Sequence record: ON286975
DNA length: 64,000 nucleotides
Direction: 5' to 3' (one strand)
DNA from: Escherichia phage I29
Shown here: positions 1-64,000 of the stretch, in pieces
Numbering within the stretch: the stretch's first letter is position 1
Layout: the number at the start of each line of letters is the position of its first letter
Translations under genes and position numbers: made by a program
Notes under the pieces: model-generated
Database searches by the model: none
The model's input: the letters and a program-made list of their open reading frames with translations, nothing else
Told to the model about the DNA's origin: nothing

Positions 1-266
1 TTTTGTTTTCTTTATCCCAACATCTGCTGCAATTTTCCTTGTGCTTGGTGTGAAGCGTGAATTTCCTCCAAGCTTATACCAGTTGTGCAGGTAGCAGTAT
101 ACGATCTTGTCATACAAGTCAAGAACAACAACCTCCCCAGTTGTGTCATTCAAAACTTTTGACATAGATAGTATTTCAAGGGGGACTTTAAGATATAGCA
201 GCTTATCCCCATCTTTCATATCTCCTGATTCTCCTTGTGTGGCAATTTTCTTTAAAATAGCAGGGA

Positions 267-821
267 TTACTCCCTGCTGTCAATATCAAAACTCATTGCA
301 ATACGGTATGCCTCTTCTAATGGTAAGAGTCTCCCCCACACATCCCAACCGACATCAAGCTGCCTGCCAAACAACTGTTGTGTGGTTCCGTGAGCATGAC
401 CGAACAGTTGGACTGATCCGTGAGGCTTTCTGTTCCACTTTGCAAACTGGTAATGGCTCATACAGATCAAATTCTTGTTGTGGCGAAGCTCGTAATAATC
501 TACAACCTCATGACCGAACTCTTTCATAATTCTGACAGTCGTCCTTGTGTCATGGTTGCCACGAACAAGAATAATATGTCCGTTCAACATATTTAGAATA
601 TCTGGAAGTAAGTTGTTGATATTCTTATCATTAGTGCACGCAATATCTCCCAAGTGGAACACAGTGTCTGCAGGTGACACAACAGAGTTCCACTTGGCGA
701 TGATTCCCGCATTCATACTGTCAAGATTGTGATCATACTGAGATCTGTGTTTTTGACATGAATCAAACTCCATGACCCGCTGGTGGAGAAAGTGTGTGTC
801 GCTTGTTACAAAGTATTTCAT
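267..821 (-). CDS. calcineurin-like metallophosphoesterase (Ser/Thr phosphatase or polynucleotide 3'-phosphatase)
   Basis: Motifs SDTHF, HLGDI, RGNHD, FGHAHG; start taken at internal MKYFVTSDTH rather than the track start at 926. Confidence 0.6.
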   Translation of the reverse strand: MKYFVTSDTHFLHQRVMEFDSCQKHRSQYDHNLDSMNAGIIAKWNSVVSPADTVFHLGDIACTNDKNINNLLPDILNMLNGHIILVRGNHDTRTTVRIMKEFGHEVVDYYELRHNKNLICMSHYQFAKWNRKPHGSVQLFGHAHGTTQQLFGRQLDVGWDVWGRLLPLEEAYRIAMSFDIDSRE

Positions 822-828
822 ACATTCC

Positions 829-1239
829 TCATTTAAGTTTAATGCAGTTTTTAAGCTGGCGTTCCATACGATCCACAACCTTGTCTGGAACATCATGAAT
901 GCTTTTATTACCGTGGCGGTTTTCAACCACGATCACGGTATAACTATACCCATGACTGATTGCCATGTCAACATATTCCTGCACATGTTTTTCTTTTGTA
1001 AACGTATTACTTACCACGATACGGTCGTATCCCATACGCATCATATCTTCTACGTTATCTTTGCACCATTTTGCTGCGAGTGTTACTTTACTTGCATCCC
1101 AGTTGTAATTGCCGTCATCGTCATACCAGAACATGTCGTTCTCAAAATGTGGATACAGACCCTCTAAAGATAGCGCATTTGCCAGTGTTGATTTGCCAGA
1201 CCCTGGTAGACCACGCACGATATATAGCATTTTAGACAT
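829..1239 (-). CDS. P-loop polynucleotide kinase-like protein (Pnk kinase domain-like)
   Basis: Walker A GLPGSGKST at N-terminus, T4 Pnk-like layout; start taken at MSKMLYIV with GGAGG RBS. Confidence 0.55.
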   Translation of the reverse strand: MSKMLYIVRGLPGSGKSTLANALSLEGLYPHFENDMFWYDDDGNYNWDASKVTLAAKWCKDNVEDMMRMGYDRIVVSNTFTKEKHVQEYVDMAISHGYSYTVIVVENRHGNKSIHDVPDKVVDRMERQLKNCIKLK

Positions 1240-1267
1240 AGTGACCCTCCGTTTTAATTTCAACGGT

Positions 1268-1296
1268 AGTATACCTGACTGTTTTGTTAATTTCAA
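1268..1296 (-). promoter_or_regulatory. sigma70-like promoter for the leftward kinase/phosphatase unit
   Basis: TTGAAA-17-TATACT on the minus strand upstream of the RBS. Confidence 0.5.
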
Positions 1297-1339
1297 GTGT
1301 TGACACTAGGTTATTTGTGTGGCAGGATAGACTGACAAA

Positions 1340-2275
1340 ATGACAAATGAGGAACGTATGATGAAGTATTTTAATGCAGACGACCTAGTTGACAAAGGTC
1401 TTGTAACCAGTAGGTATTACCCAGATCTCGGGTTAAAGATCTATAAATATGCTAGAAAAGTATTTTACAACAATTTATGGCATTTGTCCCCTCGTTTACT
1501 GGAGTGCCGAGGCATTGTTGTAGGTAATGAAGGAAATGTTGTGGCATGGCCCTTCACAAAAGTGTTTAACTTGGGAGAAAACTCCACCAACCTGCCTGAC
1601 AATAAGCTTGTGACTGCGGTAGAGAAAAAGAACGGATTCCTTGGTGTGGTATCATCTCATAAAGGTGACCTATTGTTCTCAACAACCGGGTCTCTTGATT
1701 CTCCATATTGTAACCTTGCAAAGGAAACCATCCAAGAGCAATGTGGTAATTTAGATCTTATCAAGAAGGTTATGGGCAATGAAAACATGACATTCATGTT
1801 TGAAATTTGTCACCCTTCAGATCCGCATATTGTTCAAGAAGACCATGGCGCATATTTGATAGGTTGCAGATATAATGATTCTGGAATAATGCTACCAGAA
1901 GCAGCTTTAGATGGGATTGCCAAATACCTTGGTGCAAAACGTCCTCACACTGTGCGTGAAATCCCGTTCAGCTATGCAAAAGAATTAGCTGCAGAAACAA
2001 GGGGCGAAGGGTATATGATCCGTAAGCCTTACTACCCTTATGACCTGCAGCTGAAGATCAAGTCTCCATACTATTTGGCACGGAAGGCCGTAATGAGGGG
2101 TAAAGCTTGGAAGATTTGGGATGATGATATCTTTAAACGTATTGACGAAGAGTTTTATGGCATGGTAAACTTCATTCGTAGCAATTACACAGAAGATGTG
2201 TGGAACTGCCTCCTGGAGCAGGAACGCCGTGAGATACTTGATTGCTATTTTCACAACGAGGACTATATGCAATGA
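1340..2275 (+). CDS. RNA ligase, T4 Rnl1-like
   Basis: ECRGI, KVFNLGEN and nucleotidyltransferase motif I EKKNGFLG resemble T4 RNA ligase 1. Confidence 0.6.
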   Translation: MTNEERMMKYFNADDLVDKGLVTSRYYPDLGLKIYKYARKVFYNNLWHLSPRLLECRGIVVGNEGNVVAWPFTKVFNLGENSTNLPDNKLVTAVEKKNGFLGVVSSHKGDLLFSTTGSLDSPYCNLAKETIQEQCGNLDLIKKVMGNENMTFMFEICHPSDPHIVQEDHGAYLIGCRYNDSGIMLPEAALDGIAKYLGAKRPHTVREIPFSYAKELAAETRGEGYMIRKPYYPYDLQLKIKSPYYLARKAVMRGKAWKIWDDDIFKRIDEEFYGMVNFIRSNYTEDVWNCLLEQERREILDCYFHNEDYMQ

Positions 2276-2622
2276 AGAAGTTGATTGTGTGGCTAGATGA
2301 CTTGAGAGATCCGTCAAATTACGGAATCCAAGATGCTCTTTGGCTGAAGAACTCTTCTGAGTTCATGGATTTTATTAACGATAATAGAAAGCTCTACAGG
2401 CGCGTTTCTGAGTGGCATTTTGACAATGATCTAGGTGAAGTGCTTGAAGGGTACGACTGCTTCTCTGCGCTAGAGGAGAAACTTGTATTCGGAAAGCCAC
2501 CACTTATTGACAACGTGATTATTTTCGTGCATACTTCTAATCCATCGGCAGCTCGTAAATTTATGCTTGCTGCTGACTCATTCAAGAAGTTTGGAATAGA
2601 GATTAAACAAAACATCTACTGA
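2272..2622 (+). CDS. hypothetical protein
   Basis: ORF with GAGGA RBS, ATGA overlap with upstream stop. Confidence 0.4.
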   Translation: MKKLIVWLDDLRDPSNYGIQDALWLKNSSEFMDFINDNRKLYRRVSEWHFDNDLGEVLEGYDCFSALEEKLVFGKPPLIDNVIIFVHTSNPSAARKFMLAADSFKKFGIEIKQNIY

Positions 2623-2630
2623 GGACACTT

Positions 2631-3392
2631 ATGCGACGACTGATTATTATCTCCGGTGCTGGTTTGAGCGCTGAATCTGGTATTCCCACTTTCCGATCTG
2701 GTAGCACTGCAATGTGGGAGAATTTCAGCATCGATGAGGTGTGCAACATCCACACCTTTGCCAAGAACTACTATAAGGTGCATGACTTTTACAATGCACG
2801 TCGTGTAGCTCTGGGCAGTGTTGATCCTAACCTTGCACATCTTCGGATCGCTGAGTGGTATTCCCGCTGGTCTGGTCGTGTGATCAACCTTACTACCAAT
2901 GTAGATGATTTGCTGGAGCGTGCTGGTGTAAAACATGAAGATATTTTACATGTCCACGGGTATTTGCCTGAAATCACCTACGAAGATGCTGAAGGTAATG
3001 ATGTAATTAAAAATATCGGATACACGGAGGTAGATACAGGCAAGTATACCTGGGTTAAGCCCAATGTAGTGTTCTTCGGTGAGGTTGCTCCTAAGTATAC
3101 AGACATGTATGACCTGTTGACATCTCTCACAAGCAATGATATGGTGATCCTGGTAGGTTGTTCTAACACAGTTATTAATTTTAACTGGGAATTGTTTCCT
3201 GCTACTTGTAAAGGCACAAAACTGCTGATTGTAAACAAGTATGATTCGCAGAGTGCAGATGGAAGTGGCATTTCACGTAGCGACCTTTATCAATATGAGG
3301 ATCGCGGGATCCCTGTATGGTTTAACGGTGCTGTTGACGCTTTCTCTGATAAAGCATTTATTGAAACTGTAGAAAACTTTATGGAACTTTAA
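2631..3392 (+). CDS. Sir2-family NAD-dependent protein (sirtuin-like)
   Basis: GAGLSAESGIPTFRSG NAD-binding motif, HVHG catalytic His region, VVFFGE; no zinc-ribbon cysteines. Confidence 0.75.
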   Translation: MRRLIIISGAGLSAESGIPTFRSGSTAMWENFSIDEVCNIHTFAKNYYKVHDFYNARRVALGSVDPNLAHLRIAEWYSRWSGRVINLTTNVDDLLERAGVKHEDILHVHGYLPEITYEDAEGNDVIKNIGYTEVDTGKYTWVKPNVVFFGEVAPKYTDMYDLLTSLTSNDMVILVGCSNTVINFNWELFPATCKGTKLLIVNKYDSQSADGSGISRSDLYQYEDRGIPVWFNGAVDAFSDKAFIETVENFMEL

Positions 3393-3405
3393 AAGGAGAC
3401 CTTTA

Positions 3406-4119
3406 ATGCTGAATACTAAACTGATCGACAACCTGGAAAAACTGTCCCAGCCTGAAAACTACCTTTGGTCTGCCAACTGGGTGGAAAACTGGAACCGTGT
3501 GGCAGCTAAAGTGAAAAAATCATACACACCATTCGAATTACAGCTTAGCTTCATTGAGGAAGAGTTCAATGAGGTTTTGGAAGAGCTGGAGAAAGGTGAT
3601 GGTGGAGATCACCTGCTAAAAGAGGCCTGCGATCTTCACGTTGTCACAAGTTATGCAGCTTATCTTGTTAATGATAACCACGAAAAGTGGTCAAACCTGT
3701 TTGATAATCCGCGAGGTCTTAAGTTCAAGATCGGTGAGTTCTATGATACACTGATCGCTGCGAAAAACACATCCAAGCAAAGAGCGTCAGCTTACCGACT
3801 AGCGGAGTTATCAACAGCTTTGCTGTTCCAGCTTAGCGGGGATGTGTGTGGGATGATGCGGAAGGTTCTAAAATCTAATGACAGTAAGTTTGCACGGATC
3901 AACCATCTACGGCATTCACACGGTGCCAGTGCAGATATGCCTGCTGAACAACTCATCGAGTTGGAGATTAAAGATCTTGAGCGTCGTTTTGGTGGTCGCT
4001 ACGAAGGTTTCGTTGCTAAAGAGGAGTTCTACAACGGCAATAAAGTTATTATATTCCTTGACAGTAAAGGTAAGATTATGAAGCCTTCGAGCTTCAAGGA
4101 TGTAACAGAGTATATTTAA
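3406..4119 (+). CDS. MazG-like nucleotide pyrophosphohydrolase (tentative)
   Basis: Acidic helical EEEFNEVLEELEKGD motif. Confidence 0.35.
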   Translation: MLNTKLIDNLEKLSQPENYLWSANWVENWNRVAAKVKKSYTPFELQLSFIEEEFNEVLEELEKGDGGDHLLKEACDLHVVTSYAAYLVNDNHEKWSNLFDNPRGLKFKIGEFYDTLIAAKNTSKQRASAYRLAELSTALLFQLSGDVCGMMRKVLKSNDSKFARINHLRHSHGASADMPAEQLIELEIKDLERRFGGRYEGFVAKEEFYNGNKVIIFLDSKGKIMKPSSFKDVTEYI

Positions 4120-4125
4120 CAACAT

Positions 4126-4150
4126 AGCCGGGATTACCCGGCTTTACTTA
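4126..4150 (+). terminator. intrinsic terminator-like hairpin
   Basis: agccggg-atta-cccggct stem-loop then T-rich tail. Confidence 0.45.
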
Positions 4151-4181
4151 TTATGGAAAGTATGCAGTGAGGTAGTCAGTT

Positions 4182-4490
4182 ATGTACAAGCATTCCAGAG
4201 ATCTTGAAAAAGATGCTGTGTTTGGCGACCAGATGAAGGAGCTGATCAAACTTATTGGTAGAATGGAAGATAAGTTTGACACTAAAATCTACATCGATAG
4301 CAAGGTCTTCAACCACAAAATATGGACAAATGTGTGTGTTGGGCTACATGGTGATAAAGATATTGTAAATTTGGTTGTAATAAAGTTCATAGTGTGGCAG
4401 AATAGGACTATACGTTATTACGACCCACACTTACTTGTTTATCCTATAAAAGACCTACTACAGAAGGAGGACTGCAATGCCGTTATTTAA
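4182..4490 (+). CDS. hypothetical protein
   Basis: ORF in arm orientation. Confidence 0.4.
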   Translation: MYKHSRDLEKDAVFGDQMKELIKLIGRMEDKFDTKIYIDSKVFNHKIWTNVCVGLHGDKDIVNLVVIKFIVWQNRTIRYYDPHLLVYPIKDLLQKEDCNAVI

Positions 4491-4746
4491 TCTTGCTAAA
4501 CCTGTAGAAGCACATCAGTTTGACGGAAGCTCTTCATCAGTATCTGATCTGCAACGGTGGATTGATACAGGTGTGTTTACATCGTCACCTGTTCGGACCA
4601 GAGATCTTCGTCGCATGTGTGAGCTTGTCGAGCCTTTTGGTAACCTTGTCTTGTACCAGGGAGATTGGCTAGTTGACTTTATGGGAGACTGGTTGGTAAT
4701 GAGTAAAGAAGAGATGTTTAAAATTTTTAAGGAAGAGGCCGAGTAA
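4477..4746 (+). CDS. hypothetical protein
   Basis: ORF in arm orientation, overlapping starts/stops. Confidence 0.4.
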   Translation: MPLFNLAKPVEAHQFDGSSSSVSDLQRWIDTGVFTSSPVRTRDLRRMCELVEPFGNLVLYQGDWLVDFMGDWLVMSKEEMFKIFKEEAE

Positions 4747-6029
4747 TGCATCAGATCAAAACAACACTGTACGCACTGAATAAAGATGGCAGCTACCAAC
4801 AGTGGAAAGTATTCACGGATGGTGATAAGGTTATCGTAGAGTTTGGCAAGCTTGATGGTAAACTGCAGTACAAAGAGACGGTATGCACACCTAAGAACGT
4901 AGGTCGTGCCAACGAGACTACAGCTGAGCAACAGGCCGAGCTTGAGGCTATCAGCAAGTGGGAAAAACAAGTCCGTCTGGGGTATGTTGAAAACATGGAA
5001 GATTGCGAGCAGGGTGTTGATCTTTTACCCATGCTGGTGCATGACTACCTGAAGCGTGGCAAGGCACTTAAATTACCTTGCTGGATCTTGCGTAAGTTAG
5101 ATGGCCTTCGTCTGCTTGTTGTTTTCCAAAATGGTGAGCCTAAATTTATTTCCCGTGGTAATAAGTCCTACCCTATTCAAGGAAAGCTTTTAGAGCAACT
5201 TCGTTCTTTCCATTCTACCACTGGGATTAAACAACTTGATGGGGAACTATACATTCATGGTCTTCCTTTGCAGAAAATAGTGTCTCTTGCTAAACGGTGG
5301 CGCACACAGGAAGAGATTCAGGCCGAGATCGATAAAGACTATGAGGCAGATAAAAAACGCCGTCATGCAGCAATTAAGGCAGGTTTATCAACATACAAAA
5401 ACTTCAACAAGGTAGATATTCCTGTCGATGTTGAGCCTGTTCGTGATGATTTGCGTTACGGTGGGTACTGTAGCTACGATCTGGAGTATCACATTTTTGA
5501 TATTCCTAGCGACAAGGTGTGGTGGGATCCAGAAACAGAGTCTGGACGCTGCAAGGATCTTATGGATGCAGAGGATACCGTTACCACTCTGATGCTTGAC
5601 CATATCAAGGTTGTTGACGCAGAGCTTGCGTACACAGTTGATCATTGCGAAGAATCTGTTGGTATATTCATGTCCGAAGGATATGAAGGTACTATCATGC
5701 GTAATTTCTGCGGTAAATACGAGTACGGTCAGCGAACATCTGAAGCATTGAAATGGAAAAAGTTCAACGACGCAGAGGTGAAAGTTATTGACGTTGAGAA
5801 AGATAAGAATGATGAAGGTGTTCTTATCTGTGTTGACAAGGAAGGTGTTATTGTTAAAATGAAGATGAAAGGCACGCACGAGGAGCGTAGCTATGACAGG
5901 ATGCAGGAAATGATCGGCAAGTTTGTCACCTTCAAATATCAATCAAGGACAGAAGACAACAACTACCAATTCCCTGTCGGTATCTGCGTCCGAAATGTTG
6001 ACCCAGACACTTGGGAGGTTCTGGAATGA
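4746..6029 (+). CDS. ATP-dependent DNA ligase (T7-like)
   Basis: Motif I KLDGLR, EGTIMR and ALKWKK motifs as in T7 DNA ligase. Confidence 0.7.
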   Translation: MHQIKTTLYALNKDGSYQQWKVFTDGDKVIVEFGKLDGKLQYKETVCTPKNVGRANETTAEQQAELEAISKWEKQVRLGYVENMEDCEQGVDLLPMLVHDYLKRGKALKLPCWILRKLDGLRLLVVFQNGEPKFISRGNKSYPIQGKLLEQLRSFHSTTGIKQLDGELYIHGLPLQKIVSLAKRWRTQEEIQAEIDKDYEADKKRRHAAIKAGLSTYKNFNKVDIPVDVEPVRDDLRYGGYCSYDLEYHIFDIPSDKVWWDPETESGRCKDLMDAEDTVTTLMLDHIKVVDAELAYTVDHCEESVGIFMSEGYEGTIMRNFCGKYEYGQRTSEALKWKKFNDAEVKVIDVEKDKNDEGVLICVDKEGVIVKMKMKGTHEERSYDRMQEMIGKFVTFKYQSRTEDNNYQFPVGICVRNVDPDTWEVLE

Positions 6030-6153
6030 TGTAGGAAGGTTTAGTAGGTAACGGTAGCCAATCGAATGATGGTTTTTCAATTGGCACCTACATAACCACA
6101 CTGTGTAGTGTTGTTGATCTGGTTAGTTATGAGTAAACTGGAGAGTATGAAAA

Positions 6154-6624
6154 ATGAAACTTGATAAAAATGTTCAACGAAAAGCTTTCTTGGATATGAT
6201 CGCATATTCAGAAGGCACAGATAATGGTAGACAACCCACCAAGGATCGGGGCTATGATGTCATAGTTGGTGGCAAGCTGTTTAGCGATTACAGCAAGCAT
6301 CCAGGTGTGTACGTTAAGCTAAATGCTAAACTTACCTCCTCCGCTGCTGGGCGTTACCAGGTTTTGGAGAAGTTTGCTAAACACTACATGGAACAGTTAG
6401 GATTGCCAGATTTTGGCCCTGCCAGTCAGGACAAGATTGCGTTGCAACTGATCCGTGAGTGCAAGGCTCTCGCCGACATTGACGAAGGGCGTATCCACGA
6501 GGCTATCCATAAATGCCGTTCCCGCTGGGCTTCGTTACCTGGTGCTGGATATGGTCAGCATGAACAGAAGATTGAGAAGTTGATCGAGGTGTTTAAAAAG
6601 GCAGGCGGTGTTGTCCTTGATTGA
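6154..6624 (+). CDS. endolysin, lambda R-like lytic transglycosylase
   Basis: QRKAFLDMIAYSEGTDNGRQ, YDVIVGG, AGRYQ, ASLPGAGYGQHEQK closely match lambda R. Confidence 0.9.
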   Translation: MKLDKNVQRKAFLDMIAYSEGTDNGRQPTKDRGYDVIVGGKLFSDYSKHPGVYVKLNAKLTSSAAGRYQVLEKFAKHYMEQLGLPDFGPASQDKIALQLIRECKALADIDEGRIHEAIHKCRSRWASLPGAGYGQHEQKIEKLIEVFKKAGGVVLD

Positions 6625-6627
6625 TCA

Positions 6628-6656
6628 TTGACATAACCACACGGACGTGGTATTGT
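6628..6656 (+). promoter_or_regulatory. sigma70-like promoter
   Basis: TTGACA-17-TATTGT upstream of 6688 ORF. Confidence 0.5.
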
Positions 6657-6687
6657 TGCCTCATAGAATGTTCGAAAGGGTTTAACC

Positions 6688-6894
6688 ATGAAAGATTTTC
6701 TGTTGGCAATTTTGTTCATGGCAGCATGTCTGGCCTGTGGTGTCGTGTTTGCAGGTGAAACAGCGTATCTTGTCGATGTATATCGGGACAATGGTAAACG
6801 TATTTGCCTTTATGAGACAAGCCAAGGTGAGCTCTACGAGCTTGTGAAACAAGGCGAGGCTGGATCTTGTCCTCGCACCCATTTCTTTGAATGA
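6688..6894 (+). CDS. small putative lipoprotein or secreted protein
   Basis: N-terminal hydrophobic segment ending in Cys-containing lipobox-like AACLAC. Confidence 0.4.
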   Translation: MKDFLLAILFMAACLACGVVFAGETAYLVDVYRDNGKRICLYETSQGELYELVKQGEAGSCPRTHFFE

Positions 6895-6903
6895 GGAGAA
6901 TAC

Positions 6904-7368
6904 GTGGAAGACGGACGTTTAATGAAGTCTGAACGCAGGCTTATTGTGCAACTGATCCCAGAAACAGCTTGGTATAATAACCTACGAAACGCTGTGAAGA
7001 AGAGTGAGTGGGATAAGATCCGTAAGAAGTGCTACAGAGAAGCCAACTACACTTGTGAGGTGTGCGGAGGTAAAGGCAGCAAACATCCAGTGGAGTGTCA
7101 TGAACTTTACACTTTCGAAGAGGGAGTGATCCGGCTTGTCGGACTGATAGCGTTGTGCCCAGATTGTCACACATCTGTGCATCCTGGGTTAGCAAATATC
7201 CGTGGAAAGTATGCTCAGGCAGTTAATCAGTTGGCTAAGGTGAATAAGATCACCAAGGGTATGGCAGAGGCCTATTACCGAGACTGCTTTGCAGAGTGGC
7301 GTGAGCTTAGTAAAGTTCCAGAATGGAAGACTGACTTTTCGTGGATAGAAGGTTACCTTGATGGCTAA
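6904..7368 (+). CDS. HNH-family zinc-finger nuclease-like protein
   Basis: CEVCGG...ECHELY...CPDCHTSVH pattern. Confidence 0.4.
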   Translation: MEDGRLMKSERRLIVQLIPETAWYNNLRNAVKKSEWDKIRKKCYREANYTCEVCGGKGSKHPVECHELYTFEEGVIRLVGLIALCPDCHTSVHPGLANIRGKYAQAVNQLAKVNKITKGMAEAYYRDCFAEWRELSKVPEWKTDFSWIEGYLDG

Positions 7369-7651
7369 GAAACCTGCAAAAGAGAAATTTGATAAGACAG
7401 CTTTTGTATTCGATACACCTCTGGACGATATCATCAGAGGTATGCAAGCCTTGTATCGGAAGTCTGAATCTGAGCAGTTGTCGGAATCAGAGCTTTACTG
7501 GTTGGGTTGGTGGGAGCTTAATCTACCTAAAGCTGAAAGCTCTGATCTAAAAACCGTTAAAACGTGTGCCCAAGAAAATGCTGCACTTGGAATTTACCAC
7601 AAAAGAAAAAGATCAACAAAAAGCTCTCCAAGAAAGACTAAAAAGTCTTGA
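7358..7651 (+). CDS. hypothetical basic protein
   Basis: ORF in arm orientation. Confidence 0.35.
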   Translation: MMAKKPAKEKFDKTAFVFDTPLDDIIRGMQALYRKSESEQLSESELYWLGWWELNLPKAESSDLKTVKTCAQENAALGIYHKRKRSTKSSPRKTKKS

Positions 7652-7677
7652 CAAATGAGTCTCTGATCTGATATTAT
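7648..7677 (+). promoter_or_regulatory. sigma70-like promoter
   Basis: TTGACA-17/18-TATTAT. Confidence 0.55.
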
Positions 7678-7710
7678 CAGTTAACTATTTATTAACTAGG
7701 AGAACTAGGT

Positions 7711-8019
7711 ATGCTTAAAATTTTTATTGTTGAAGATAAAGATATCGTCCAGTTGTATGCAAATGAGAATCACAAAGGTATGATTCTGAAGAAGGCAAGC
7801 AACCTTCATGAAAACACAATTCAACCTGGCGATGTAATTAAGATCTGTGGCTATCTGATACCAGACTCCTTGATGAAAATAACCCACCACTGGGGGTCTA
7901 ATCCGTTCCTTTTTGAAAAGTATTGGGATGTTGAGTCACTTATTGCAGAAAGTGATGATGCATTTCATTACAGCATCCAACCATCTTGCAGAGTAACTAA
8001 CAGGAGGGGCTTTGAGTAG
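7711..8019 (+). CDS. hypothetical protein
   Basis: ORF downstream of promoter, AGGAGA RBS. Confidence 0.45.
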   Translation: MLKIFIVEDKDIVQLYANENHKGMILKKASNLHENTIQPGDVIKICGYLIPDSLMKITHHWGSNPFLFEKYWDVESLIAESDDAFHYSIQPSCRVTNRRGFE

Positions 8020-9151
8020 AGAATATCCACTTATTGAATCTGTAGATTGTCTTGCTGATCTTCTCGAACCTGACGCTATAGTTTATTATGACTTCGACCA
8101 GGTTGCATATCAAGCTGCGGCAAGTTGTGAAAAAAGGACAATTGAGGTAACACACAAAGCCTCCGGACGCAAGAAGATGTTTAAAACACGAACAGAGTTC
8201 TGGGGGCGGCAGAAGAACACCGTTGGTGGTTGGTTAAAAGCTGAGAATACCAACCGTGAAGCCGCATGTAAAAAGGCTGGAAAGGAGTTTATTCCGTGGA
8301 CACGCGAAGATTTCGATGTCTTGGATATCCAAACCCCTGATCCTGTAGAGAACTGCTTACACACAATTAAGTGTAAAGCTAATGCAGTTCTTAACTATCT
8401 AGGTATTCCGGAAGAGCGATGTGTCGGGGTGTTGGGAGGCACAGGTAACTTCAGACTAGATCTTCCAATGCCGGAAAGATACAAGGCCAACCGTAACAAT
8501 ACTCTTCGACCACTGCTGCTTGGAGATGCAAGACAGTATCTACAAAAGCAGTATAATGCTCAAGTGATCAACGGTATCGAGGCTGACGACTGGTTAGCTA
8601 TTCAGCAATTTGAAGGTTGGAACCACTACCAAAAAACAGGTAAGTTCAACAAGTTTATTATCTCTATTGATAAGGACCAAAGAACACTACCTGGGCTTGT
8701 GTTCGATCCCATGCGAAACGATAAGGGGGATTTTGTAAGGGAAACCCCTATGCTGATCGATAACGGTATGGGGAACATCTTCATGAAGCCTAATGGAGAG
8801 GTTGGTGGTTACGGAATGCTGTTCTTCGGATACCAAATGCTGTGTGGTGACTCTGCTGACAACATTAAGCCGTATCAAGGACTTATCGGTAAGGGTAAGT
8901 TCGGGGATGCCTCAGCATTCTACCTACTGTCTCAGTGCAGCACTCCAAAGGAGATGTGGGTGGCTATTATTGATCAGTACAAGAAGTGGTTCCCGAAAGG
9001 TGTTGTTAAGTATACTGACTTCAATGGTGTTGATCGTAGAATTTCCGTAGGTCAATGGATGAGTATAATTTTTGACTGTTTGTATATGAAGCGAACATTC
9101 AATGATCAAACAAAACTTGTTAACGTTCTTAGAAATGTTGGAGCAATTTGA
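8012..9151 (+). CDS. 5'-3' exonuclease / flap endonuclease (T4 RNase H-like)
   Basis: IVYYDFDQVAY, GIEADDWLAI, ISIDKDQRTL, GDSADNIKP resemble T4 RNase H / FEN. Confidence 0.75.
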   Translation: MSREYPLIESVDCLADLLEPDAIVYYDFDQVAYQAAASCEKRTIEVTHKASGRKKMFKTRTEFWGRQKNTVGGWLKAENTNREAACKKAGKEFIPWTREDFDVLDIQTPDPVENCLHTIKCKANAVLNYLGIPEERCVGVLGGTGNFRLDLPMPERYKANRNNTLRPLLLGDARQYLQKQYNAQVINGIEADDWLAIQQFEGWNHYQKTGKFNKFIISIDKDQRTLPGLVFDPMRNDKGDFVRETPMLIDNGMGNIFMKPNGEVGGYGMLFFGYQMLCGDSADNIKPYQGLIGKGKFGDASAFYLLSQCSTPKEMWVAIIDQYKKWFPKGVVKYTDFNGVDRRISVGQWMSIIFDCLYMKRTFNDQTKLVNVLRNVGAI

Positions 9152-9483
9152 TGACTAAAAATTCTGTAGATAATGCAATTATGGAAGCTGTTTTTGAGGA
9201 TGATCATACAACAGGGACCATTAAAACAAAAAATACATTTATTGTTGCCACAGGTATGTGGCGGTTGTATGAAGATGACACTATTTCATACATCCTGTAC
9301 ACGGATGATTACGCAGATGACCGTGTATGGTCTGCTGTTTTAAAAGAGGATTGTGAGCTGATTGAGGGCGAGCGGTTATGCATGTTCACCAGTGTGGAAA
9401 CAGATGTTAAGCTTTGCTCTCTCGTCCTGTTCAAAGATAAGGCTTATGCTCCTGATGAAGGAGAGGAGGATGAGGAAGCATGA
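9148..9483 (+). CDS. hypothetical acidic protein
   Basis: ORF with ATGA overlap. Confidence 0.45.
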   Translation: MMTKNSVDNAIMEAVFEDDHTTGTIKTKNTFIVATGMWRLYEDDTISYILYTDDYADDRVWSAVLKEDCELIEGERLCMFTSVETDVKLCSLVLFKDKAYAPDEGEEDEEA

Positions 9484-10109
9484 GAGAGCGTCTATTATCC
9501 ATAGACCAGTCGTTGACACACACAGCTTGCGTTGTATGGGACGATGGAAAGCCTGTTCACAAGGTTGTGTTACGAACTCAAAGCTCATCTGCAAAAGAGA
9601 AGAAACCAGGGACGGTTTCTTTTGCAACAGCTGCTGAGCGTATTGACTGGATCTGCAAACAGGTCAGATATTATATCCACACGCACCACGTTGACACCGT
9701 GGTTATGGAAGGGCTTTCCTTTGGATCACGCGGGGATGCCACACGTGAACTGGCTGGGTTGTTTTACGGTCTCGAAGTTATGCTTTGGGATGCTTTAGCT
9801 GATTGTGAAAATGACGGCCTGTTTAAGGTTCACACAGTGACACCAACAACTGCCAAAAAGTTTGCTCGTAGTCATCTTCCTGAGGAACTTGCTTTTGAGG
9901 AGAAGAAAAAGCTTGACAAAAGGACAGGTAAAGAGCATACTGTGAAGAAACCTGTTACGATGGATAAAAAGTTGATGGTTAAGGCCTGCGAAGTATCTGA
10001 ACCTGGGTTCCTAGATGGGATCAATTTGGTACAAGGTAAGGCCGATCTTGCAGATGCTTATTGGATAGGCAGGGCGCATCTGGAGGGATTATCGCAAAGC
10101 GTAAAATAA
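9480..10109 (+). CDS. RuvC-like Holliday junction resolvase (tentative)
   Basis: LSIDQS near N-terminus, VVMEG, ADLADAYWIG carboxylate pattern. Confidence 0.5.
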   Translation: MRERLLSIDQSLTHTACVVWDDGKPVHKVVLRTQSSSAKEKKPGTVSFATAAERIDWICKQVRYYIHTHHVDTVVMEGLSFGSRGDATRELAGLFYGLEVMLWDALADCENDGLFKVHTVTPTTAKKFARSHLPEELAFEEKKKLDKRTGKEHTVKKPVTMDKKLMVKACEVSEPGFLDGINLVQGKADLADAYWIGRAHLEGLSQSVK

Positions 10110-10666
10110 GAAAGAAAGCTGTCAAAGCTCCCGTTCATAACGGGTGGTTAAAAGATTCTAAGGACATAGCCAACTTTCGAAAAGAATTGTCAGAGGAGCA
10201 GGATGGTCTTGATCCAATCTTGTGCGAGCCACTTCGTAAGCCTTGTTTAGATCATGATCATCTGACTGGTCGTTGCAGGGGTGTTTTGTCTCAATGCACT
10301 AATACCTTTGAGGGGTATGTGCTTAAATACTGGATGAAATACTGTAACGAGTATACAGATTGCAGTTTATCAGAGGCGTTGCGCCGGATGGCTGACTATT
10401 TGGAGAAAGACTACAGCGACTTCCCGCTCCACAAAAACTACAGAGATGATATGACAAAGTTCTTGAGGAGATGCTCTAAAGCTACGATCATTGCACGAGC
10501 AGAATCAGATCTCAATCTTGTCATTAATCCGGAGTGCACCAAGCATGAGGCTATTGAGTTCTACATGCAGGAGTTTATAAAGAAAACTGAGGAGAGAGAT
10601 TTCTATGGGGATGAAAAAGGTATTCAATCCTTGCGACTCAGTCCTGATCAGGATGAAATACCGTAA
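10061..10666 (+). CDS. endonuclease VII-like junction resolvase (T4 gp49-like)
   Basis: CLDHDHLTGRCRGVLSQCTN...EGYVLKYW matches Endo VII zinc/HNH-like core; true start uncertain. Confidence 0.75.
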   Translation: MDRQGASGGIIAKRKIRKKAVKAPVHNGWLKDSKDIANFRKELSEEQDGLDPILCEPLRKPCLDHDHLTGRCRGVLSQCTNTFEGYVLKYWMKYCNEYTDCSLSEALRRMADYLEKDYSDFPLHKNYRDDMTKFLRRCSKATIIARAESDLNLVINPECTKHEAIEFYMQEFIKKTEERDFYGDEKGIQSLRLSPDQDEIP

Positions 10667-10838
10667 CTGGAAAGGTGTTGTTGCAGATCGCTGCGTTACT
10701 GAGCCTAATTTATGGTTTGGCTCTACAGAGTATCATAAAGAAGAGCAGTGGTTGATGCGTGCCTTCGATGTAGACAAGGGCGAATATCGTGACTTCGCTT
10801 TAAAAGACATTCTTCAGTTTTACTAAGGAATCTTAACG

Positions 10839-11822
10839 ATGATGACAAAGTTAACTCTTGAGCAAATTTTAACACTAAAGCAACAGGGATACACTAATAG
10901 ACAAATTGCTCGTGAATTTTTAGGCCGTGAGTCACGTGAGAGCTGGATCCGACTACAGCTTAAACGTGCACAAGAGAATATGTCAGAGATTGTAGGAGAA
11001 GCAACGGAGCGCTTCCTTGAAGAGCACAAAGGCGCTAAAGTTTGGGTGTATGATACAGAGACATCCCCAACAAACGGCTGGTTCTTTGGGCACTATAAGA
11101 CCAACATTCAAACCTGTGGTATTGAAGTTATGCCTTATATGCTAACTTTCGCAGGTAAGTGGTTAGACAGCCCTAGTGTGGTTGACTGCGCTCTTCCCGA
11201 TTACAAAATGTGGGATGAGGATATTCACAATGATCTCGAATTGATTCAGGATTTGTGGTATTATCTGGATAAATGCGATGTCGCAGTAGCCCACAATTCA
11301 GGTTTTGACTGCGGGTGGGCCAACCAACGATTTGCATTTCACGGGTTGCCTCCAACAAGCCCCTACAAAGAGGTTGACACCCTTAAAATGATCAAGAAGG
11401 CATTCCGTTTGAATGCAAACACTTTGGAGTATGCATGCAAATACTTCCAACTGGCCAGACAGAAACTGATTGATCACACATTTGAAATGTGGATCAAGTG
11501 TGTCCATGGCGATCTTGAGGCATTTAAACAGATGCGGGAGTATAATGTTGGTGATATCCTGTCTCTGGAAGGACTGTATTTGCTGGCTCGCCCGTTTGCT
11601 AAGCAGCACCCAAACATGTCATTGTACTACCAGGACGAGGAGCCAAAGGTTCGTTGCCCACGCTGTGGTGGAGAACACCTTCACGAGGAAGAAGCTTTGG
11701 CATATACTCAGCTGAGTGCATTTAAAACATACCGCTGCGAAGGTTGTGGATCTGTTGTTCGTGACCGTAACAACATCCGTACCAGAGAAGAAATGAAAAA
11801 CACCCTGATTCAGATAATCTAA
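10839..11822 (+). CDS. DEDD-family 3'-5' exonuclease with C-terminal zinc ribbon
   Basis: YDTETS, VAHNSGFD, Y...D motifs; CPRCGG...CEGCG. Confidence 0.55.
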   Translation: MMTKLTLEQILTLKQQGYTNRQIAREFLGRESRESWIRLQLKRAQENMSEIVGEATERFLEEHKGAKVWVYDTETSPTNGWFFGHYKTNIQTCGIEVMPYMLTFAGKWLDSPSVVDCALPDYKMWDEDIHNDLELIQDLWYYLDKCDVAVAHNSGFDCGWANQRFAFHGLPPTSPYKEVDTLKMIKKAFRLNANTLEYACKYFQLARQKLIDHTFEMWIKCVHGDLEAFKQMREYNVGDILSLEGLYLLARPFAKQHPNMSLYYQDEEPKVRCPRCGGEHLHEEEALAYTQLSAFKTYRCEGCGSVVRDRNNIRTREEMKNTLIQII

Positions 11823-11830
11823 CAATTATA

Positions 11831-11858
11831 GGGAGGCTTGCGCCTCCCTTTTCCTTTT
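11831..11858 (+). terminator. terminator-like hairpin (may double as 5'-UTR structure)
   Basis: gggaggc-ttgc-gcctccc then ttttcctttt. Confidence 0.45.
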
Positions 11859-11867
11859 GGAGGCACT

Positions 11868-12686
11868 TTGAGCAAGAAAGAGTCCAACGACAAATATTAC
11901 ACAAACCCTGAGTATGCAGAATATCTTGTTGGTAAAGTAAAAGATAAGTATGGAAATTGTGCATACGTTGAGCCTTCTGCTGGAAGAGGTTCTTTTTCAA
12001 AACTATTTTCAGAGATACTGTCGTACGATTTAGTACCAGATCCTGAATTTGAAGGGCCAACACCGTGCATTCAGGCAAACTTCTTGGAGGTGCACCCCAA
12101 GGCAGATGTCTTCATAGGTAACCCACCATTTGGCAAGAATTCATCTTTAGCTTGCAAATTCTTCAACCATTGTGCATCATTGCTAGAGCTTGGAGGGGCC
12201 ATAGCCTTCATCTTGCCACGGACATTTGAAAAAATATTTTTTGCAAACAAATTGGACATGTCGATGCACCTTGTCTACAGCGAAAGGTGCCCTAAGAATT
12301 CGTTTTTACTTAATGGCAAACCTTATGACGTGCCGTGTGTTTTCCAAATTTGGGAGAAAAAGGCGTGTAATAGGGATCCTGTAGAGATTGGAGAGAATAA
12401 GTTATTTTCTTTTAGCACTCCAGATGACTACGACTTCTGTGTAAGACGTGTTGGGTATAATGCTGGAAAAGTATTGGGGGATGATGACCCAAAATCTGAA
12501 GAATCGACATATTTCATAAAATCTTTAGTTGACGGTGTTGACAGAGTGTTTTCTGAATGCTATTCTTCTTTTCAAGAAGAAGCAGGTAAGACTGCCGGAA
12601 TGAAGAGTATAGGCAAGAAAGAACTACAATACATTTTGGAGACCAGGTATGATCAAAAGCATAGACTTGACCAAAGAACTCACTGA
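11868..12686 (+). CDS. DNA N6-adenine methyltransferase
   Basis: FIGNPPFG motif IV; no ATG, start placed at TTG after GGAGG RBS. Confidence 0.55.
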   Translation: MSKKESNDKYYTNPEYAEYLVGKVKDKYGNCAYVEPSAGRGSFSKLFSEILSYDLVPDPEFEGPTPCIQANFLEVHPKADVFIGNPPFGKNSSLACKFFNHCASLLELGGAIAFILPRTFEKIFFANKLDMSMHLVYSERCPKNSFLLNGKPYDVPCVFQIWEKKACNRDPVEIGENKLFSFSTPDDYDFCVRRVGYNAGKVLGDDDPKSEESTYFIKSLVDGVDRVFSECYSSFQEEAGKTAGMKSIGKKELQYILETRYDQKHRLDQRTH

Positions 12687-13107
12687 TGCGAAAGCTTTTG
12701 GTGAGACAGCGGTACAAAGGGGGCAGGCAATGGGACTGGCACTACCTTTCGTCTTAAAAGAGCACTTTACAGATTTTCAACTTATCAAGGGCGATAAGGG
12801 AATGCTTATCCTGGAGCATAAGTTGAGTAAGAAACGCTATAAAGTTGTTTTTAATTCTAAAGCTCCAACAAAACTGGGATTCAGAACTTACAATCTTAAC
12901 CCATCCTACACTAAGGGTGTTGGAAGGGTAGAACAACAGCATTTCAGTGCCAGAGCTTCTTTAGCCCCTTTGATGCTAAATTTCTCAGGGGTGGCTTTAG
13001 GATACCTTGATAAGAAAAGAGTTCTTCATGTCCGTTTCACAGACTTTGTAACGCTTTTAGCTAACAACGAGGTTGATGAAAAGGGACGTGTAAAAACAAA
13101 CTTCTAA
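12649..13107 (+). CDS. hypothetical protein
   Basis: ORF in arm orientation. Confidence 0.4.
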   Translation: MIKSIDLTKELTDAKAFGETAVQRGQAMGLALPFVLKEHFTDFQLIKGDKGMLILEHKLSKKRYKVVFNSKAPTKLGFRTYNLNPSYTKGVGRVEQQHFSARASLAPLMLNFSGVALGYLDKKRVLHVRFTDFVTLLANNEVDEKGRVKTNF

Positions 13108-13122
13108 TAACGCATAATATGA

Positions 13123-13326
13123 TTGGAGACCACAATGACACTAAAGTTAACAATTCCAGACAGCTTTTCAGAAAACTTTATCCCAGAAATGATGAGTAAG
13201 ATGCGATCATTGCTTGATCAGATTGAGGAGGCTGTTTGGGAAGACGATGCTGTAGTGGCTAACGAGCTGGTAGATAAGTGTAAAAGTATTATTGATGCAG
13301 TTGAAGAATACCACGGAGGTTTTTGA
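13123..13326 (+). CDS. hypothetical acidic protein
   Basis: ORF with GGAG RBS. Confidence 0.4.
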   Translation: METTMTLKLTIPDSFSENFIPEMMSKMRSLLDQIEEAVWEDDAVVANELVDKCKSIIDAVEEYHGGF

Positions 13327-13940
13327 TGGATATTATTGTTCTTAACGCCCCACCCAGCAGTGGTAAGGATCACATTGCAGATCTCTTGTTGGAAGCTATT
13401 CCTAACTCACACCACCGTGAGGTTAAGGAGATGCTCTTCAGTGTGGCAATTAAGGCAGCTGGTGTAACTCCTCAACTCTGGAATGCCCTTTATGACCGCC
13501 ACTACAAAGAAGAGCCTTGCCCTTTCTTAATGATAGACGGCAAGCATGTTTCTCCGCGAGAATGGATGATCCATTGTAGTGAAAATCTGATTAAACCTAT
13601 CTTTGGTGAAGATGCTTTCGGTAAAGCCGCAGTCACATCTTTGAAGAAAGATTTCCCTGAAGGTAAAGGGGTTATTGTTTACTCCGATGGGGGATTCAAA
13701 GAGGAGCTGGCATGCCTTAGTGAGTACGCATACAGTACAGGTGGAGATCTGTTGTTGTTCCGTATTCACCGTGTAGGATATGACTGGGGAAATGATTCCA
13801 GAACCTACCTAAGTCTGGAAAAGAACGGAATAAAAGGGGTTGAGTTTGATGTTGTAAACCCTGAAGGTGCACCTTGGGAGTGTGCATCGGAGATTGTGTG
13901 CAAGTATATTGATGCTAAAGAGGCCCAAGAAGAATGTTAA
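13323..13940 (+). CDS. dNMP kinase-like protein (T4 gp1-like, tentative)
   Basis: Unusual Walker A ending SGKD as in T4 gp1. Confidence 0.5.
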   Translation: MMDIIVLNAPPSSGKDHIADLLLEAIPNSHHREVKEMLFSVAIKAAGVTPQLWNALYDRHYKEEPCPFLMIDGKHVSPREWMIHCSENLIKPIFGEDAFGKAAVTSLKKDFPEGKGVIVYSDGGFKEELACLSEYAYSTGGDLLLFRIHRVGYDWGNDSRTYLSLEKNGIKGVEFDVVNPEGAPWECASEIVCKYIDAKEAQEEC

Positions 13941-14527
13941 TCGGAATTGATGTAGATCTGACACTGGTAGATTCAGGAACAGCATGGTGGGAGTGGTTGG
14001 AGCGTTTGTATGGTCCAGCCAGTAAGACAGTCGCTAAACCTTCTAATGGGTTAATGTATTACGATCTGTCAAAGTATTGGCCTGATCGCCCCAAAGAAAA
14101 CATCATAGGGCCTTTTGATTTCTGGAGTGACCCGTTCCTTTACGACTTTCTTAAGCCTGAAGAGGGGGCTATTGAGGTTATGAAAGATTTGGTGGCTCGT
14201 GGTCACAAGCTTGCGTTTATCTCGGTATGCAAGAAAGGTCACCTTGCATCTAAATCAAGGTTCTTAAAGCGTTGGACCAGTGATTTTATGGATCTGGACG
14301 ATCACACCCAGGGCCACGGATTCTACGCCACACATTTCAAAGGGAATGTGGCTGTAGATGTTATAATTGACGACAGGCATGAATACCTGAACCAATTCGC
14401 TTCACGACCTGAAGTTATTAAAATCCTAAAAGATACGCCTTATGAGCAATTCGAGGAGTTAAAGGTCAGTATTGACTATACCGCCAATAGCTGGTATAAA
14501 ATAGGAAAGTTTTTAGAAGGTATTTGA
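13934..14527 (+). CDS. HAD-superfamily phosphatase (5'-nucleotidase-like)
   Basis: DxDxT motif GIDVDLT at N-terminus. Confidence 0.5.
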   Translation: MLIGIDVDLTLVDSGTAWWEWLERLYGPASKTVAKPSNGLMYYDLSKYWPDRPKENIIGPFDFWSDPFLYDFLKPEEGAIEVMKDLVARGHKLAFISVCKKGHLASKSRFLKRWTSDFMDLDDHTQGHGFYATHFKGNVAVDVIIDDRHEYLNQFASRPEVIKILKDTPYEQFEELKVSIDYTANSWYKIGKFLEGI

Positions 14528-14528
14528 A

Positions 14529-14729
14529 ATGGGCAGATGTTCTAAAGGTGGCGATCCTGTAGTCAGATACGGAGACTGGCTAGAGGTATATAATCTGGAG
14601 GGAAAGCTAGTGTATGCTTCCAGGATCACCCAGGATATGTGCTCTGATATGTTTAACAGGTACCTTGCATTTAAGGCCAACATAAACCCAGACGAAATTT
14701 CCAAAATTAAAACAAGGAGAGCTAAATAA
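14529..14729 (+). CDS. hypothetical protein
   Basis: ORF in arm orientation. Confidence 0.4.
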   Translation: MGRCSKGGDPVVRYGDWLEVYNLEGKLVYASRITQDMCSDMFNRYLAFKANINPDEISKIKTRRAK

Positions 14730-15712
14730 TGCTAAAACTGTGCACTGCAAAGATTATTGCTGACAGCATTTCCGAGAAAGGTAAGCGTATAACCACTTTT
14801 GAGCTAGAGTATCCTAGAATCATTCACTCTGAACTCATGACACACCGAGTTTTCAGCAGAAACGCCATGTCCTCTCGTGCAGTACCTGTTAACAAAATGC
14901 TGCAGCAGGTTGTGGAAAATCCTGCAATGCCAGTTCGTTTTGGTGTAAACCAGCGAGGTATGGAGGATGGTGGCGATCACGATCAGAAGATCCGTGTAGA
15001 GTATACTGATCTTGAGTTCTCTCCTGAAGAGTTCTGGAAAGAAGCTGCCAAAAATGCAGCCTGGCATGCAGAGAAGTTCGCACTTGCTGGTTACCATAAG
15101 CAAGTATGTAACCGCTTAGTGGAGCCTTTTCAGCGCATGAAAACAGTTGTAACAAGCACCGAGTGGAATAATTTTTTCCACCTCCGTTGCTGGCACGATG
15201 CGGATCCTACGATTCAGATGTTGGCTAATTGTATGTGGGAGGCTCTTGGGAATAGCACTCCTGAAATCCTTAAACCGGGTCAATGGCACACCCCATATGT
15301 AGAGCACGTTTATTTGGACGGAGAGTTTAACTACGCTGTGCGTGACACAGAAGGAAAGCTCTGCATTCTCGATACTAAAGAAGCTCTGTCTATCAGTGCT
15401 AGTTGCTGTGCACAAGTATCTTATCGAAATATTGACAGCACGTTTGAAAAGGCAGACAGTGTGGCTAAAAAATTGATTGGTGGGGATCGTATTCATGCAA
15501 GCCCTTACGAGCACCAGGCAACACCTATGGATCACGATAACGCAATGGAACGTTTAAACTACTACCTGTCTTCATGTGAAATCACACAAGACATCAGTAC
15601 TTGGCAGGAAGGTGTAACCCATCAAGACCGTGATGGTAAATTCTGGTCTGCCAACTTTTGTGGGTGGGTTCAGCACAGACAACTGCTTAATAACCACTTC
15701 GTGAAAGGTTAA
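14729..15712 (+). CDS. thyX: ThyX-like flavin-dependent thymidylate synthase family protein
   Basis: ThyX signature region THRVFSRNAMSSRAV, with T where the canonical RHR has the first Arg. Confidence 0.6.
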   Translation: MLKLCTAKIIADSISEKGKRITTFELEYPRIIHSELMTHRVFSRNAMSSRAVPVNKMLQQVVENPAMPVRFGVNQRGMEDGGDHDQKIRVEYTDLEFSPEEFWKEAAKNAAWHAEKFALAGYHKQVCNRLVEPFQRMKTVVTSTEWNNFFHLRCWHDADPTIQMLANCMWEALGNSTPEILKPGQWHTPYVEHVYLDGEFNYAVRDTEGKLCILDTKEALSISASCCAQVSYRNIDSTFEKADSVAKKLIGGDRIHASPYEHQATPMDHDNAMERLNYYLSSCEITQDISTWQEGVTHQDRDGKFWSANFCGWVQHRQLLNNHFVKG

Positions 15713-15716
15713 TCCT

Positions 15717-15740
15717 ATCACAGCGATAGGTAACTTTTGT
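15717..15740 (+). terminator. terminator-like hairpin
   Basis: cctatc-acagc-gatagg then T-rich. Confidence 0.4.
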
Positions 15741-15741
15741 G

Positions 15742-15770
15742 TTGACTAATAGTATCAGATAATCTATAAT
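15742..15770 (+). promoter_or_regulatory. sigma70-like promoter
   Basis: TTGACT-17-TATAAT. Confidence 0.6.
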
Positions 15771-15810
15771 AATGGCTCACTTTGTTAGTGAGCCAGAAAT
15801 GGAGACAGAT

Positions 15811-16272
15811 ATGAGTAATGTTATGATTCCTAAAAAGACATTTATTTCAGTTACTTTGGATTTCCTATCTACCGTTCCCGGGTTTAACGTTCGCACACGA
15901 AACGGTCTCCGAGCTGCACTCTTTGCCGTAGGGTTCGATTTAAAAAGTATTGATGTTCTTCGTGGAAAAAACGTTCGATGCAAAAATAAGCCAACACATT
16001 ATCGAAAGGCAGATGTATTTGCTGGTGTCATGCGTGCAGACTTTAGATATCCGCAAATGTATAACGGTGTAGATATTTTAGATGTAGATAAAGCACCCGG
16101 TGAGGCAATGCTTGTTCAAGATCTTCCGTATGATATCCCTGTAGAGGATCGTGTTAATGTAAGAAAGTATACAAAACAATCTGAAAAGGCTGAAGATATT
16201 CATATTGTTGATGAACCTTTCAATTTTGAAGATCTGCATCGCCTGGAAAAATTATTCGGTATTGAAAGCTAA
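15811..16272 (+). CDS. hypothetical protein
   Basis: Start moved to ATG after GGAG because the track start lies inside the promoter. Confidence 0.45.
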   Translation: MSNVMIPKKTFISVTLDFLSTVPGFNVRTRNGLRAALFAVGFDLKSIDVLRGKNVRCKNKPTHYRKADVFAGVMRADFRYPQMYNGVDILDVDKAPGEAMLVQDLPYDIPVEDRVNVRKYTKQSEKAEDIHIVDEPFNFEDLHRLEKLFGIES

Positions 16273-16282
16273 GGTGGTGAAG

Positions 16283-16513
16283 ATGAGTCATAACTCCAAG
16301 TGGAAGGATCTTGGTTTTGCAAGCCGGGCAGAGTATGTTGGTTGGCTTTGGTTCAATGGCCTGACAAACGATATTAAAATGTATGATGATGTCTATTATG
16401 ACGAGTATACAGGTAAAATTATAAATATCTCTGTAGAAGAGGATACTTTTATCCAGCAAGATACTGATACCTGCCTTGATAAATACGTTAGTGAAGTGGA
16501 GGAAGCAAATTGA
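16283..16513 (+). CDS. hypothetical protein
   Basis: GGTGGTGAAG RBS then ATG. Confidence 0.4.
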   Translation: MSHNSKWKDLGFASRAEYVGWLWFNGLTNDIKMYDDVYYDEYTGKIINISVEEDTFIQQDTDTCLDKYVSEVEEAN

Positions 16514-18825
16514 TCACCAAGGTAATTAAAAGCAACGGATGTGAAGTGGCATTCGATCCAGAACGTTTAAATAAGGCAGCTATTTTCGGTGACGACGGTA
16601 ACGGCAATTGGTCACACATTGCACTGGATGCATACAAACGACTGTATGATGGATGTACAACCAAAGAAGTTAACCAAGCTATCATAGACTCCTGTGTTAG
16701 CCGTAAAGACGAAGCACATTCCCGTATGGCTGGTCGTGTTCTTATTGGTCAGATTTATAAAGAGGCTTTTGGAGGGTTTACAAAGATCCCTTCCTTACCA
16801 TCATTTTACAATACCATGGTTGAGAAAGGGTATTGGGAGGATATGGGCTATAGCTTTACCGAGCTAAACACTTTAGACGCTGTTATTGACCACAGTAAAG
16901 ATCTCGGTTATGGCTATGCAGTCCTTAAACAGTTTCGCGACAAATACGGGATCAAGGATACTCTTAAAGACACCCTGTTTGAATCTCCCCAGATGATGTT
17001 TATGGGGATAGCAATGGCTGTCATGAAGAATATGCCGAAAGAACGTCGTATCAACGATGTTGTAAAATTGTACACTTATCTGTCCGACTTAAAGATCAAT
17101 GCCCCGACACCGTACTTAAACGGGCTGCGCACAGGTAAGACAGGGTATGCATCTTGTTGTGTAATAAAAGCTGACGATACAGCAAAATCTATTGGTGTGG
17201 CACGTGAAGTTGCGTACACAATGACGGTTAACCAAGCAGGTATCGGCTACTATTTATCATCAAGATCTGCAGGCGATGGTGTTCGTGGTAACACTATTAA
17301 ACATATGGGTAAGATTCCATATTATCGAGGTATTGATGCTGGGGTTAAGGAGAACAGACAACAATCACGTGGCGGTTCTGCAACAGTATCATTCCTTGCA
17401 CTGGACCCGCAGATTGATGAGCTAATCCGTTTGAGAAACCCTATGACTGTTGCTTCAAAAAGAATCAACACCATGGACTACTCCATCGGTATTAATAGGT
17501 CGTTTATCAACCGTGTGGCTAAGAATTTGGATTGGATGCTTGTTTCTTATAAGCACGCGCCTCAACTGCATGAGGGTATCTTCACCATGTCTATGGAGGA
17601 GTTTGATGCAGAGGTTGATCGTATCGCTAAAGATGACAGTATTCCTAAAACATGGATCCGAGCTAGAGATCTTGCTGTTGAGCTGATCACGCAGCGTACC
17701 GAGGTGGGAAGACTGTACGTATACTGGACAGATGAGATGAATAGACATACACCTTTTAAAGATGTGATCTATTCAAGTAACCTGTGTGCAGAAATAGCTC
17801 TCCCGACAAAAGGCTATTCAGATATGCGTAATATCTTCAAGCACGATGTTGATGATGGCGAAGTTGCATTGTGCTTCCTGTCATCTCTTGTAGCTGGAAG
17901 GGTTACCCCAGAGGAGTATGAGGATGTTGCATACTACACGGTGCTTATGATTGACAATGTTATGGAAATCATGACATATCCGTATGAAAATATGGAAAGC
18001 ACAGTTAAAAAACGCAGATCCATCGGGGTTGGCCTTACCAATGTTGCACATTTTATTGCCAGCCACAAGGTTACTTACGGATCTCCTGAAAGTAAACAGC
18101 TCGTTCACGATCTTGCAGAACTTCACAGCTACAGCTTGCATAAGGCAAGTTTACGGTTGGCAAAAGAGCGTGGTGTCTGCGAGTGGATGCATAAAACAAA
18201 ATATCCAGAAGGTTGGTTACCAATCGACACCTACAACAAAGAGGTCGATAGCGTGGTGAAAGATCCTTCTCTTAAACAGGATTGGGAAGGGTTACGTAAA
18301 GAAATCATTGAAAATGGTGGGCTACGTAATAGCGTTCTTGAAGCATATATGCCTAATGAAAGCTCTTCGCTGGCAACAAACACCACTAACGGGGTTTATC
18401 CTGTCCGTGAGCACATTATCTTTAAAAAGTCGCCACAAGGGCAGGTGCTGTTTATCGTTCCTGACTATGATGAGTTGAAAGAGTATTACACCTCGGCTTG
18501 GGACGTTGATACTAACGACATGATCGATATGTATGCTGTAATTCAAAAATTCACAGGTCAGGCAATCAGCGCGGATTTATACATAGACTACACCAAGTTG
18601 AAAGATGGTAAAATTTCAATGAAGGAGCAGTTAGGGTACCTTATCCGTGCCACTAAATTCGGGATGAAGACATGGTATTATTTAAACTCTAGGGTTGGTG
18701 CTGGTGACTCCTTGGCAGAGGAACTTCATGCCAAGAAACAGGCTGAAGATGAAACCAGAAAGAACTATCCTTTGATTGCAGATAGTTCAGTTGAAGATCC
18801 GTATTGCGAAAGCTGTGCACTATAA
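16510..18825 (+). CDS. nrdA: ribonucleotide reductase class Ia alpha subunit
   Basis: 771 aa; active-site region SSNLCAEIALPT; directly upstream of nrdB. Confidence 0.9.
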   Translation: MITKVIKSNGCEVAFDPERLNKAAIFGDDGNGNWSHIALDAYKRLYDGCTTKEVNQAIIDSCVSRKDEAHSRMAGRVLIGQIYKEAFGGFTKIPSLPSFYNTMVEKGYWEDMGYSFTELNTLDAVIDHSKDLGYGYAVLKQFRDKYGIKDTLKDTLFESPQMMFMGIAMAVMKNMPKERRINDVVKLYTYLSDLKINAPTPYLNGLRTGKTGYASCCVIKADDTAKSIGVAREVAYTMTVNQAGIGYYLSSRSAGDGVRGNTIKHMGKIPYYRGIDAGVKENRQQSRGGSATVSFLALDPQIDELIRLRNPMTVASKRINTMDYSIGINRSFINRVAKNLDWMLVSYKHAPQLHEGIFTMSMEEFDAEVDRIAKDDSIPKTWIRARDLAVELITQRTEVGRLYVYWTDEMNRHTPFKDVIYSSNLCAEIALPTKGYSDMRNIFKHDVDDGEVALCFLSSLVAGRVTPEEYEDVAYYTVLMIDNVMEIMTYPYENMESTVKKRRSIGVGLTNVAHFIASHKVTYGSPESKQLVHDLAELHSYSLHKASLRLAKERGVCEWMHKTKYPEGWLPIDTYNKEVDSVVKDPSLKQDWEGLRKEIIENGGLRNSVLEAYMPNESSSLATNTTNGVYPVREHIIFKKSPQGQVLFIVPDYDELKEYYTSAWDVDTNDMIDMYAVIQKFTGQAISADLYIDYTKLKDGKISMKEQLGYLIRATKFGMKTWYYLNSRVGAGDSLAEELHAKKQAEDETRKNYPLIADSSVEDPYCESCAL

Positions 18826-18833
18826 TTTTAAAG

Positions 18834-18853
18834 GGGCTTCGGCCCCATTTTAG
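18834..18853 (+). other. intergenic GC hairpin between nrdA and nrdB
   Basis: ggggcttcggcccc then atttta. Confidence 0.4.
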
Positions 18854-18863
18854 AGGTAGAATA

Positions 18864-19952
18864 ATGGCTGTATTTAATGCTGAGAACACCGCTCATAAAA
18901 CTGGTGACTATCCGCTGTTTCTGGGACAGCAAATGGGTATGTACGACTCTATCAACAAAAAATATCCACAACTGTTTGAACTATACAAAAAACAAAAAGA
19001 GCAAGATTGGGCAGAGGATGAAGTGGATTTGTCGCAATCTATTTCAGATTTTGTAACATGCTCAAAGTCAACTTATGACGTGATGGTACAGACCTTGATG
19101 TGGCAATGGGAGGCTGATAGCGTTGCGGCAAGATCGATCATCTGCCTCTTTTCACCATTCATCACTAATAGTGAGCTTTTCACTCTATTGATGAAACAGT
19201 CAGAGATTGAAGTTCTTCACGCACTAACTTACTCAGAGATTGTTAGACAATGCCTCCCCAATGCCCGTGAGATTATAGAAGAGATTCAGGAAAACCAAAA
19301 CGTTCTGAGCAGATCCGGCGTTATTGTCAAATACATGCAAGAGCTTGAGGTTATTGGTGCAAAATACCGCCTGGATCCTTCTAGTGTTGAAGAAGATATT
19401 GTGCGGAAATGCATTCTTAGAGCGCTTTTTGCACTTTTAGCCCTGGAAAGTATTGAGTTTATTGCAAGTTTTGCATGCACTTTCGCAGTAGCTGAACAGG
19501 GTATTTTTGTTCAGGTGGCGCAGCTTGTTCAAAAAATCATGCTTGACGAAATGCTACATTCGAAAGGTGATTTTGCCATCATTGATATCTTGCTTAACGA
19601 TCCCGCATGGGAGAAAAGCTTCCTGGAGATAAAAGGGGAGTTAAAAGAGATTCTTGATGAAGTACGAACCAAAGAGTACGGTTGGAGTGACTATATTTTC
19701 AGCGAAGGAAGAGCGATTATAGGTCTTAACTCACCGTTGCTTAAAGAATGGGTTGACTATAACTGCTCACCGATTTATGATTACTACGACATCGACAAAG
19801 ACTTTGTGCCGCCAACAAAGGACCCGCTACCGTTTATGCAGGTGTGGATGAAACCTTCATTGCAACAGACGGCGAACCAAGAAATGTCGAACACTGACTA
19901 CCGCGTCAACACAACTGTTAACGACGCTGAAGAAGAAATTTGGGAGTTTTAA
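18864..19952 (+). CDS. nrdB: ribonucleotide reductase class Ia beta subunit
   Basis: ~360 aa ORF directly after nrdA; start at MAVFNAEN. Confidence 0.8.
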   Translation: MAVFNAENTAHKTGDYPLFLGQQMGMYDSINKKYPQLFELYKKQKEQDWAEDEVDLSQSISDFVTCSKSTYDVMVQTLMWQWEADSVAARSIICLFSPFITNSELFTLLMKQSEIEVLHALTYSEIVRQCLPNAREIIEEIQENQNVLSRSGVIVKYMQELEVIGAKYRLDPSSVEEDIVRKCILRALFALLALESIEFIASFACTFAVAEQGIFVQVAQLVQKIMLDEMLHSKGDFAIIDILLNDPAWEKSFLEIKGELKEILDEVRTKEYGWSDYIFSEGRAIIGLNSPLLKEWVDYNCSPIYDYYDIDKDFVPPTKDPLPFMQVWMKPSLQQTANQEMSNTDYRVNTTVNDAEEEIWEF

Positions 19953-19955
19953 TAT

Positions 19956-20234
19956 ATGAGCTGCGAAAAATCTTTTTTCATCATCATTTACGGTAAGGAT
20001 AACTGCCCACATTGTGTCAGAGCAAAAGAATTTGCAATCAGCAAAGGTCTGCCTTTTGTATATAAGACACTTGGCGAGGGCTACACAAAAGAAGAGCTTA
20101 TTGAGAAGTGTAGTCCAATCGTCCCCCGAACGTTGCCGCAGATCTTCTTAGAAAGCGATCTTGACAGTATCCATATAGGCGGTGCCGACGATTTCATCTC
20201 TTTTGTTAAGAATGGTTTTGGAGAGAAAAAGTGA
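19956..20234 (+). CDS. glutaredoxin/NrdH-like redoxin
   Basis: CPHC active site near N-terminus, 92 aa, between RNR genes. Confidence 0.7.
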   Translation: MSCEKSFFIIIYGKDNCPHCVRAKEFAISKGLPFVYKTLGEGYTKEELIEKCSPIVPRTLPQIFLESDLDSIHIGGADDFISFVKNGFGEKK

Positions 20235-22369
20235 AAGTTGTAAAACGGGACGGTAGAGAAGAGTTCTATAACGGAATTAAGGTGATCAAGGCGGCAGAGT
20301 CCGCCTTACTTGAGTCTGGACATACTGAAGAAGAAGCTTACCGGATCGCTTGTGCGGTTAATGAAGTTGTTGCTAACAATCTGCCAACCGACCAGTGCAC
20401 GATCTCTGTAAAAAATATCCATATCCTTGTTGAAGATGCTCTTATGGATATGGGTTTAAAATGTGCAGCCAGAGAATACATCCAGTATAGACAGACAAGA
20501 GATAATAACAGAGAGGCAGGTGGAAAACTGCTTGCAGATATTAGTGGCTTCTTGGATCGAACTTGTGATGAATTTACAAAAGAAAACGCAAATAAGCCCA
20601 CTAATCATGTACACACTCATCGTGACCTGCTTGCAGGCATCCTTAGCAAACACCTTGCATCAACACAGATCCTGCCAGACCGTGTCTCCGAAGAGCACAA
20701 TAAAGGCTTCATCCATGTGCATGATCTTGACTACTTGATCAGTCCGTTAACAAACTGTTGTTTGGTAAATTATCCAGATATGCTGGAAAACGGATTCAAC
20801 ATTGGTAACGCCCATGTCAGTAAGCCGAAGTCAATAGGGGTTGCAACAACAATCCTTAGCCAAATCTCCAGTGCGGTAGCTAGTGCTCAATATGGTGGTC
20901 AGACTATGAGCCATATTGATCATTATCTGGCACAGTATGCTGAAGCGACCTATGAGAAGAACCTTAAATTTTGCCAGGAACATTGGTTGCCAGATGCTGA
21001 GACCGTTGCAATGCAAATGACAGATAAAGACGTGTTTGACAGCATGCAGACTTTGCTCTATCAAATCAATACGTTAACCTCTGTCAACGGGCAAACTCCA
21101 TTCATCACATTAAGTTTAGGACTGGATACCTCGGTCTTTGGTAGAATGATTACCAAAAATTACTTGAAAGTCCACAAAATGGGTCTTGGTGAAGAACGGA
21201 TCACACCTGTGTTCCCTAAAGTGCTGTTCTTCCTAGAAGAGGGTGTCAACATGAGCCCTAGAGATCCTAACTATGATTTGAAACGATTAGCTCTGGAATG
21301 CTGTGCAGAACGTATCTATCCTGACTTCGTATCTGTACCACTAAATAGAAAAGTGACAGGCTCGACAGATGGCAAAGTAACGAGCATGGGTTGCCGGAGT
21401 TTTCTTAGCAAATACAATGACTTGGAAACAGGCGAGGAGAAATACCTTGGCAGATTTAACTTAGGCGTTGTTAGCCTTAACCTGCCAATGATTGCGGCAA
21501 AAGCTAAGACGGAAGGTGTTGATTTCTTTGCAGTTCTTGACGAATACTTAGATCTTGCATACGAGGCTCACCTTGTAAGGGTTAACCGTCTAAAAGGAAC
21601 AAAGGCAGGGCAGAACCCCATCATGTGGTGTGAAGGCGCTCTTGCTCGCCTGGATCCTGAAGAAAGTATTGATAAACTCTTCTATGACGGGTACGCTTCC
21701 ATCAGCATTGGGTACATTGGTGTGTATGAAACCTGTCAGATTTTGGGCAGAGAAGGTGACAAGGCTTTAGCTCTTGGAATCCTTCAGCACATGAGAGATG
21801 CTTGTGAGCGATACAAGAAGGAAAGTAGACTAGCATTTAGCTTGTACGGCACTCCTTCTGAGAGTCTATGCTATAAAGCTGCAACCTGTCTGGATCGTGA
21901 ATATCCAGAAGTGTTAAAGCACGAGCATGAATATCTCACCAACAGTTTCCATCAGCCAGTATGGATCAATAGCTCTCCTTTTGATAAGTGGGAGTATGAG
22001 GAAGGTTTTGCTATGATCTCCTCCGGTGGCAACATCGGATACGTAGAGACACCTAACCTGAAAAACAACCTTGATGCTTTAGAGGCTCTTGTTGACTTCG
22101 GGTATAAACACATTATGTATTTTGGTATTAACCAACCTGTGGATAAATGTCTCAAGTGTGGTTTCTCTGGTGAGTTCAGTGCAACAGCTAAAGGGTTCTG
22201 CTGCCCTGCGTGCGGATGCCACGATGAACAATATATCTCAGTGATCCGAAGAGTGTCTGGCTATCTCTCCAGCCCGAACAGTAGGCCGTATAACACAGGT
22301 AAACAAGCAGAGGTTATCGAACGTGTTAAACATGTTGGGAATGTAGACTGTTGTCCGTTGAGTAAATAA
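20231..22369 (+). CDS. nrdD: anaerobic ribonucleotide reductase (class III)
   Basis: 712 aa; C-terminal CLKCG...CPACG zinc ribbon and glycyl-radical RRVSGYLSS. Confidence 0.9.
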   Translation: MKVVKRDGREEFYNGIKVIKAAESALLESGHTEEEAYRIACAVNEVVANNLPTDQCTISVKNIHILVEDALMDMGLKCAAREYIQYRQTRDNNREAGGKLLADISGFLDRTCDEFTKENANKPTNHVHTHRDLLAGILSKHLASTQILPDRVSEEHNKGFIHVHDLDYLISPLTNCCLVNYPDMLENGFNIGNAHVSKPKSIGVATTILSQISSAVASAQYGGQTMSHIDHYLAQYAEATYEKNLKFCQEHWLPDAETVAMQMTDKDVFDSMQTLLYQINTLTSVNGQTPFITLSLGLDTSVFGRMITKNYLKVHKMGLGEERITPVFPKVLFFLEEGVNMSPRDPNYDLKRLALECCAERIYPDFVSVPLNRKVTGSTDGKVTSMGCRSFLSKYNDLETGEEKYLGRFNLGVVSLNLPMIAAKAKTEGVDFFAVLDEYLDLAYEAHLVRVNRLKGTKAGQNPIMWCEGALARLDPEESIDKLFYDGYASISIGYIGVYETCQILGREGDKALALGILQHMRDACERYKKESRLAFSLYGTPSESLCYKAATCLDREYPEVLKHEHEYLTNSFHQPVWINSSPFDKWEYEEGFAMISSGGNIGYVETPNLKNNLDALEALVDFGYKHIMYFGINQPVDKCLKCGFSGEFSATAKGFCCPACGCHDEQYISVIRRVSGYLSSPNSRPYNTGKQAEVIERVKHVGNVDCCPLSK

Positions 22370-22380
22370 GGAAAGAGGTG

Positions 22381-22416
22381 GAGAGCAAGGATGCTCTCAT
22401 TTTTTTTTTTTTTGTT
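22381..22416 (+). terminator. strong intrinsic terminator
   Basis: gagagcaaggatgctctc hairpin followed by a long T run. Confidence 0.7.
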
Positions 22417-22420
22417 TTTA

Positions 22421-22449
22421 TTGACTTCTATTCCTCTTTTCTATAGTAT
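22421..22449 (+). promoter_or_regulatory. sigma70-like promoter
   Basis: TTGACT-15/17-TATAGT. Confidence 0.5.
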
Positions 22450-22487
22450 GCAATATAAAGTGAATAGCGGAAGGGTCTGGTCTGGTA

Positions 22488-23420
22488 ATGAGAAGACTAA
22501 CAACCGAAGAGTTTATAGAAAAAGCTCAGACTATACATGGTGACAAATATGATTACTTCAAAGTGGAGTATAAAAACAACAAGACACCTGTGTGTATAAT
22601 TTGTCCTGAGCACGGTGAGTTCTGGCAAACCCCTGTGGCACATGCTTTCAAGAATCATGGTTGTCCAAGGTGTGGTGGGTCAGCGAAAAAGAACACTGAA
22701 GAGTTCATAAAAGAGGCTATGGCTGTTCATGGGGACAAGTACGATTACTCATTAGTCAAATATGCGAACATGAGAACGCCTGTAAAAATTGTTTGCCCTG
22801 AACACGGTGTGTTTGAACAATACCCTGAAAACCACTTATACCAAAGAAACGGCTGCCCAGAGTGCTATGACTTAAGACGTGGGCAAAGTCAAGCGTTAAC
22901 CCATAAGGAGCATGCTGCAATTATCCACAAAGCCAACCCAGACATAGAAATATTAGAGAAAATTGCCAATGATAACACAAAAGTGCAATGTAGGTGCAAA
23001 ATTTGTGGGTATAAGTGGTCTGCTAAACCTAATAACCTAAAAAGTGGTCGTGGCTGCTGTAAATGCGCACAAAATGGATTCTTATCTCATGAGTACGGTA
23101 AACTCTACATTATGGTTGATGACTTAGAAGTGCCAACACTTATGAAAATCGGTGTATGCGTTAAAATGCACAGGAGGAAAAATGAGGTGCTTAACAGTGC
23201 TCGTAAATCTGGCGCAGGTGTCCACACTCTTCACGTAGTAAAAACATGGAGCGGATCAACTCAAAACATGGTAGATTTAGAAAAATCTGTGCATAAGGCC
23301 TTGAGCAAGTATAAAATAAACTTTCCTGTAAAATTTGACGGTAGCACTGAGTTTTTCTACTACAGGCCTGAAGTGTTTGACACGGTAGAAGAGGTATACA
23401 AGAAGATTTGTGGTAAATGA
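22488..23420 (+). CDS. zinc-ribbon repeat protein with T5orf172/GIY-YIG-like C-terminal domain (homing endonuclease-like, tentative)
   Basis: Tandem CPEHG...NHGCPxC modules; sits between nrdD and nrdG. Confidence 0.35.
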   Translation: MRRLTTEEFIEKAQTIHGDKYDYFKVEYKNNKTPVCIICPEHGEFWQTPVAHAFKNHGCPRCGGSAKKNTEEFIKEAMAVHGDKYDYSLVKYANMRTPVKIVCPEHGVFEQYPENHLYQRNGCPECYDLRRGQSQALTHKEHAAIIHKANPDIEILEKIANDNTKVQCRCKICGYKWSAKPNNLKSGRGCCKCAQNGFLSHEYGKLYIMVDDLEVPTLMKIGVCVKMHRRKNEVLNSARKSGAGVHTLHVVKTWSGSTQNMVDLEKSVHKALSKYKINFPVKFDGSTEFFYYRPEVFDTVEEVYKKICGK

Positions 23421-23472
23421 TTGTAGAAAGATATGCATATCTTAAACATGCTATTAACTAAGGAGGTGCAGT

Positions 23473-23589
23473 ATGTCATCAGGTATTTATAAAATTTGCA
23501 AGTGCGGCTGTAGTTGCAATCTTCGTTGGTGCAAGGCACTAGACGATTTTATTTGGCATTGCCCTAAATGTGATGCGGAGTATCTATGA
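23473..23589 (+). CDS. small Cys-rich zinc-ribbon protein (38 aa)
   Basis: AAGGAGG RBS; CKCGCSCN...CPKCD; not in ORF track (below length cut-off). Confidence 0.4.
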   Translation: MSSGIYKICKCGCSCNLRWCKALDDFIWHCPKCDAEYL

Positions 23590-24059
23590 ACATTGTCGGA
23601 TACACAGAAATATCTTACACCGAAGGGCCAGGTATTAGAACTGCCTTGTGGGTATCTGGGTGCCCACACGCTTGCCCTGGTTGCTTTAATCAGGCATTTT
23701 GGTCAAAAGATAAGGGGAGGGAGTTCACTGAAGAAGACTTGCAAAAAATCTTGTCAGATTTAGATAACCCGTCTGTGTGCGGTATCTCTCTGCTGGGTGG
23801 AGAACCCTTAGCATACTATAATGAGCCAGATATTATTAGCCTGATGGAGAAAATTAAGGAAAAATTTGGTGACAAGAAAACTATTCTTGTATATACTGGG
23901 TTCACATTTGACCATATCTCTAGTGATGTTCTTAAACTGGCTGATATCATCATTGACGGTAAGTATGTAAAAGATTTACCAACCAAGAAACCGTTCCGAG
24001 GCAGTGATAACCAAAGAATGTTTAAAAAAGTATCAGGCGGTTGGGTTCAGGTAGACTAG
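23586..24059 (+). CDS. nrdG: anaerobic ribonucleotide reductase activating protein
   Basis: CPHACPGC radical-SAM-type cysteine cluster. Confidence 0.8.
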   Translation: MNIVGYTEISYTEGPGIRTALWVSGCPHACPGCFNQAFWSKDKGREFTEEDLQKILSDLDNPSVCGISLLGGEPLAYYNEPDIISLMEKIKEKFGDKKTILVYTGFTFDHISSDVLKLADIIIDGKYVKDLPTKKPFRGSDNQRMFKKVSGGWVQVD

Positions 24060-24063
24060 TTGT

Positions 24064-24093
24064 TGACAAAGCTTTGTTTAGATAGGTATAATT
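24064..24093 (+). promoter_or_regulatory. sigma70-like promoter
   Basis: TTGACA-18-TATAAT. Confidence 0.6.
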
Positions 24094-24233
24094 ATCGTAA
24101 AATGAAAGTAGAGGAGGTGCCAAATGGCTAAAAAAGCCTTGAAGAAGGCGTACAAGAAAGAGATTGCGCTTGAGCTTAAGAAAAAACACAAGCGTGAAAA
24201 GAAACATCATGGAGATGAAGAGGGGGTGCAACA

Positions 24234-24584
24234 GTGACACAAGAACGTATCGATTTGGCTAATAAGTTTGTAGATCTCATTTTGCCACGGTTAGTTACTC
24301 AACATGCAGATGCTATTTCTACTAATCTTGATGGCTTACGCCTAATGCTGAATCGCACAGATGACCCTCGTATTCGGGCTGATTTAGAAGCCTCTGCCAA
24401 CAAACTGGAAAAGTTCTTGCAAGTAGACACGCAAGAAGCCTTGCACAAGATTATGGTGGAAGGTTTCTCTAAAGAATTTACCATTAAAGAGCTTAAGGAG
24501 CTGATCCACCAAGAAGAGATGAATATCCGAGTTCAGGCTGTTGCAAGCAGCATGGAAGCGGCTATTGAAAAACTGTTGCAGTAA
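24234..24584 (+). CDS. hypothetical protein
   Basis: ORF in arm orientation. Confidence 0.4.
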   Translation: MTQERIDLANKFVDLILPRLVTQHADAISTNLDGLRLMLNRTDDPRIRADLEASANKLEKFLQVDTQEALHKIMVEGFSKEFTIKELKELIHQEEMNIRVQAVASSMEAAIEKLLQ

Positions 24585-24622
24585 AAGTACTTGGCACATC
24601 TCAATCTGAAAGGAGTCCCAAC

Positions 24623-25411
24623 ATGGGTCGAGCTAAAGAAACAAAACGCATGCGTGATGAAGCTAGAGAGGCTCGCAAATCTGATCGCTTGCGTAAGGCT
24701 GCTGAGAAATTTGCTGACGAAAGAGAGCACACCGCTCCAGCTCTCCGACCAATGAATAAGAAGCAGCAAAAGTATCTTGATTATCTAGGGTCACGTAAGA
24801 TTATTATTGTAAACGGTGTGTTTGGATCCGGTAAGACATTTATGGCATCTGCATATGCAGGTGATCTTCTGCGTAAGAACGAGATTGATAAGATCATTGT
24901 TGCACGTCCTTACGTCCAGACAGGAAAGACTTCAGGATTTAAACCCGGAAATGCAATTCAGAAACTGTGGCCCTATCTTCGAAGCATGATGGACACGATT
25001 TGTCGTCGTGTTGGCAAAGGTGCTTTTGCCGCAATGCTGGGAGACGGTCAGAACAGTCGTATCGAGATTTGTGAGGTTGAAAGCATTCGTGGTCGTAGTT
25101 TCGATGAGCGATGCTTTGTCCTGATTGACGAGGCACAGCAAACTAACCCTGAAGAAATGTTGTCAATTATCACAAGGATCTCTGATCAAGCCACCCTTGT
25201 AATTATGGGTGATAATAGCCAACGTGACATCCCTGGTAAATCTGGCCTTGCGTGGGTGACGGATTTCTTTACTCGTCATCCAGATCCTGAGGTTGGAATG
25301 ATCAGCTTTGATAGTCCAGACGATGTCGTTCGTTCCGGGTTGGGCCGTCAGATCGCACTCAATCTTATTGAGGATCGTGCAAATCATATTTGGACCCCTG
25401 TTTCCGAGTAA
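24623..25411 (+). CDS. phoH: PhoH-like ATPase
   Basis: Walker A GVFGSGKTF, Walker B VLIDEAQ. Confidence 0.85.
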   Translation: MGRAKETKRMRDEAREARKSDRLRKAAEKFADEREHTAPALRPMNKKQQKYLDYLGSRKIIIVNGVFGSGKTFMASAYAGDLLRKNEIDKIIVARPYVQTGKTSGFKPGNAIQKLWPYLRSMMDTICRRVGKGAFAAMLGDGQNSRIEICEVESIRGRSFDERCFVLIDEAQQTNPEEMLSIITRISDQATLVIMGDNSQRDIPGKSGLAWVTDFFTRHPDPEVGMISFDSPDDVVRSGLGRQIALNLIEDRANHIWTPVSE

Positions 25412-25455
25412 TACAGAAGGGTGGTTATTCCACCCTTAAATATCTAAAACAGTTG

Positions 25456-25484
25456 TTGACAAATAGGTAAGCTTTAGATATTAT
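25456..25484 (+). promoter_or_regulatory. sigma70-like promoter
   Basis: TTGACA-17-TATTAT. Confidence 0.55.
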
Positions 25485-25512
25485 TATCGGACAAAACAGA
25501 GAGAAGGACAGT

Positions 25513-25824
25513 ATGGCTACAATACAAGAGAAACTGAATAAAATATACTGCCTGTTTGTCTATAACGGCGAGACAATTTTGGCAAATAAAGGATCCAAGA
25601 ATGTGTGGACCAAGGACAGCGGTGGTAATATAATTAACTTAGCGTTGCTACGTGAGCGCCGACACAGATTCTTTATCGAGTCTCGAATTATTGAAAGCAG
25701 CACTTGCTACAGAACAGGCGATAAAGTAATTGTTGACAATGATACGTGGTATGTGGTAGATTGGCAATCATTGAGTTGTGATGCTTCTGACAATCGTAAG
25801 TACTCCATAGTGATTGCTAAATAA
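25513..25824 (+). CDS. hypothetical protein
   Basis: ORF downstream of promoter. Confidence 0.4.
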   Translation: MATIQEKLNKIYCLFVYNGETILANKGSKNVWTKDSGGNIINLALLRERRHRFFIESRIIESSTCYRTGDKVIVDNDTWYVVDWQSLSCDASDNRKYSIVIAK

Positions 25825-25884
25825 AGGTAAATGTGAATCAGGTTTAAATAAATAGCTTTCAACTTCCAATATTAAGGATTTCTC

Positions 25885-26934
25885 ATGAATTTAACACCTC
25901 GCAGCACCATGGTACACGGCATGAAAGAAAAACAGAACGGTTTCGAACCTATGAGTAATAAAATGTTTGGTATGCCGGGCGGTATCATGGAAACATACAG
26001 CTACCCAACACCTGTTGTTGACCACGTTCTTTATATCGACGATTTGGAGGACCTGCAGGATCATATGTCTCGTCTGCAGACGATCCGTATGGCTCAGCCG
26101 GAAGAAAGCATTCGTGTGATCATCAATAGCCCTGGTGGTTGCGTGCACATTGCAATGGCTTATCTGCAGGCATTCCGCGAGTCTCAGGCAAGCGTTGTTG
26201 CACATGCTGAAGGGATGTGCTGCTCTGCTGGAACAATCTTATGGCTTGGTTGCAAAGAACGTACTGTGGCTCCGGACACAGAATTTATGTTCCACTACTA
26301 TCAAGGTGGCACTTATGGTAACGGTGTTAACATGAATACTCAGGTCAGCTACTGGAAAAAACGTTTTGAACACCTGATCGAAAAATACTACGGTGGGGTG
26401 CTGACAGAAGATGAGATCGCATCCATCACAGCTGGTGGCGAAGTGTGGTTGGACGGAGAAGAGTTGGCAGCACGCACTGGAGCTATTATTCTGGATGAAG
26501 GCAACATACAACGCATCCAGAACGGACAAAAACCGAAAAAGCTTCTGGCAAAAGGTGATGAAGAAGGCGTGTTAGGTGAAGCAGGTCTTCCGGAGATTCA
26601 TCAGTGCACATCTTTAGATGAGTTAGTTCATGCTGTTGAATCTGCAAAAGCGGGTGGTTCGAAAGGTGATGTTCACACTGTGTTCCTGAATCTGCAGATG
26701 GAAAGTGGCGAGACCGTCCGAATTGCCCTGGGTGAGATTACTTCAGAAGATCTGCAGAGATTCTCTGTCGTTGAACTTCAGGATATTCTGTCTCAATTGA
26801 AGACTACTCTGAACGGCGGTGAAGAGGTTAAGGTGAAAGATAAGACTCGCAAGCGTCTTGTGGACAATATTATTAAAACAGCAAAAGAGCTCAATGAAAA
26901 AATCCTGGGTGCAGGAATTGTCGAAGAAGCTTAA
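25885..26934 (+). CDS. ClpP/S14-family serine peptidase-like protein with acidic C-terminal extension
   Basis: INSPGG, GMCCSAGT (Ser), FMFHYYQGG (His) in ClpP-like order. Confidence 0.6.
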   Translation: MNLTPRSTMVHGMKEKQNGFEPMSNKMFGMPGGIMETYSYPTPVVDHVLYIDDLEDLQDHMSRLQTIRMAQPEESIRVIINSPGGCVHIAMAYLQAFRESQASVVAHAEGMCCSAGTILWLGCKERTVAPDTEFMFHYYQGGTYGNGVNMNTQVSYWKKRFEHLIEKYYGGVLTEDEIASITAGGEVWLDGEELAARTGAIILDEGNIQRIQNGQKPKKLLAKGDEEGVLGEAGLPEIHQCTSLDELVHAVESAKAGGSKGDVHTVFLNLQMESGETVRIALGEITSEDLQRFSVVELQDILSQLKTTLNGGEEVKVKDKTRKRLVDNIIKTAKELNEKILGAGIVEEA

Positions 26935-26946
26935 ACATTAATTCTA

Positions 26947-26970
26947 AAGCCCTCTTCGGAGGGCTTTTAT
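26947..26970 (+). terminator. intrinsic terminator-like hairpin
   Basis: aagccctc-ttcg-gagggctt then ttat. Confidence 0.5.
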
Positions 26971-26985
26971 GATCTGGAGATTTGC

Positions 26986-27519
26986 ATGACTTGTGCTAGA
27001 AAACCTGATGAACAACGTAACGCCTACGATGAGTATGTGACACCGGAGTGGTGTGCAGAAGGGCTGTATGACCTTATTCCGTTCCCAGAAGACTGGACCT
27101 ACTTAGAGCCTTGCAGGAATAGTGCCTCAGGTGTGTTCTACTCCCGTATGCCGTTAGGATCTGCATGGGGAGAAATCCAAGAAGGTGTTGACTATCTGAA
27201 TACAGAATACAACCATGTTGACTGTATTATCACCAACCCGCCGTACAGCCTGGCTCGTGAGTTTGTGGACAAGGCGTTGAAAGATGCCGACGTAGTTATT
27301 ATGCTTTTGCGTCTTAATTTTCTGGAAAGCAAGGCCAGATTTGAATGGTGGCTTGATAATGCACCTACCACTGTGATCACAATATCTAAGCGTCCGTCAT
27401 TCCAATCTAATGGTAGAACGGATGGGCAGGCATATGCATATTTTGTGTGGGATAAGAAAAACCGTTTAGACTTGCCGCCATTTATGTGGTTGGCACCCCC
27501 AGAGGTAGACCTGAAATGA
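26986..27519 (+). CDS. small phage-type DNA N6-adenine methyltransferase
   Basis: DCIITNPPYS motif IV. Confidence 0.6.
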   Translation: MTCARKPDEQRNAYDEYVTPEWCAEGLYDLIPFPEDWTYLEPCRNSASGVFYSRMPLGSAWGEIQEGVDYLNTEYNHVDCIITNPPYSLAREFVDKALKDADVVIMLLRLNFLESKARFEWWLDNAPTTVITISKRPSFQSNGRTDGQAYAYFVWDKKNRLDLPPFMWLAPPEVDLK

Positions 27520-27800
27520 AAATGAGTGCTAAGGACAAATTACACCAGTTAGCGCTAAAACGTCCTGTAACGCTCCCTGACGAGCTTAACTCCATTTATG
27601 ATGCGATTGTAGGGGAGATACAAAATAAAGCGTTAGCAGGCTTTCTGGGATGCGGATTTTCGATAAATCTACCGTCGCATCTCTCAGATTACTTCCCGCA
27701 CATTGTTGGAGATTTAAGGGCAGGAGGTTTGCAGGTAGATGTTGTCGGCATCTCTCCAGAGAAAAATAACACGGTTGCCTACTTGACAGTAACCTGGTAG
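27486..27800 (+). CDS. hypothetical protein
   Basis: ORF in arm orientation. Confidence 0.35.
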   Translation: MVGTPRGRPEMKMSAKDKLHQLALKRPVTLPDELNSIYDAIVGEIQNKALAGFLGCGFSINLPSHLSDYFPHIVGDLRAGGLQVDVVGISPEKNNTVAYLTVTW

Positions 27801-27834
27801 TTGTGTATTGTTGTTCTCAACAAGGGGGTCATTT

Positions 27835-28074
27835 ATGTACAAGTCATTCTCAATTTACTCAAGACAGGCGAAACACTACACAGAGATCCTGATTACTCAG
27901 AAAAAATCTGTAGAAGGTGAGTGGGAATATCACCATAAAATGTTGCGTCCAGATTGGGTTTTTGATAGACTTATTGCCATGATCCCTCTTGGGGAAGTAT
28001 ACCCTCTGACAGCCCATCGCGATGCTTGGGATTTAATTGATTACATAGATTCATTTAAGGAGCCTAGATTATGA
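27835..28074 (+). CDS. hypothetical protein
   Basis: Start at MYKSF after AAGGGGG RBS. Confidence 0.35.
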   Translation: MYKSFSIYSRQAKHYTEILITQKKSVEGEWEYHHKMLRPDWVFDRLIAMIPLGEVYPLTAHRDAWDLIDYIDSFKEPRL

Positions 28075-28472
28075 AGATTGAGATTACTAAAGAAGGTAAG
28101 AAAGTGTCCGGCAACTATGCAACAGTAATTCGGGATTTAATGTTTGAAGCCACCAAGATAGGTACATCTAAAGTTGGTCAAACTGTTAGTGTGAAAAGTA
28201 ATATCGCCACAGGAGAGAAGGTATTCATTGTGGTCAAAGGGCAGGATCCTGTGGAAGGAACAGTGGGCCGAGGAGGTTACCTGTGCATTTCTGAAGAGCC
28301 TCGTATGCTAGTGGCTGACTCCGCTACTATAGGTGGGAAACGTGTGTGCGAGGCGGATGAGGTAATGATTATCCAGCCTGTTGACCCAGATGATCCAGCA
28401 ACTTGGGTGGTAGGAAATGAAATCTTCTCTTTAGAAGAGTTATCCTTCCCAGCCCCGCGCTCTGTTCAGTAA
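28071..28472 (+). CDS. hypothetical small acidic protein
   Basis: Tandem small-gene array. Confidence 0.45.
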   Translation: MKIEITKEGKKVSGNYATVIRDLMFEATKIGTSKVGQTVSVKSNIATGEKVFIVVKGQDPVEGTVGRGGYLCISEEPRMLVADSATIGGKRVCEADEVMIIQPVDPDDPATWVVGNEIFSLEELSFPAPRSVQ

Positions 28473-28511
28473 TAATTTATCTTACCAGGGACGGTAGAAG
28501 CAGGAGGTAGC

Positions 28512-28745
28512 ATGAAAGTTAAATTTCTTACAGATTTAGGGTACCCTTCCTTGGTTGACTGTGTTGGTAAAATTGTGGAAGCAAAACGGCTATCTGCAAA
28601 CGAGAATGTTGTCCTGGTTAAAGGGAAGGATTTACTAGCTGCAGGTGCAGAGTCTGGCAGGATCTCTCCTGATTATATGTATTACCTATCTTTAAGTAAT
28701 CTGCCAGAGCGAGGCGGTAAAGGCCTTGAAGTTGTGGAGGAGTGA
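28512..28745 (+). CDS. small acidic protein, MKVKxL paralog family
   Basis: MKVKFLTDLGYP, VKGKDLLAAGA, C-terminal EVVEE. Confidence 0.5.
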   Translation: MKVKFLTDLGYPSLVDCVGKIVEAKRLSANENVVLVKGKDLLAAGAESGRISPDYMYYLSLSNLPERGGKGLEVVEE

Positions 28746-29275
28746 CAGGTATGCTTCTGATTAACTGGGAAGACCTCTATGGGGACAAAGACCCTGTTGC
28801 GTTTGTTGATCGTAGGTGGAGATACACTGAAGAACAACTGGCGGCAAAAAATTTAACTGCAAAACGCAGAAAGATCATCCAGTGCAAGTACAAATACGCA
28901 CAGTTTGCTGCAAAAGTGTCTCCACAAATCGAGAGCTTTGTGCTTAAATTGTATGACGAGTACCTCAAATTCAAATTGGATTTTGTACAGGTGTACCGTG
29001 CACAGGTACGACCAGATACCAACATATGTAGATGGAAGGTTGTTTGTGACGGTAAAGATTTGCCGCTCAGCTTGACAATTGAGTGGCGTTATGGGTATCA
29101 TGAGTGTGGTCTGTATGATATTTGGGATGTCATTGTAGATCCTGCTAAGCATCTGAACACAGAGGAGCTGGAATATATCAATAAGGTTATTCTCGATATG
29201 TTTTTCAGCTACACCCATGAAAACTCTGAGAAAGAACGGGATAATTTTCTTGACACCCTCAGCTGCCATTTGTAG
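28742..29275 (+). CDS. hypothetical protein
   Basis: ORF in arm orientation. Confidence 0.45.
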   Translation: MTGMLLINWEDLYGDKDPVAFVDRRWRYTEEQLAAKNLTAKRRKIIQCKYKYAQFAAKVSPQIESFVLKLYDEYLKFKLDFVQVYRAQVRPDTNICRWKVVCDGKDLPLSLTIEWRYGYHECGLYDIWDVIVDPAKHLNTEELEYINKVILDMFFSYTHENSEKERDNFLDTLSCHL

Positions 29276-29305
29276 TATACAATTTAACCTACAAAGGGAG
29301 GACCA

Positions 29306-29542
29306 ATGAGTATAAATGTTGTGCTAATAGGTTACCTGGTAATGTCCGTTATAACAGCGGTATTCTTGACAGGTGTATGCATCGTGTCCAGACGAAGGGT
29401 GAAGTTTGATGATTTTATCACCATCATCACTGCTGCACCTTTTTGGCCTGTTGTTATCTTCATCGTGATAATGTGCCTGGTTGATTACTACAAGAATATC
29501 CGTAAGGAGAAAAAGGAGGGTAGGGATGGAGACCGCACCTAA
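29306..29542 (+). CDS. small membrane protein
   Basis: Two hydrophobic segments, basic C-terminus. Confidence 0.4.
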   Translation: MSINVVLIGYLVMSVITAVFLTGVCIVSRRRVKFDDFITIITAAPFWPVVIFIVIMCLVDYYKNIRKEKKEGRDGDRT

Positions 29543-29743
29543 AACTGTTTATACTGTTCTTAAAGAGATTGCGTTCTACGCAGATCTTAGTCAGGCACCT
29601 TTATGGGAAAAGAACATGTATTTAAAATGGTGCGTTAATTTAGGGAGACCTTCCAGTGTTTCAAGCCATGTTTATTGAGATGCTATCTGGGGTATTGTTA
29701 CTGGTAGCCATCTTAGGTGGTGCAGTTCTGATGTATAACTATC

Positions 29744-29947
29744 TTGAAAAAGGAGACAGTAATGGCAAAAAATAAATCTTTAGAGCAGGCTGAAAACCTT
29801 CTCCACGAGCTGGTAAAGGAGTGGAAAGTCGAATACTCAGATTTTAATGCACGAGAGGGTGAAGATTATTGGCCTACGGAGCGCTCCGAGGGTGAATGGT
29901 ATCAAGATTTTATAGAGTGGTTATATCAGACGTGCGATGAGGGGTGA
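29744..29947 (+). CDS. hypothetical protein
   Basis: ORF in arm orientation. Confidence 0.4.
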   Translation: MKKETVMAKNKSLEQAENLLHELVKEWKVEYSDFNAREGEDYWPTERSEGEWYQDFIEWLYQTCDEG

Positions 29948-30414
29948 CGATGTTTGTTAAATATGTAAAAACGTGCCTCAACAGCCTTGGCAGAGAGCAT
30001 TGGTACACCTTGCTTGAAAAAGGAGAAATTTTAACAAAATCTGGAAAGATAACTTTGATACCTCTTGATAGTAAAGGTAAAGACCCGTCACGACTTGTTA
30101 TAGATGATTACGTTACAGGTGTGACGTTCGAGGTCTCTGTGGAGAGGTTAATACGCAGAGCTGGCGGCCCTTATGACCGAAGAGAGTATGTTTTCGATTC
30201 CGTTACAGAGATGGGGGAGCATCCGTCTTTAATGTTCAGGATGGTAATCAGAGATATGAGGTCATCTATAGATAGGATCGTAAAGGACATTAAGGAACCT
30301 TTTAGAGTAAAAGTTAAGAAGTTTTTCGATTCTAAGATTAACATACTCGCCGTTGCACTAGGTGTAGTTCAACTTCTGTTAATTTTGCACTATTTTGAAC
30401 TGTTGTTTAAGTAG
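29944..30414 (+). CDS. hypothetical protein with C-terminal hydrophobic segment
   Basis: ORF in arm orientation. Confidence 0.4.
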   Translation: MTMFVKYVKTCLNSLGREHWYTLLEKGEILTKSGKITLIPLDSKGKDPSRLVIDDYVTGVTFEVSVERLIRRAGGPYDRREYVFDSVTEMGEHPSLMFRMVIRDMRSSIDRIVKDIKEPFRVKVKKFFDSKINILAVALGVVQLLLILHYFELLFK

Positions 30415-30474
30415 TGTGCAACAAGGCACAAAGGATGTGCCATAATTAAACAAATTAAGAAAGAGGTAGAGAGA

Positions 30475-30822
30475 ATGTCAAAGATTAAATCGATATTAAT
30501 GTGGGTAGCTGTTGTGGCTTTTGTAGGATACTGGACTTGGGAAACTGAATTAAAAGATATCGGATATACCAGTCTTGAGAGCAAGGCGTGCATTGGCATA
30601 ACCGATGCATTCAGGCAAAATGCTATGGATCACGAATGTGTCGATGCAGATATAGATGAGAAACTGTCTAAGGACAAGGATTTTTACCATGGTCATGCCT
30701 TGCTTGATAGTGGTGACACTGTAGAATTCTGGTCGTGGTTCCGTGAAGATGGAACAATAAAGACAGCAGTAAAGATTTCCAACAAAGAGTTAATGCTGTT
30801 GCAGCAGAAGGAGGTGCAATGA
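30475..30822 (+). CDS. hypothetical membrane-anchored or secreted protein
   Basis: N-terminal hydrophobic helix. Confidence 0.4.
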   Translation: MSKIKSILMWVAVVAFVGYWTWETELKDIGYTSLESKACIGITDAFRQNAMDHECVDADIDEKLSKDKDFYHGHALLDSGDTVEFWSWFREDGTIKTAVKISNKELMLLQQKEVQ

Positions 30823-31106
30823 TTTGGATATCCTACACTGATGGCACCATGCTGTATACTGCAGGTACCAGATATGAAGTTCAGGAGAACGATAAAAAAT
30901 TTATCGTAAAAACATTTGACAAGGACGACAACCTTTTGCTAGAATTGACTTACAAAGTTGGAGAGGTATCCAATATCCAGTTGGATTGTGGTCATAAAGA
31001 TAATCCACTCAAAAAACCTGGAGTAGGTAAGGCTTCAGAAGAACGTCTGTCTCGTATTGCAGAAAGCGTTTCTCCCCAAAAATCTAAGAAGAGGACTAGA
31101 AAATGA
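30819..31106 (+). CDS. hypothetical protein
   Basis: ATGA-coupled ORF. Confidence 0.4.
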   Translation: MIWISYTDGTMLYTAGTRYEVQENDKKFIVKTFDKDDNLLLELTYKVGEVSNIQLDCGHKDNPLKKPGVGKASEERLSRIAESVSPQKSKKRTRK

Positions 31107-31297
31107 AAAACTTACGTTTTAACACTTATTACTACAACACATTGAATGATTTGTATTATATTGTTCGAAGTAAAAGTCCTGAAACAGTCCTATTCTGCCG
31201 CGAACCTTTCAAAGGGGAGGAAGTAGAGTCTGAGATGAATGTTAGCCAGATCACCTCTTTGTTGCTCTCAGGCGCAATGGAAGAAGCAATATTCTAA
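31103..31297 (+). CDS. hypothetical protein
   Basis: ATGA-coupled ORF. Confidence 0.35.
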   Translation: MKNLRFNTYYYNTLNDLYYIVRSKSPETVLFCREPFKGEEVESEMNVSQITSLLLSGAMEEAIF

Positions 31298-31315
31298 ACC
31301 AGGCGGGAGGGTTTT

Positions 31316-31501
31316 ATGAAGCACTATTGCCTGTCTGGTAGAATGGGTGCAGATTGTGATTGGGTTTTCTTAAAACTTGTCAGCATTCGAGAGTTCATCC
31401 CAGAGGAAGAGCAAGAAAGCGAGCTGATGTCATGGATCAACCATTACGGTAACACTTTTCGGCATGTTAAGGTGGAAGAGTTGCCAAGCGAGGCTGATTG
31501 A
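31316..31501 (+). CDS. hypothetical protein
   Basis: ORF in arm orientation. Confidence 0.35.
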   Translation: MKHYCLSGRMGADCDWVFLKLVSIREFIPEEEQESELMSWINHYGNTFRHVKVEELPSEAD

Positions 31502-31596
31502 CTATGATTGCATCAATATTAACGTTTATGGGTGGCGTGGCATTCGGATTCATTGTTTGCCTGTTTATAGTGATTATGTCTATGCGAGGCTGAATT

Positions 31597-31893
31597 ATGA
31601 AACTTTTTGAGTGGTTTAAAAAGTTTAAATATAAAGCTGTAGCCATCGTGCCGTGGTCCATTCAGTGGGTTGATGAAGGTGGTCTACCAATACCTGGTGA
31701 CAAAGATACTGGGTACTGGATTATGATGGAGAACGGGTTTGGAAAGCGAAAGTATACGTGCACAAACTCTACTCGATCTGCACTTAATAGAGTGCCTGGT
31801 TACAAACTTATGGTTGTGTGGAAAATGTCAGGTGTGCCTCCAGCTAATGCTCAATTTCTTACTGACAATCCGACCACGGTGGAGGGAGATTGA
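31597..31893 (+). CDS. hypothetical protein
   Basis: ORF in arm orientation. Confidence 0.4.
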   Translation: MKLFEWFKKFKYKAVAIVPWSIQWVDEGGLPIPGDKDTGYWIMMENGFGKRKYTCTNSTRSALNRVPGYKLMVVWKMSGVPPANAQFLTDNPTTVEGD

Positions 31894-32177
31894 TAATGAA
31901 AAAGATTAACAGTGGTGAAGTTGAGTTTAAACTTGTCGGGAAAGGCACTTACTGGGAAGTTCGTCAAAAGGTATATTTGTTCGGTCTTATTCCCTATTGG
32001 TCTAAATTCTACTGGGGAGCTAACGAGTGGGGAAGATACGCCACCAAATCAATGGCACTTATTGGTATAGCAGAGTACATTGCAGCCAGAGATAGGGTTG
32101 GAGACACTTATTACTATACTGCGGACGATATTCGTAACAGTGTTTACGTCCCACAACCACCTGATGGAGACCGTTGA
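31890..32177 (+). CDS. hypothetical protein
   Basis: ATGA-coupled ORF. Confidence 0.4.
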   Translation: MIMKKINSGEVEFKLVGKGTYWEVRQKVYLFGLIPYWSKFYWGANEWGRYATKSMALIGIAEYIAARDRVGDTYYYTADDIRNSVYVPQPPDGDR

Positions 32178-32401
32178 TGAAAGTTAAAGTTTTAGATTCA
32201 AGCTTCTATATTGGTCAGGAGCCTTTAGTAGGGAAATTGTTTACTGCTGTCCCTAACGAAGATTACCCTGACCTTTTAAAAATAAAAGGGGCAGATCTTA
32301 TTGCCGCTGGTGCATCTCAGGAATGCTTTGACAGTCAGTGGACCTACAACTTTGCCCTAGGTGAGGATGTAGAGGTAGTGGAGGACGATCATGAAGGTTA
32401 A
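32174..32401 (+). CDS. small acidic protein, MKVKxL paralog family
   Basis: MKVKVLDSSFYIGQ, IKGADLIAAGA, VEVVED. Confidence 0.5.
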   Translation: MMKVKVLDSSFYIGQEPLVGKLFTAVPNEDYPDLLKIKGADLIAAGASQECFDSQWTYNFALGEDVEVVEDDHEG

Positions 32402-32645
32402 AATTCTTGATTCTAACGTCTACTTGGGACAATCCTTCCTGAATGGAAAGGTCGTTCCTGCGGTATACTTTGAAGGGTTGCCGTGGGATGATCCTGTGCG
32501 GCAACATCACAGTTATGTAGGCCACAACGTGGTGTTTATCTTGGGATCAGACCTGATCACCGCTGGTGCACCTGAATATTATTTCGGGGAAGAGTCCTAC
32601 TATGCCTTTGGGGTAGGGTCAGATGCAGATATTGTAGAGCTGTGA
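32391..32645 (+). CDS. small acidic protein, MKVKxL paralog family
   Basis: MKVKILDSNVYLGQ, LGSDLITAGA, DIVEL. Confidence 0.5.
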   Translation: MKVKILDSNVYLGQSFLNGKVVPAVYFEGLPWDDPVRQHHSYVGHNVVFILGSDLITAGAPEYYFGEESYYAFGVGSDADIVEL

Positions 32646-32657
32646 TGGGTAACCGTT

Positions 32658-33056
32658 GTGAAAAATAAACTGTTTAAAGTTACAATGAAAATTCGCGGGG
32701 CTTGGAGCGTAAAGCAAGGGCGTATTCCAGAATTTGAGAAGGACTTCTACGTAGTCTCCACCTCGGAGGAGGCTGCATGCTGGCAGGCTGGCTATGCCTA
32801 TGCAAGAACCTGGTACGAAGGATACCAGACTGGGGGCTATGACGGAGAAATTATCAGCAAGGGTGTAGAAGAAATTAATGTGTTGACAAGTGAAAAAGTT
32901 TTTGTTATAGTGCATCCAGATTCCAGAGTGAAGCATTACTGGAATTCCAGAACAAAAACTTGGACACCGTTTGCAGATTCTGCTACACCACTTTTAAACC
33001 AGAAAGCTCTTGATTCTGTCCCAAGCTATGGGGTTGTTGAAGAAAAGCTAAACTGA
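32658..33056 (+). CDS. hypothetical protein
   Basis: ORF in arm orientation. Confidence 0.4.
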   Translation: MKNKLFKVTMKIRGAWSVKQGRIPEFEKDFYVVSTSEEAACWQAGYAYARTWYEGYQTGGYDGEIISKGVEEINVLTSEKVFVIVHPDSRVKHYWNSRTKTWTPFADSATPLLNQKALDSVPSYGVVEEKLN

Positions 33057-33073
33057 AACAGTGAGGTGCCACT

Positions 33074-33364
33074 ATGATGGATTTAGTTCTGAATATTGAT
33101 AACGCAGGAGAGGTTAAAGACGATGGTGTAACAAGCATGGACCAGCCATGCCCTGCCAAGATTGACTCAAAATGGACCTATAAGTTTGACGGAGAGATCT
33201 TTGCAAATGATGAAAAGGTTGTAGATGCTGCAGCCATTTTGAACGCTCTAGGGTACGACCCTGTAAATTCTTTGATCAAGGATCCTGTTGAGTTTGCAGA
33301 GTATGTTCGAAAAATGGCAGATCTTGCTGTAGATATTTTAAATACTATCGACAACAATCTGTAA
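33074..33364 (+). CDS. hypothetical acidic protein
   Basis: ORF in arm orientation. Confidence 0.4.
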   Translation: MMDLVLNIDNAGEVKDDGVTSMDQPCPAKIDSKWTYKFDGEIFANDEKVVDAAAILNALGYDPVNSLIKDPVEFAEYVRKMADLAVDILNTIDNNL

Positions 33365-33370
33365 AAACTG

Positions 33371-33399
33371 TTGACACAACGCTTCAGATTTAGTATCAT
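33371..33399 (+). promoter_or_regulatory. sigma70-like promoter with 5'-UTR hairpin, upstream of the HPF-like gene
   Basis: TTGACA-17-TATCAT, then agaggg-tttggtt-ccctct hairpin and AAAAGGA RBS. Confidence 0.55.
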
Positions 33400-33446
33400 T
33401 GTTTTCAAAGAGGGTTTGGTTCCCTCTTCTTTAAAAGGAACACGTT

Positions 33447-33764
33447 ATGCAAATTGAAATCACTGGCAACGTAGAAATCACTGAAGGTATGGTGTCTTTC
33501 ATTTCCCACAAAATGTCTAAGCTGGAGCGTTTGCACCCCTCTGCCAACTATGCACGTGTGAGTGTAAAAGTTGAAAATGATCACCAGGAAGTTATGGCGT
33601 TCATTTTTGACAATTCTGGAAAAGAAGTTATTGCCAAAGCTAAAGGCAGTGATGCTTACGAGGCAACTGACCGTATGGTAGATGTTGCAGCACGTCAGCT
33701 GGCTAAATGTGGTGGAAAGAAAGGTAAGGGGAAAGGCAAAGTAAAGATTGACTTTGGAGAATGA
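33447..33764 (+). CDS. ribosome hibernation promoting factor / RaiA (YfiA-HPF family) homolog
   Basis: MQIEITGNVEITEGM...KLERL...VSVKVE...GSDAYEATDRMVDVAARQLAK follows E. coli HPF/YfiA. Confidence 0.75.
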   Translation: MQIEITGNVEITEGMVSFISHKMSKLERLHPSANYARVSVKVENDHQEVMAFIFDNSGKEVIAKAKGSDAYEATDRMVDVAARQLAKCGGKKGKGKGKVKIDFGE

Positions 33765-33901
33765 GGTGCTACAATGGGTGTGATTAAGAAATTAGTCCCA
33801 AATGTAGAGATTGCATGCTTTGAAATTATGTTTGCAATCGCAGTTGTAGTTAATGTGTTAGGTTACGGCTATTAATATCAAATAATTGAGGAGACCTCTA
33901 A

Positions 33902-34171
33902 ATGAAAATTAAATTATTCAAAACTGAGCTGGCAGACAAAAACTGTGGACTGGTTGAAGGCATGATTGTCGAAGCACAACCAGTTGACTATATGAAGGTG
34001 GTTCGTGATGCCCTGGGTGAAGGTTTTGATCTGATGGAGCCAGCTCTGCGCGAAGATGTTATCGAGATGGCTAAAAAGCACACACCTGAAGGTTTGGTGG
34101 TGTTTGTTGCACCGGGTAACGGAGAAGAGTTGATTGTAACTCCTGATGTGTATGAGATTGTAGAGGAATAA
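33902..34171 (+). CDS. small acidic protein (MKIKL/MKVKxL-like)
   Basis: MKIKLFKTEL..., C-terminal EIVEE. Confidence 0.45.
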   Translation: MKIKLFKTELADKNCGLVEGMIVEAQPVDYMKVVRDALGEGFDLMEPALREDVIEMAKKHTPEGLVVFVAPGNGEELIVTPDVYEIVEE

Positions 34172-34262
34172 TCCTGCTTGGATTAGCATACTTCCTCGAT
34201 AAGGAAGATTTGTAATTATTTGTGGGAAAGGAATCCCAATCTCTTACCAGAGGTGATACTAT

Positions 34263-34526
34263 ATGATTGTTTATTTTAAAACTTCAGGTGGATACCCTGA
34301 TTCTCAAAGCTTGATCGGAAAAACGTGCACAGCATACTCACCTCTTGATGAGGAGGTAAGCGATATTCTACGAAATATGTATCGGATTGATCCCCAAGAA
34401 GCTTTTGATCAAAACCTTGTATTTGTCAAGGGCTCAGACATGAAGTCTTTGGGAGCATTCCCTGAAGCAGATGATGATGCCGTTTATTCGTTCATGACCC
34501 CTTTTGAAGCTATGGTTGTTGGGTGA
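34263..34526 (+). CDS. small acidic protein, MKVKxL paralog family (divergent)
   Basis: GYPDSQSLIGK, VKGSDMKSLGA. Confidence 0.45.
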   Translation: MIVYFKTSGGYPDSQSLIGKTCTAYSPLDEEVSDILRNMYRIDPQEAFDQNLVFVKGSDMKSLGAFPEADDDAVYSFMTPFEAMVVG

Positions 34527-34530
34527 TAAT

Positions 34531-34863
34531 ATGAAAGTACGCTTTATTGGTGAAACAATTCCTGTGCATCTCCGGTCGCCTGAAGATTCTGCGGATCTTG
34601 CATCTCAGAAGGCGAGAGGTTATGATAAGAAAGTAATCTCAACCGATGTAGAACTTGAGGCTACTAGTCTACCTGACCCTGCTGCATTCTTCAATCATTA
34701 TGGATACTATTTCAGCAATCTGATGAATATCGGTGAGCTTGTGTTTATTAGTGGTGGAGAGATTGTTAGCAAGCTTGGCGGCGATCCAGATGTCTTTCAT
34801 GAAACCTGTCCTTTTGCATTTGTGGTAGGTTCAGATGTGGAAGTTATTGAGGAGGTGCGGTAA
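34531..34863 (+). CDS. small acidic protein (paralog family, divergent)
   Basis: MKVRFIGE start, FISGGEIVSKLGG, VEVIEE. Confidence 0.45.
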   Translation: MKVRFIGETIPVHLRSPEDSADLASQKARGYDKKVISTDVELEATSLPDPAAFFNHYGYYFSNLMNIGELVFISGGEIVSKLGGDPDVFHETCPFAFVVGSDVEVIEEVR

Positions 34864-35258
34864 TGGTAAGCCTATACCGTGTTGAGTATAGCTCAGATAC
34901 TGTATACAACGTAAGAAGCAAAGATCGCAGCGACAGAGTGCAAGAAATGTATGTTCTTGCCGACAGTCCGTTATCTGCAGCGTTCAAGGCAGGGGCTCTT
35001 GCATCTCGTTGGAAATTTGAAGGCGGATCTTTCTATGAAGAAACCCTTGAAGATTCTGTTGTTATTTCTTCTGTAGAGGTTTCAGACGACTACGAAGGGA
35101 AAAAGTTCGTAATGCGGCACCCACACAGCAACATTGCGTACTACTGGGATGTTCTGAACAACGAGTGGACCCCAGATCTTCAGAAGGCTACTGTGCTAAC
35201 ACCGTTTTTGGCAGATAAGTTCCCACCAGAAGGTAATTTATCCGCACTGTTTCAGTAA
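34863..35258 (+). CDS. hypothetical protein
   Basis: ATGG-coupled ORF. Confidence 0.4.
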   Translation: MVSLYRVEYSSDTVYNVRSKDRSDRVQEMYVLADSPLSAAFKAGALASRWKFEGGSFYEETLEDSVVISSVEVSDDYEGKKFVMRHPHSNIAYYWDVLNNEWTPDLQKATVLTPFLADKFPPEGNLSALFQ

Positions 35259-35275
35259 TTTTCTTGCACACAGGT

Positions 35276-35306
35276 GTTGACAACGCCAACCCTGTGTGAA
35301 ATAATA
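35276..35306 (+). promoter_or_regulatory. sigma70-like promoter
   Basis: TTGACA then A/T-rich -10 region. Confidence 0.45.
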
Positions 35307-35334
35307 CCTTCATCTTAACAAGACAGGAGACCGA

Positions 35335-35595
35335 TTGATGAAGATTAAATTGAAAAACCTTGAAACGGCAGAGATTCAGGACGGTGTTGATTTCCGTTCT
35401 AAAGATGGTGACATCTTAGAGGTAAATATTCCAACCTACGAGCTGATTAAAGGTTTTGGCAACGTTCCGGAAGAGGATATTACAGAAATTCTTATGATGT
35501 TGATTCTTGACGGAACTGTGTTTGTAGGTGAAGGTGAGAACGCTATTGCAATCCCAGGCCATTTTTATGAAGTAGTTGACGAAGAGGTGCTGTAA
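35335..35595 (+). CDS. small acidic protein
   Basis: MMKIKLKNL start, C-terminal EVVDEEVL. Confidence 0.45.
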   Translation: MMKIKLKNLETAEIQDGVDFRSKDGDILEVNIPTYELIKGFGNVPEEDITEILMMLILDGTVFVGEGENAIAIPGHFYEVVDEEVL

Positions 35596-35946
35596 ATGAA
35601 AGTAGAAATTACCGGTTTTGATGTGAATGTGGTTCCGGAAGATATTTTAGCTAAACTTCCAGAAGGTTTTGGTAACGGCGTTGTGGTGGATGCTGTTCCT
35701 CCTACCAAAGACATTCTGCTGCAGTATGGTGTAGCAGAGGAAGATGTCGATAAAGTTCTTACAATGATGGCAATCGATCGTGTTGTCGTTGTTAAAGGTC
35801 TCGATAATTTTGAGAGTGATCCCCTGATTATTCGTGGAGATGACTACAAAATCATCGATAATGAAGGCCAAGAGTTCTATGAACCTTGTGCAGAAGATAT
35901 TCTTAACTTATTACTGGAAGCAGGTACCGAAGAGGAGGACGAATAA
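35596..35946 (+). CDS. small acidic protein
   Basis: MKVEITGFD start, acidic tail. Confidence 0.45.
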   Translation: MKVEITGFDVNVVPEDILAKLPEGFGNGVVVDAVPPTKDILLQYGVAEEDVDKVLTMMAIDRVVVVKGLDNFESDPLIIRGDDYKIIDNEGQEFYEPCAEDILNLLLEAGTEEEDE

Positions 35947-36275
35947 TGAAGATTGACCCGTTACTGAAGGCTCGTGCAGAAAAAGCGTACACCATTAAGC
36001 TGACCAACCTGGTTCCTACTTGTCATCCAGATGTAGGTTGGCCTGAAGGTCTGGTAGAGGGGACTGTAACAGCTGCATACCTCCCTAACATCAAATACCT
36101 TATGGAAATCTTGGAGCTGGATGAGGAAACGGCAGAAGAGTTACAGTTGGACATGAAACAAAGTGGGACTCTGGTTATTCACGGGTGGTATAATACTAAA
36201 GACGCAGAAGACCCTCTTGTAACTTCTAATCTGGCATATGAAATCTTAGGACCTTTGAACCTGGGGGAAGACTAA
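35946..36275 (+). CDS. small acidic protein
   Basis: ATGA-coupled ORF. Confidence 0.45.
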   Translation: MKIDPLLKARAEKAYTIKLTNLVPTCHPDVGWPEGLVEGTVTAAYLPNIKYLMEILELDEETAEELQLDMKQSGTLVIHGWYNTKDAEDPLVTSNLAYEILGPLNLGED

Positions 36276-36568
36276 TGAAAGATCTGGTTAAGATTAAGAT
36301 TAAGATTAAAGATACCAACGGCGAACTCAGCCATTTTGGAATTAATGATGGTGACGAGCTGATCGCACACCTTCCTACCAAGGAAGTTGTAAGCAAGGCG
36401 GTTGCCGGAGAAGAAGATGCAATGCAGGCTGCAGGTGTGGATGAAAACTATGTAGCCATGTGCATGTGCCGAGATCAGGTTGTTCTGTATAAAGCGTATC
36501 GACCAAACGGAGCCACGGAGTGGCTTGTATTCCGACCAGAAGGATATGAAATCTTAGAGGCACTATGA
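36275..36568 (+). CDS. small acidic protein
   Basis: ATGA-coupled ORF. Confidence 0.45.
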   Translation: MKDLVKIKIKIKDTNGELSHFGINDGDELIAHLPTKEVVSKAVAGEEDAMQAAGVDENYVAMCMCRDQVVLYKAYRPNGATEWLVFRPEGYEILEAL

Positions 36569-36657
36569 TAAATCTTGCCAAGGTTGCAACGGCACTATTA
36601 ATTATTTGCTGGTCAGTAACCTTAACACTGTGTCTTGTATTTCAGTAAGGTGCTTGT

Positions 36658-36921
36658 ATGAACATCCTGATGTGGGTTATAGCAGTGGCGTTTGTTGCAT
36701 GTTTTTGCTGCTGGGTTGCGGTGAGGATTTCTGTAGCTACCCTTCGGAAGTTGGGGTTCTCAGAATGGGATATTAATATCCTTTCTTTTCGCAATGAAAC
36801 AATCTCAGCCGCCCTGCTTTGTAAGAAATTTAAGTGGGAACCTTGTGAGGTCATGAGCTATCTAAGAACAGGCGATATCCCTGAAAGATTTAAAAAAGTT
36901 CTTGACGGCAAGGATAAATAA
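36658..36921 (+). CDS. small membrane protein
   Basis: N-terminal hydrophobic helix. Confidence 0.4.
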   Translation: MNILMWVIAVAFVACFCCWVAVRISVATLRKLGFSEWDINILSFRNETISAALLCKKFKWEPCEVMSYLRTGDIPERFKKVLDGKDK

Positions 36922-37076
36922 CAGTATAGTGACTAACAAGAGGTGAGGGGTGACTGATTTTACTGAAGCTTTAATGATGGCCTTGTCTGTTTTAGCGCTA
37001 TCGGTGTGTTTTGGGGCGTTATTCACATCTCTGGTTAAAGTTTTACATACAGTATTATTACCCAAGGAGCGCAGTA

Positions 37077-37328
37077 ATGACGAAGATTGACTTGAATGCT
37101 GGTGATCATGTTGTTGTCAAATGCATTGGAGATTATCTTGGATTCACAATCGGCAATACTTATGAGGCGGTAGTGGCGAAGGTTTATCATGATAAAGTCC
37201 TCAGTCTTGTATTTGACTGCGATGATGATGGGGATGACCGATACGTCTGTGAGGTGCTGGCACGAGACGATAGTGAAGACCAGAAATTCCTGGTTATTGA
37301 ACTGAACGGTATTTTTGTAGAACGTTAA
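37077..37328 (+). CDS. hypothetical acidic protein
   Basis: Start at MTKIDL after AAGGAG RBS. Confidence 0.4.
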   Translation: MTKIDLNAGDHVVVKCIGDYLGFTIGNTYEAVVAKVYHDKVLSLVFDCDDDGDDRYVCEVLARDDSEDQKFLVIELNGIFVER

Positions 37329-37356
37329 TTTAAAACAACATAAGGAGACTCTTACT

Positions 37357-37662
37357 ATGGCTAAATCTAAAGTTGAACTGTTCACCTCTCTTCCTTCTGA
37401 CACTGCAGAACGTGATCGCCTTCGCAAAACAATCGAAGAACTGGTGGAACTCCAGCTTCAGATTAAAGACCTGAAAGATGCCATCAAGGATATCATTCTC
37501 GTTGAGAAGCAGGATCATCTGTATTCTCCTAAATTCATCAAATCTCTGGTGGCTACAGAGTTCGATATTCGCTATGAGGCTGAAAAACGTCGCGCTAAAA
37601 TCGAAGAAGAGGTTGAGCACATGTCTGAGGCAGACATTCTGTTCAAACGCTCTGTAGAATAA
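37357..37662 (+). CDS. hypothetical coiled-coil protein
   Basis: AAGGAGA RBS; charged helical sequence. Confidence 0.45.
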   Translation: MAKSKVELFTSLPSDTAERDRLRKTIEELVELQLQIKDLKDAIKDIILVEKQDHLYSPKFIKSLVATEFDIRYEAEKRRAKIEEEVEHMSEADILFKRSVE

Positions 37663-37670
37663 TGACAAAG

Positions 37671-37697
37671 AGAGGGGCTTGGGCCCCTCTTTTTACT
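37671..37697 (+). terminator. intrinsic terminator
   Basis: agaggggc-ttg-ggcccctct then ttttact. Confidence 0.6.
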
Positions 37698-37717
37698 ATC
37701 TATGAAGGAGATTTGAG

Positions 37718-38044
37718 ATGGGTATACCGATCACTGTAAAAGAATTGAATGAGCGTGATGCAGGCGGTCTATGGCCTGCACGAAAAATACGCTGCGTCCG
37801 TATGAAAGAGAATCTTGAACATCTTGATCAACAGATCAAGGTAGGTGATATTTTTGAGGTCTTCTATTCCAATCGTCGCAACTGGGAAACCATTCAGCCT
37901 TCTGGTTTTGTTCTTGCCAAACTTGACACCGGAGAAGTGATTATCCCTGGGTTAGATATTGTCTTCGAAATTATCCAGGAGTGGGATCCGGATAAGATTA
38001 GATACGAAGAGTTATTCGGTAAAGGTATTATCAAACCTGTGTGA
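37718..38044 (+). CDS. hypothetical protein
   Basis: ORF in arm orientation. Confidence 0.4.
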   Translation: MGIPITVKELNERDAGGLWPARKIRCVRMKENLEHLDQQIKVGDIFEVFYSNRRNWETIQPSGFVLAKLDTGEVIIPGLDIVFEIIQEWDPDKIRYEELFGKGIIKPV

Positions 38045-38352
38045 GGTGGATTATGTCTACAAAGGCGGCTAAATACTCTTACATGCCATCAACCTCTGCA
38101 GAGGTAGACTTTAGTTTCGATGTGTTTCCACTGTTTGAGGTGGTTCTGGCATACCCAACAATACTATCTACTCCTGAATCACTTGTGCCTGTTAAGTTGC
38201 AGAACGCTATGCATTCTATGCACTACAACAATAAATGTAGGCACAGATGGTGTCAGGACGAGGAAAAAGATTTGGATAGTTTGAGAGATTTTGACAGTCA
38301 CCTTTTGACACCTTTCAGCTACTCCAACCTTGATAAGCCCTCATGGGTATAG
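38041..38352 (+). CDS. hypothetical protein
   Basis: ATGA-coupled ORF. Confidence 0.4.
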   Translation: MRWIMSTKAAKYSYMPSTSAEVDFSFDVFPLFEVVLAYPTILSTPESLVPVKLQNAMHSMHYNNKCRHRWCQDEEKDLDSLRDFDSHLLTPFSYSNLDKPSWV

Positions 38353-38376
38353 CAAAATATCAAATTTAAGACACCT

Positions 38377-38404
38377 AGGACGCTCTGTGGCGTCCTTTTC
38401 TTTA
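38377..38404 (+). terminator. intrinsic terminator
   Basis: aggacgc-tctgtg-gcgtcct then ttttctttatc. Confidence 0.6.
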
Positions 38405-38565
38405 TCTGGTGCACGATTGCATACCTTGGACAGATAATCTCATTACAGAGCGTTTAAGAGCTTCCTACAAACAAATCTCTCTTTCGAGCGTAGCGAGAAC
38501 GCACGTCCGTTTTGACCCAAATCACCATACGCTCGGATTTTAACCAAACCCTCGCGGCGTTTCTG

Positions 38566-38594
38566 TTGACACATTACCGATCCAGTGATAGTAT
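38566..38594 (+). promoter_or_regulatory. sigma70-like promoter
   Basis: TTGACA-17-TAGTAT, upstream of a 29-aa hydrophobic ORF at about 38627-38716. Confidence 0.5.
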
Positions 38595-39045
38595 CCACAC
38601 ATAGTTTGTAGAATATGGAGTACACAATGAGAACATTGTCCGAAGTTTTAGTGGTGATCCTGATGATCATTACGTCCATAGCGGCTGTTGCCGGAATACT
38701 CACGGGTGGAACATGATAAACACACATGCATCTGAAGAGACATCCAAAGGAGTGACTATATGTCCCTTGGCTGAGCCAGTGAAAGAGGAAAACTTAGATT
38801 CTGAAGATTCTCCATCTTCGCTCCAGGTAGATCCTGAGGCTGATGACCTAACGTGGGAAGACATCGTAGACATCTGGTTCTCCATTATGCCTGAGCACGA
38901 AGAGTTCAGAGGTGGTAGACTATGAAGCACCGAGCCCACACAGGTTCCTCATGCTAAAGCATGGCCTGAAGAGGCAAACGTGCATAATTCCTGTGCATTG
39001 TGACGTATAAAACCCGTTCACACTCTCATTTCCAGAGGAGATTTT

Positions 39046-39261
39046 ATGAAGATAGAAATATTTGGTGGAGCTGACAACACTCGTGGCCTGATTTACCTGG
39101 AATTCGATGAATCATACCTGCCAGAGGTGTTAAATATAGACTCTGTTGCTGAGGCTTTGGGAGTAAACCCTAAAGAACTCCACTCTTGTGCTGAGATCGA
39201 TGGTTGGGAAGAGACCATGAACATTGATTTCAGTGAAGTAGAGGATGAACCGCTGGACTGA
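39046..39261 (+). CDS. small acidic protein, last gene of the rightward arm
   Basis: MKIEIFGG start, GGAG RBS. Confidence 0.45.
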   Translation: MKIEIFGGADNTRGLIYLEFDESYLPEVLNIDSVAEALGVNPKELHSCAEIDGWEETMNIDFSEVEDEPLD

Positions 39262-39388
39262 CACACAATTAGCTGCCCGACTAAAGGGCTGGAAGCACCT
39301 ATAACACATCTTTCAACTAAATTTCCTACCACCACAATCACTTACCTCCCACACATGACTGTTTGCTTGTTTAGTGAGCAGTCATGCC

Positions 39389-39416
39389 TTGACATTCTTG
39401 CCTATCCTGATAAAAT
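39389..39416 (+). promoter_or_regulatory. sigma70-like promoter facing a non-coding region
   Basis: TTGACA-16-TAAAAT just after an 8-bp-stem hairpin (catgactg...cagtcatg); no convincing ORF downstream. Confidence 0.45.
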
Positions 39417-39894
39417 TAAGTTCTTCTCTTTTCTTTTACCGAGTAATTCGGGTTTTCTGTTCTCTTCGGTTTGAAGGGGTATGGAGATACACCTGAGTGA
39501 ACAGGGTGAACAACCGAACATTTGGCTATGGCATTAGCATGGCGAAGCGGACGGGTGACGAAAGAGGGGCCGGAGGACACCAGTCACTGCCATATGATAT
39601 ATGGGTGATAACCTGAAGAGTCTGAATAAGTGTTTAAGTACCAGTCAGAGGAAAAGGTGAATGGTAGCCGAAGGGGGAGGGGGGTTTCTTGTATCTTTAA
39701 TTTGTATATTATGTATACACTCGTAAACCAATCTCATCTGAATCTGTTTACCACACAAAGTAGATAGGGACAAATATCACCTATTAAACTTGAATTATTT
39801 ATAGAAAATACCACAACACCACTTAAGTCTTTGATTTTACACACAAATTCTACAGATATTCAACCTCCATATTTAACATACTTGTAACATATTC

Positions 39895-40440
39895 CATACT
39901 CTACCTGTCTGATCAATTTCCCCAACCACATCCTCCATATTTTCCCTGTCTGTACTACCCCTGCCCCGCCGTGAGTCCCGTCATATCTGGCTTTCCAGCA
40001 AATATCACACCCACAAATATCATTGCCTGAAGAGGGTTTCATCTCATAATATATGCCTTACCTGAAGAGCGCTTCATACACCACGTAATTTTTTTTTTAA
40101 TTGACCCCCTCCCCGCCGCTGGAGAGGTTGGCTTTTCCCACACAGACCTGAAGAGTCAGCCAGAAATATCTGAACAGGCCCAATTCTACCACGATTTTGA
40201 CCTGACCTACAGGAGTGCTGCCAGGCGGACGAAATGGGAATCATTCTCATTCTTATAACAATTCTCAAATATCGAGGCAGTGAGGCAAATTAATAGGTGA
40301 GGCCGTTCACACAATGGCACAACATTTGCAACCTATCTTGTGGGAGTGAATGAGAATACCTATCATTGTGAGAATAGTTATCATTACGGGCAATTTAACA
40401 TAATACCCATTATGCGCACCGCTGGTGATACATACAGGGA
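39895..40440. repeat. direct repeat copy 1 (546 bp)
   Basis: Identical to 40489-41034 as far as compared; track ORFs inside the two copies translate identically. Confidence 0.85.
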
Positions 40441-40543
40441 AAATATGGAGGATGTGGTTGGGGAAATTGATCAGACAGGTAGAGTATGCATACTCTACCT
40501 GTCTGATCAATTTCCCCAACCACATCCTCCATATTTTCCCTGT
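40434..40543. repeat. 110-bp perfect palindrome at the junction of the two repeat copies
   Basis: 40441-40488 is the exact reverse complement of 40489-40536, and the match extends 7 bp further on each side; centre gtatg|catac. Confidence 0.85.
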
Positions 40544-41034
40544 CTGTACTACCCCTGCCCCGCCGTGAGTCCCGTCATATCTGGCTTTCCAGCAAATATC
40601 ACACCCACAAATATCATTGCCTGAAGAGGGTTTCATCTCATAATATATGCCTTACCTGAAGAGCGCTTCATACACCACGTAATTTTTTTTTTAATTGACC
40701 CCCTCCCCGCCGCTGGAGAGGTTGGCTTTTCCCACACAGACCTGAAGAGTCAGCCAGAAATATCTGAACAGGCCCAATTCTACCACGATTTTGACCTGAC
40801 CTACAGGAGTGCTGCCAGGCGGACGAAATGGGAATCATTCTCATTCTTATAACAATTCTCAAATATCGAGGCAGTGAGGCAAATTAATAGGTGAGGCCGT
40901 TCACACAATGGCACAACATTTGCAACCTATCTTGTGGGAGTGAATGAGAATACCTATCATTGTGAGAATAGTTATCATTACGGGCAATTTAACATAATAC
41001 CCATTATGCGCACCGCTGGTGATACATACAGGGA
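40489..41034. repeat. direct repeat copy 2 (546 bp)
   Basis: Period 594 bp relative to copy 1. Confidence 0.85.
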
Positions 41035-41325
41035 TTGATAACATGAGTTACAGTTTACACACATAACAATTATATTTCTTACTATTTGTGTGGGATATAG
41101 TTAGCAACCAATAGATTAGATATTGACCTGTAGACTTCCAACCGTCTAGACGTCTAAACGCCCACACAACAAGGCTTATACATACACAACTGAATGTAAA
41201 CAGGGCCGCAAAAATGCTACCATACCAGATTGTAAATTTTCATGCAGCACTTGACAAAGAGGAGAAAAACTTGTCTGACATAATGGTGACACTGAACATA
41301 ATTGACATGCCTGACTGTTTACGCT

Positions 41326-41420
41326 ATCACTATTCACTCCCTTTACTGTTTACATTCTCAATAGTTTACATGTCTAATAGTTTACATAGCTAACTGTTCA
41401 CGCATAGATTGTTTACTCAA
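41326..41420. repeat. iteron-like array of GTTTACA motifs at ~17-bp spacing
   Basis: ctgtttacat, aatagtttacatg, aatagtttacata, actgttcacg, gattgtttactc; further copies in both orientations across 41050-41930. Confidence 0.6.
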
Positions 41421-41491
41421 AAATGATAAGCCATGCCATTCGTTTGCATGATAAAGATTAGCAAGTTAATAATCTTTCGCTGGCTATGCCA

Positions 41492-41709
41492 GGTGACTAG
41501 GTCACCCCTTCGGGCGTTCCTATGACATAATATAAAAGCAGGGCAACTATTAGCAGATCTATAGTTGCCTTGCTTGTTATGTCATGATTAACTAAATACA
41601 AGGCAACTATGATCTGATTAATAGATTGCAGACAAACTATCACGGGGGTGATGGTTACTGCTTTTATATTATGTCGCGACTCCGTCGCGCCATGCCATTC
41701 GTTTGCATA
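41492..41709. repeat. nested inverted and direct repeats
   Basis: 18-bp inverted arms gacataatataaaagcag / ctgcttttatattatgtc; palindromes ggtgactaggtcacc, ggcaactat...atagttgcc, cgcgactccgtcgcg; flanked by direct repeats of ccatgccattcgtttgcat at 41431 and 41691. Confidence 0.7.
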
Positions 41710-42320
41710 GTTGCCTTATTGTTACAGATAAAATAATTGTATTGTTAATTATTTCTTATCTTTCTCTTAGTCATCTAATGATTCCAGTCAGTATAGTAAT
41801 GTACAGTAAACATTAGACGACTAAAGATTTCTCTGTTTATGATAACTCACCGTGATAATTTCAGACTGTTTACGAAAAATGTTGACACCTAAGCTGATTT
41901 ATGCTATGCAGTTTACACGAATAATTATTTTATGCAGGTATTGACTATTCCGTTATTCTATGGTTGGAATAAATACTTAGTAGGCTATAGAATGGCGAGC
42001 GTACGTAAATTCTGAGATCTGGCGGCTATAGTTATACTCGATTTTTCACGTAGAACACGCTTTTGTGGTTATGTAAGTGTATGACTTATAAAGATTTTTA
42101 GTTGTTGACAAGATACTGAAGATGTGCATCAGGTTAAATTTTATGCAATAGCTGCATTACGTGCAATTTTGGAAGGAAAAACGTGTAAAAATGGCCCTGC
42201 TACCACACAATGAAAGATTATGCAATAGCTATTTTACATGTATATTTGTACAGTGTGTGGGATTGATGGCTAGTCAATTATTCCACTTGCCAGGTAGGGC
42301 CGTTTATGGTAGGAGAAGAG

Positions 42321-42352
42321 CAGACAAAAAGAAAGGGGCCTTTAAGCCCCTT
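42321..42352 (-). terminator. intrinsic terminator ending the leftward arm
   Basis: aaggggc-ctttaa-gcccctt hairpin with a U-tract on the minus strand. Confidence 0.6.
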
Positions 42353-42370
42353 GATAATTCAGTTAAGAAA

Positions 42371-42790
42371 TTATAATGATTCGTATATTTCAAAAATCCG
42401 ATTTGCCAGGTCGTTACGGTAGCGGAATTTTTCCTCACGTTTGATCATCAGATCTTTAAAGCCATATTCTTTAAGCACTTCATTAACTTTATGGCGGCAC
42501 ACCTTCATATTATCTTGAGCGTCACCAATAAACTTGTTGCTGTGGTGCATTGCTTTAATTTCTTCTTCCAGGACCAGGGCAACTACCCGGACCGGATCAA
42601 GCTGGTAGGCGGTAACATCGATGCGGCATTGTAGACGGCTTTTAACGTCTGCCACCGGATATACTGCAACCTCTTCCCCGTCAACATTGACAATAACTAG
42701 TTTACCATCGATTTCGAATCCTTTCGCCGCCGGACCGTGACAAAAAGCGTTATCAAAGCTATATGCCGGATTATTAGATTTAATGTTCAT
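42371..42790 (-). CDS. hypothetical protein
   Basis: ORF in arm orientation, AGAGG RBS. Confidence 0.45.
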   Translation of the reverse strand: MNIKSNNPAYSFDNAFCHGPAAKGFEIDGKLVIVNVDGEEVAVYPVADVKSRLQCRIDVTAYQLDPVRVVALVLEEEIKAMHHSNKFIGDAQDNMKVCRHKVNEVLKEYGFKDLMIKREEKFRYRNDLANRIFEIYESL

Positions 42791-42934
42791 GGTGTTTTTA
42801 CCTCTTAGTTAATTTTCTTACAACTTCCCTTCAAAAAAGAATATAGCAAAACTGCCGATCCCTGTCAACCAAGGATGGCATAATTTTTATGTGATCAAGG
42901 GGCTTTATTGCCCCTGACCATGTAACTTGTTGTA

Positions 42935-43198
42935 TTATTTGTTATTCATCCAGTTTTCCCAAGCTGCCTGATAATCTGCCTCACTGCGGCGGATCTCTTC
43001 TTGCTCTTCAAGCCGGATCTCTTCTTCCAGGTACCCCAAGATATCGGCTTTTTTGGTCTGGCGTAACATCCAATCATCTTTTTTGCGAGTGAAGATCTTA
43101 TAAGCTTTCTCGCAAACCTCTTTTTTGCTACCTTTCTGGACTTCAAGAACACGATAAGCCATATATTGAACTAATTTGAGCTGATCAAGACGTTTCAT
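42935..43198 (-). CDS. hypothetical protein
   Basis: AAGAGG RBS, upstream hairpin. Confidence 0.45.
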   Translation of the reverse strand: MKRLDQLKLVQYMAYRVLEVQKGSKKEVCEKAYKIFTRKKDDWMLRQTKKADILGYLEEEIRLEEQEEIRRSEADYQAAWENWMNNK

Positions 43199-43260
43199 GA
43201 TGTTTTTCCTCTTTATGTGGTTTTTGTTTAGTGGGCCTTTTGGCCCGTGTCATTATCTTA

Positions 43261-43533
43261 TTACTTACGGCGGCAGAATTCAAGCGTTTTTAATTGATAA
43301 TCTTCCTCAGCCTGGAGTACAACCGCCTCGATCATTTCGTTGGCATTGTTGAAGCCATATCCTTTAGCGAATTCATCCGCACCACCTTCGTGATCATGTT
43401 CTGCGTTCATCGCTTCCACAAAATGGAATTCAAGATTATTGAGGTAGGGGCTTGATGTTCCGTCCTCTTTTTCAATGAGATCCCAAATAGCATTAAAACG
43501 TGATTCGACTTCTTGGTTAATCCAACTTGACAC
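43261..43533 (-). CDS. hypothetical acidic protein
   Basis: GTG start with AGAGAGG RBS; promoter TTGACA-17-TAACAT at ~43585-43613 and 5'-UTR hairpin. Confidence 0.45.
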   Translation of the reverse strand: MSSWINQEVESRFNAIWDLIEKEDGTSSPYLNNLEFHFVEAMNAEHDHEGGADEFAKGYGFNNANEMIEAVVLQAEEDYQLKTLEFCRRK

Positions 43534-43747
43534 GGCGTTTTCCTCTCTTCTGGTTGTGTGGGCACTTTTGCCCTTTCAAGATAAATGTTACCTCACCCCA
43601 TGGCAGATGTCAACGGTTTTTATAGTTCTTATATGACAGGCAGGCCCGGTGATTGTCTCCCCCTGTTCCCAAGTGCCGCCCGTTTAATAAGAATAGCAAA
43701 AGGGGCCGAACAAGTCAACCCCAAAATCAGTACCAAAACACTTTTAT

Positions 43748-44059
43748 TTATACGGTCCGATCATTGGCCTTTGTCCAGGACCTGGCGATCCGTTTCCCGG
43801 TCACCTGGAACGGAGGCTGCATTGTGTGTAATGAGTCCAGCGTAAGGGAGGACCGTTTACGGCGTATCTTCAGGATCGCTAACGTATTGTCCATCTCACG
43901 GCCAGGTCCTGGGCGGTATGGTGTGCCTCCAGCGTTAAGGTTGATGATCTCATGTATTGAGATCCGGCGTTGTTTTGCTTCCGCATCTTTGAAGATAGCC
44001 AGCGGAGGCGCTATGCGTTGCCGATACCAATCTAAAACGGTTGGCGTAATAGCGATCAT
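43748..44059 (-). CDS. hypothetical protein
   Basis: ORF coupled to upstream stop; weak. Confidence 0.3.
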   Translation of the reverse strand: MIAITPTVLDWYRQRIAPPLAIFKDAEAKQRRISIHEIINLNAGGTPYRPGPGREMDNTLAILKIRRKRSSLTLDSLHTMQPPFQVTGKRIARSWTKANDRTV

Positions 44060-44247
44060 ATTTTACCCCCTATGTAGTCCGGTCGGTTTTTCTCTGTCAT
44101 GCGCTTTAGCAATTCTTGAATAATCCCTATTGCGGTCAATGTCTCATCTTCACGCTTTGAGTCAACATAATCAGGATCGTTTATAACTTTTGTCTGATTA
44201 TGATATCTCAATACCGCCAACACTTTTACAGCTTCATCAGTGGTCAT
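44056..44247 (-). CDS. hypothetical protein
   Basis: ORF in arm orientation. Confidence 0.35.
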   Translation of the reverse strand: MTTDEAVKVLAVLRYHNQTKVINDPDYVDSKREDETLTAIGIIQELLKRMTEKNRPDYIGGKI

Positions 44248-44392
44248 TATCGCACCTAAAACAGTAAGTTAATATATAACACCAGATCGCTGACCACTAG
44301 AACAGCACGGATCAGCACATACCTAACCATAAGGGGAAAGAGCGCCAATATTGCCACCACAATCCCAAAGGTGATGATTATCTTTCTCATGG

Positions 44393-44677
44393 TTAACGGT
44401 TTACGTAAGCTTTACCGTTTACGGTGATGGGCAAATCTTCCAGGTCTGGATCTTCCTTAAGGTCGCGAGCAAGCTCACCGCACCGGACACCCTCGAATCC
44501 GTAGTACTCTGTTGTGCCGTCCTTAAAAGTTTTAGCGGCAAGGCATAAGCGATAAGTAACCCCGATTCGATTGACGGCATGAATATCCGTTAGATTAACC
44601 TCTTTTGCCAGCTCTTTAGCCATTACAGGCGCATTAAGTCCAACAACCAGGGCAACCACTGCGATCATCTTTTTCAT
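44393..44677 (-). CDS. small secreted/periplasmic protein
   Basis: Signal peptide MKKMIAVVALVVGLNAPVMA. Confidence 0.5.
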   Translation of the reverse strand: MKKMIAVVALVVGLNAPVMAKELAKEVNLTDIHAVNRIGVTYRLCLAAKTFKDGTTEYYGFEGVRCGELARDLKEDPDLEDLPITVNGKAYVNR

Positions 44678-44768
44678 TGTGTCTATCCTCTTTCTGCTAC
44701 GTTTAAGGCGGCGGTAACCGTCTGTTTATGCCTTGTTGGTTAATTTTCGGGTATCGGTATAAATTAAA

Positions 44769-44984
44769 CTATGCTGTACGCTCAACTATAACAACGGTTT
44801 GAGGGATCTCACCTTCCACCACTATCAAGGCTTTTTTCTGCGTGATGGATATCTTTACCCGTTGCAGCGTGGCGGTGAAGTCTTTCATTTCGTCACGTGG
44901 TGTTTTAGTGCAATACCAGATCTCAGGCTTGCCGATCTGCAAGTTGCGTAAAAATTCTGTTTTGCCTGTTTTGTTAGTGATCAT
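44769..44984 (-). CDS. hypothetical protein
   Basis: ORF in arm orientation. Confidence 0.4.
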   Translation of the reverse strand: MITNKTGKTEFLRNLQIGKPEIWYCTKTPRDEMKDFTATLQRVKISITQKKALIVVEGEIPQTVVIVERTA

Positions 44985-44993
44985 TTGCCAACC

Positions 44994-45098
44994 TCACCCG
45001 ATACCGTTGGAAGATAAGATCACATTAGCCATGGTTGCAATCAGGCCAATACCCAGGGCAATAACCAGGATCACCGCATCAATTAATTTCTGTTTCAT
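44994..45098 (-). CDS. small hydrophobic peptide (34 aa)
   Basis: AGAGGAAAA RBS; single predicted transmembrane helix; below ORF-track cut-off. Confidence 0.4.
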   Translation of the reverse strand: MKQKLIDAVILVIALGIGLIATMANVILSSNGIG

Positions 45099-45187
45099 TT
45101 TGTTTTCCTCTTCTTGTTCCAGGTGGCGGACCATTCCACCGCCTTATGTATTATGCTTTGTAAGATGGTTGTTTGTTTTCAAACTAT

Positions 45188-45368
45188 TTTAACGATAATC
45201 ATCGTACGCTTTATTAACCTGGCGAATATAACATTCAAAAGCCAGATCAATAGATTTATATTCACGGATATACTCACCATAGGAAACCACATACATTTCT
45301 ATAGCTTCCTCATATGCGAGGAGAATAGAATCCAAGCCTACGATCTCAGTCTTTGCAATAATAGCCAT
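45188..45368 (-). CDS. hypothetical small protein (59 aa)
   Basis: AAGAGGATAAAA RBS; own promoter and 5'-UTR hairpin. Confidence 0.4.
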
Positions 45369-45415
45369 GATTTTTATCCTCTTTGTGGTTGGTGGGGCTT
45401 GCCCCTTTGATTTAT

Positions 45416-45443
45416 ATACTACAGTCTTATATGGTCATGTCAA
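45416..45443 (-). promoter_or_regulatory. sigma70-like promoter
   Basis: TTGACA-16-TAGTAT on the minus strand. Confidence 0.5.
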
Positions 45444-45673
45444 CTATTTTCAAAAAATTTTTCTGCTGTGATATTTTTCCCGGTAGGATTGGCTACTTTT
45501 AAAATTCTATCATGCACCGGACGCCCGAAAGAATAAGATCCGTATACAGTAAACCAATAATCGCCGTCAGGTTGTACTATTACCGCCGCATATGGTACGC
45601 CTTTTTCGTTTTTGCTGACAAAATAGATCACATTGCCATTAATAGCCTCAGCGCGTTTAATTTGTTCCATCAT
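45440..45673 (-). CDS. hypothetical protein
   Basis: ORF in arm orientation. Confidence 0.4.
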   Translation of the reverse strand: MMEQIKRAEAINGNVIYFVSKNEKGVPYAAVIVQPDGDYWFTVYGSYSFGRPVHDRILKVANPTGKNITAEKFFENS

Positions 45674-45727
45674 GATGATTTACCTCTCTTTATTTTCATA
45701 ATTGGGGCCTTTTCGGCCCCGCCAGGT

Positions 45728-46012
45728 TTATTTATTGATAGCGTGCAGCGGGAAAGGTACGCCAGGTTGATAGATAACTTTTACAACCTCATCAGGGCAA
45801 AAGAAATTGCAGAATTCACCCTGATAAGCCTCATCCTCTTTTAATTCTTCATCAACATACTGGAAAAAGTAGTCAATGCTTGGATAATCCTGACCGGGAT
45901 TATATTCAACCATGGTTAATAACAATTCTTGATCATTCCGTACGATATGCATACCAGCTTTTAAGTATTTGGCTTCCATTTCTACTACATCGCCAACGGT
46001 AACAATAGCCAT
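45728..46012 (-). CDS. hypothetical acidic protein
   Basis: ORF in arm orientation. Confidence 0.4.
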   Translation of the reverse strand: MAIVTVGDVVEMEAKYLKAGMHIVRNDQELLLTMVEYNPGQDYPSIDYFFQYVDEELKEDEAYQGEFCNFFCPDEVVKVIYQPGVPFPLHAINK

Positions 46013-46217
46013 GGTTTTAACTCCTATCTATCCGGTTAATGATTGGAGGCCTCACCGCCCCCGACACCCTTTATTATCCATATTGTAGGACTTGATGCAA
46101 GTACTTCTTTAAAAATTTTTTAAGCGCCTTGGGGGCCGCTGTAACGCCAAAATAATAAAGGCTATGCAACCGCATAGCCTTTATGTGATTATATCGCTGC
46201 AGGCCCTGCCAGGGGCC

Positions 46218-46568
46218 TTATTTTGCATTCTTTCCTATATTGCCGCTACGGTACCAGCGTTTACGGTGAAAATGGTAATAATCACCATCGGCATTAAACA
46301 TCAGATGATTTTCAATAACCAGCTTACGAAGGTGGGCCGGATCTTGTTCCATTCTTGCCAGATTCTGGCGGCTGTTACGTAAGCGGATAAATTCCATATT
46401 CAGGCCGTTGATTGCAGCATGGATGTCAAAGTAACCACCTTTGAGACGTTCACGCATGGCGTTAAGCTCAACACAATATACAGATTTCTCACAAATCAAG
46501 GTATTAGCCAGGGCGCGGACCTGGGCAAGGGGGTTAAGCTCATTAAGGTAATATAGTTTTACTTTCAT
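46218..46568 (-). CDS. hypothetical protein
   Basis: ORF in arm orientation. Confidence 0.4.
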   Translation of the reverse strand: MKVKLYYLNELNPLAQVRALANTLICEKSVYCVELNAMRERLKGGYFDIHAAINGLNMEFIRLRNSRQNLARMEQDPAHLRKLVIENHLMFNADGDYYHFHRKRWYRSGNIGKNAK

Positions 46569-46585
46569 AAAATCACCTGCTGAAA

Positions 46586-46891
46586 TTAGTTTGAGAAAAC
46601 ATCGTTCACAATAGCGATCACAATGCCGCCCACCTTGTCACGGTCAACAATGCACAAATCACCATAGATCATGTGGTAGTCTGGATGATCTTTGACGGAA
46701 TAGTCGATAAGTGTTTTCTTGTCATCCAGCTTACTAACTTCCATTCTCATAACGATATGAGAATCATCAAAGGCATTATTCCGAAAAGTCATAACCTGAC
46801 CGCCAGGGCACCCGGTGATTTCCACCTCCACGCCGTCTACGATCTGACCATCAAAGAAATAAAGATTATTAGCCTGGATAAACATGATCAT
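46586..46891 (-). CDS. hypothetical protein
   Basis: Start at MIMFIQ after AAAGGAG RBS. Confidence 0.4.
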   Translation of the reverse strand: MIMFIQANNLYFFDGQIVDGVEVEITGCPGGQVMTFRNNAFDDSHIVMRMEVSKLDDKKTLIDYSVKDHPDYHMIYGDLCIVDRDKVGGIVIAIVNDVFSN

Positions 46892-46930
46892 TACTCCTTT
46901 TTGCACTGATTATTTTAACAGGGTTTAAAT

Positions 46931-46974
46931 TTACTTTATTGATGGCCCTGGAGTCAAGGCCATCTAAAAATAAA
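46931..46974 (-). promoter_or_regulatory. conserved 44-bp promoter/palindrome element, copy 1
   Basis: Minus strand TTGACT-18-TAAATT with embedded palindrome gatggcc...ggccatc. Confidence 0.5.
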
Positions 46975-46976
46975 TT

Positions 46977-47177
46977 TTACAGGCCTACAATCTCTTTAAT
47001 TCGTTTTACTGCTGCCTCAGCGCCTTGAGGGTAAAAATTATGGTAACCAATCACGCGAGTGATACTAATCGCCGTTTGATGATCTTCATAATCACCTTTA
47101 AAGATTTCTTGACCGTCAATCAGCACGGCAATTTTTTCTTCTTTTTTGAAGTTAATAACGCGGATATTGTTGCTCAT
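46977..47177 (-). CDS. hypothetical protein
   Basis: ORF with promoter TTGCAA-18-TAATAT and 5'-UTR hairpin. Confidence 0.4.
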   Translation of the reverse strand: MSNNIRVINFKKEEKIAVLIDGQEIFKGDYEDHQTAISITRVIGYHNFYPQGAEAAVKRIKEIVGL

Positions 47178-47279
47178 TTTGTTTCTCCTTTTGGAACTTT
47201 GTCTATGCGGTGGGGAGTGTCTCCCCGTTGATTGATATTATCCATATTCTGGATCGGATTGCAACACTCAGGGAGAAAA

Positions 47280-47312
47280 AATTTGAAAAGTTAGGCCCCA
47301 GGGATCGGGGCC
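47280..47312 (-). terminator. terminator-like hairpin
   Basis: ggcccc-agggatc-ggggcc with U-rich tail on the minus strand. Confidence 0.4.
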
Positions 47313-47655
47313 GTTATCAGTTACTTACAGCGATAAAATACATCCCTACGCCTAACAATATTTCAAGGGCGATGATCTCAAGCCATACCATAACACGGCG
47401 CGCCTTATCGGTGCGGGGCTTATCCTTGGGTGTCATCGTCTCCCCCTTTCCTCCTGTTAGCAGTGACGTGGTTTGCAATGGCCCCCAGGAGTATTATCAC
47501 CACGCACATTACAAGAAAAATTATCTCTGTCGTTGTTCGATCCATTGTTATAAAATTCCTTAAGATCAGGCCTGAAAATAAAGCTTTCGTTATTGAATCC
47601 ATCCCGCCAGGCGGCTGGCTTCAAATCTTCACTAAAGGGGTTAATTAACGTGGCA

Positions 47656-48027
47656 TTATTTAAACGGCTGGTCCACATATTTTCTATTCCTCTCAAATAG
47701 GCGATCCGCCTCAGTTAAACAAATCTCATGGGCGTGATCTCTGGTTTTAGCTTCATCGAAAACCTGTTGTGCAAGGCTGCAACGTAGGGAGACTGGAAGA
47801 TCGCTGTAGTAGGCGTTGACAAATGTTTGAGCGTCGTACAGGTCTGAAAATACTTTACCCTTTCTATTATTCCCCTTGTCAACAATTGCAAGGATAACCA
47901 ATACAATAGTTGCAACCACTCCCAGGAAAATAGATATAACAAACCATAGAAAAGCGGATCTACCCATCTTGCCAGCGATCCAGGCGTTGAACAAGGCAAC
48001 TACTACAGCCAAAATAATAAATTCCAT
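47656..48027 (-). CDS. membrane protein (two predicted TM helices)
   Basis: Start at MEFIIL after AAGAGG RBS. Confidence 0.45.
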   Translation of the reverse strand: MEFIILAVVVALFNAWIAGKMGRSAFLWFVISIFLGVVATIVLVILAIVDKGNNRKGKVFSDLYDAQTFVNAYYSDLPVSLRCSLAQQVFDEAKTRDHAHEICLTEADRLFERNRKYVDQPFK

Positions 48028-48091
48028 TCTATGTACCTCTTTTGCAGTTCTGTTTAACAATAAGGCGGCAAATATGCCGCCTGTTACCTGA

Positions 48092-48472
48092 TTAAAAATT
48101 ATCGCCGTAAATCTTTCCGCTTTCTGCCCACACCACCACGCGGGGCATGTTATCCCATACGTCTTGTTTTAGATTTAACGCGTGCAATTCTTCTGTGGTG
48201 CTCATACCAGGCACGGGCTGATTGTATACTGCAAAACGACCACCTGCATAATCATAAGCTAAAGTCAAATCGCACTGAATCATTTTCTTGATCATGGCGT
48301 TAAGCATAGCGTTAGCCGCGTACTGGTCACGTTTTAAAGGCAACTCTTTGATTAGTTTGCGATAGTTTTCGATATGGTCGCACACTGTTTCACGTGGAAG
48401 ATCTTTCATATCTTCACGGAATGTAACCAGGTTAAACATAACGGTGTCAATAGCTTTAGTAGTGTTTTTCAT
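48092..48472 (-). CDS. hypothetical protein
   Basis: AAGAGGAAAA RBS. Confidence 0.45.
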   Translation of the reverse strand: MKNTTKAIDTVMFNLVTFREDMKDLPRETVCDHIENYRKLIKELPLKRDQYAANAMLNAMIKKMIQCDLTLAYDYAGGRFAVYNQPVPGMSTTEELHALNLKQDVWDNMPRVVVWAESGKIYGDNF

Positions 48473-48527
48473 GATGTTTTCCTCTTTGTTTTGTGTGGGG
48501 GCAAGTCATCTCGCCCCCTTAAGTTTT

Positions 48528-48555
48528 AATATAGCAGGTTTTTAGATTATTGCAA
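48528..48555 (-). promoter_or_regulatory. sigma70-like promoter with 5'-UTR hairpin
   Basis: TTGCAA-16-TATATT, then gggggc...gccccc hairpin at 48496-48517. Confidence 0.5.
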
Positions 48556-48563
48556 CACTTTAT

Positions 48564-49187
48564 TTATGAAAAACTCATCTCTCCATATTCATCCACATCA
48601 AACCGCCAATCATTGGCTTCAATAAGGCCGATCAAGTTTTCGGTAGTAAACTGTTCAAGATAGGCCTCCTCCAGGTCTACATAAACCTTGCGGGATAGCT
48701 CCCGTACCGTCTCGGTGATCAGCTCTTCCAGATCTTCCACTTTATTTTCTTGTTTTGCGGTCAGATCTAGCCAGGTAGTATCAATATATCCGCTTACAGT
48801 GTTTTCATGGCTGTAATGGCTGTACTTGTCGCGTTCAACACTGGCTGATAGTTCGCCATCGTGCATTGTGCCGAACAAGTGACGAATTGATCGGAACTTG
48901 GTCAGGGCCTTGACTTTACGCAAGAATTTCTCTAAGTCTACATTTTCAGCACTAATTGACGCGCCATCGCCTTGACACCAAAAGCCGGACCAATGTACAT
49001 CGGTATCTTCAAGGCCGTACTCTGGAAAAACTTGTTCTTTATAATATTCAATTACACTTTCTGCGAAAAAATCCTCTCCGCTGTGTTCTTCTCTTTCGCG
49101 GACCATTTCAATAGCTTTTTCTTTTTGTTCGTCGGTCAGCACGTCGAAAGATAAATTGCAACCTGTGGTAATGTTAACGGTAGTCAT
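48564..49187 (-). CDS. hypothetical acidic protein
   Basis: ORF in arm orientation. Confidence 0.45.
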   Translation of the reverse strand: MTTVNITTGCNLSFDVLTDEQKEKAIEMVREREEHSGEDFFAESVIEYYKEQVFPEYGLEDTDVHWSGFWCQGDGASISAENVDLEKFLRKVKALTKFRSIRHLFGTMHDGELSASVERDKYSHYSHENTVSGYIDTTWLDLTAKQENKVEDLEELITETVRELSRKVYVDLEEAYLEQFTTENLIGLIEANDWRFDVDEYGEMSFS

Positions 49188-49244
49188 GATATTTTCTCCT
49201 ATTTTCTTTGTTAGTGGCGGGAAGTTTTCTCGCCTGTGTGTTTA

Positions 49245-49272
49245 AGTATACTTATTGAGGCTTACTTGTCAA
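49245..49272 (-). promoter_or_regulatory. sigma70-like promoter with 5'-UTR hairpin
   Basis: TTGACA-16-TATACT, hairpin at 49217-49235. Confidence 0.55.
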
Positions 49273-49522
49273 CACTATTTTTTAAATTATTGTGGCGTAA
49301 AATGTTTAGAATCTCTTCAACGTCATCAACACGGCGGCAATTTTTAAACGCTACCAATTGCCCCATGATTTTAATCACTGGGCGGCCTTGCCAGTGCCCC
49401 TGGAGAAAGCGCGCCTTGACTTTATCGGTGGAACTATCACGCCACCAAATGGCCTTGTTGTTGCAGTAGTAAAAATTATTCAGGACAACATCAACTTTAT
49501 CAAAATTTTTTAATTTACGCAT
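49262..49522 (-). CDS. hypothetical protein
   Basis: ORF with promoter TTGACA-16-TATACT at ~49556-49582. Confidence 0.4.
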   Translation of the reverse strand: MRKLKNFDKVDVVLNNFYYCNNKAIWWRDSSTDKVKARFLQGHWQGRPVIKIMGQLVAFKNCRRVDDVEEILNILRHNNLKNSVDK

Positions 49523-49724
49523 GGCGTTTACTCCTTTCTCTCTTTGATGTGGTTAGTATAGCTAACCTGTTTAAGATGTCAAGCTTTAAATAAAATCACT
49601 GTCAATGATATTTTTAACGCCATAAAACGGCCCTAAGCGATGTTTTCAGGTTAAAGGGGGGCGATTGCATAGGTGGGGCCTTTTTGGCGCTTACAGGGCC
49701 AACCAGGGGCGCTATTCGTAGGAT

Positions 49725-49755
49725 AGAAATAAAAAGCCCCGCACAATGGCGGGGC
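49725..49755 (-). terminator. intrinsic terminator
   Basis: gccccgc-cattgt-gcggggc with U-tract on the minus strand. Confidence 0.55.
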
Positions 49756-49763
49756 GTTGGTTG

Positions 49764-49961
49764 TTATTTGTCTTTATGGCGGTATCGTTCTGCCTGTCGT
49801 TCACGTTCCAAAAGTAGGCCAGGCAATTTACGATCATAATGATTCCGCCAGATCTTCCCAAATCTTTTTGGCTTATTCAGTTTATTGTTGCGCTGGCGAC
49901 GTTCCGGCAACTCTTCGGAATCATGAGGGCGCTTTACAATTTTTTCGAAATTAATTTTCAT
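49764..49961 (-). CDS. hypothetical basic protein
   Basis: Start at MKINFEK assumed. Confidence 0.35.
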   Translation of the reverse strand: MKINFEKIVKRPHDSEELPERRQRNNKLNKPKRFGKIWRNHYDRKLPGLLLERERQAERYRHKDK

Positions 49962-50322
49962 AACTTCCCCCCTTACTGATCTCAATATTTGCCTGAATCG
50001 CCCGGATACGCCGTTTTATAACCTCCTGATCCTTGCAATCATATCCCCAAAAGTCTACGATTTTTGCGCCTCCAGCCTTTAGGCGGTATAGTGTTTCTTG
50101 CATCTTGTAGGCCGGGATCGGTCGCGGTGTTACCTGGTCGCCCTTCTCATTCTTGTACTTGATAATGTAGTCTTCATTGTCGTTGAATACCCAAAATGGG
50201 TATTCTGTGAGCGCGTTGCTCTCTTTTTCGTTTTTAGATTGGATCTTGTTTACAATTAAAGCCGTAGCAATAGCGCCAATAATAAAACTTGCCCCACTGA
50301 TCATGTTACTTTCTCCTTTCAT
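49951..50322 (-). CDS. hypothetical membrane-anchored protein
   Basis: N-terminal hydrophobic helix. Confidence 0.4.
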   Translation of the reverse strand: MKGESNMISGASFIIGAIATALIVNKIQSKNEKESNALTEYPFWVFNDNEDYIIKYKNEKGDQVTPRPIPAYKMQETLYRLKAGGAKIVDFWGYDCKDQEVIKRRIRAIQANIEISKGGSYEN

Positions 50323-50380
50323 TGTATTGATAAACTATCTTTATAGATGGCCCTGCTACCAGGACCACCGAAAAAACAGT

Positions 50381-50626
50381 TTATTTGACGATACCGACAA
50401 AACAGATCCCGCCTTCCCCTATATAGGCAATATCGGTAATTTTATAATTTGTCAAGATCCGCGTGTTCAGCTCATTAATAAAATCTGTCATCGCGTTGGT
50501 GTAGTTGTCTTCCGTGTCTAAGGCATAATCCCAGGTGTAAACCTTTTTACGTCCGAAGCCTTTTACCATGATACGGGCGCTTTTGGTGTTGGTAGGGGCA
50601 TAATATTTGGTGATTAGTGCTGCCAT
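50381..50626 (-). CDS. hypothetical protein
   Basis: AGGAG RBS. Confidence 0.45.
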   Translation of the reverse strand: MAALITKYYAPTNTKSARIMVKGFGRKKVYTWDYALDTEDNYTNAMTDFINELNTRILTNYKITDIAYIGEGGICFVGIVK

Positions 50627-50670
50627 GGTTTTAACTCCTATGCATTAGTTCAGTGTTAACAGTATAAAGT

Positions 50671-50714
50671 TTACTTTATTGATGGCCCTGGAGTCAAGGC
50701 CATCTAAAAATAAT
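50671..50714 (-). promoter_or_regulatory. conserved 44-bp promoter/palindrome element, copy 2
   Basis: TTGACT-18-TAAACT with the same palindrome. Confidence 0.5.
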
Positions 50715-50715
50715 C

Positions 50716-51066
50716 TTACTCGTTTTCTTCCAGCTCCGCAAGCTCTTCTTTTGCTTCTTCCAACTCTGTCTGTAATTCCTGGTATTCTTCATCGTCCTCA
50801 ATATCCAGGCTGTCGATGTAGTCGCTAAATCCGCAGCGGTAAGCGATAGGATCTAGCTCTTTGAGGATACGCGACGGAAGAAAAGAAATGTTTCCGATCA
50901 TAATTTCGCCGTAGATCTCGTCTAACCATTCATCATAGTTTTCGTCGTACTTGTCCTCGTCGATTTCAAAGTTATCGATCTTGTCTTCAAGTTCTGCAAT
51001 CTGTTTTTTCAGGGCGGCGATCTGCAGGGCTTTTTCTTCGGCGGTCATAGTGATGGAAGTATTCAT
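50716..51066 (-). CDS. hypothetical acidic coiled-coil protein
   Basis: ORF in arm orientation. Confidence 0.45.
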   Translation of the reverse strand: MNTSITMTAEEKALQIAALKKQIAELEDKIDNFEIDEDKYDENYDEWLDEIYGEIMIGNISFLPSRILKELDPIAYRCGFSDYIDSLDIEDDEEYQELQTELEEAKEELAELEENE

Positions 51067-51118
51067 AATGTTTTCTCCTTTTGGTGTTCTGGGAAGTTTT
51101 CCCGTTTATGTGCTTAGT

Positions 51119-51146
51119 ATTATACTGATTTAAGTTAGCTTGTCAA
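51119..51146 (-). promoter_or_regulatory. sigma70-like promoter with 5'-UTR hairpin
   Basis: TTGACA-16-TATAAT, gggaaaacttccc hairpin, AAAAGGAG RBS. Confidence 0.6.
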
Positions 51147-51258
51147 TTAAAAGTTTAAGAAAAATTTTGCGAAATCATTGGCGCTACTCATCAACATTTG
51201 CGCCAGGATGTAACCAATGATGCAAACGATAATAGTTACCTTTGTGTGCTGGCGTGTA
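51139..51258 (-). CDS. small hydrophobic peptide (39 aa)
   Basis: AAGGAGG RBS; one predicted TM helix; below ORF-track cut-off. Confidence 0.4.
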
Positions 51259-51295
51259 GTGCTCATCTTCAAGCCTCCTTTTTAACTGGGATTAG

Positions 51296-51340
51296 TTTAC
51301 TTTACTGATGGCCCTGGAGTCAAGGCCATCTAAAAATAAA
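51296..51340 (-). promoter_or_regulatory. conserved 44-bp promoter/palindrome element, copy 3
   Basis: TTGACT-18-TAAACT, near-identical to copies 1 and 2. Confidence 0.5.
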
Positions 51341-51341
51341 C

Positions 51342-51737
51342 TCAATAAGTTTTTAGTACTTTCCCGTCCAATCTGTCAAGCTGGATCTCGATAGCTGCAG
51401 AAAACCTATTGTAAACCACATCGCCCAAGGAGTCCAGCCAATCTATGACGTTATACACCTGCTCTTTATTCTTGCAAGTCCGGATCCGTTTCATTACGTA
51501 AGACGGATCAATATTAGCGCTCTCGTTGTTGTGGTCATGCTCCTGGCCTGCTGCATTAGTTATAGATTTTACAACCACCTGAAAAGGCTTTAAGGTGCCT
51601 TTTGCGTTCATCTCACGCGCTTTTGCGGCGCGGTTGTTATATGTTACACAACGGCGGCAAATGTTGACCAAATGCATGTCAATAATTTTTTCATCGTTTG
51701 CCAGTTCGTTCATGATGCGGCGTACGTTCTTATTCAT
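51342..51737 (-). CDS. hypothetical protein
   Basis: ORF in arm orientation. Confidence 0.45.
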   Translation of the reverse strand: MNKNVRRIMNELANDEKIIDMHLVNICRRCVTYNNRAAKAREMNAKGTLKPFQVVVKSITNAAGQEHDHNNESANIDPSYVMKRIRTCKNKEQVYNVIDWLDSLGDVVYNRFSAAIEIQLDRLDGKVLKTY

Positions 51738-51785
51738 GATCTTTTTCCTTTGTGTTGGCGGGAAACATTCCCGCCTTTTGTGATT

Positions 51786-51813
51786 AGTTTACTTGAATTT
51801 TGCAGCGTGTCAA
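51786..51813 (-). promoter_or_regulatory. sigma70-like promoter with 5'-UTR hairpin
   Basis: TTGACA-16-TAAACT, hairpin ggcggga...tcccgcc at 51751-51769. Confidence 0.55.
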
Positions 51814-51819
51814 CAATTT

Positions 51820-52218
51820 TTATTCGTGGGCGCATGTTACAATGTGCTTTTTATAGCCCAGGTGGTTAGCAAGTGCCGACAAAAACTCTTCTTCATAGAT
51901 CCAGCCGTTGGCAGTGATCCCCATAGCATTTAATGCGCTCTCAAGTGCTGCATTAGCTTTATCGTAACCGTGACCGCTCGCCTTCCCGCCAGTATAACCG
52001 TACTTATTGTTCTTGTTGTCGTGAATCCAAAAAACGCAGTATTGAGTGTTCCCGCTGGCGGCGGCATAATACCGGATCTCAGCTACTTCGTGCAAATTAT
52101 TGTCATCGTCCAGGCCCACCAGATTATAAGCCTTGTAAAATCCACGATCCCGGCGGCAGTTCTTGACATCAGAAAAAGAAAAGTCCGCATTATCAAAATT
52201 AAAGGTAGTGGTTTTCAT
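51820..52218 (-). CDS. hypothetical protein
   Basis: Promoter TTGACA-18-TACACT upstream. Confidence 0.45.
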   Translation of the reverse strand: MKTTTFNFDNADFSFSDVKNCRRDRGFYKAYNLVGLDDDNNLHEVAEIRYYAAASGNTQYCVFWIHDNKNNKYGYTGGKASGHGYDKANAALESALNAMGITANGWIYEEEFLSALANHLGYKKHIVTCAHE

Positions 52219-52282
52219 GATTTTATCCTCTTAGTGTCTTTTGTGCTTTTAGTGTATTTGGTGTCAGACTATATGTCAATAC

Positions 52283-52480
52283 TTATTTTTTATTAAACCA
52301 GTGGTTGATCTGGCCTTTTGTCAGGGCGCAACGATTAAGCTGTTGCCGGGTATAGCTCTGACCGCGACGGAATTTATAAAGGCCTTGCCCGTTGTTGATG
52401 GTTACGTCCACCTGGCAAACCATTTGATCGGTGACGGCCTGGTAAGTGTTGCGACGTACTTTAATTCCGTAGGCGTTCAT
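52283..52480 (-). CDS. hypothetical protein
   Basis: AGAGAGG RBS. Confidence 0.4.
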   Translation of the reverse strand: MNAYGIKVRRNTYQAVTDQMVCQVDVTINNGQGLYKFRRGQSYTRQQLNRCALTKGQINHWFNKK

Positions 52481-52857
52481 GATTTTTTATCCTCTCTGTT
52501 AATTAGTGTGGTGTTGTTCACCTTGCGAGGATAAGAATAACAGAACTCTCCGAGCTGTCAACCATTAGTTAGAATTATTTTTTGGGAAGAATTCTCCAGC
52601 CGCCGCCCCTGCCAGGTTAACCATCATTTTTCGTACTCTTCTTTATGTTCCAACGCTCCCGCCATAGCCTTTTCAACCAGGGTGATAACTTCAGCGGCGT
52701 TGATCGCTACATTTTCCAGGGGATTATATTACTTTTCATTTTTGTACCTCCTCTTCAATTGTTACCTGCCCTGTAGCATAGGCCTGCCAGGCTGGCCCCG
52801 CCAGGTTGCAACGGTTAGCGCATCAGGTTAGAAAAATTTTTTGAAAAGTGTTGACAG

Positions 52858-53115
52858 CGGCCCCGCCAGGTGGCACAATATACCTATCGAAAGGACGGCA
52901 GGCACCGGTGACGGGGGAGACAACCACCGGGGATGGGCGCTGCATAAAATGAGAACGGTTATCATTATCATTTAAAAATTTATGCAAAAAATCCTTGCTT
53001 TCTTTGTCCTGTGTGATACTATAATAACAAGCCGGGGCAACAGGGGCCGGGAGACAATCACCGGGGGTGCCCGTTATTCTGCAAACGAGAATGATTATCA
53101 TTCAAAATTCTAAAT
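52858..53115 (+). other. two paralogous sRNA-like elements, each with an upstream promoter-like sequence
   Basis: Two ~60-bp imperfectly matching units (gggagacaaCcaccgggg... / gggagacaaTcaccgggg...) each ending in an ...atcattatcatt... / ...attatcattc... A/T stretch; TTGACA and TTGCTT-16-TACTAT upstream; strand assignment uncertain. Confidence 0.3.
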
Positions 53116-53228
53116 GAGAACTCCTCGCATTTAATAAATTTAATTAGCGTGCTAATTACCCTCCGTAACAATTTCCTATAAAACAGTATCCCATAAAATA
53201 TTCCCATATAGAAATTTTAAAAATCCAT

Positions 53229-53395
53229 TTCTGAAAACGAAAAATCGATTTCGTTCCCAAAAATTTCAGGTCGAGCTCCGGAACGATTTCCAGAAAATCC
53301 GATTCAGAAAACGAAAAACAGATCGAGTACTGAGAAATTTATCGAGAAAAATTTTCAGAAAATTCAATCTTTGAAACGAAAAACAGATCGAGTAC
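53229..53395. repeat. three tandem ~60-bp iterons
   Basis: Consensus ttcaGAAAACGAAAAAcaGATCGAGTAC repeated three times. Confidence 0.6.
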
Positions 53396-53640
53396 CCGGA
53401 AAGCTGTACCGCAACCTCAAGATAGTGGTTAGACTATTACCATAAAAAGTCAAGGGTAAGTGGAGGAAGTTCTAGTAGAAGGATGTGAGCATGTGCGGGA
53501 AATCTGTAGTGGTGGTCTGGAATATGGTGCAAACGATAGGATGAGCGATTCAGCTTGTCGCGCCTACTCTGAAAAATCCATTTTAGTTTTCGATCCATTT
53601 TCTGATTTTCTAAGAATTTTAAAATATCTGGTCCGGTGAA

Positions 53641-53677
53641 ATATCAAAAGGAGGAAATCCATTTTAGAAATCCTCCT
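53641..53677 (-). terminator. terminator-like hairpin ending the polymerase-side operon
   Basis: aggagga...tcctcct stem with U-rich tail on the minus strand. Confidence 0.4.
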
Positions 53678-53707
53678 GATCTCTAGCAACCTGATAACTT
53701 AAAAATA

Positions 53708-54040
53708 TCAGGTGCCCAGTTTGTTCTTTCCTTTATACAACCGTAAGGGTATAGTTTTTGTAACAGTCCATCTCCCCAGCCCTTCCCAGTTCCAGTTGTA
53801 GGCATGGTACCCGGTTACGCATGCACTGCTAGAGTGGTCATAGGCATAAGAGAACGCTATACGCACCAAATGGAACCAGTCTTTCCACGGTTGTGGTCCG
53901 TAAGCTTTTCTCCAACACCGACACAAACTAAATGTCTCAAGAATAGGTAGGATAACAAATCCATACACCGCCACCAGAATAGCCAGCGCAATGATTGTCA
54001 GGAATACATACCCTGCAGTTGAAACGATGATCTCTGTCAT
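53708..54040 (-). CDS. membrane protein
   Basis: N-terminal hydrophobic helix. Confidence 0.4.
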   Translation of the reverse strand: MTEIIVSTAGYVFLTIIALAILVAVYGFVILPILETFSLCRCWRKAYGPQPWKDWFHLVRIAFSYAYDHSSSACVTGYHAYNWNWEGLGRWTVTKTIPLRLYKGKNKLGT

Positions 54041-54240
54041 TTGTCGTCCCCTTTCTTACGGATATAGATGTGAGAGCCTGCCTGTATATAAATTTCTCGA
54101 CCATCTTCTGCAAAGATATGAAATACACGATCACCTTCATACTCGATACGTGATATCTTCATAATGGTCTTTCCACCTGGGATGCGGATCTCGTCCCCCA
54201 CAGCGATGTTCCATGCAGATTTAAGCTTAAACATCTGCAC
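54037..54240 (-). CDS. hypothetical protein
   Basis: ATGA-coupled ORF. Confidence 0.4.
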   Translation of the reverse strand: MQMFKLKSAWNIAVGDEIRIPGGKTIMKISRIEYEGDRVFHIFAEDGREIYIQAGSHIYIRKKGDDK

Positions 54241-54472
54241 CCTCCTTTGGGAGCTCTAACTCTGGCATAGCCATATACGCCACAACAGGGTTGTAATCAA
54301 AGTAGAAATGACCGTTAATTATCCCAGTTTTGTGAGCATAGTCACCAGATCCTGCAAGAACAACCTCGCAAACTCCGAAATCCACCTTGCCATTCTCATC
54401 TGCCATGGCTACAATATACTTTCCTAGAGGCATGTTTTTAACGCCGTCTACAAATGTCCACCCTTTGTTCAT
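54227..54472 (-). CDS. hypothetical protein
   Basis: ORF in arm orientation. Confidence 0.4.
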   Translation of the reverse strand: MNKGWTFVDGVKNMPLGKYIVAMADENGKVDFGVCEVVLAGSGDYAHKTGIINGHFYFDYNPVVAYMAMPELELPKEGADV

Positions 54473-54492
54473 ACTTTATCTCCTGCATTCTC

Positions 54493-54825
54493 TTAAGGTA
54501 ACCAGTAAACAATCTCGCCTTTCAGCTTCATGTCGTTTCCAACATAAATTTGCCAGCCATCCATCTTAGCAGCTGCAGGCCCAAAGTCATCCGCACCCCT
54601 TACCTCTTTCCAGGTCCCGTAGTCAGGTTGCCAGATGTAAAATCCACCTTCTTTGTCCCATGCTCCATACACTACGTTTAACAAGTTTCCCATTGCAACA
54701 ATAGTGGGCCGTGGGAACAATGCATCTACAGATGCGCCACAATATTTGGTATCTTTTAAATTGCACTCCCAAAAGATGTCTGCCAGTGTGGCGGCGATAG
54801 CTTTACGTCTTTCTAATGTTACCAT
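54493..54825 (-). CDS. hypothetical protein
   Basis: ORF in arm orientation. Confidence 0.4.
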   Translation of the reverse strand: MVTLERRKAIAATLADIFWECNLKDTKYCGASVDALFPRPTIVAMGNLLNVVYGAWDKEGGFYIWQPDYGTWKEVRGADDFGPAAAKMDGWQIYVGNDMKLKGEIVYWLP

Positions 54826-54832
54826 ATCATAC

Positions 54833-55024
54833 TCACTTGTTGTTAATAAGTTCTAAAACTTTCTGTCTTACCTTATCAATATCTGTTGATTCAAAAACTG
54901 TACGATATCCCCAACTTTGCCCATAAGAATGGCTGCAATCACCATAACACCATTGCTCAATTTGATAGTATTCAAGGAACGGGTGCTGTCTAACTATGAT
55001 ACCGTCCCGGTTAAAAATTACCAT
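54833..55024 (-). CDS. hypothetical protein
   Basis: ORF in arm orientation. Confidence 0.35.
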   Translation of the reverse strand: MVIFNRDGIIVRQHPFLEYYQIEQWCYGDCSHSYGQSWGYRTVFESTDIDKVRQKVLELINNK

Positions 55025-55087
55025 AATACATCACTCTCTGTTAGTTTATGCGTATATTATACACTGCAGTTTTCAGATGTCAACCTC

Positions 55088-55339
55088 TTACAGATTGCTC
55101 CAGTACAATCGGCATTTACATTTTGGGCAATGAGGTTCTTTTATGTAATAACCGTCAGTCTTTGGAACACTTTTTGGTGCAGTTTTAAGATTGTACCTGG
55201 TAAAACATCGGAAGCAGGTTACCTCTCCCACCTGTTGATCGTTGATCCACTCACCAGAGTAAAGTTCTTTCTTGTTTCTCATAATTCTCTCCCAAATCCT
55301 CTGCAATCTTATACCAAAATCTCCAGCCAGAAAGCACAC
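55088..55339 (-). CDS. hypothetical zinc-ribbon protein
   Basis: CFRCF...CPKCKC. Confidence 0.4.
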   Translation of the reverse strand: MCFLAGDFGIRLQRIWERIMRNKKELYSGEWINDQQVGEVTCFRCFTRYNLKTAPKSVPKTDGYYIKEPHCPKCKCRLYWSNL

Positions 55340-55533
55340 GGGAACACTTTGAGGATTGAATCTTTACTTGGCTCGGAAGTTCTTTTTCCGTATGGTAGGT
55401 AGAAATACCCTCCTGCAGATTCGAATATAGCTCCTTCGGTTGTATCTACCACAGCAAGAATTAAGATTTTAGTCTCCACAGTGCTCTCCTCTCTTAGTTG
55501 TCGTGGAAACTATATCACCTCAGAAGATGGTCG

Positions 55534-55990
55534 TCAACACTTTTTGTACTCCACCACGACAATATCTATGTCGAAAGTGGCAAGGTTAATAACGTCCTCT
55601 ACGTGTTCCCACTTCAAACCGCCTATGCCGCACCCGATCTTAGGTATGTAGAATGGTAAAGTCGATCCGCTGAATACTTCATTGACTAGCTCAAAGCCTT
55701 TCAGGATTGAGAAATACTCAGCATTAGGTCCTGGGTAGAACTGGGTATATAGATTGATTCCGTAGACAATACCTATCGGAGATAAGTGCTCCCATCGGGA
55801 GAACGCACCCAGTTTACTTAGGCAACCGTATCTAGTCTCTTTGTCGGCTGACAGTGCTTGAGGAAACTCACGGGCAATCTGTTTTGCTATACCCTTGCCC
55901 ATTGTGTGGAAGCAGTTACAACCGTGGATCAGGTGACCAGCACCGCTCTTAAAAAGGGAGATTAAATCTCCCTCTACAGTATCAATAATC
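55534..55990 (-). CDS. macro-domain protein (ADP-ribose binding/processing)
   Basis: IIDTVEGDL, HGCNCFHTMGKGIAKQI, IPKIGCGIGG follow the macro-domain pattern; GTG start assumed after upstream gene. Confidence 0.6.
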
Positions 55991-56407
55991 ACGGTAAGCC
56001 AGCTCCTCTTCCGCAATTTCAAAAAACTCAGTCCAGCACTGTGGCATATTGGAGTTACCGAAGTGGCTTTCATAGTAAAGGTTCTTACCGCTAGGAAGGT
56101 AGAAATCTGTTACCTCATAAAATCCACAATCGTCGCACTCACCTTCTTCAAACTTGGCCTTAACCTTAATACCGAGGAAGGTGAAAAGTTTATGGACATC
56201 TTCAGTTTCGAACTCCCAGGGAATGTTGTTTTCCGCATCGGTGTAGAACTGGATCAGCAGACCATTGTCCAGTTTACCAAAATACTCTGTGAAGTAACTT
56301 CCTTCCCAGAAATCTTTATGACAAATAATATCCATGCGTTTGCCCATAATAATGGTGTGAGCGTTTTGGGCATCGTCACGAATCAGTTTTGGCATTTCAT
56401 AGATCAT
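55982..56407 (-). CDS. hypothetical protein
   Basis: ORF in arm orientation. Confidence 0.4.
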   Translation of the reverse strand: MIYEMPKLIRDDAQNAHTIIMGKRMDIICHKDFWEGSYFTEYFGKLDNGLLIQFYTDAENNIPWEFETEDVHKLFTFLGIKVKAKFEEGECDDCGFYEVTDFYLPSGKNLYYESHFGNSNMPQCWTEFFEIAEEELAYRDY

Positions 56408-56475
56408 CTTAGTTCTCCTGGTTCAACAGGTGGTGGCGCTACAGGAAGATCATAAAACATAGCTATCACAGTCTC

Positions 56476-56673
56476 TTACACAGGAATTGCTTCAAACAGG
56501 CCGTTATCTATACCGTCCTTCAGATAGAGATTATATTCTATGTCGGTATCTGTGTAAAGGGCAGCATCCAGCATTCTATCTGTGAGTCCATCCATTGGGT
56601 GGAGAAACCACCACCCACGCCAGTCAAAGTAACAGCCTGGTGCATCTTCTCTTACACGGATTCGATAAATCAT
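56476..56673 (-). CDS. hypothetical protein
   Basis: ORF in arm orientation. Confidence 0.35.
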   Translation of the reverse strand: MIYRIRVREDAPGCYFDWRGWWFLHPMDGLTDRMLDAALYTDTDIEYNLYLKDGIDNGLFEAIPV

Positions 56674-56769
56674 GGGCAGTGGCCTCCTGTTAGTTATACA
56701 TCCCAGTTTTCTTCGTTCATCACGTCCTCCCGTTCTATGAAGTTATAATTGCACACCTTTCAATCTGTG

Positions 56770-57186
56770 TCAACAGAAAACTTCAACAAATTCTTCCACA
56801 GTTTTAATGTCGTGGGAAAAAGGTTTACGGCTATAACGGGCAATAGCACTATCAACCACCGCCCGGTACTCCAAATCTTCAGAATATTTCATGAAGCATT
56901 GTAGCGTCTCTGGACAGATAGCTAAATAGCTCCACCACCCCTCTTCAGATTGGTAGTCGAATCCCATACTCTCCAACCATGAAGCATATACGCCTGCACC
57001 CTCAAGCCAGTGAGTATTTTCATCCAGAAACTTGTTAATAGACATGTGAGCTTCTAAGCATTTATCCAGCTCCTTTCCGTTAACCAGCCACGCACTGACC
57101 GTGGCGCATCCAAGGTCTACAGATTGAGTTGACAGGTTGTATTGGTCATAGTTCTCAGGCTTAACAATGATATCTTCTAATGTCAT
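56770..57186 (-). CDS. hypothetical protein
   Basis: ORF in arm orientation. Confidence 0.4.
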   Translation of the reverse strand: MTLEDIIVKPENYDQYNLSTQSVDLGCATVSAWLVNGKELDKCLEAHMSINKFLDENTHWLEGAGVYASWLESMGFDYQSEEGWWSYLAICPETLQCFMKYSEDLEYRAVVDSAIARYSRKPFSHDIKTVEEFVEVFC

Positions 57187-57248
57187 TTTTCAGATCTCCT
57201 TATACAAAAATGCCCCACCCTTTCGGGCAGGGCTATGTCAGTTAGGTG

Positions 57249-57871
57249 CTAAAAGTATTCATAGAGGTATCCATCGGGAGCTGGAATTTTTTCATGAATG
57301 TAGTAATCAACACATATTCCGGTTTCTCTTCTACAAGAATTGTGGGATACCCATTCTTTAAGAACGTTGCCATTCATGTCCAGCCTCCTTACATTTTTAC
57401 ACCGTCTACCGCTGGTGCTTCTATGCAACAGAATATCCTCCGTCTGCTTGTCTTTATTTTCTCCCCAGGTCGTTAAACGGATATTATCAAAAGAGTACCC
57501 TTTGAAATCATCTATCCTATCACAAGAAGGCTTTTTCCTTTTGTCGTATCCGCTGGCTACCCACTGATCATACAACTCTTTGTAACCGTTCAGGTATAGC
57601 CACTCCTTAAACTCCTTTTTGGTGTAAGTAGGAGGCGGGTGACCTCTCTTCTTACTGTTGCACTTTTGAGTCTTGTACAACACGCGGATAACACCTTTTT
57701 CTGAAGAGTCGTGGGAAAATTGGTCAGCCTCCCTGCTGGCCTTCTTACAACACTCTTTGCACTTATTAAGATGACCGTCAGACATCTTTGGGTGTTTGTA
57801 GAACTCGGAGAGGTTTTTCACCTCTCCGCACTTGATGCACCTCTTACAATGCGTGGATTCTACTTTTGCCA
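57249..57871 (-). CDS. zinc-finger/HNH-like homing endonuclease candidate
   Basis: CKRCIKCGE...HLNKCKECC near N-terminus, basic; start at MAKVESTHC assumed; overlaps 3' end of upstream gene. Confidence 0.35.
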
Positions 57872-59115
57872 TATTGCAAACCCACCGGAGCGAAAGGTAT
57901 GTCATCACAGAAGTCATACTGTGCTGGATTCTGATCCATTGGGTCATCTTCCTCATCATTTACAGGAGGAGCGTCTACAGTGTTTTGCTGTGGAGCTGCT
58001 TCCTGTTTGGCAGCCTGGGGTTCTTGATAGTCAGTTGACCCAGCACCGTTCTTGATCCAATCGTACAACGGCTCAGCCAGATTAGTCAAGACATCTTTTG
58101 CTTCTGCAGTAATTGCCGCTGCAAAATCATCAACTTTCGTTTTCTTGTCAATACGGCGACAAGCGTTCAACACCGCATTGCCGACACTGGCACCTACTTC
58201 ATCTTCAGTTCGGTTGGTGGCTTGAGCATACTCTTTCTTAAGCTCAATGGTGACTACGTGCAGTGTTTTAGCCACGCCTAGTGGGTCGTCCACCTTAAAC
58301 CCGCGATCCAGGATGATCTGCAACGCATTGATGCTATGTCCCGTCTCCACACCGATAGGGTCGTAAGAGGATTTACGCTTGCCACCAGAGCCTTGAGTGC
58401 CGTTCTCTGCCTTAGGAGGATAGGCCTTGAAACCACTGATAATGTTTCCGGTGTCTTTGTCAACAATGGCTGCAACACGACCACCTACCACCAGGTCTTT
58501 AAGCTGCTCATCAGTGACAACCATAGCACCTTCGCCAATCTTGTGGTCATTAACAGTAACCACGTTGCCAACAATCTGAGTCACATCACCATAGATGCGT
58601 AAAACGTCTTGATTGGCATTCTGCTGAGGTTTCTGCTTCTGGCCTTGTGATTGTGCACCTTGTTGCTGTTTTTGCTGCTGAGTCGCTGCTGGAGCCTCTC
58701 CTGCACCCAGCTTAACCATCTTAGCCAGTGAGCCTTTGTAATAGGTCTTACCGTTATGCTCGTTTGCCTTCAAAGGGATATTTACGATCCATCCTGGCGT
58801 TACGGTTTCCCACTTGTCATCAATCTTAACAGAGACAGAGTCTTGATGACCCGGTTTAAGCAGTTTATCACCCATGCTGATCCAGACTTCTTCACCACCT
58901 TGAAGCAGGTTATCAGAGGAATCCAGTTCAGAAATCAGTAAAGAGATGGTGTGGCTGGATTCAATTTTCTTACCTTGCCACACAGTGGTTTTAATACCTG
59001 TTGTAGGATCAGCACCTTTGATAGGCTTGATGCTGACACGTTTAATCATGCCGTGAGCCAGTAAAACAGTTTCACGCGGATTCATCGGGTTAGCGAATTG
59101 TTGAATAACGCTCAT
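57844..59115 (-). CDS. putative DNA-binding protein with Q-rich linker and SSB-like acidic C-terminal region
   Basis: Gln-rich linker and acidic DEEDDP...DFCDDIPF segment resembling an SSB tail, but followed by 15 more residues. Confidence 0.3.
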
Positions 59116-59480
59116 TATTTGTCTCCTTGTTCTTCGTTAGTGTTTGCCGTGTGTGCAAACCCTGCTTGAATTAATTTGTCCTGAACTTGAGCCAACAGCC
59201 CCATTGCAAAACTTGTGGTCCCAGAGAGGGCCATCAGCATATCTCGTTGTTGAGCTACCCAACCTAAGGCATAGTCCAAACGACGATATTTTTCTTCTTC
59301 ACGCAGAGCTTGAAATAATTGTTCAGCCTCTGGTTGTTGTGTGAGCTCCTGAAGTCTTCCCATGAAAGAAGAAAGCACTAGCAGAAGAGACACTTGATCT
59401 TTACTTAACCCTAAGAAAAATTCTTGAGGTTGTTCTTGCTCGTTCATCGCAACCGACGCTTGATCGTTCATTTGTTCCAT
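59115..59480 (-). CDS. hypothetical protein
   Basis: ATGA-coupled ORF. Confidence 0.4.
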   Translation of the reverse strand: MEQMNDQASVAMNEQEQPQEFFLGLSKDQVSLLLVLSSFMGRLQELTQQPEAEQLFQALREEEKYRRLDYALGWVAQQRDMLMALSGTTSFAMGLLAQVQDKLIQAGFAHTANTNEEQGDK

Positions 59481-59563
59481 TATGGAATCTCCGATTTTAT
59501 TTGAACAACATAGAAGGAGACACTATTTTAGCATCCCCTTCTGCAAATTACAATAGGTATTTG

Positions 59564-59809
59564 TTAGCCAATCACTTCGAAAGTTCCCCAATTCCCGTCC
59601 AGCAGGCAGGTGATCGGATCCCCATCGTCGTCAAAGATTTCAAAGTTTTCAGCATCCAGGATGTGGCCCTCGAACACAATACTTTCGTCGCCACCACCAG
59701 AAATAACAGCGTATTCCTTACCTTGAGTCAAGTTTTGACACCCTTTGCCACCAAAACCTACTTCCACACAACGTACTTTCTGTCCTGCGCGAGCAACTAC
59801 TTCAGCCAT
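59564..59809 (-). CDS. hypothetical protein
   Basis: GGAGA RBS. Confidence 0.4.
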   Translation of the reverse strand: MAEVVARAGQKVRCVEVGFGGKGCQNLTQGKEYAVISGGGDESIVFEGHILDAENFEIFDDDGDPITCLLDGNWGTFEVIG

Positions 59810-59826
59810 CTTAAGGTCTCCTGATA

Positions 59827-60147
59827 TTAATCGTCAAGTTCAAAATAGATTTTAACAGCTTCATCAAAGATTGGAATCCCGATGTTGTTGATAAGCTGCC
59901 AAACTACCATATCTTTACCTGGGTCTGGGAGAATGTCAACCTTTCTCCATGCGCTGTATATCCAGTTCGGACCACCTTCTGCACTAACTGGCAGATTTTC
60001 ACCAGCCTCCTGCAGATACTTATACAGCAAAAGATACTCTGGATACTCTAGAACACTGTCCTCTGTAGTATATAGCAGTTCACGGTATACTTTTAAGAAC
60101 CCTGCTGGGGTAATGTTTTCAGTCTTCATTTGCCGCTTCTCCTGCAT
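59827..60147 (-). CDS. hypothetical protein
   Basis: ORF in arm orientation. Confidence 0.4.
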   Translation of the reverse strand: MQEKRQMKTENITPAGFLKVYRELLYTTEDSVLEYPEYLLLYKYLQEAGENLPVSAEGGPNWIYSAWRKVDILPDPGKDMVVWQLINNIGIPIFDEAVKIYFELDD

Positions 60148-60511
60148 TCATCAGGTCTGCCATAGCGTCACCCACGAAGAGAACAACCACATCGTTGACA
60201 GCGTCAGCATCATCTTTGTTGACGTTGCTGAATTTAGGACACACAGCAATGATCATATAGACACCGTTACCCACCTGAACTGTCTGTGTGGTGCACATCA
60301 TGGCTGTATTTGTGCCTTCTTTGAAGGCGAAGCCTTGAAGACGCTCCTCTAAAGTGTTACCGGTAGATTTCAGAAGCGCCAGCTCGTCCAAGGCATAGAT
60401 GATATCTCCTGAAGTTAGTGTTGCCTTGCCATCAGACACCATAATCACTCCATCAGCACCGTCAAGCTTAGAGGCTTCAAAGATATCAATATCCCAAATA
60501 TTTTTCATCAC
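60119..60511 (-). CDS. hypothetical protein
   Basis: ORF in arm orientation. Confidence 0.4.
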   Translation of the reverse strand: MMKNIWDIDIFEASKLDGADGVIMVSDGKATLTSGDIIYALDELALLKSTGNTLEERLQGFAFKEGTNTAMMCTTQTVQVGNGVYMIIAVCPKFSNVNKDDADAVNDVVVLFVGDAMADLMNAGEAANED

Positions 60512-60840
60512 GCTTCCTCGTCGTCTAAGTAATCATCAAGAGAGGTGAAGATTTCACCGAAGTATTCTAAGATTTCTAGCTCACGTGTGGTGCAGAAAAC
60601 ACAGTCACCGTTGTCATCCTCGATAACGGCCTTTTTACCCAGCACATCTACTTCAAGTTTATCGTTCAACAGGACAGCTCCTGTGTAAACTTTGTCGGCT
60701 GTACAGTCCCGAAAAGCAGAATCCTTCTCCAGATAGTCTGGCTTAACCTTGGCTTTAATTCGTTGATATTGTTTAGTCATTGCTGTGGTCCCCTTTCGTT
60801 TTGATAGGGCCATTATATTAGGCCCCATCACTGTTGTCAA
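60508..60840 (-). CDS. hypothetical protein
   Basis: ATGA-coupled ORF. Confidence 0.4.
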   Translation of the reverse strand: MTTVMGPNIMALSKRKGTTAMTKQYQRIKAKVKPDYLEKDSAFRDCTADKVYTGAVLLNDKLEVDVLGKKAVIEDDNGDCVFCTTRELEILEYFGEIFTSLDDYLDDEEA

Positions 60841-60843
60841 GTA

Positions 60844-61098
60844 TTAATGTTCAGGTTTTACAAAAACTACTTCGTTAACAGTGCACCAGACAGAATCTCC
60901 TTCGTCATCTTTAAAGGTAAGGCACTGGGCTGAGTTTTCCAGCTCATCAATCTCTTCTTGTGATAAAGGAGCCCCTTCTTCCAAAAGGGCTTTTACTAAA
61001 GGGTTCTCACAAAACTCTGCTTCATAAATAGCACCAAGCGTGCAATCTTTAAAAGCTCGGTCATTTGCAACGCATGCTGGTTTCAACATGATTTTCAT
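60844..61098 (-). CDS. hypothetical protein
   Basis: GGAGA RBS. Confidence 0.4.
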   Translation of the reverse strand: MKIMLKPACVANDRAFKDCTLGAIYEAEFCENPLVKALLEEGAPLSQEEIDELENSAQCLTFKDDEGDSVWCTVNEVVFVKPEH

Positions 61099-61174
61099 TT
61101 TAGCAGTCTCCTCAATTATTTAAAAATCAACTCTCTGTTTGTGTGAAGCATCTTATATCTAATCTTACTTCTTG

Positions 61175-61573
61175 TCAATGACTATTTTCAATCAGCCACA
61201 CAGGGTCGAGGTAAATTTGTTGGCGTGTTGCCCAATGACAAACTTCATTGTACGTCTGAACCTCTTTGTCTGTCAATTCACGAATAGGCTCATCTATACC
61301 CTCATTTTTGTGGTAATCCCAGTCGGCATCGATTTCCCACAGCCATGACTTGTTGTCACCACGCTTACGCACACAGAAGTCACCAGGACGGCCTGCCAGT
61401 GCATTTAAGAACTCGTTCTCTGCTCGCTCCTGAAGAATGCTAAGGAGCAAAACGTTGGAGCATGACCGTAAAATATGCTTCAGCTCGCAGTCATCAATCT
61501 CAACTTCAATACGTTGTTTGACTGTGTGGGTACCTTTTACTAACATTCTACCTCCTCTATACAAACTCTGCAA
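61175..61573 (-). CDS. hypothetical protein
   Basis: ORF in arm orientation. Confidence 0.4.
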   Translation of the reverse strand: MQSLYRGGRMLVKGTHTVKQRIEVEIDDCELKHILRSCSNVLLLSILQERAENEFLNALAGRPGDFCVRKRGDNKSWLWEIDADWDYHKNEGIDEPIRELTDKEVQTYNEVCHWATRQQIYLDPVWLIENSH

Positions 61574-61751
61574 GTGTTGTGTTGTTCACTGCACCGCAGT
61601 AAATGGAGTATCCCAGCCCATTAGGGTGCAGAAACCACGGCGTGCCGAAATTATCTTTCACGTAGACATCGCCGTTGCTTGTAAAGGGCCAATATTCTTC
61701 ACCAAGGGTGAAATACCTACTCATACCCTCAGCCAGATACTTTACTTTCAT
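61557..61751 (-). CDS. hypothetical protein
   Basis: ORF in arm orientation. Confidence 0.35.
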   Translation of the reverse strand: MKVKYLAEGMSRYFTLGEEYWPFTSNGDVYVKDNFGTPWFLHPNGLGYSIYCGAVNNTTLAEFV

Positions 61752-61975
61752 AGGTCCTCTTCAACAGCTACAAACTTGGCAAGCAGGGTGGTTCCGTAGA
61801 TATGATACTCACCGTTTGCCAGATGGGAGATAAACCAGGCAATCCCTTCCTCGTCTTTAATCATCTTGTTTGCACGAGCTTTATCGTAATAAACCTCGTA
61901 GGTCTTTCCTTCTTTAAAGAATGACAGGTCTGTCATCTTTTCTTCTACAAAGGTAGCTTTAACCAAAGTCGTCAT
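61748..61975 (-). CDS. hypothetical protein
   Basis: ATGA-coupled ORF. Confidence 0.4.
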   Translation of the reverse strand: MTTLVKATFVEEKMTDLSFFKEGKTYEVYYDKARANKMIKDEEGIAWFISHLANGEYHIYGTTLLAKFVAVEEDL

Positions 61976-62289
61976 TGATCAGTCTCCTTCTTGTTAAGTC
62001 TGAATACTGCAATAATAGCATTCCCAAGGTGCAGTGTCAAATCATTTCCAAGATACCACAGCATTCCACGGTCATCTTTGATGAAAGGGTGACAATCTGG
62101 TGCCTTCCAGACATTGTACACTTTCCCAACCTGAAAGAAATCAGGCCCTGTTGGGATTTTAGTGCCTGGCCACACTTGAGATACCTGAACACACTCCACC
62201 TGCATAATAACAGGGATAGTCATGGATGTAAATGTTTTTGTTGGTTCTACTACCATAAAAGTCTCCTCTTTGCTCAACAACACTTCCAT
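61972..62289 (-). CDS. hypothetical protein
   Basis: Start trimmed to MEVLL to avoid overlap with polymerase exon 2. Confidence 0.35.
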   Translation of the reverse strand: MEVLLSKEETFMVVEPTKTFTSMTIPVIMQVECVQVSQVWPGTKIPTGPDFFQVGKVYNVWKAPDCHPFIKDDRGMLWYLGNDLTLHLGNAIIAVFRLNKKETDQ

Positions 62290-62305
62290 GTGTTGATAGT
62301 TTACA

Positions 62306-62659
62306 TTAGTGACAATCACCCCAATTACGACCACACAGGTATTCACCTGTGATCTGGAACGGGACGCCCATCATTTTAGAAGCTTGCCAGAAGCAATGCA
62401 CCACCATTTCACCCACAGGGCTCCAGATAAGTTCAAGCTTTCCGTCATCGTTCAGGATAGGATCGTACACCGTGTTTCCGTCTCTGTCAACCACTTCGTT
62501 TCCGTCCTCATCCTTGCGTGCCTTTTTGTACTTATGACCGTCGAACACATGAAGTTTGGCCTCCTGCTCTGCCTTAAATGCTTCCAGTTCTTCGATTGTG
62601 TCGAAGGTGTACACAGTCTTATACTTAGGCGTGTCAGGGACCTGAAGTTGGTACTCATC
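62306..62659 (-). CDS. DNA polymerase I family (family A), 3' exon
   Basis: Begins DEYQLQV, which completes an HDE motif with exon 1; ends GRNWGDCH like the Pol I C-terminus GENWDQAH. Confidence 0.75.
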   Translation of the reverse strand, partial: DEYQLQVPDTPKYKTVYTFDTIEELEAFKAEQEAKLHVFDGHKYKKARKDEDGNEVVDRDGNTVYDPILNDDGKLELIWSPVGEMVVHCFWQASKMMGVPFQITGEYLCGRNWGDCH

Positions 62660-63501
62660 CAATAGTTCAGGTAGGTCGTTAAGCTACCCCGCACCATTAC
62701 GTGCACAGCCATACGGTTTCCTGTATGGATCGGACTATCTCATTACCTTGTTACCAAGGCACCTCTCATTTCGACCGCACTTGCTGGCCTACTCTACTCG
62801 CTTCTTCACACCAAACTATGTTGGAGCTATGCTTTCGATAGTCTCTGAACGTTACTACCAGGTGTAGTTTTTAGAGATATGTTTCCACTGTCTTCTTTGC
62901 TTTATGGCTCTGACCGTCTCATAAGGATACCCAAGATCCCTAATCTCGCATTGTCGTAGACCACTCTGCAACAGTTCGCAAATCTCCGTTACCTCATCCT
63001 CGGTCAGCACAGCGTTGGCATTATACTCACCGACTGGCCTTACTCTGAGTTCATTATCGTAGGCGTGTTTGATATTTCCACCAGGGGTAGTCCATTCCAG
63101 GTTCCAGTGTGCATTGTTGTACTTATTTCCATCCTTATGGTTCACCCATGTGAGCTTTTCAGGATCAGGGTTCGGTACAAAGCATTCAGCAACCAAGTGG
63201 TGGACACCTTTTGTGCACTGCTTCCCCTCGATGAGCATGGTTACGCAAAGGTAACCTCTACCATTATCAAAACAAAACATTGTTGTATGATCACGTTTCG
63301 ATAAAGGTATTGTTCCATCATCAAACACGGTATACCCGTGATAATCAGCTGATCTAGCCATTTTAACTACACCCCTTTAGTCTTCGCTGCGGATTAGCAT
63401 ATTGAGCTTTTACCATGTTCAGGTGTAAAAGTCAACTTAGCCTTCCCGTCAATTAAAGAGGTTTTCGACGTGCATCACTGCACGAAGCCACAATGTTATT
63501 T
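62660..63501 (-). mobile_element. group I intron (~840 nt) carrying an HNH homing endonuclease ORF
   Basis: Core elements P aattgacgggaagg (63441-63454), Q aatccgcagc (63386-63395), R gttcagagacta (62839-62850), S gagatagtcc (62732-62741) on the minus strand; exon 1 ends in T, intron ends in G. Confidence 0.8.
62855..63361 (-). CDS. HNH homing endonuclease (intron-encoded)
   Basis: HHLVAECFVPNP...VNHKDGNKYNNAHWNLEW HNH motif; ORF lies between Q and R elements. Confidence 0.8.
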   Translation of the reverse strand: MARSADYHGYTVFDDGTIPLSKRDHTTMFCFDNGRGYLCVTMLIEGKQCTKGVHHLVAECFVPNPDPEKLTWVNHKDGNKYNNAHWNLEWTTPGGNIKHAYDNELRVRPVGEYNANAVLTEDEVTEICELLQSGLRQCEIRDLGYPYETVRAIKQRRQWKHISKNYTW

Positions 63502-64000
63502 ATGGTAATAGATAATACGACGAACACCTTCATCGTACCACCCACGCTTCACCATTTGATGGTGCATGAGTATCCCAACTAAGTCACACAACGATGCGCC
63601 GCCATTTTGTTGGTATGCATTAAGTAAAGAGTGTTTAGATCGGGTCCAGATAGCATGACCATCAAAAGAGTAGATAAACTTCTTACCCGTTGCTTCCCAG
63701 AATTTCTCCAGATCTTCTTTACGCCCCTTAAGACCAGGGTTGGCATCCCAGAGTGCATCGATTACCCTTTGTCCCAACTCTGGAGAGATGTCCAGCATAT
63801 CTGCAACTTTATCTTTTTGTGCCCCATACATAACCCCATACGTGATAGGTTTACCGTCGTTACGAGACACCTCTCTACCTGCTACTTTTGTATATGCCTC
63901 AGCATTGTTTTGGTGTGCGTCCCCGTTACTTACAACATCGTAATACAGGCCGTTGTCGAACTCAAAGGCACCCCAAGCCCCGATAAGCTGCTCTAAGTTG
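63502..64000 (-). CDS. DNA polymerase I family (family A), 5' exon, partial (continues past window end)
   Basis: Open frame to the window edge; motif-B-like RNDGKPITYGVMYG and NAYQQNGGASLCDL; ends ...RRIIYYH before the intron. Confidence 0.75.

Follow-up and report, generated by a model that had tools for sequence, protein, structure and literature searches.

A predicted split RNA repair module of kinase, metallophosphoesterase and RNA ligase in an rV5-like Escherichia phage

Introduction

Host defences that cleave tRNA are now seen as widespread, and include PrrC, RloC, HEPN RNases, Cas13, retrons and PARIS. The repair system of phage T4 is essentially the only phage repair answer to such cleavage that has been studied. 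There, Pnkp and Rnl1 reverse the damage done by the anticodon nuclease PrrC, an established case (summarised in PMC7824862) that a preliminary description of the locus analysed here had rightly invoked. A second point of reference comes from Iyer, Burroughs, Anantharaman and Aravind (2022, Viruses 14:1977, PMC9503650), who described a sirtuin-linked RNA-repair neighbourhood, termed 'type 2', in medium-sized phages of proteobacteria. Its prototypes are Escherichia phage V5 and Proteus phage Mydo, and it is defined by a sirtuin, a T4-like ligase, a cREC protein, a kinase and a MazG-like protein, with or without a calcineurin-like phosphoesterase. For the Pakpunavirus Adele, tRNA repair has been proposed for a kinase and a ligase; that paper remarked on the absence of a 3'-phosphatase domain and did not link the nearby phosphoesterase to a 3'-phosphatase role.

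The three genes considered here are already named in GenBank and their neighbourhood was described in 2022 (PMC9503650); the present result correctly re-derives that annotation and that published prediction. In the literature we found no biochemical or genetic study of this kinase, metallophosphoesterase (MPE) or ligase, or of their close relatives, and no published counter-defence test for Vequintavirinae.

Results

The analysed stretch of DNA (the window; 64,000 nt of Escherichia phage I29, record ON286975) derives from a Vequintavirus of E. coli that is rV5-like and a close relative of phage V5; it shares 99.8% identity with Escherichia phage MaxTheCat. The features of the locus are as follows.

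267–821, minus strand: MPE, 184 aa; aq_1665-like binuclear metallophosphoesterase, predicted RNA 2',3'-cyclic phosphodiesterase/3'-phosphatase (3' end healing)
829–1239, minus strand: kinase, 136 aa; standalone P-loop protein resembling polynucleotide 5'-kinases, predicted 5'-OH RNA kinase
1240–1357, no strand assigned: region between the divergent genes, with two ribosome-binding sites and promoter-like –35 boxes placed back to back
1358–2275, plus strand: ligase, 305 aa; T4 Rnl1-type ATP-dependent RNA ligase by sequence; the open reading frame opens at 1340
2272–2622, plus strand: cREC (cyclic-phosphate-processing receiver-like), 116 aa; predicted phosphoesterase (PF20274)
2631–3392, plus strand: CobB-like (class III) sirtuin (Sir2) without Zn-binding cysteines, 253 aa (PF02146)
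3406–4119, plus strand: candidate MazG-like nucleotide pyrophosphohydrolase, 237 aa (PHROG 671)
4126–4143, plus strand: terminator-like GC-rich hairpin, a pattern match only, which would close the ligase-cREC-Sir2-MazG unit

Open reading frames at 267–821, 829–1239 and 1340–2275, with the ligase gene divergent from those of the kinase and MPE, had been reported in the preliminary description, and all are present. The ligase frame stands as given, but its start probably does not: position 1358 is more likely than 1340, because a Shine–Dalgarno sequence (GAGGAA, 1349–1354) stands ahead of the 1358 ATG, and 1340 has no such sequence upstream. The GenBank start of the MaxTheCat ligase corresponds to 1358. 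On the opposite strand, GGAGG precedes the kinase ATG, and the kinase stop codon lies within the Shine–Dalgarno sequence of the MPE gene, 7 nt ahead of its ATG. Between the divergent genes are a –35 box (TTGACA, 1300–1305, plus strand) and a promoter-like site on the minus strand (TTGAAA-17-TATACT, 1296–1268). Back-to-back promoters are only suggestive here, because promoter-like sites in the region are no commoner than in shuffled sequence (18 versus 14 ± 3.6).

Downstream of the ligase, the genes are tightly packed. The ligase stop overlaps the cREC start (ATGA), and gaps of 9 and 14 nt separate cREC from the sirtuin gene and the latter from the MazG-like gene. The hairpin that follows (AGCCGGG-ATTA-CCCGGCT; 7 pairs, 6 of them GC) ends in a T-rich tail; like the –35 boxes it is suggestive, as the scan for promoters and terminators gave no excess over shuffled sequence. 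This layout is operon-like, and in Vequintavirus the ligase is predicted to head a four-gene unit, co-transcribed with cREC, the Zn-less sirtuin and the MazG-like gene. The cassette had been called complete with three genes; the triad holds, and the three partners in the ligase transcription unit had been missed. Other neighbours belong to nucleic-acid metabolism (DNA ligase, exonucleases, endonuclease VII). We found no tRNA gene within the window and no Rfam match in its positions 1–6200; the MaxTheCat/Vequintavirus tRNA cluster sits just beyond the window.

The ligase matches the Pfam family RNA_lig_T4_1 (PF09511) over the entire profile (positions 1–227 of 227; E = 1.1e-14; 55.3 bits against a cutoff of 28.3), and PHROG 562 (RNA ligase) at 7e-66. 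Single-sequence searches of the PDB with the ligase or the kinase were uninformative, and family profiles were required. With such a profile, the sole PDB match of the ligase family was T4 Rnl1 (2C5U, E = 7e-13); neither Trl1 nor any PDB chain labelled as the ligase domain of a Pnkp was matched. The AF2 model of the ligase (pLDDT 90.6) was closest in Foldseek to the RNA ligases Trl1-LIG, Rnl1 and Rnl3 (E of ~1e-11 to 1e-12), with Trl1-LIG ranked as high as T4 Rnl1. DNA ligases scored 1e-5 or worse, far enough behind to rule out that the protein is one of them, and no capping enzyme occurred among the 50 fold matches listed.

Ten residues (R57, K74, F76, K96, G99, E155, E223, G224, K239 and K241) are invariant in 28 members of the ligase family. 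They align, respectively, with R54, K75, F77, K99, G102, E159, E227, G228, K240 and K242 of T4 Rnl1, all reportedly essential according to mutational work from the Shuman laboratory. The ligase keeps 10 of the 12 T4-essential residues; at the positions of T4 D101 and K119 the family has invariant N98 and T116, a family-level difference from T4 Rnl1. The alignment ends near T4 residue ~250, and past residue 243 the model has only ~65 aa of helices, much less than the ~120-aa C-terminal helical domain that gives T4 Rnl1 its tRNA specificity. Judged by its sequence, the ligase is a member of the T4 Rnl1-type RNA ligase family with intact catalytic residues. Members of this family are found in at least 664 sequenced phages, among them therapeutic candidates of the Pakpunavirus, rV5-like and PVP-SE1-like groups, and many database records transfer to the family the T4 gp63 name 'RNA ligase and tail fiber attachment catalyst'.

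The kinase scores above the gathering threshold for Pfam AAA_33 (E = 1e-10), and matches PHROGs 2071 (ATPase, 3e-58) and 505 (polynucleotide kinase, 5e-10). In the PDB, its family profile found Pnkp1 (4XRP, 4e-8), T4 Pnk (1.6e-6), CthPnk (2e-5) and PNKP (6e-5). The fold of the AF2 model (pLDDT 85.7) agrees, with TM scores of 0.77–0.80 to CthPnk and 0.75–0.78 to T4 Pnk, as against 0.46–0.62 for small-molecule kinases. A P-loop is present (GLPGSGKST; consensus GxxGxGK[ST]), and invariant D35 aligns with the catalytic Asp35 of T4 Pnk, the general base. The motif after the catalytic Asp is EADMFHY or similar in the family and NDMFWY in the window. The acceptor-binding Arg (T4 R38, Cth R41), which sits three positions past the catalytic Asp, has no counterpart in the family, whose members carry an aromatic residue or His there. 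R108 (in ENRHG) aligns near T4 R122/R126, R126 being the lid Arg that contacts the NTP phosphates; one subgroup of the family lacks R108. An unusual invariant Arg, R9, lies ahead of the P-loop. Sequence and model together place the protein in the polynucleotide 5'-kinase clade of T4 Pnk and CthPnk.

The MPE scores above the gathering thresholds of Metallophos_2 (E = 1e-6) and Metallophos (4e-6) and matches PHROG 547 (phosphoesterase, 2e-51). Its metal-binding residues (D8/H10, G58-D59, G88-N89-H90, H123 and G141-H142-x-H144), which correspond to the DxH, GD, GNH[DE], H and GHxH motifs of the superfamily, are invariant in 17 family members. By these profile and motif matches it is a member of the binuclear metallophosphoesterase superfamily with an intact metal site. 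The nearest solved relative of the family profile is Aquifex aq_1665 (1XM7, 7e-21), whereas neither CthPnkp (4J6O) nor λ-Pase (1G5B) was found at E ≤ 0.1, so a phosphatase of the λ-Pase/CthPnkp type was rejected in favour of an aq_1665-like one. Homologue searches with the MPE returned standalone proteins only, with no informative fusions, and the literature on aq_1665 (1XM7, COG4186) yielded no functional information.

These results largely bear out the preliminary description. Profile searches put the ligase in neither a DNA ligase nor a capping family and the kinase in no unrelated family; the best full-length matches of the kinase, in sequence and in fold, are polynucleotide kinases, and the names given to all three proteins (Rnl1-like RNA ligase, P-loop polynucleotide kinase, calcineurin-like phosphoesterase) are upheld. 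Reading frames and MPE motifs likewise agree with the claim that kinase and phosphatase are separate genes and that the phosphatase is not of the HAD type. Where the phosphatase had been called the type known from bacterial Pnkp, the superfamily was correct and the family was not.

To assess gene linkage, we surveyed 80 diverse IMG/VR phage loci that encode relatives of the ligase (36–89% identity; 35 clusters at 60% identity). The kinase is present in 74 of the 80, on the same strand in 73 and within 2 kb of the ligase in 70. The MPE is present in 62, within 2 kb in 60. All three genes occur in 59 loci and lie within 2 kb in 53 of them, and gene order is permuted (MPE-LIG-KIN, KIN-LIG-MPE and LIG-MPE-KIN were each seen). 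Kinase gaps of ≤100 bp were found in 46/74 loci, against 1.3 expected under random placement, and MPE gaps of ≤100 bp in 30/62, against 1.0; the loci are not phylogenetically independent, and the P values of this test overstate significance. DNA ligase, used as a control, showed no enrichment next to the RNA ligase in the same test, and lies within the same 16-kb locus in 42/80 cases.

Natural fusions join the same partners. Ten phage open reading frames of ~430 aa are full-length kinase-ligase fusions; no substitute phosphoesterase was evident by eye beside one such fusion that lacks the MPE (L052). In Cardiobacteriaceae, kinase-ligase fusions of ~500 aa are followed by an MPE gene of the same family as the phage MPE. 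A ~710-aa kinase-MPE-ligase fusion in Leptolyngbya carries the phage ligase family as its C-terminal domain, behind a kinase part resembling CthPnk (4GP6, 1.5e-11) and an MPE part resembling CthPnkp (4J6O, 5.8e-25). A search of the genes next to this cyanobacterial fusion revealed no Hen1 partner. Adjacency that is permuted yet persistent, together with fusion, is hard to explain unless the proteins share a substrate. Linkage and fusions thus independently support the joint working of kinase, MPE and ligase, as the functional grouping of the three genes had anticipated.

As a separate observation, an RtcB-like gene lies 1.6 kb from the Leptolyngbya fusion gene.

The genes downstream of the ligase are less widely shared. 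cREC matches PF20274 (cREC_REC, 4.3e-14), and its receiver-type acidic residues (WLDDLRDP, FDNDLGE, HTSNP) are kept in aligned copies; proteins of this kind are predicted phosphoesterases, experimentally uncharacterized (PMC7824862, PMC9503650). The sirtuin matches PF02146 (7e-28), with E. coli CobB (1S5P, 3e-21) as best PDB match. It retains the GAGxSxxSGIPTFR, TxNVD and HG motifs (NAD site and catalytic His) and has no Cys at the positions aligned to the Zn cysteines of CobB. The MazG-like protein matches PHROG 671 (1.9e-21) and no Pfam family at E ≤ 0.01; a MazG-superfamily pyrophosphatase was named in the same neighbourhood by Iyer et al. (PMC9503650). cREC accompanies the ligase in 11/80 surveyed loci, as does Sir2. 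The two also occur apart, with three loci having cREC without Sir2 and three Sir2 without cREC; one of these loci (L035) depends on a cREC match that is weak and partial. In PVP-SE1 the genes for ligase, cREC, kinase and Sir2 follow one another in that order with nothing in between. We propose that cREC, the Zn-less sirtuin and the MazG-like protein are lineage-specific accessories to a ligase-kinase-MPE core of much wider conservation.

Discussion

We read the three genes as a split heal-and-seal RNA repair module that likely serves in counter-defence against metal-independent host RNases, and put the probability of this reading at about 0.72. The kinase would phosphorylate the 5'-OH end of a break, and the MPE would open and remove the 2',3'-cyclic or 3'-phosphate, yielding a 3'-OH. 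The ligase would then self-adenylylate at Lys96, pass AMP to the 5'-phosphate and seal. The likeliest substrate would be tRNA, or another RNA of translation, cut by metal-independent host RNases, with anticodon nucleases of the PrrC/RloC type, HEPN RNases and colicin-like tRNases as candidate cutters. A role against anticodon nucleases, in the manner of T4 Pnkp and Rnl1, is suggested by analogy with T4. Earlier readings in print, for phage V5 (Iyer et al. 2022) and for the orthologous kinase and ligase of Adele, are in line with RNA repair.

Several observations weigh against this reading. The kinase lacks the T4 R38 counterpart, and its lid Arg is missing from part of the family. The ligase has Asn and Thr for T4 D101 and K119, and its C-terminal region is shorter than the tRNA-specificity domain. 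No member of the MPE family has been characterized, and the RNA-end substrate of the MPE is predicted from genomic context. The nearby phage tRNA cluster offers another route around tRNA cleavage. Ends left by metal-dependent tRNases (PIN/VapC, TOPRIM) should not require healing. Vequintavirinae are sensitive to one tRNA-cleaving system, the retron Eco2, a TOPRIM tRNase that still defends against them (PMC12916289).

The best-surviving alternative, though an improbable one, takes all six genes rather than three as the functional unit in rV5-like phages and makes repair NAD+-dependent and sirtuin-centred (Iyer et al. 2022). In this route, which is doubtful as a whole, cREC or the MPE would open the 2',3'-cyclic phosphate to a 2'-phosphate, and the ligase would seal in the fashion of Trl1. 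The Zn-less sirtuin would strip off the 2'-phosphate as KptA/Tpt1 does, through ADP-ribosyl transfer, and MazG, cREC or the MPE would clear the ADP-ribose cyclic-phosphate by-product. It is similarly unlikely that cREC is a new type of 2',3'-cyclic phosphodiesterase and the sirtuin a Tpt1/KptA-like RNA 2'-phosphotransferase; if true, each fold would gain a new enzymatic activity. The proposal is in print (PMC9503650), and it accords with the presence and tight packing of the six gene types up to the hairpin after MazG, with the contiguous genes of PVP-SE1 and with the retained catalytic residues of cREC and the sirtuin. Yet cREC and Sir2 are each found in 11 loci against 74 for the kinase and 62 for the MPE, and they can occur apart. 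The fold search places Trl1-LIG level with T4 Rnl1, but the ligase sequence profile reaches only the latter. Moreover, activity on an RNA 2'-phosphate is not known for any sirtuin, cREC is uncharacterized, and an MPE that removes the terminal phosphate would make the 2'-phosphate route needless. The present evidence neither excludes nor favours this published hypothesis.

Somewhat less probable still is a housekeeping role, in which the module would repair or process RNA or other nucleic-acid ends broken by the phage's own nucleases during host takeover, or mature phage tRNAs. The cassette does sit among genes for DNA ligase, exonucleases and endonuclease VII, near a phage tRNA cluster, and versions on cyanobacterial chromosomes indicate that the chemistry is not inherently anti-defence. 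DNA ligase, however, shares the 16-kb locus without preferential adjacency, and among phage systems of this type only that of T4 has a known role, which is counter-defence. In PaP1 the triad adjoins PRPS-like and NAMPT-like genes, which we take to resemble a phage NAD+-reconstitution pair. That the genes form no pathway, with the ligase attaching tail fibres in the manner of gp63, and kinase and MPE acting on small molecules such as nucleotides or cyclic-nucleotide immune signals, is very improbable: the copied gp63 name, the many small-molecule enzymes among AAA_33 P-loop kinases and MPEs, and the term 'nucleotide kinase' used by Iyer et al. (PMC9503650) are outweighed by the fusions and persistent adjacency, the invariant ligase catalytic residues and the kinase fold.

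If the heal-and-seal reading holds, a function would be assigned to three very common phage genes now labelled 'hypothetical', 'ATPase' or 'phosphoesterase'. Functional work on the cassette could show which defence systems are neutralised, and could supply compact new RNA end-modifying enzymes.

Compared with T4 Pnkp and Rnl1, the three predicted chemistries are alike, the ligase is in a common Pfam family, and the kinase shares the fold and catalytic Asp of T4 Pnk. Here, however, the three repair genes form a cluster, kinase and phosphatase each have a gene of their own, and a binuclear MPE stands in place of T4's HAD/DxDxT acylphosphatase. The ligase is ~70 aa shorter than Rnl1 at the C-terminus, with no alignable tRNA-specificity domain, and differs at N98/T116. 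Clostridium thermocellum Pnkp (of Pnkp/Hen1) likewise has a P-loop 5'-kinase, an MPE for 3' healing and an ATP-dependent ligase, but in one polypeptide rather than three, and its MPE is of a different family. No methyltransferase match indicative of Hen1 was found among seven proteins scanned in window positions 267–6029. Pakpunaviruses (PaP1, PAK_P1, Adele) have orthologous MPE, ligase and kinase genes in one co-directional block, at a locus without cREC, Sir2 or MazG. The 'type 2' neighbourhood is the closest match: all six gene types lie within 267–4119 of the window, gene content is identical, and the locus is the same. The difference is one of emphasis. Iyer et al. centre on the sirtuin and call the MPE 'occasional' (PMC9503650), whereas in our ligase-anchored survey the kinase and MPE are widespread, and cREC and Sir2 are restricted to particular lineages.

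Gene organization of the predicted RNA repair locus

Over its first 6.1 kb, the window matches Escherichia phage MaxTheCat (BASEL Bas57; Vequintavirus) at 99.8% identity and ~110 further rV5-like phage genomes at 97–99%. The MaxTheCat annotation calls the three genes analyzed here 'putative phosphoresterase', 'polynucleotide kinase' and 'RNA ligase', and the neighbourhood has been explicitly described, with Escherichia phage V5 as prototype (Iyer et al. 2022, PMC9503650). The locus is already annotated and already in the literature; it is not a new discovery. Eighteen records that match E. coli rV5-like phages at ~97.6% identity across window positions 1–6100 bear 'Campylobacter phage' names (e.g. 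C12, C14), host labels that look doubtful.

267–821, minus strand: binuclear metallophosphoesterase (MPE) ORF
829–1239, minus strand: kinase ORF
1340–2275, plus strand: ligase ORF, with an ATG at 1358 preceded by the ribosome-binding site GAGGAA
2631–3392: CobB-like sirtuin (7e-28), after the cREC gene
after the sirtuin: MazG-like protein (PHROG 671)
4126–4143: terminator-like hairpin, after the MazG-like gene

ORFs were found where the preliminary description had placed the MPE, kinase and ligase. For the ligase, the ORF span stood, but 1358 is a more likely start than 1340: inspection of the sequence showed no ribosome-binding site ahead of 1340, and both GAGGAA and the GenBank start of the MaxTheCat ligase favour 1358. 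The minus-strand kinase gene ends within the MPE Shine–Dalgarno, its stop codon 7 nt ahead of the MPE ATG. Back-to-back –35-like boxes in the ~100-bp divergent spacer are only suggestive of divergent promoters, because promoter-like matches in the region do not exceed shuffle expectation.

The cassette had been described as three genes. That triad holds, but three genes after the ligase had been missed. The first of these, whose start overlaps the ligase stop, encodes a cyclic-phosphate-processing receiver-like protein (cREC; PF20274, 4e-14). This protein keeps the receiver-type acidic residues and is predicted to process cyclic phosphates. The alignment of the sirtuin with E. coli CobB spans the motifs for NAD binding and catalysis; both the NAD site and the catalytic His are retained, but no cysteine occupies any of the four Zn-binding positions.

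Elsewhere in the window, a putative homing endonuclease lies at about 6900–7370. The 13 kb from 30400 to 43650 contains no ORF of at least 150 aa, and the sign of the GC skew flips near 38 kb, as would fit a run of numerous small genes together with a change in the direction of transcription.

Family assignment of the three proteins

Pfam RNA_lig_T4_1 aligned end to end with the ligase (E = 1.1e-14). The single sequence gave no match in a PDB search, whereas a 28-member family profile matched T4 Rnl1 (2C5U) and nothing else (7e-13). In the family alignment, the counterparts of ten residues essential in T4 Rnl1, the Lys nucleophile among them, do not vary; at the positions of T4 D101 and K119, the family has an invariant Asn and Thr, respectively. 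The AlphaFold model (pLDDT 90.6) matched Trl1-LIG, T4 Rnl1 and archaeal Rnl3 at E ~1e-11 to 1e-12, versus 1e-5 or worse for DNA ligases, and capping enzymes were absent among the 50 fold matches listed. Together, the Pfam and profile matches, invariant residues and fold matches identify an RNA ligase of the Rnl1 clade whose C-terminal region is shortened, in line with the T4 Rnl1-like enzyme first proposed.

For the kinase, the Pfam match (AAA_33) is by itself not specific. The best full-length matches of the ligase-linked kinase family profile were Pnkp1, T4 Pnk, CthPnk and mammalian PNKP, and the tRNA kinase PSTK was also matched. The model (pLDDT 85.7) superimposed on CthPnk and T4 Pnk with TM 0.75–0.80, versus 0.46–0.62 for small-molecule kinases. 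An invariant Asp35 aligns with the catalytic Asp35 of T4, and no residue of the family corresponds to the acceptor-binding Arg of T4 and CthPnk. These profile and fold matches support the proposed P-loop polynucleotide kinase.

All metal-binding motifs of the MPE are invariant in the family alignment, as expected of the metallophosphoesterase-type phosphatase proposed. Its further placement with the bacterial Pnkp type failed: the family profile matched Aquifex aq_1665 (7e-21) and did not match lambda-Pase or the CthPnkp phosphatase domain at E ≤ 0.1. Because aq_1665, the only clear solved relative, is uncharacterized, the homologues found are all standalone proteins of ~190 aa, and our literature search found no publication on the family, the predicted role in 3' end healing rests on genomic context.

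Linkage across phages

Using the window proteins as profile seeds, we searched the ORFs of 80 IMG/VR loci holding ligase relatives (36–89% identity; 35 clusters at 60% identity).

Genes accompanying the ligase in 80 IMG/VR loci
Gene; loci with gene; loci with gene at most 2 kb from ligase
Kinase; 74; 70
MPE; 62; 60
Full triad; 59; 53
cREC; 11; 11
Sir2; 11; 10
MazG-like; 13; 1

Gaps of at most 100 bp separated kinase and ligase in 46 of 74 loci (1.3 expected under random placement within loci) and MPE and ligase in 30 of 62 (1.0 expected); since the loci are mutually related, significance is at most what the adjacency P values indicate. As an internal control, the DNA ligase located nearby showed no such enrichment. 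Gene orders included MPE-LIG-KIN, KIN-LIG-MPE and LIG-MPE-KIN, and the divergent arrangement of the window was confined to an rV5-like locus (L003) and two GenBank records (L001, which is MaxTheCat, and L002).

These counts bear on an NAD+-dependent repair route centred on the sirtuin, which has been proposed to remove the 2'-phosphate from RNA as KptA does (Iyer et al. 2022, PMC9503650). This published route is retained as a rival reading, though an unlikely one: just 11 of the 80 loci contain cREC and just 11 contain Sir2, and either can occur without the other. We therefore treat both as lineage-specific accessories to the ligase-kinase-MPE core.

In Salmonella phage PVP-SE1, MPE and ligase are separated by an inserted HNH homing endonuclease gene (L084 3869–4510), and a ribose-phosphate pyrophosphokinase-like (PRPS-like) gene lies nearby (L084 1–699). 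In Pseudomonas phage PaP1 (L083 4322–6867), the triad is directly followed by PRPS-like and then nicotinamide phosphoribosyltransferase-like (NAMPT-like) genes, which look like a phage NAD+-reconstitution pair. The PRPS-like and NAMPT-like neighbours suggest a counter-defence gene island.

Fusions in phage and cellular genomes

In one phage clade, kinase and ligase form a single ORF of ~430 aa (10 full-length, 2 cut at contig ends; IMG/VR contigs L037, L038, L042–L044, L047, L051, L052, L055, L056). No MPE lies within 8 kb in these loci, and no substitute phosphoesterase is evident near L052.

The ligase family is rare in GTDB species genomes (34 loci). In Cardiobacteriaceae (L087, L091, L095, L115), a kinase-ligase fusion of ~500 aa is immediately followed by a gene of the phage-type MPE family. 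Leptolyngbyaceae cyanobacteria encode a three-domain kinase-MPE-ligase protein of ~710 aa (Leptolyngbya sp. PCC 7375, L097 4726–6864, and about 25 other loci among L088–L118), comprising a CthPnk-type kinase (4GP6, 1.5e-11), a CthPnkp-type MPE (4J6O, 5.8e-25) and a ligase of the window's family (RNA_lig_T4_1). At L097, an RtcB-like gene (8466–9647) follows 1.6 kb downstream, and no Hen1 is adjacent. The Cardiobacteriaceae and Leptolyngbyaceae arrangements show that this ligase family has repeatedly come together with a polynucleotide kinase and an MPE, even with partners of different families. Of the computational evidence available, this gives a common RNA-end substrate its strongest support.

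Possible counter-defence role and comparison with known systems

By analogy with T4 and PrrC (summarised in PMC7824862), the cassette would act in counter-defence. The same role was proposed for the orthologous kinase and ligase in the Pakpunavirus Adele paper, which remarked that the 3'-phosphatase domain was missing. Our literature search found no experimental paper on these genes.

No tRNA genes were found inside the window. MaxTheCat carries a cluster of six (Arg, Tyr, Lys, Thr, Ile, Pro; L001 422–1234), ~2.6–3.5 kb left of window position 1 and on the same strand as kinase and MPE. Since anticodon nucleases and retron effectors are reported to target Lys and Tyr tRNAs, the cluster may provide a second response to tRNA cleavage, in parallel with the cassette. 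Lying ~3 kb off the window's left edge, it lends, with the PaP1 genes beside the triad, weak contextual support to counter-defence. Metal-dependent nucleases are expected to leave ends needing no healing. Any protection by the cassette is not general, because retron Eco2 (a TOPRIM tRNase) still defends against Vequintavirinae (PMC12916289).

Linkage, fusions and family matches thus support, with the corrections made here, the original interpretation of a split kinase and phosphatase with a ligase. The Leptolyngbya fusion shares its domain order with Pnkp but draws its ligase from a different family, and the phage locus represents a known kind of system in a split form that uses an MPE.

Follow-up and report, generated by a model that had tools for sequence, protein, structure and literature searches.

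The closest described relatives of the gene considered here are the phage sirtuins placed in neighbourhood type 2, with Escherichia phage V5 and Proteus phage Mydo as prototypes, by Iyer, Burroughs, Anantharaman & Aravind (2022; Viruses 14:1977), who were the first to predict that this clade is a KptA/Tpt1-like NAD-dependent RNA 2'-phosphotransferase. Their text nowhere mentions zinc for the clade. A second described system, the class M sirtuin SirTM, has QG instead of HG, keeps the zinc domain and has a macro gene adjacent to it in the same operon. In the literature that we searched, no phage sirtuin has been put to a biochemical or genetic test.

The sirtuin gene of the present study, its family and the predicted removal of RNA 2'-phosphates are already in print, and we report no new discovery. 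The present analysis adds four observations: zinc ligands that are lost from a fold predicted to be kept, a Gln-to-Thr change that co-varies with this loss, a putative class III Tyr-x-x-Arg pocket and an acidic calculated pI. The practical value of the re-analysis is modest. It traces the gene to a family that had been annotated and discussed before. It corrects the statement that the zinc module is absent, removes the analogies with macro-domain proteins, SirTM and defence NADases, and names the residues worth testing (H109, N90, Y54, R57 and T89).

A sirtuin gene within an RNA-repair operon

The reading frame is preceded by a GAGGA Shine-Dalgarno sequence 5 nt upstream of its ATG. Its product matches Pfam SIR2 (PF02146) with 98.2 bits against a cut-off of 24 bits (E=6.9e-28; profile positions 1-178 of 180 covered) and PHROG 2162 with E=1.5e-108, and a PDB sequence search with it returned E. 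coli CobB and human SIRT5 as the best matches (E about 1e-21); therefore, its identity as a sirtuin is far beyond chance. On these matches, the Sir2-like frame that the first-pass annotation had proposed can be accepted as a genuine gene for an NAD-using sirtuin, which is well conserved and belongs to an rV5-like coliphage. The phage belongs to the genus Vequintavirus, the identical protein is already annotated, and the gene is labelled bas56_0207 in phage AlexBoehm. Homologs occur in 975 phage records, and only two loci of the clade were found among the genomes of 185,579 species; the clade is essentially restricted to phages.

Table 1. Features of the sirtuin locus, and the macro ORF, in the 64-kb window (the whole stretch of DNA that was analysed).
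Feature	Position	Strand	Basis
Calcineurin-like metallophosphoesterase	267..821	-	Pfam Metallophos_2 and Metallophos, E about 1e-6; record annotation "putative phosphoresterase"
P-loop polynucleotide-kinase-like protein, divergent	829..1239	-	Pfam AAA_33, E=1.8e-10; annotated "polynucleotide kinase"
T4 Rnl1-family RNA ligase, gene 1 of the unit	1340..2275	+	Pfam RNA_lig_T4_1, E=1.1e-14; annotated "RNA ligase"
cREC (cyclic-phosphate-processing receiver-like domain) protein, gene 2	2272..2622	+	Pfam cREC_REC (PF20274), E=5.7e-14
Sirtuin gene (class III-like, zinc-ligand-free "TTNVD" phage clade)	2631..3392	+	253 aa, ATG start; ORF and Pfam/PHROG matches
NAD-binding motif GAGLSAESGIPTFRSG (aa 9-24)	2655..2702	+	Read from the sequence
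Y54-N-A-R57, putative class III Tyr-x-x-Arg anion-binding motif	2790..2801	+	Alignment to CobB Y92/R95 and SIRT5 Y102/R105
TTNVDD motif (TQNxD in canonical sirtuins)	2892..2909	+	Asn90 and Asp92 kept, Gln replaced by Thr89
Catalytic His109-Gly110	2955..2960	+	Read from the sequence; part of HVHG, residues 107-110
Zinc-module equivalent, no cysteine (aa 111-147)	2961..3071	+	Predicted three-stranded beta sheet
MazG-like nucleotide pyrophosphohydrolase, gene 4	3406..4119	+	PHROG 671 "nucleotide pyrophosphohydrolase", E=1.9e-21
GC-rich hairpin, T tracts on both strands	4126..4143		7-bp stem, 6 GC pairs
Macro ORF	55534..56073	-	179 aa from the first ATG; partial Pfam Macro match, E=3.5e-6; PHROG 335, E=6e-59

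The sirtuin is the third gene of a tight unit, Rnl1-cREC-Sir2-MazG-like (Table 1). The stop codon of the ligase overlaps the start codon of the cREC gene (ATGA), and the next two intergenic distances are 8 nt (cREC to sirtuin) and 13 nt (sirtuin to MazG-like). An ortholog of the MazG-like protein also matches Pfam PRA-PH (E=1.5e-4), and the hairpin downstream is likely the terminator that closes the unit. The divergent kinase and phosphoesterase genes adjoin it. All five neighbour genes of the type 2 neighbourhood, of which the phosphoesterase is optional, are present around positions 267-4119. The location next to an RNA-repair cassette, as described in the first-pass annotation, was correct as to RNA repair, but the gene lies inside the cassette rather than merely beside it. 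The cREC gene directly upstream, whose domain was defined in PMC7824862, had been overlooked, as had the published family and role. A promoter scan found 19 candidates against 15.1 +/- 3.8 expected, which is no excess over chance. A PDB sequence search with the cassette ligase, which bears on the distinction between T4 Rnl1-like and 2'-PO4-requiring Trl1-like enzymes, gave no significant match, and those with the kinase and the phosphoesterase gave no informative one.

The cassette is kept together despite a shuffled gene order in 14 loci of phages of 135-150 kb, with a sirtuin identity of 45-57%. Genes for the ligase, kinase, phosphoesterase, MazG-like protein and a DNA ligase recur in 12-15 further loci, and cREC recurs in nine. 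Other lineages carry different RNA-repair domains near the sirtuin. In 28 loci of the T5-like group, HAD_SAK_2 (the "Swiss Army Knife RNA repair" phosphatase, E=1.8e-20) is encoded a few small genes downstream, and in T5 itself two annotated genes lie in between. One locus (L061) has RlaP and Band_7/SPFH genes upstream, a second Band_7 match of the neighbour census fits the locus L067 (a putative placement), and a BF-like jumbo phage has a Nudix gene directly downstream. There are exceptions to this linkage. No RNA-repair neighbour of the sirtuin was recognised in Vibrio phage D525 or at about 13 loci of phi92-like phages, and the first 63 kb of T5 contain no detectable homolog of the RNA ligase, kinase or cREC.

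Catalytic residues and the zinc module

The NAD-binding motif and the catalytic HG, which had been called clear at the outset, are borne out by conservation. G9, A10, G11, S16, F21 and R22 of GAGLSAESGIPTFRSG are invariant in 57 homologs, N90, D92 and G110 are invariant in the homolog alignment, and H109 is found in all 142 representatives. Judged from these residues, the protein is a sirtuin with an intact NAD site and intact catalytic residues. Close homologs never vary at Y54 and R57, and in the wider set these residues are kept in 135 and 104 of the 142 representatives, respectively. C38 is the small residue aligned to the pocket position of CobB A76 and SIRT5 A86; both elements of a class III pocket, Tyr-x-x-Arg and a small side chain where SIRT5 has Ala86, are therefore present. 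Across the 142 representatives, the Gln-to-Thr change in TQNxD co-varies with the loss of the zinc cysteines. A cluster look-up with the zinc-bearing relatives yielded metagenomic members only. Another motif, GTSGHVYPAA in CobB, reads GCSNxVINF in the clade, where it was altered and then strictly conserved. The pI is 4.9, compared with a clade median of 5.1 (119 homologs) and 5.27 for a CobB fragment; such acidity is unusual for an RNA-binding enzyme.

The whole sirtuin has three cysteines, C38, C177 and C193, none of which lies between HG and FFGE (residues 111-147), and it therefore has no CxxC...CxxC. Across 120 homologs the segment from HG to FGE contains zero to two cysteines, and the four-cysteine zinc site is absent. 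Its length is 37 aa here and 37-38 aa in most of these homologs. A comparison of a predicted structure with sirtuins, which the first-pass annotation had suggested, yielded a confident AlphaFold2 model (pLDDT 90.2, pTM 0.88) with the CobB/SIRT5 fold and with the residues of the NAD site kept. All fold matches are sirtuins; CobB and SIRT5 (TM 0.75/0.84) are the best, together with Sir2Af1. In the model, the segment forms strands at 110-118, 124-128 and 142-146 with a pLDDT of about 95. According to the model, the zinc ligands are lost and the module itself is kept. The earlier statement that the zinc module is absent thus holds for the CxxC...CxxC ligands but not for the segment, which retains its length and a predicted three-stranded sheet.

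Possible substrates of the sirtuin

The leading explanation, to which we give a probability of roughly 40%, is that the sirtuin is a catalytically competent, zinc-independent enzyme that acts in an RNA-repair pathway rather than on proteins. We infer both the RNA substrate and every chemical step of the following scheme. The kinase would phosphorylate the 5' end of a cut RNA, cREC and/or the metallophosphoesterase would open the cyclic phosphate, and Rnl1 would seal the break. Wherever a junction or a terminus still bore a 2'-phosphate, the sirtuin would take NAD+ as the acceptor. A phosphate oxygen would attack C1'' of the nicotinamide ribose and nicotinamide would leave, which is the chemistry of Tpt1/KptA, and the by-product would then be broken down by cREC, MazG-like or Nudix-type enzymes.

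Several observations argue for a role in RNA repair. The first is the position of the gene in the operon together with the cohesion of the cassette despite gene shuffling, and the second is the presence of unrelated RNA-repair domains (HAD_SAK_2, RlaP, Band_7/SPFH and Nudix) near the sirtuin in other lineages. The invariant H109, N90, D92 and GAGxS...FR point in the same direction, as does the kept Tyr-x-x-Arg pocket, which could bind phosphate. In SIRT5 and CobB, this pocket binds a carboxylate. Furthermore, the kept catalytic His fits a two-step reaction of transfer and then cyclisation, unlike SirTM, and the clade is essentially confined to phages. The protein falls far short of the CobB equivalog cut-offs and carries the clade-specific loss of zinc ligands, the Q89T change and the change to GCSNxVINF. 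An independent published prediction that names phage V5 also agrees (Iyer et al., 2022).

Several points argue against a role in RNA repair: every one of the closest relatives with a characterised function deacylates proteins, the clade is acidic, the phi92-like loci and D525 have no recognised RNA-repair neighbour, and the first 63 kb of T5 have no detectable ligase, kinase or cREC homolog. A T4-type pathway of kinase, phosphoesterase and Rnl1 normally leaves no 2'-phosphate, and the need for a sirtuin step is therefore unproven. Phage genes for nucleic-acid metabolism cluster in any case, and guilt by association is therefore inflated.

The main rival is a CobB/SIRT5-like NAD+-dependent protein lysine deacylase with which the phage would reset acyl marks on its own or the host's proteins in the course of infection, probably with a preference for acidic acyl groups (succinyl, malonyl), and in which a self-stabilising beta sheet would have replaced the zinc site. 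CobB, SIRT5 and Sir2Af1, the best matches in both sequence and fold, are all deacylases, every NCBIfam match is a deacylase model, and none of the catalytic residues has been lost, nor has the class III signature (Y54, R57 and the C38 pocket). The acidic pI, which resembles that of the CobB fragment, and the carriers that have no RNA-repair neighbours also fit a deacylase. However, the scores of 104 bits for NF040867 (cut-off 320) and 122.6 bits for NF001753 (cut-off 243) are below all curated NCBIfam cut-offs, and a plain CobB ortholog is rejected. Moreover, the clade is phage-restricted although the hosts already own CobB, it recurs beside RNA-end-processing genes independently of lineage, and the Gln of TQNxD and the substrate-side motif GTSxxVxP were altered and then strictly conserved. 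The deacylase suggested in the first-pass annotation is thus a live rival but not the leading reading, and on balance we find it doubtful.

The sirtuin might also act on the NAD+/ADP-ribose small-molecule network or ADP-ribosylate another macromolecule in concert with phage NAD+ salvage, for example by making or destroying an ADP-ribose-derived metabolite or signal or by modifying a nucleic-acid end. Its linkage to NAD salvage genes is recurrent. In the jumbo phages EJP2 and pEa_SNUABM_50 the gene clusters with NAMPT and NMNAT on one strand, in L061 NAMPT is immediately upstream, in L063 a gene of the NAPRTase family lies a few kb away, and a third NAPRTase match of the neighbour census fits a 475-aa ORF upstream in L067 (again a putative placement). 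MazG-like or Nudix pyrophosphatases adjoin the sirtuin, and phage Sir2 domains have been discussed as possible generators of ADP-ribose-derived signals (Iyer et al., 2022). However, salvage genes are expected beside any NAD+-consuming enzyme and do not identify the acceptor, a search for NAMPT in the 64-kb window and in those parts of AlexBoehm that lie beyond it gave no match, and the kept His and the Tyr-x-x-Arg pocket indicate a specific substrate, an anionic one, rather than plain hydrolysis. We regard this explanation as unlikely. The NARP3 pathway (PnuC plus NadR), which we also checked, does not involve the sirtuin.

The first-pass annotation had drawn a comparison with the NAD-depleting Sir2 effectors of bacterial defence, and the phage might carry such an effector, for instance for superinfection exclusion. 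Anti-phage systems often contain Sir2 NADases, and HerA is the partner of some phage sirtuins (Iyer et al., 2022). We nevertheless reject this reading as highly improbable, as none of the 5,027 PADLOC models matched (E<=0.01), SIR2_2 reached 13.2 bits against a cut-off of 24.5, the protein is a single 253-aa domain with no sensor or partner domain, the annotated neighbours include no recognised HerA, TIR or pAgo, and the phage has a strictly lytic life style.

The first-pass annotation had also considered an ADP-ribosyltransferase and pointed to a macro-domain protein in the other arm. This protein is present and is the only macro ORF in the window, but it lies 53 kb from the sirtuin, is DarG-like and probably unrelated to it, and has a homolog in the fetched flank at one (L048) of the 65 sirtuin loci screened; a partnership is thus unsupported. 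Orphan antitoxin-like counter-defence genes in phages offer a precedent for the macro ORF. A class M, macro-linked SirTM form of ADP-ribosyltransferase is excluded because HVHG is kept with an invariant His and there is no adjacent macro gene.

Returning to RNA repair, we tentatively suggest that the clade is an equivalent of Tpt1/KptA that arose by convergence on a Rossmann fold and uses NAD+ to clear repaired tRNA or mRNA of 2'-phosphates, in which Tyr-x-x-Arg would hold the phosphate and His109 would drive the cyclisation. If true, it would be the first sirtuin with a nucleic-acid phosphate as the acceptor, a new reaction in sirtuin chemistry and a new step of phage counter-defence against RNA-cleaving immunity. 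Phages such as the relatives of rV5, T5 and phi92, about 2% of sequenced phage records, would then be equipped to heal RNA with the help of NAD+ against the anticodon nucleases and similar RNases of their hosts. Phage RNA repair would also become part of the present struggle for NAD+ in which the NADases of defence systems are set against the salvage pathways of phages. The earlier suggestion of host takeover or counter-defence is compatible with such a role but unspecific.

Comparison with known systems

The defence Sir2 NADases (ThsA, DSR1/2, SIR2-HerA and SPARSA) share the Sir2 superfamily with the phage sirtuin; however, they belong to a different, SIR2_2-like family, are multi-domain or partnered, and are bacterial. 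To our knowledge, they are also devoid of the zinc ribbon. SirTM resembles the phage protein in its sirtuin fold and in the presence of a macrodomain protein in the same genome, whereas the phage protein has kept HG and lost the zinc ligands. CobB and SIRT5 share the motifs GAGxS...FR, FYNxRR, N/D, HG and VVxFGE with it. The phage sirtuin differs from both in having no zinc cysteines, Thr for the Gln of TQNID, and GCSNxVINF, in its restriction to phages and in its RNA-repair operon.

Tpt1/KptA, the proposed analogue, uses NAD+ as a phosphate acceptor, releases nicotinamide and has a second step driven by the 2''-OH, and it is likewise associated with RNA ligase and cyclic-phosphate-processing enzymes. 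However, Tpt1 belongs to the ADP-ribosyltransferase superfamily and the phage sirtuin has a Rossmann fold, with no homology between them. SIR2 is the sole significant Pfam match and all fold matches are sirtuins; therefore, the resemblance to Tpt1/KptA is an analogy at most. The type 2 clade of Iyer et al. (2022), which is found in Vequintavirus with a T4-like RNA ligase, cREC, a nucleotide kinase, MazG and a calcineurin-like phosphoesterase, is the sirtuin's own family, and nothing substantive differs between the two.

Family, fold and class of the sirtuin

The 253-residue ORF contains both the NAD-binding motif (residues 9-24, GAGLSAESGIPTFRSG) and the HG motif (residues 107-110, HVHG) that the first-pass annotation had read as marks of a Sir2-like protein, and a GAGGA ribosome-binding site lies 5 nt 5′ of its ATG. 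It scores 98 bits on Pfam SIR2, for which the cut-off is 24 bits (E=6.9e-28), and matches PHROG 2162, "Sir2", with E=1.5e-108; in the PDB its sequence is closest to those of E. coli CobB and human SIRT5 (E ~1e-21). The family assignment is secure.

The usual CxxC...CxxC sites are absent, as had been noticed: the only cysteines are C38, C177 and C193, all of which lie outside the stretch from HG to FFGE. Among 120 homologs (46-93% identity), the HG-to-FGE segment, constant at ~38 residues, contains no cysteine in 70, one in 48 and two in 2, and a four-cysteine site occurs in none. The structure prediction and sirtuin comparison suggested earlier were performed. An AlphaFold2 model built from an alignment of 57 sequences has high confidence (pLDDT 90.2, pTM 0.88), with residues 110-146 forming three beta strands (pLDDT ~95), and Foldseek places it nearest to CobB (E ~3e-18, TM 0.75/0.84), followed by Sir2Af1 and SIRT5. 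Therefore, the original description of a protein lacking the zinc-ribbon module is correct for the ligand cysteines but not for the segment, which is kept and modelled as beta strands, and should be reworded as "lacking the zinc ligands". The sirtuin has lost these ligands and, according to the model, kept the predicted fold.

The class III Tyr-x-x-Arg motif is present: Y54 and R57 align with Y92/R95 of CobB and Y102/R105 of SIRT5, and in the alignment the small residue C38 takes the place that A76 of CobB and A86 of SIRT5 have in the acyl pocket. Close homologs do not vary at these three positions. When 1.84 billion representatives were searched exhaustively with HMMER, 5,496 relatives were found, and the query was aligned with the 141 sequences of at least 200 aa among the best 150. 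H109 and N90 are invariant in these 142 sequences. Of the sequences with the canonical TQNxD motif, 76 have at least three segment cysteines and 7 have fewer; TTNVD sequences have at most two in 37 cases and at least three in 11. Because the VCN, FYNxRR and KPNVVFFGExAPxY signatures are common to the zinc-bearing and zinc-free groups, zinc loss, together with the Q-to-T change, arose within one subfamily that already differed from CobB. The NCBIfam CobB-type models give the query 104-123 bits against cut-offs of 243-320, which means that it does not count as a CobB equivalog. Class M (SirTM) was also excluded; SirTMs carry QG and an adjacent macro gene.

Gene neighbourhoods in the window and in other phages

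The sirtuin gene comes third in a compact unit, which is probably closed by a hairpin acting as a bidirectional terminator.

Features of the sirtuin locus and the distant macro ORF (window coordinates)
Feature	Position	Strand	Remarks
Calcineurin-like phosphoesterase	267-821	-	upstream of unit, divergent
P-loop polynucleotide-kinase-like gene	829-1239	-	upstream of unit, divergent
Rnl1-family RNA ligase	1340-2275	+	Pfam RNA_lig_T4_1, E=1.1e-14
cREC	2272-2622	+	Pfam cREC_REC, E=5.7e-14; ATGA overlap with ligase stop
Sirtuin	2631-3392	+	253 aa, ATG start; 8-nt gap after cREC
MazG-like pyrophosphohydrolase	3406-4119	+	13-nt gap after sirtuin; PHROG 671, E=1.9e-21
GC-rich hairpin	4126-4143	both	perfect 7-bp, AGCCGGG-ATTA-CCCGGCT, T-rich tails on both strands; directly 3′ of MazG-like gene
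ATP-dependent DNA ligase	4746-6029		downstream of unit
Macro ORF	55534-56073	-	genuine macrodomain, stand-alone

The locus matches a neighbourhood described by Iyer et al. (2022; Viruses 14:1977), who distinguished three sirtuin neighbourhood types, and cREC had been defined as a receiver-like domain with predicted cyclic-phosphate processing and linkage to RNA ligases (Iyer et al., 2021; PMC7824862). The first-pass interpretation of a phage sirtuin beside RNA-repair genes was partly right, although it missed cREC, the operon logic and this literature. In AlexBoehm, six phage tRNA genes (Pro, Ile, Thr, Lys, Tyr, Arg) occupy positions 422-1234 of the fetched locus (L001), just upstream of window position 1 and ~3 kb from the RNA-repair cassette; this placement is consistent with a conflict over tRNAs between the phage and anticodon nucleases of its host.

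Linkage was checked in 64 IMG/VR loci (39-90% identity). Group A comprises 14 loci from phages 135-150 kb in size. Genes for the RNA ligase, the kinase, the phosphoesterase, the MazG-like protein and the DNA ligase each occur in 12-15 loci (AlexBoehm counted) and cREC in 9, and the cassette genes stay within 6 kb though their order changes. The ~31 T5-like loci of Group B, whose T5.102 is 57% identical to the query, are without these six genes; in 28 of them, a HAD_SAK_2 "Swiss Army Knife RNA repair" phosphatase (E=1.8e-20) lies a few small genes 3′ of the sirtuin. No ligase, kinase or cREC homolog was detectable in T5 positions 1-63 kb. Only neighbours without assigned function were found in Group C (~13 phi92-like loci), and in Vibrio phage D525 the only genes shown beside the sirtuin encode thymidylate synthase and a topoisomerase. 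In the divergent viral locus L061, the RNA-repair module is of a third, unrelated type: RlaP (E=5e-12), a Pol-beta nucleotidyltransferase of RNA repair, and Band_7/SPFH are encoded at 490-2707, four genes upstream of Sir2, in the order RlaP, Band_7/SPFH, two genes without assignment, NAMPT, small ORF, Sir2, EndoVII, NrdD; L067 matches this locus in ORF layout. Overall, at least three unrelated kinds of RNA-end-processing enzyme are found repeatedly in the vicinity of the sirtuin, but not at all of its loci.

Besides RNA repair, NAD+ salvage also recurs as a theme among the neighbours. NAMPT and NMNAT, the NAD+ reconstitution pair, form same-strand clusters with the sirtuin in the jumbo phages EJP2 (L072 1-5726) and pEa_SNUABM_50 (L074 812-6671), the latter with a Nudix gene directly 3′ of the sirtuin. 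NAMPT is near the sirtuin at L061 4057-6702, and some viral contigs of ~120 kb also show this clustering.

T5.105 (L066 7143-7649) is labelled "Sir2 (NAD-dependent deacetylase)" in RefSeq, as is PHROG 18062, and its homologs in T5-like loci match Pfam HAD_SAK_2, an RNA-repair HAD phosphatase (E=1.8e-20); the label seems to be an annotation error that has spread between records. In L003-L022 and other T5-like loci, the HAD_SAK_2 gene downstream of the T5-type sirtuin is always followed by two paralogous DUF7415 genes in tandem (~7650-8480 in locus coordinates; Pfam E=2.6e-23), each of ~130-140 aa.

The macro-domain protein noted earlier in the other arm is real, and lies 53 kb from the sirtuin. 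Among families, it matches the macrodomain of DarG best (E=5e-13 in PADLOC; E=4e-12 for NCBIfam antitoxin_DarG, far under the model cut-off), and in the PDB it resembles Poa1p and TARG1/OARD1 more weakly. Orphan NADAR antitoxin-like phage genes neutralise DarTG1 (PMC11825919), and because of this precedent we believe that the macro ORF could protect the phage from DNA ADP-ribosylation of the DarTG2 type as an orphan, antitoxin-like counter-defence protein, a role at least as likely as a link with the sirtuin.

Distribution and earlier records

Over positions 2000-4200, there is 100% identity with phage A6-1 and with Escherichia phage AlexBoehm, a Vequintavirus of the BASEL collection, and 120 phage records match at ≥80% identity; the whole window is 93-98.5% identical to AlexBoehm, where the gene is labelled "sirtuin domain NAD-dependent deacetylase". 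By tblastn, 975 of 50,697 phage records carry homologs, including Vequintavirinae, T5-like, phi92-like, Klebsiella (~145 kb), Vibrio (~250 kb) and jumbo (~350 kb) phages, and nearly all of the matches listed are labelled Sir2 deacetylase. Clade-specific peptide patterns occur at 2 loci in 185,579 bacterial and archaeal species (one genome per species), and the clade is essentially phage-restricted.

The sirtuins of "Campylobacter phage C14" and "A116" (MG065653.1, MG065676.1; hits H29, H31) are 99-100% identical to those of E. coli Vequintaviruses, and 18-25 "Campylobacter"-named records carry a matching sirtuin; these host labels look wrong, or the records contaminated. In Klebsiella phage vB_Kpn_K45PH128C2 (OY978796.1, H37), the match (56% identity) is labelled "nicotinamide-nucleotide adenylyltransferase", probably a mis-annotation.

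Proposed function

We consider the published reading, KptA/Tpt1-like NAD-dependent removal of RNA 2′-phosphates, to be the best supported, with a probability of about 40% and the chemistry inferred. In sirtuins and Tpt1 alike, an oxygen nucleophile first attacks C1″ of NAD+ and the ribose 2″-OH is used in a second step. The Tyr-x-x-Arg pocket of SIRT5 and CobB binds an anionic group, and the histidine that activates the 2″-OH is invariant in the clade. These shared steps and retained features make such chemistry plausible: an oxygen nucleophile would attack C1″, and the 2″-OH, activated by the invariant histidine, would act in the second step. However, the proteins are acidic (query pI 4.9; median 5.1 over 119 homologs), a T4-type healing pathway need not leave a 2′-phosphate, and the phi92-like, T5 and D525 contexts are exceptions, all of which count against 2′-phosphate removal. 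For the ligase of the cassette, whose type (T4 Rnl1-like or Trl1-like) bears on this point, a PDB sequence search returned no significant match. Every class III-like feature supports a CobB/SIRT5-like protein deacylase, which we regard as possible but doubtful. The NAMPT, NMNAT, Nudix and MazG neighbours point to some other role in the NAD+/ADPr network, which seems unlikely. A defence-type NADase is highly improbable, with no PADLOC match and a SIR2_2 score under the cut-off.

No experimental study of any phage sirtuin was found in the searched literature, and the text of Iyer et al. (2022) makes no mention of zinc in connection with the clade. The sirtuin is not a new find: the gene has been annotated, and a specific prediction for it has been published. 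To this, our analysis adds the caveats of the acidic pI, the first 63 kb of T5 without a detectable ligase and the phi92-like exceptions, together with a loss of zinc ligands that leaves the predicted fold intact and co-varies with Q89T, a class III anion pocket that has been kept, and the RlaP/SPFH and NAMPT/NMNAT contexts of the clade.

Follow-up and report, generated by a model that had tools for sequence, protein, structure and literature searches.

A ClpP-like serine protease encoded near PhoH in a large lytic coliphage could be a prohead protease, a genuine subunit of the Clp machinery or an enzyme with targets of its own, and we asked which of these best describes the gene at this locus. 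The window, a 64,000-nucleotide stretch of Escherichia phage I29 (sequence record ON286975), comes from a Vequintavirus (rV5-type coliphage). The coding sequence at 25885..26934 on the plus strand starts with ATG, specifies 349 aa plus a stop codon and is preceded by a ribosome-binding site, AAGGA (25874..25878, +), 6 nt ahead of the ATG. The ORF corresponds to rV5 gp122 and to PHROG 5410, an "ATP-dependent protease" family that matches over residues 24-345 (2e-154), and the identical 349-aa sequence appears in NCBI as "ClpP-like protease [Escherichia phage JohannBauhin]". GenBank labels on this exact protein read "ClpP-like protease" or "ATP-dependent protease subunit". rV5 gp122 shares its length, neighbors, predicted promoter (P121) and terminator (t122), with no structural difference. 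The gene itself is already known and catalogued (GenBank, PHROG 5410); our analysis goes further in finding the "ATP-dependent" label unsupported and the C-terminal domain an orphan. Among the publications we searched, none reported functional work on the ClpP-like proteins of rV5 or ICP1 or a transcriptome for a Vequintavirus. The reading we prefer, with a probability of roughly 0.5, is that of a non-structural ClpP-fold serine peptidase without a Clp ATPase partner, which would belong to the middle (delayed-early) phase alongside nucleotide-metabolism and replication genes.

The ClpP-fold peptidase core spans residues 45-215 (26017..26529, +), a segment modeled with pLDDT mostly 80-92 and delimited by Foldseek and by Pfam, NCBIfam and PHROG matches. 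The ClpP triad context (INSPGG, GxxxSAG and MFH), recognized earlier by a sequence-only reading of this DNA, is indeed present, with INSPGG at residue 80, GMCCSAG at residue 110 and MFH at residue 135. Pfam CLP_protease matched with E 3.5e-12 (47 bits versus a gathering score of 20.2), PDB ClpP chains matched at the sequence level with E ~1e-7, and the AlphaFold model of the core matched PDB ClpPs in Foldseek with E ~4e-8 and a TM-score of ~0.65-0.7 relative to ClpP. The resemblance of the core to ClpP is far beyond chance. The predicted nucleophile, Ser114 (codon 26224..26226, +), aligns with E. coli ClpP Ser97, and His137 (26293..26295, +) aligns with His122; both are invariant in the family alignment, as are ~60 further core positions. 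The position of ClpP Asp171, placed by global alignment alone, is occupied by Glu186 (26440..26442, +) in this protein, by Gln in 4MG and Hena1, and by Asp or Glu in ICP1, phiTE, HJ01, Sugarland and D490. The Gln found at this third triad position in many relatives is a complication for the preferred reading. Peptidase_S49 (SppA, lambda gpC-type) gave no Pfam match at E <= 1 for the protein, and weak sub-threshold Pfam matches were to NfeD1b_N and SDH_protease.

Most GenBank annotations of the family read "ATP-dependent Clp protease proteolytic subunit". Taken at face value, such a protein would be a true ClpP subunit that replaces or mixes with host ClpP and, powered by host ClpX or ClpA, redirects host ATP-dependent proteolysis. 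In keeping with this, CLP_protease passes its gathering threshold, the closest solved structures are all ClpPs, and the protein has in common with canonical ClpP the fold, INSPGG, the Ser and His and, past His137, the Gly-rich segment and the next long helix (the ClpP "handle" region). Yet among ClpP models only this broad Pfam family passes: TIGR00493 scored 33.2 bits, short of its cut-off of 308.6, and PRK ClpP models scored 21-39 bits versus cut-offs of 228-361. Identity to canonical ClpP, the MEROPS S14 peptidase, is ~20%, Asp171 is replaced by Glu186 (Gln in relatives) and, unlike canonical ClpP, the protein carries a leader of ~40 aa and a linker plus C-terminal domain of ~140 aa and has no linked gene for a partner ATPase. 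No Clp ATPase is annotated in a related complete genome, that of Escherichia phage EmilHeitz; over a 3-kb query that includes this locus (window 25000-28000), EmilHeitz matches at 98.7% identity.

The docking site tells further against a Clp partnership. The residues of E. coli ClpP that form the pocket for the IGF/IGL loops of ClpX/ClpA are Y60, Y62, F82, I90, M92, F112 and L114 (bioRxiv 10.1101/820209). In a global alignment that included additional phage homologs, and with an E. coli ClpP reference sequence verified against PDB entry 3mt6, they align to R77, I79, E99, H107, E109, T127 and A129, respectively. All seven alignable positions thus differ from E. coli ClpP, and five of them (R77, E99, H107, E109 and T127) are polar or charged and invariant in the family. 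Helix B, which in ClpP holds L48 and F49, is 5 residues shorter, and the axial-loop region of canonical ClpP shows no sequence conservation in the 42-residue leader when aligned to E. coli ClpP, the N-terminal region being predicted to be disordered. Because invariant polar or charged residues have replaced the hydrophobic IGF/IGL pocket, host ClpX and ClpA would not be expected to dock. The C-terminus of ClpP sits at the apical docking pocket, so tethered C-terminal domains would probably lie on the face normally taken by the ATPase, and in a true ClpP ring seven such bulky domains would emerge there. Judged by the profile scores and these alignments, the protein is not a canonical ClpP, and we regard a subunit driven by host ATPases as quite improbable. 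With the docking site gone, the database label "ATP-dependent Clp protease subunit" is doubtful and is probably wrong for the ClpP-like family.

The protein exceeds E. coli ClpP (207 aa) by 142 aa, in good agreement with the ~150 aa proposed earlier, and most of the excess is C-terminal, with ~135-145 aa at residues ~206-349 in addition to the ~40-aa N-terminal leader. The leader (residues 1-42; 25885..26010, +) is predicted to be disordered (pLDDT <50) and carries a family-conserved F28-G29-x-P-G motif. The least conserved segment is the linker (residues ~216-243; 26530..26613, +), in which residues 223-235 are predicted to be disordered (pLDDT <50); identity in distant relatives is just 4-19% over residues 216-264. 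A predicted fold follows at residues ~244-343 (~80-100 aa; 26614..26913, +). Structure prediction, which had been suggested as a check on this C-terminal domain, returned a folded helical domain with a beta-hairpin: a helix, the hairpin (267-271 and 277-281) and two long helices (295-309 and 322-342). The extension is long, as had been claimed, but its description as acidic needs tempering, since its net charge is -5 over 144 aa (pI 5.3) and it is no more acidic than the core (net -9).

Searches with the C-terminal domain were consistently negative outside the family. A profile search against PDB sequences gave no match below E 0.7, and Pfam scans of each family member gave no consistent match. 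Foldseek against BFVD returned one significant match (E 1.9e-4), to a viral protein of 303 aa, a length compatible with membership in the family, and an HMM of the domain searched against 1.84 billion representative proteins recovered six matches, namely family members, fragments and one spurious leucine-rich-repeat protein. The domain matches no known fold and is restricted to the ClpP-like family. An identity as a SAP/HeH/Rho-N helix-extension-helix was rejected, as the matches were sub-threshold and the acidic charge is at odds with the basic DNA- or RNA-binding surface of such domains. We also considered nested starts in the style of lambda C/Nu3 and give them little weight: AGGTGA does precede a GTG in frame at residue 229 and another at residue 266, but both arise from Lys-Gly-Asp codons, and the linker around them is poorly conserved.

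Within the family, F293, E297 and R322 of the C-terminal domain are invariant in 21 aligned members, down to ~40% overall identity, and the domain is still recognizable in the phiTE homolog. In distant relatives its identity is 17-32%, versus 57-63% for the core, and such faster evolution is as expected of a partner-specific interaction module. This pattern bears on the possibility that the enzyme is a general recycler of peptides and proteins that feeds phage synthesis, scavenging like its nucleotide-salvage neighbors, or else is dispensable or degenerate, with no specific target in either case. ClpP that lacks an unfoldase is limited to degrading peptides and unfolded chains, which would suit a recycler, as would the consistent placement of the gene among nucleotide-metabolism genes in several phage lineages and the variability of the third triad residue (E, Q or D). 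Yet the retention of a folded C-terminal domain with its three invariant residues favors a specific interaction over bulk recycling, and the invariance of Ser114, His137 and the ~60 other core positions indicates that the enzyme is not degenerate. We accord the recycler, and a degenerate enzyme with it, a small probability.

We then considered how the gene is embedded in the genome. It had been described as lying between PhoH and a methyltransferase; both flank it, but a 103-aa ORF (25513..25824, +; rV5 gp121, PHROG 5456) separates it from PhoH, and a terminator precedes the NPPY methyltransferase-like gene (26986-27519). Directly 3' of the PhoH stop, a hairpin AAGGGTGG-TTATT-CCACCCTT without a U-tract (25417..25437, +; dG -13.7 kcal/mol, z -3.7) may serve as a weak terminator or boundary. 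A motif scan predicted a sigma70-type promoter, TTGACA-17-TATTAT (11/12), at 25456..25484 (+), the counterpart of the predicted promoter P121 of rV5. The 103-aa ORF opens a two-gene unit with the ClpP-like gene, and its homologs precede the ClpP-like gene in 4MG, Hena1 and phiTE. At the other end, 15 nt past the ClpP-like stop, lies a predicted intrinsic terminator, GCCCTC-TTCG-GAGGGC-TTTTAT (26949..26970, +; rV5 t122), with dG -14.7 kcal/mol and z -4.35; an equally stable fold occurred in 0 of 200 shuffles. Overall, the unit runs from a predicted sigma70-like promoter to a predicted intrinsic terminator. A TGGTAAAATA-type late motif has been reported for rV5 structural genes (rV5 genome paper). 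The sole TGGTAAAATA match 5' of the ClpP-like gene, at 25623-25632 with one mismatch, was dismissed as a late promoter; it is uninformative, as one-mismatch copies number 14 in the window versus ~7 expected by chance.

The surroundings contain no recognizable head or tail genes: tblastn with the terminase, portal, XkdF protease, scaffold, decoration, capsid, sheath and tube proteins of the 98.7%-identical phage found no match in the window. This agrees with the earlier remark that the gene is far from structural genes, but three small proteins of the same arm (rV5 gp133, gp137 and gp152) have virion mass-spectrometry evidence in rV5, and the counterpart of gp133 lies, by coordinate offset, at 29944-30414. 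Genomic location is weak evidence because of these three proteins. In rV5, the arm with the ClpP-like gene (82-163) and the head genes (27-81) form different predicted transcription units on opposite strands, so that the co-transcription with head genes that would have spoken for a capsid role is not what we found.

Synteny extends beyond the close relatives. The order RNR-Grx-PhoH-...-ClpP-like is kept in 4MG, Hena1, a metagenomic contig, phiTE and Vibrio phage ICP1, and head genes adjoin the ClpP-like gene in none of the relatives examined (4MG, Hena1, phiTE, ICP1, Pakpunavirus, Sugarland and a Vibrio phage). The ICP1 homolog, gp211, is homologous in its core (35% identity by tblastn, hhalign E 5e-24) and keeps the linkage to PhoH; between its own C-terminal extension of 140 aa and the one described here, no similarity was detectable. 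The expression class of gp211 is "Middle-late", the same as that of PhoH (ICP1 RNA-seq paper), and its being "Middle-late", not early, is a further complication for the preferred reading. The late capsid operon of ICP1, gp122-126, includes a protease of its own, gp125.

Shorter relatives point to a wider distribution. The protein matches PHROG 1827, a family of short phage "ATP-dependent proteases", with 3e-40, and the short forms Sugarland gp045, Pakpunavirus HJ01 gp044 and Vibrio phage D490 gp0041 comprise 182-245 aa and are without the C-terminal domain. In these short forms, as in ICP1 gp211, most pocket positions carry non-hydrophobic residues, and an acidic residue occupies the third triad position. 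Such shorter ClpP-like genes lie among nucleotide and replication genes in Pakpunavirus, in Demerecviridae phage Sugarland and in a 253-kb Vibrio phage. The holin and endolysin of Sugarland are annotated as similar to T5, and the 253-kb Vibrio phage carries T4-type replication and late-transcription annotations. T5-like and T4-like phages have their own prohead proteases.

The most serious competitor of the preferred reading is an auxiliary, trans-acting protease for capsid or scaffold processing, encoded outside the head module and brought into the procapsid by its tethered C-terminal domain. Profile scores place the core nearer to head-maturation proteases (NF045542, PHROG 1684) than to cellular ClpP, and the closest curated families (NF045542 and NF045540; PHROGs 1684, 94 and 133) are head-maturation proteases that share the Ser/His ClpP-like core. 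For example, NF045542 (ClpP-related head-maturation protease) matched with 60.6 bits (1.8e-16) and NF045540 (ClpP-like prohead protease/capsid fusion) with 4.5e-14, and the PHROG matches among head-maturation families were 1684 (79 bits), 94, 2976 and 133. Distant relatives found by tblastn include capsid maturation proteases of Gordonia, Arthrobacter and Bacteroides phages. Head-maturation families often bear C-terminal extensions or fusions, as this protein does; targeting by a C-terminal segment is known from prohead proteases and from protease-scaffold fusions, and the predicted C-terminal domain ends as a helix-loop-helix on a flexible tether. The "Middle-late" class of the ICP1 homolog and the presence of other same-arm proteins in rV5 virions would also fit.

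Several observations weigh on the other side. All head-maturation scores remain below curated cut-offs (60.6 versus 120 bits for NF045542). EmilHeitz encodes a separate Peptidase_S78_2/XkdF protease between its portal and scaffold/capsid genes, which is the second protease beside the head genes that the sequence-only reading had proposed to look for, and ICP1 likewise has gp125. The EmilHeitz head module lies on the opposite strand, separated from the ClpP-like gene by ~33 kb if counted through the record ends and by ~105 kb if counted inside the record. Unlike head-maturation proteases, the ClpP-like gene stands outside the head module, next to head genes in no relative examined, has its own predicted early-type (sigma70-type) promoter instead of a TGGTAAAATA-type late motif, and encodes a C-terminal domain unrelated to scaffold. 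A role of this domain as a scaffold-like or capsid-targeting segment was accordingly tried and rejected, as the domain resembles neither the scaffold nor the XkdF protease of EmilHeitz. Peptides of gp122 are absent among the 19 proteins of the rV5 virion mass-spectrometry table; this is weak evidence, because prohead proteases usually exit the capsid. Taken together, the XkdF/S78_2 protease in the head module, the separate transcription unit, the RNR/PhoH synteny and the ICP1 timing indicate that the ClpP-like protein is probably not the prohead protease, in line with the earlier view, and an auxiliary role in capsid processing appears unlikely, though less so than a Clp subunit or a recycler.

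In the reading we prefer, the non-structural peptidase would be made in middle (delayed-early) infection together with nucleotide-metabolism and replication genes. Its core, modeled here as a monomer, would form ClpP-like rings, and the C-terminal domains could be integral modules for recruiting or gating specific protein partners or substrates. These substrates would be host or phage non-structural proteins, not capsid proteins. The more specific suggestion that the enzyme degrades host proteins or defense factors gained no direct support, and PADLOC gave no match for the ClpP-like protease or the 103-aa ORF.

More tentatively, and with distinctly less confidence than in the reading above, large lytic phages may share a class of docking-less ClpP-fold proteases, present in Vequintavirinae, Seunavirus-like phages and ICP1 and, in shorter form, in Pakpunavirus and in T5-like and T4-like vibriophages. 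In the rV5 and ICP1 lineages, the proteases would have acquired a tethered recruitment domain of their own at the C-terminus, and such enzymes would act without ATP, in mid-infection, against specific host or defense proteins, with the fast-evolving C-terminal domain setting specificity. If the gene indeed encodes a protease that acts in mid-infection and carries its own targeting domain, it would offer a tractable case of host or defense proteins being degraded under phage direction and a natural example of the ClpP fold operating without an unfoldase; a second capsid protease would instead be routine. A syntenic homolog is present in ICP1, the best-studied Vibrio cholerae phage. Over 100 sequenced records of rV5-like phages match the locus and keep the gene in this position, among them therapy candidates and the BASEL model collection, where the counterpart is bas49_0178.

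The ORF at 25885-26934 (+) starts with ATG, has an AAGGA ribosome-binding site 6 nt upstream, and encodes a 349-aa protein with the motifs INSPGG (residue 80), GMCCSAG (residue 110, containing Ser114), and MFH (residue 135, containing His137), just as the sequence-only reading had described its coordinates and motifs. Residues 59-168 match Pfam CLP_protease (3.5e-12, 47 bits against a gathering score of 20.2), and a sequence comparison with PDB ClpP chains gives about 1e-7, their INSPGG, Ser, and His motifs falling in register with those of the protein. The gene was known and annotated before and, as an object, is already catalogued rather than a discovery. The exact protein sequence is present in NCBI; it is gp122 of phage rV5 (349 aa, 38.5 kDa, pI 5.0) and matches PHROG 5410 over its full length (2e-154). 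More than 100 Vequintavirus (rV5-like) genomes match a 3-kb query taken around the gene at 98-99% identity, and the GenBank names used there include “ClpP-like protease”, “ATP-dependent protease subunit”, and similar. Matches to window 25000-28000 are E. coli Vequintavirus genomes, apart from 19 GenBank records titled “Campylobacter phage”; among the matches listed, C12 and C14 of these (host C. jejuni or Campylobacter) are 98% identical. Host mis-assignment or contamination seems likely for such records.

What our analysis adds is that the ATP-dependence label is probably wrong, that the gene is probably not a capsid protease, and that the tail domain is an orphan. As the most likely mechanism (probability about 0.5), we propose a non-structural Ser/His(/Glu) peptidase of ClpP fold that would act without a Clp ATPase, would depend on host RNA polymerase for a middle-phase transcription shared with an upstream 103-aa ORF, would probably form rings, and would probably capture a partner or substrate through tethered C-terminal domains. 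The protease is conserved in well-used model phages and open to clear and cheap experiments, though no part of this would greatly surprise a specialist.

Its fold and its broad Pfam domain mark the protein as a ClpP; the defining features of the canonical enzyme do not. An AlphaFold monomer model based on 21 members of the family (mean pLDDT 75.7) places a disordered leader (residues 1-42) before a ClpP-like core modelled with confidence (residues 45-215; most pLDDT values 80-92). Foldseek overlays this core on solved ClpP structures at E about 4e-8 and about 20% identity, with TM values of 0.63-0.74 relative to ClpP. Curated ClpP models give 21-39 bits against cut-offs of 228-361 (for TIGR00493, 33 bits against 308.6). 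When the protein and its phage homologs are aligned globally with E. coli ClpP (reference sequence identical to PDB 3mt6), Ser114 and His137 fall opposite its Ser97 and His122, and the Asp171 position is occupied by Glu186; phages 4MG and Hena1 have Gln at this position, and ICP1, phiTE, HJ01, Sugarland, and D490 have Asp or Glu. In ClpP, the IGF/IGL loops of ClpX/ClpA dock in a hydrophobic pocket formed by Y60, Y62, F82, I90, M92, F112, and L114 (ClpAP cryo-EM preprint 10.1101/820209). These residues align to R77, I79, E99, H107, E109, T127, and A129, five of the seven being polar or charged and invariant in the family. The helix bearing ClpP L48 and F49 is five residues shorter, and the N-terminal axial-loop sequence of ClpP is absent; the region in its place, with predicted disorder, carries an FG-x-PG motif specific to the family. 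Given the low ClpP-model scores, the altered pocket, and the absent axial-loop sequence, the database label “ATP-dependent” has no sequence support, and the usual annotation is probably wrong on this point. The same features weigh against a genuine ClpP subunit powered by host ClpX or ClpA, a reading that shares the fold and the Ser/His register but that we consider improbable. The C-terminal strand of ClpP (L189, R192) contributes to the same pocket (preprint 10.1101/820209); by homology, the phage linker and C-terminal domain would exit at the apical face, where the ATPase normally docks.

Beyond the core, the model shows a linker with a disordered middle (residues 223-235), a helix (244-257), and a compact C-terminal domain (about 265-343, pLDDT 80-90) that combines a beta-hairpin with two long helices; residues 236-349 modelled alone gave identical secondary structure. 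The C-terminal extension had been described as long and acidic. Its length stands, but with a net charge of -5 across 144 aa (pI 5.3), against -9 for the core, it is hardly acidic. About 65 positions are invariant in the family alignment, nearly all in the core and including Ser114 and His137; only F293, E297, and R322 lie in the C-terminal domain. Among relatives that share 40-49% identity overall, the figure is 57-63% for the core, 17-32% for the C-terminal domain, and 4-19% for the linker.

This C-terminal domain is an orphan, with no known fold or family matched in the searches run. Against PDB sequences, a profile search found no match below E 0.7, a Pfam scan of every family member gave no consistent match for the domain, and comparison with the phage's scaffold and XkdF protease revealed no kinship to either. 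Its profile found six proteins among 1.84 billion representatives, comprising family members or fragments and one spurious repeat protein, and the one significant BFVD match is an unnamed 303-aa viral protein, probably a family member. A faint likeness to SAP/HeH/Rho-N helix-extension-helix domains was rejected, being sub-threshold and at odds with the acidic charge. The phiTE homolog retains a recognisable C-terminal domain, whereas that of ICP1 has an extension of similar length without detectable similarity. A partner-specific protein-binding module fits best with the flexible tether, the conserved fold with fast-evolving sequence, and the likely apical position. PADLOC returned no match for the protease, and no result of the analysis points to host or defence proteins as substrates. 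The sequence-only interpretation is therefore supported in part: its proposal that the gene is not a prohead protease has several supports, and its proposal that the enzyme may degrade host proteins or defence factors stays a conjecture. A non-specific peptide recycler or dispensable enzyme strikes us as unlikely beside the conservation of the core. Two GTG codons lie in frame within the gene, at residues 229 and 266 (26569-26571 and 26680-26682, +); each follows a Shine-Dalgarno-like AAAGGTGAT and in principle could allow separate expression of the C-terminal domain, by analogy with lambda C/Nu3. Both sites derive from Lys-Gly-Asp codons, and the linker around them is poorly conserved in the family.

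The ClpP-like gene is predicted to carry its own transcription signals. Downstream of PhoH, the sequence contains a hairpin (25417-25437, +) and a predicted promoter-like consensus match, TTGACA-17-TATTAT (25456-25484, +), followed by the 103-aa ORF as first gene (rV5 gp121, PHROG 5456; 25513-25824, +), the protease gene, and a predicted terminator, GCCCTCTTCGGAGGGCTTTTAT (26949-26970, +; dG -14.7 kcal/mol, z -4.35). Both the promoter (P121) and the terminator (t122) were also predicted, independently, by the rV5 authors, who reported a different, T4-late-like motif for structural genes (rV5 genome paper). The 103-aa ORF, predicted to be co-transcribed with the protease, has no Pfam match; in 4MG, Hena1, and phiTE, its homologs precede the ClpP-like gene by one or two genes, and its product could be a partner, regulator, or substrate of the protease. 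Directly downstream in all Vequintavirinae-like relatives examined lies an NPPY “methyltransferase”-like ORF (26986-27519, +; 177 aa), which matches only the C-terminal half of PHROG 799 (positions 199-381 of 458). Its start abuts or overlaps the protease stop in 4MG, Hena1, and phiTE; in the window, the terminator lies between them. Both ORFs are conserved neighbours across this group.

Six lines of evidence, several of them independent, indicate that the gene is probably not the prohead protease, as had been proposed: a separate head protease, the gene's own signals, synteny, ICP1 timing, other lineages, and virion mass spectrometry (MS). For the head module we used the complete genome of Escherichia phage EmilHeitz, 98.7% identical across the 3-kb query. 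Its order is terminase, portal, 139-aa “prohead protease”, scaffold, decoration, and major capsid. The suggested search for a second protease beside capsid and scaffold genes thus yielded one between portal and scaffold, of XkdF type (Pfam Peptidase_S78_2, 8.7e-18; also head-maturation PHROG 3017). The module lies on the opposite strand to the ClpP-like gene, at a distance of about 33 kb if measured across the record ends and about 105 kb if measured inside the record. Eight head and tail proteins, searched by tblastn, had no match in the window. The best PHROG match of the 139-aa XkdF-type protease (EmilHeitz bas49_0005, 3957-4376) is to positions 244-373 of PHROG 1530, “DNA methyltransferase” (1.7e-51); PHROG 1530 may contain fusion proteins or be mislabelled.

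Synteny is deeply conserved: 4MG (45% identity), the Erwinia phage Hena1, one metagenomic contig, and ICP1 (35%, core) share the gene order RNR, glutaredoxin, (lysozyme), PhoH, small ORFs, ClpP-like; Pectobacterium phage phiTE differs in having anaerobic RNR genes between PhoH and the small ORFs. In ICP1 RNA-seq, ClpP-like gp211 is “Middle-late”, with PhoH gp208 and the nucleotide-metabolism block, and the capsid operon gp122-126 is late, with its own predicted protease gp125 (PMC7567579). Three further lineages have a shorter ClpP-like gene amid nucleotide and replication genes. They are represented by a Pakpunavirus, Sugarland of the Demerecviridae (lysis genes annotated as similar to T5), and a 253-kb Vibrio phage with T4-type annotations. 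T5-like and T4-like phages are generally known to possess their own prohead proteases. None of five tryptic peptides of the ClpP-like protein appears in the rV5 virion MS table (19 proteins), which is weak evidence since prohead proteases normally leave the virion. Location alone also proves little, because rV5 gp133, gp137, and gp152, encoded a few kb downstream in the same arm, have virion MS evidence (rV5 genome paper). By profile score, the core is closer to ClpP-related head-maturation proteases (NF045542, 60.6 bits; PHROG 1684, 79 bits), below cut-off, than to cellular ClpP. An auxiliary capsid protease acting in trans would suit these scores, yet the evidence from the head module and expression leaves it a minority reading.

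Elsewhere in the window, a 310-aa ORF (22488-23420, +) between the anaerobic RNR genes nrdD (20231-22369) and nrdG (23586-24059) looks like a free-standing homing-endonuclease-type gene from its DUF723, CapR-homology, treble-clef zinc-finger, and T5orf172 domains; EmilHeitz lacks such an ORF there, and its nrdD is instead split by an intron-borne homing endonuclease. A 156-aa ORF with a C-terminal hydrophobic segment (29944-30414, +) corresponds by coordinate offset to gp133, among the predominant virion proteins by MS (rV5 genome paper), so the replication and nucleotide arm is not purely non-structural. The window as a whole yielded no tRNA genes. Where the + and - arms converge, a stretch of about 3 kb (about 39260-42370) is poor in ORFs, all of them short and overlapping; its counterpart on the rV5 map is the “non-coding” box.
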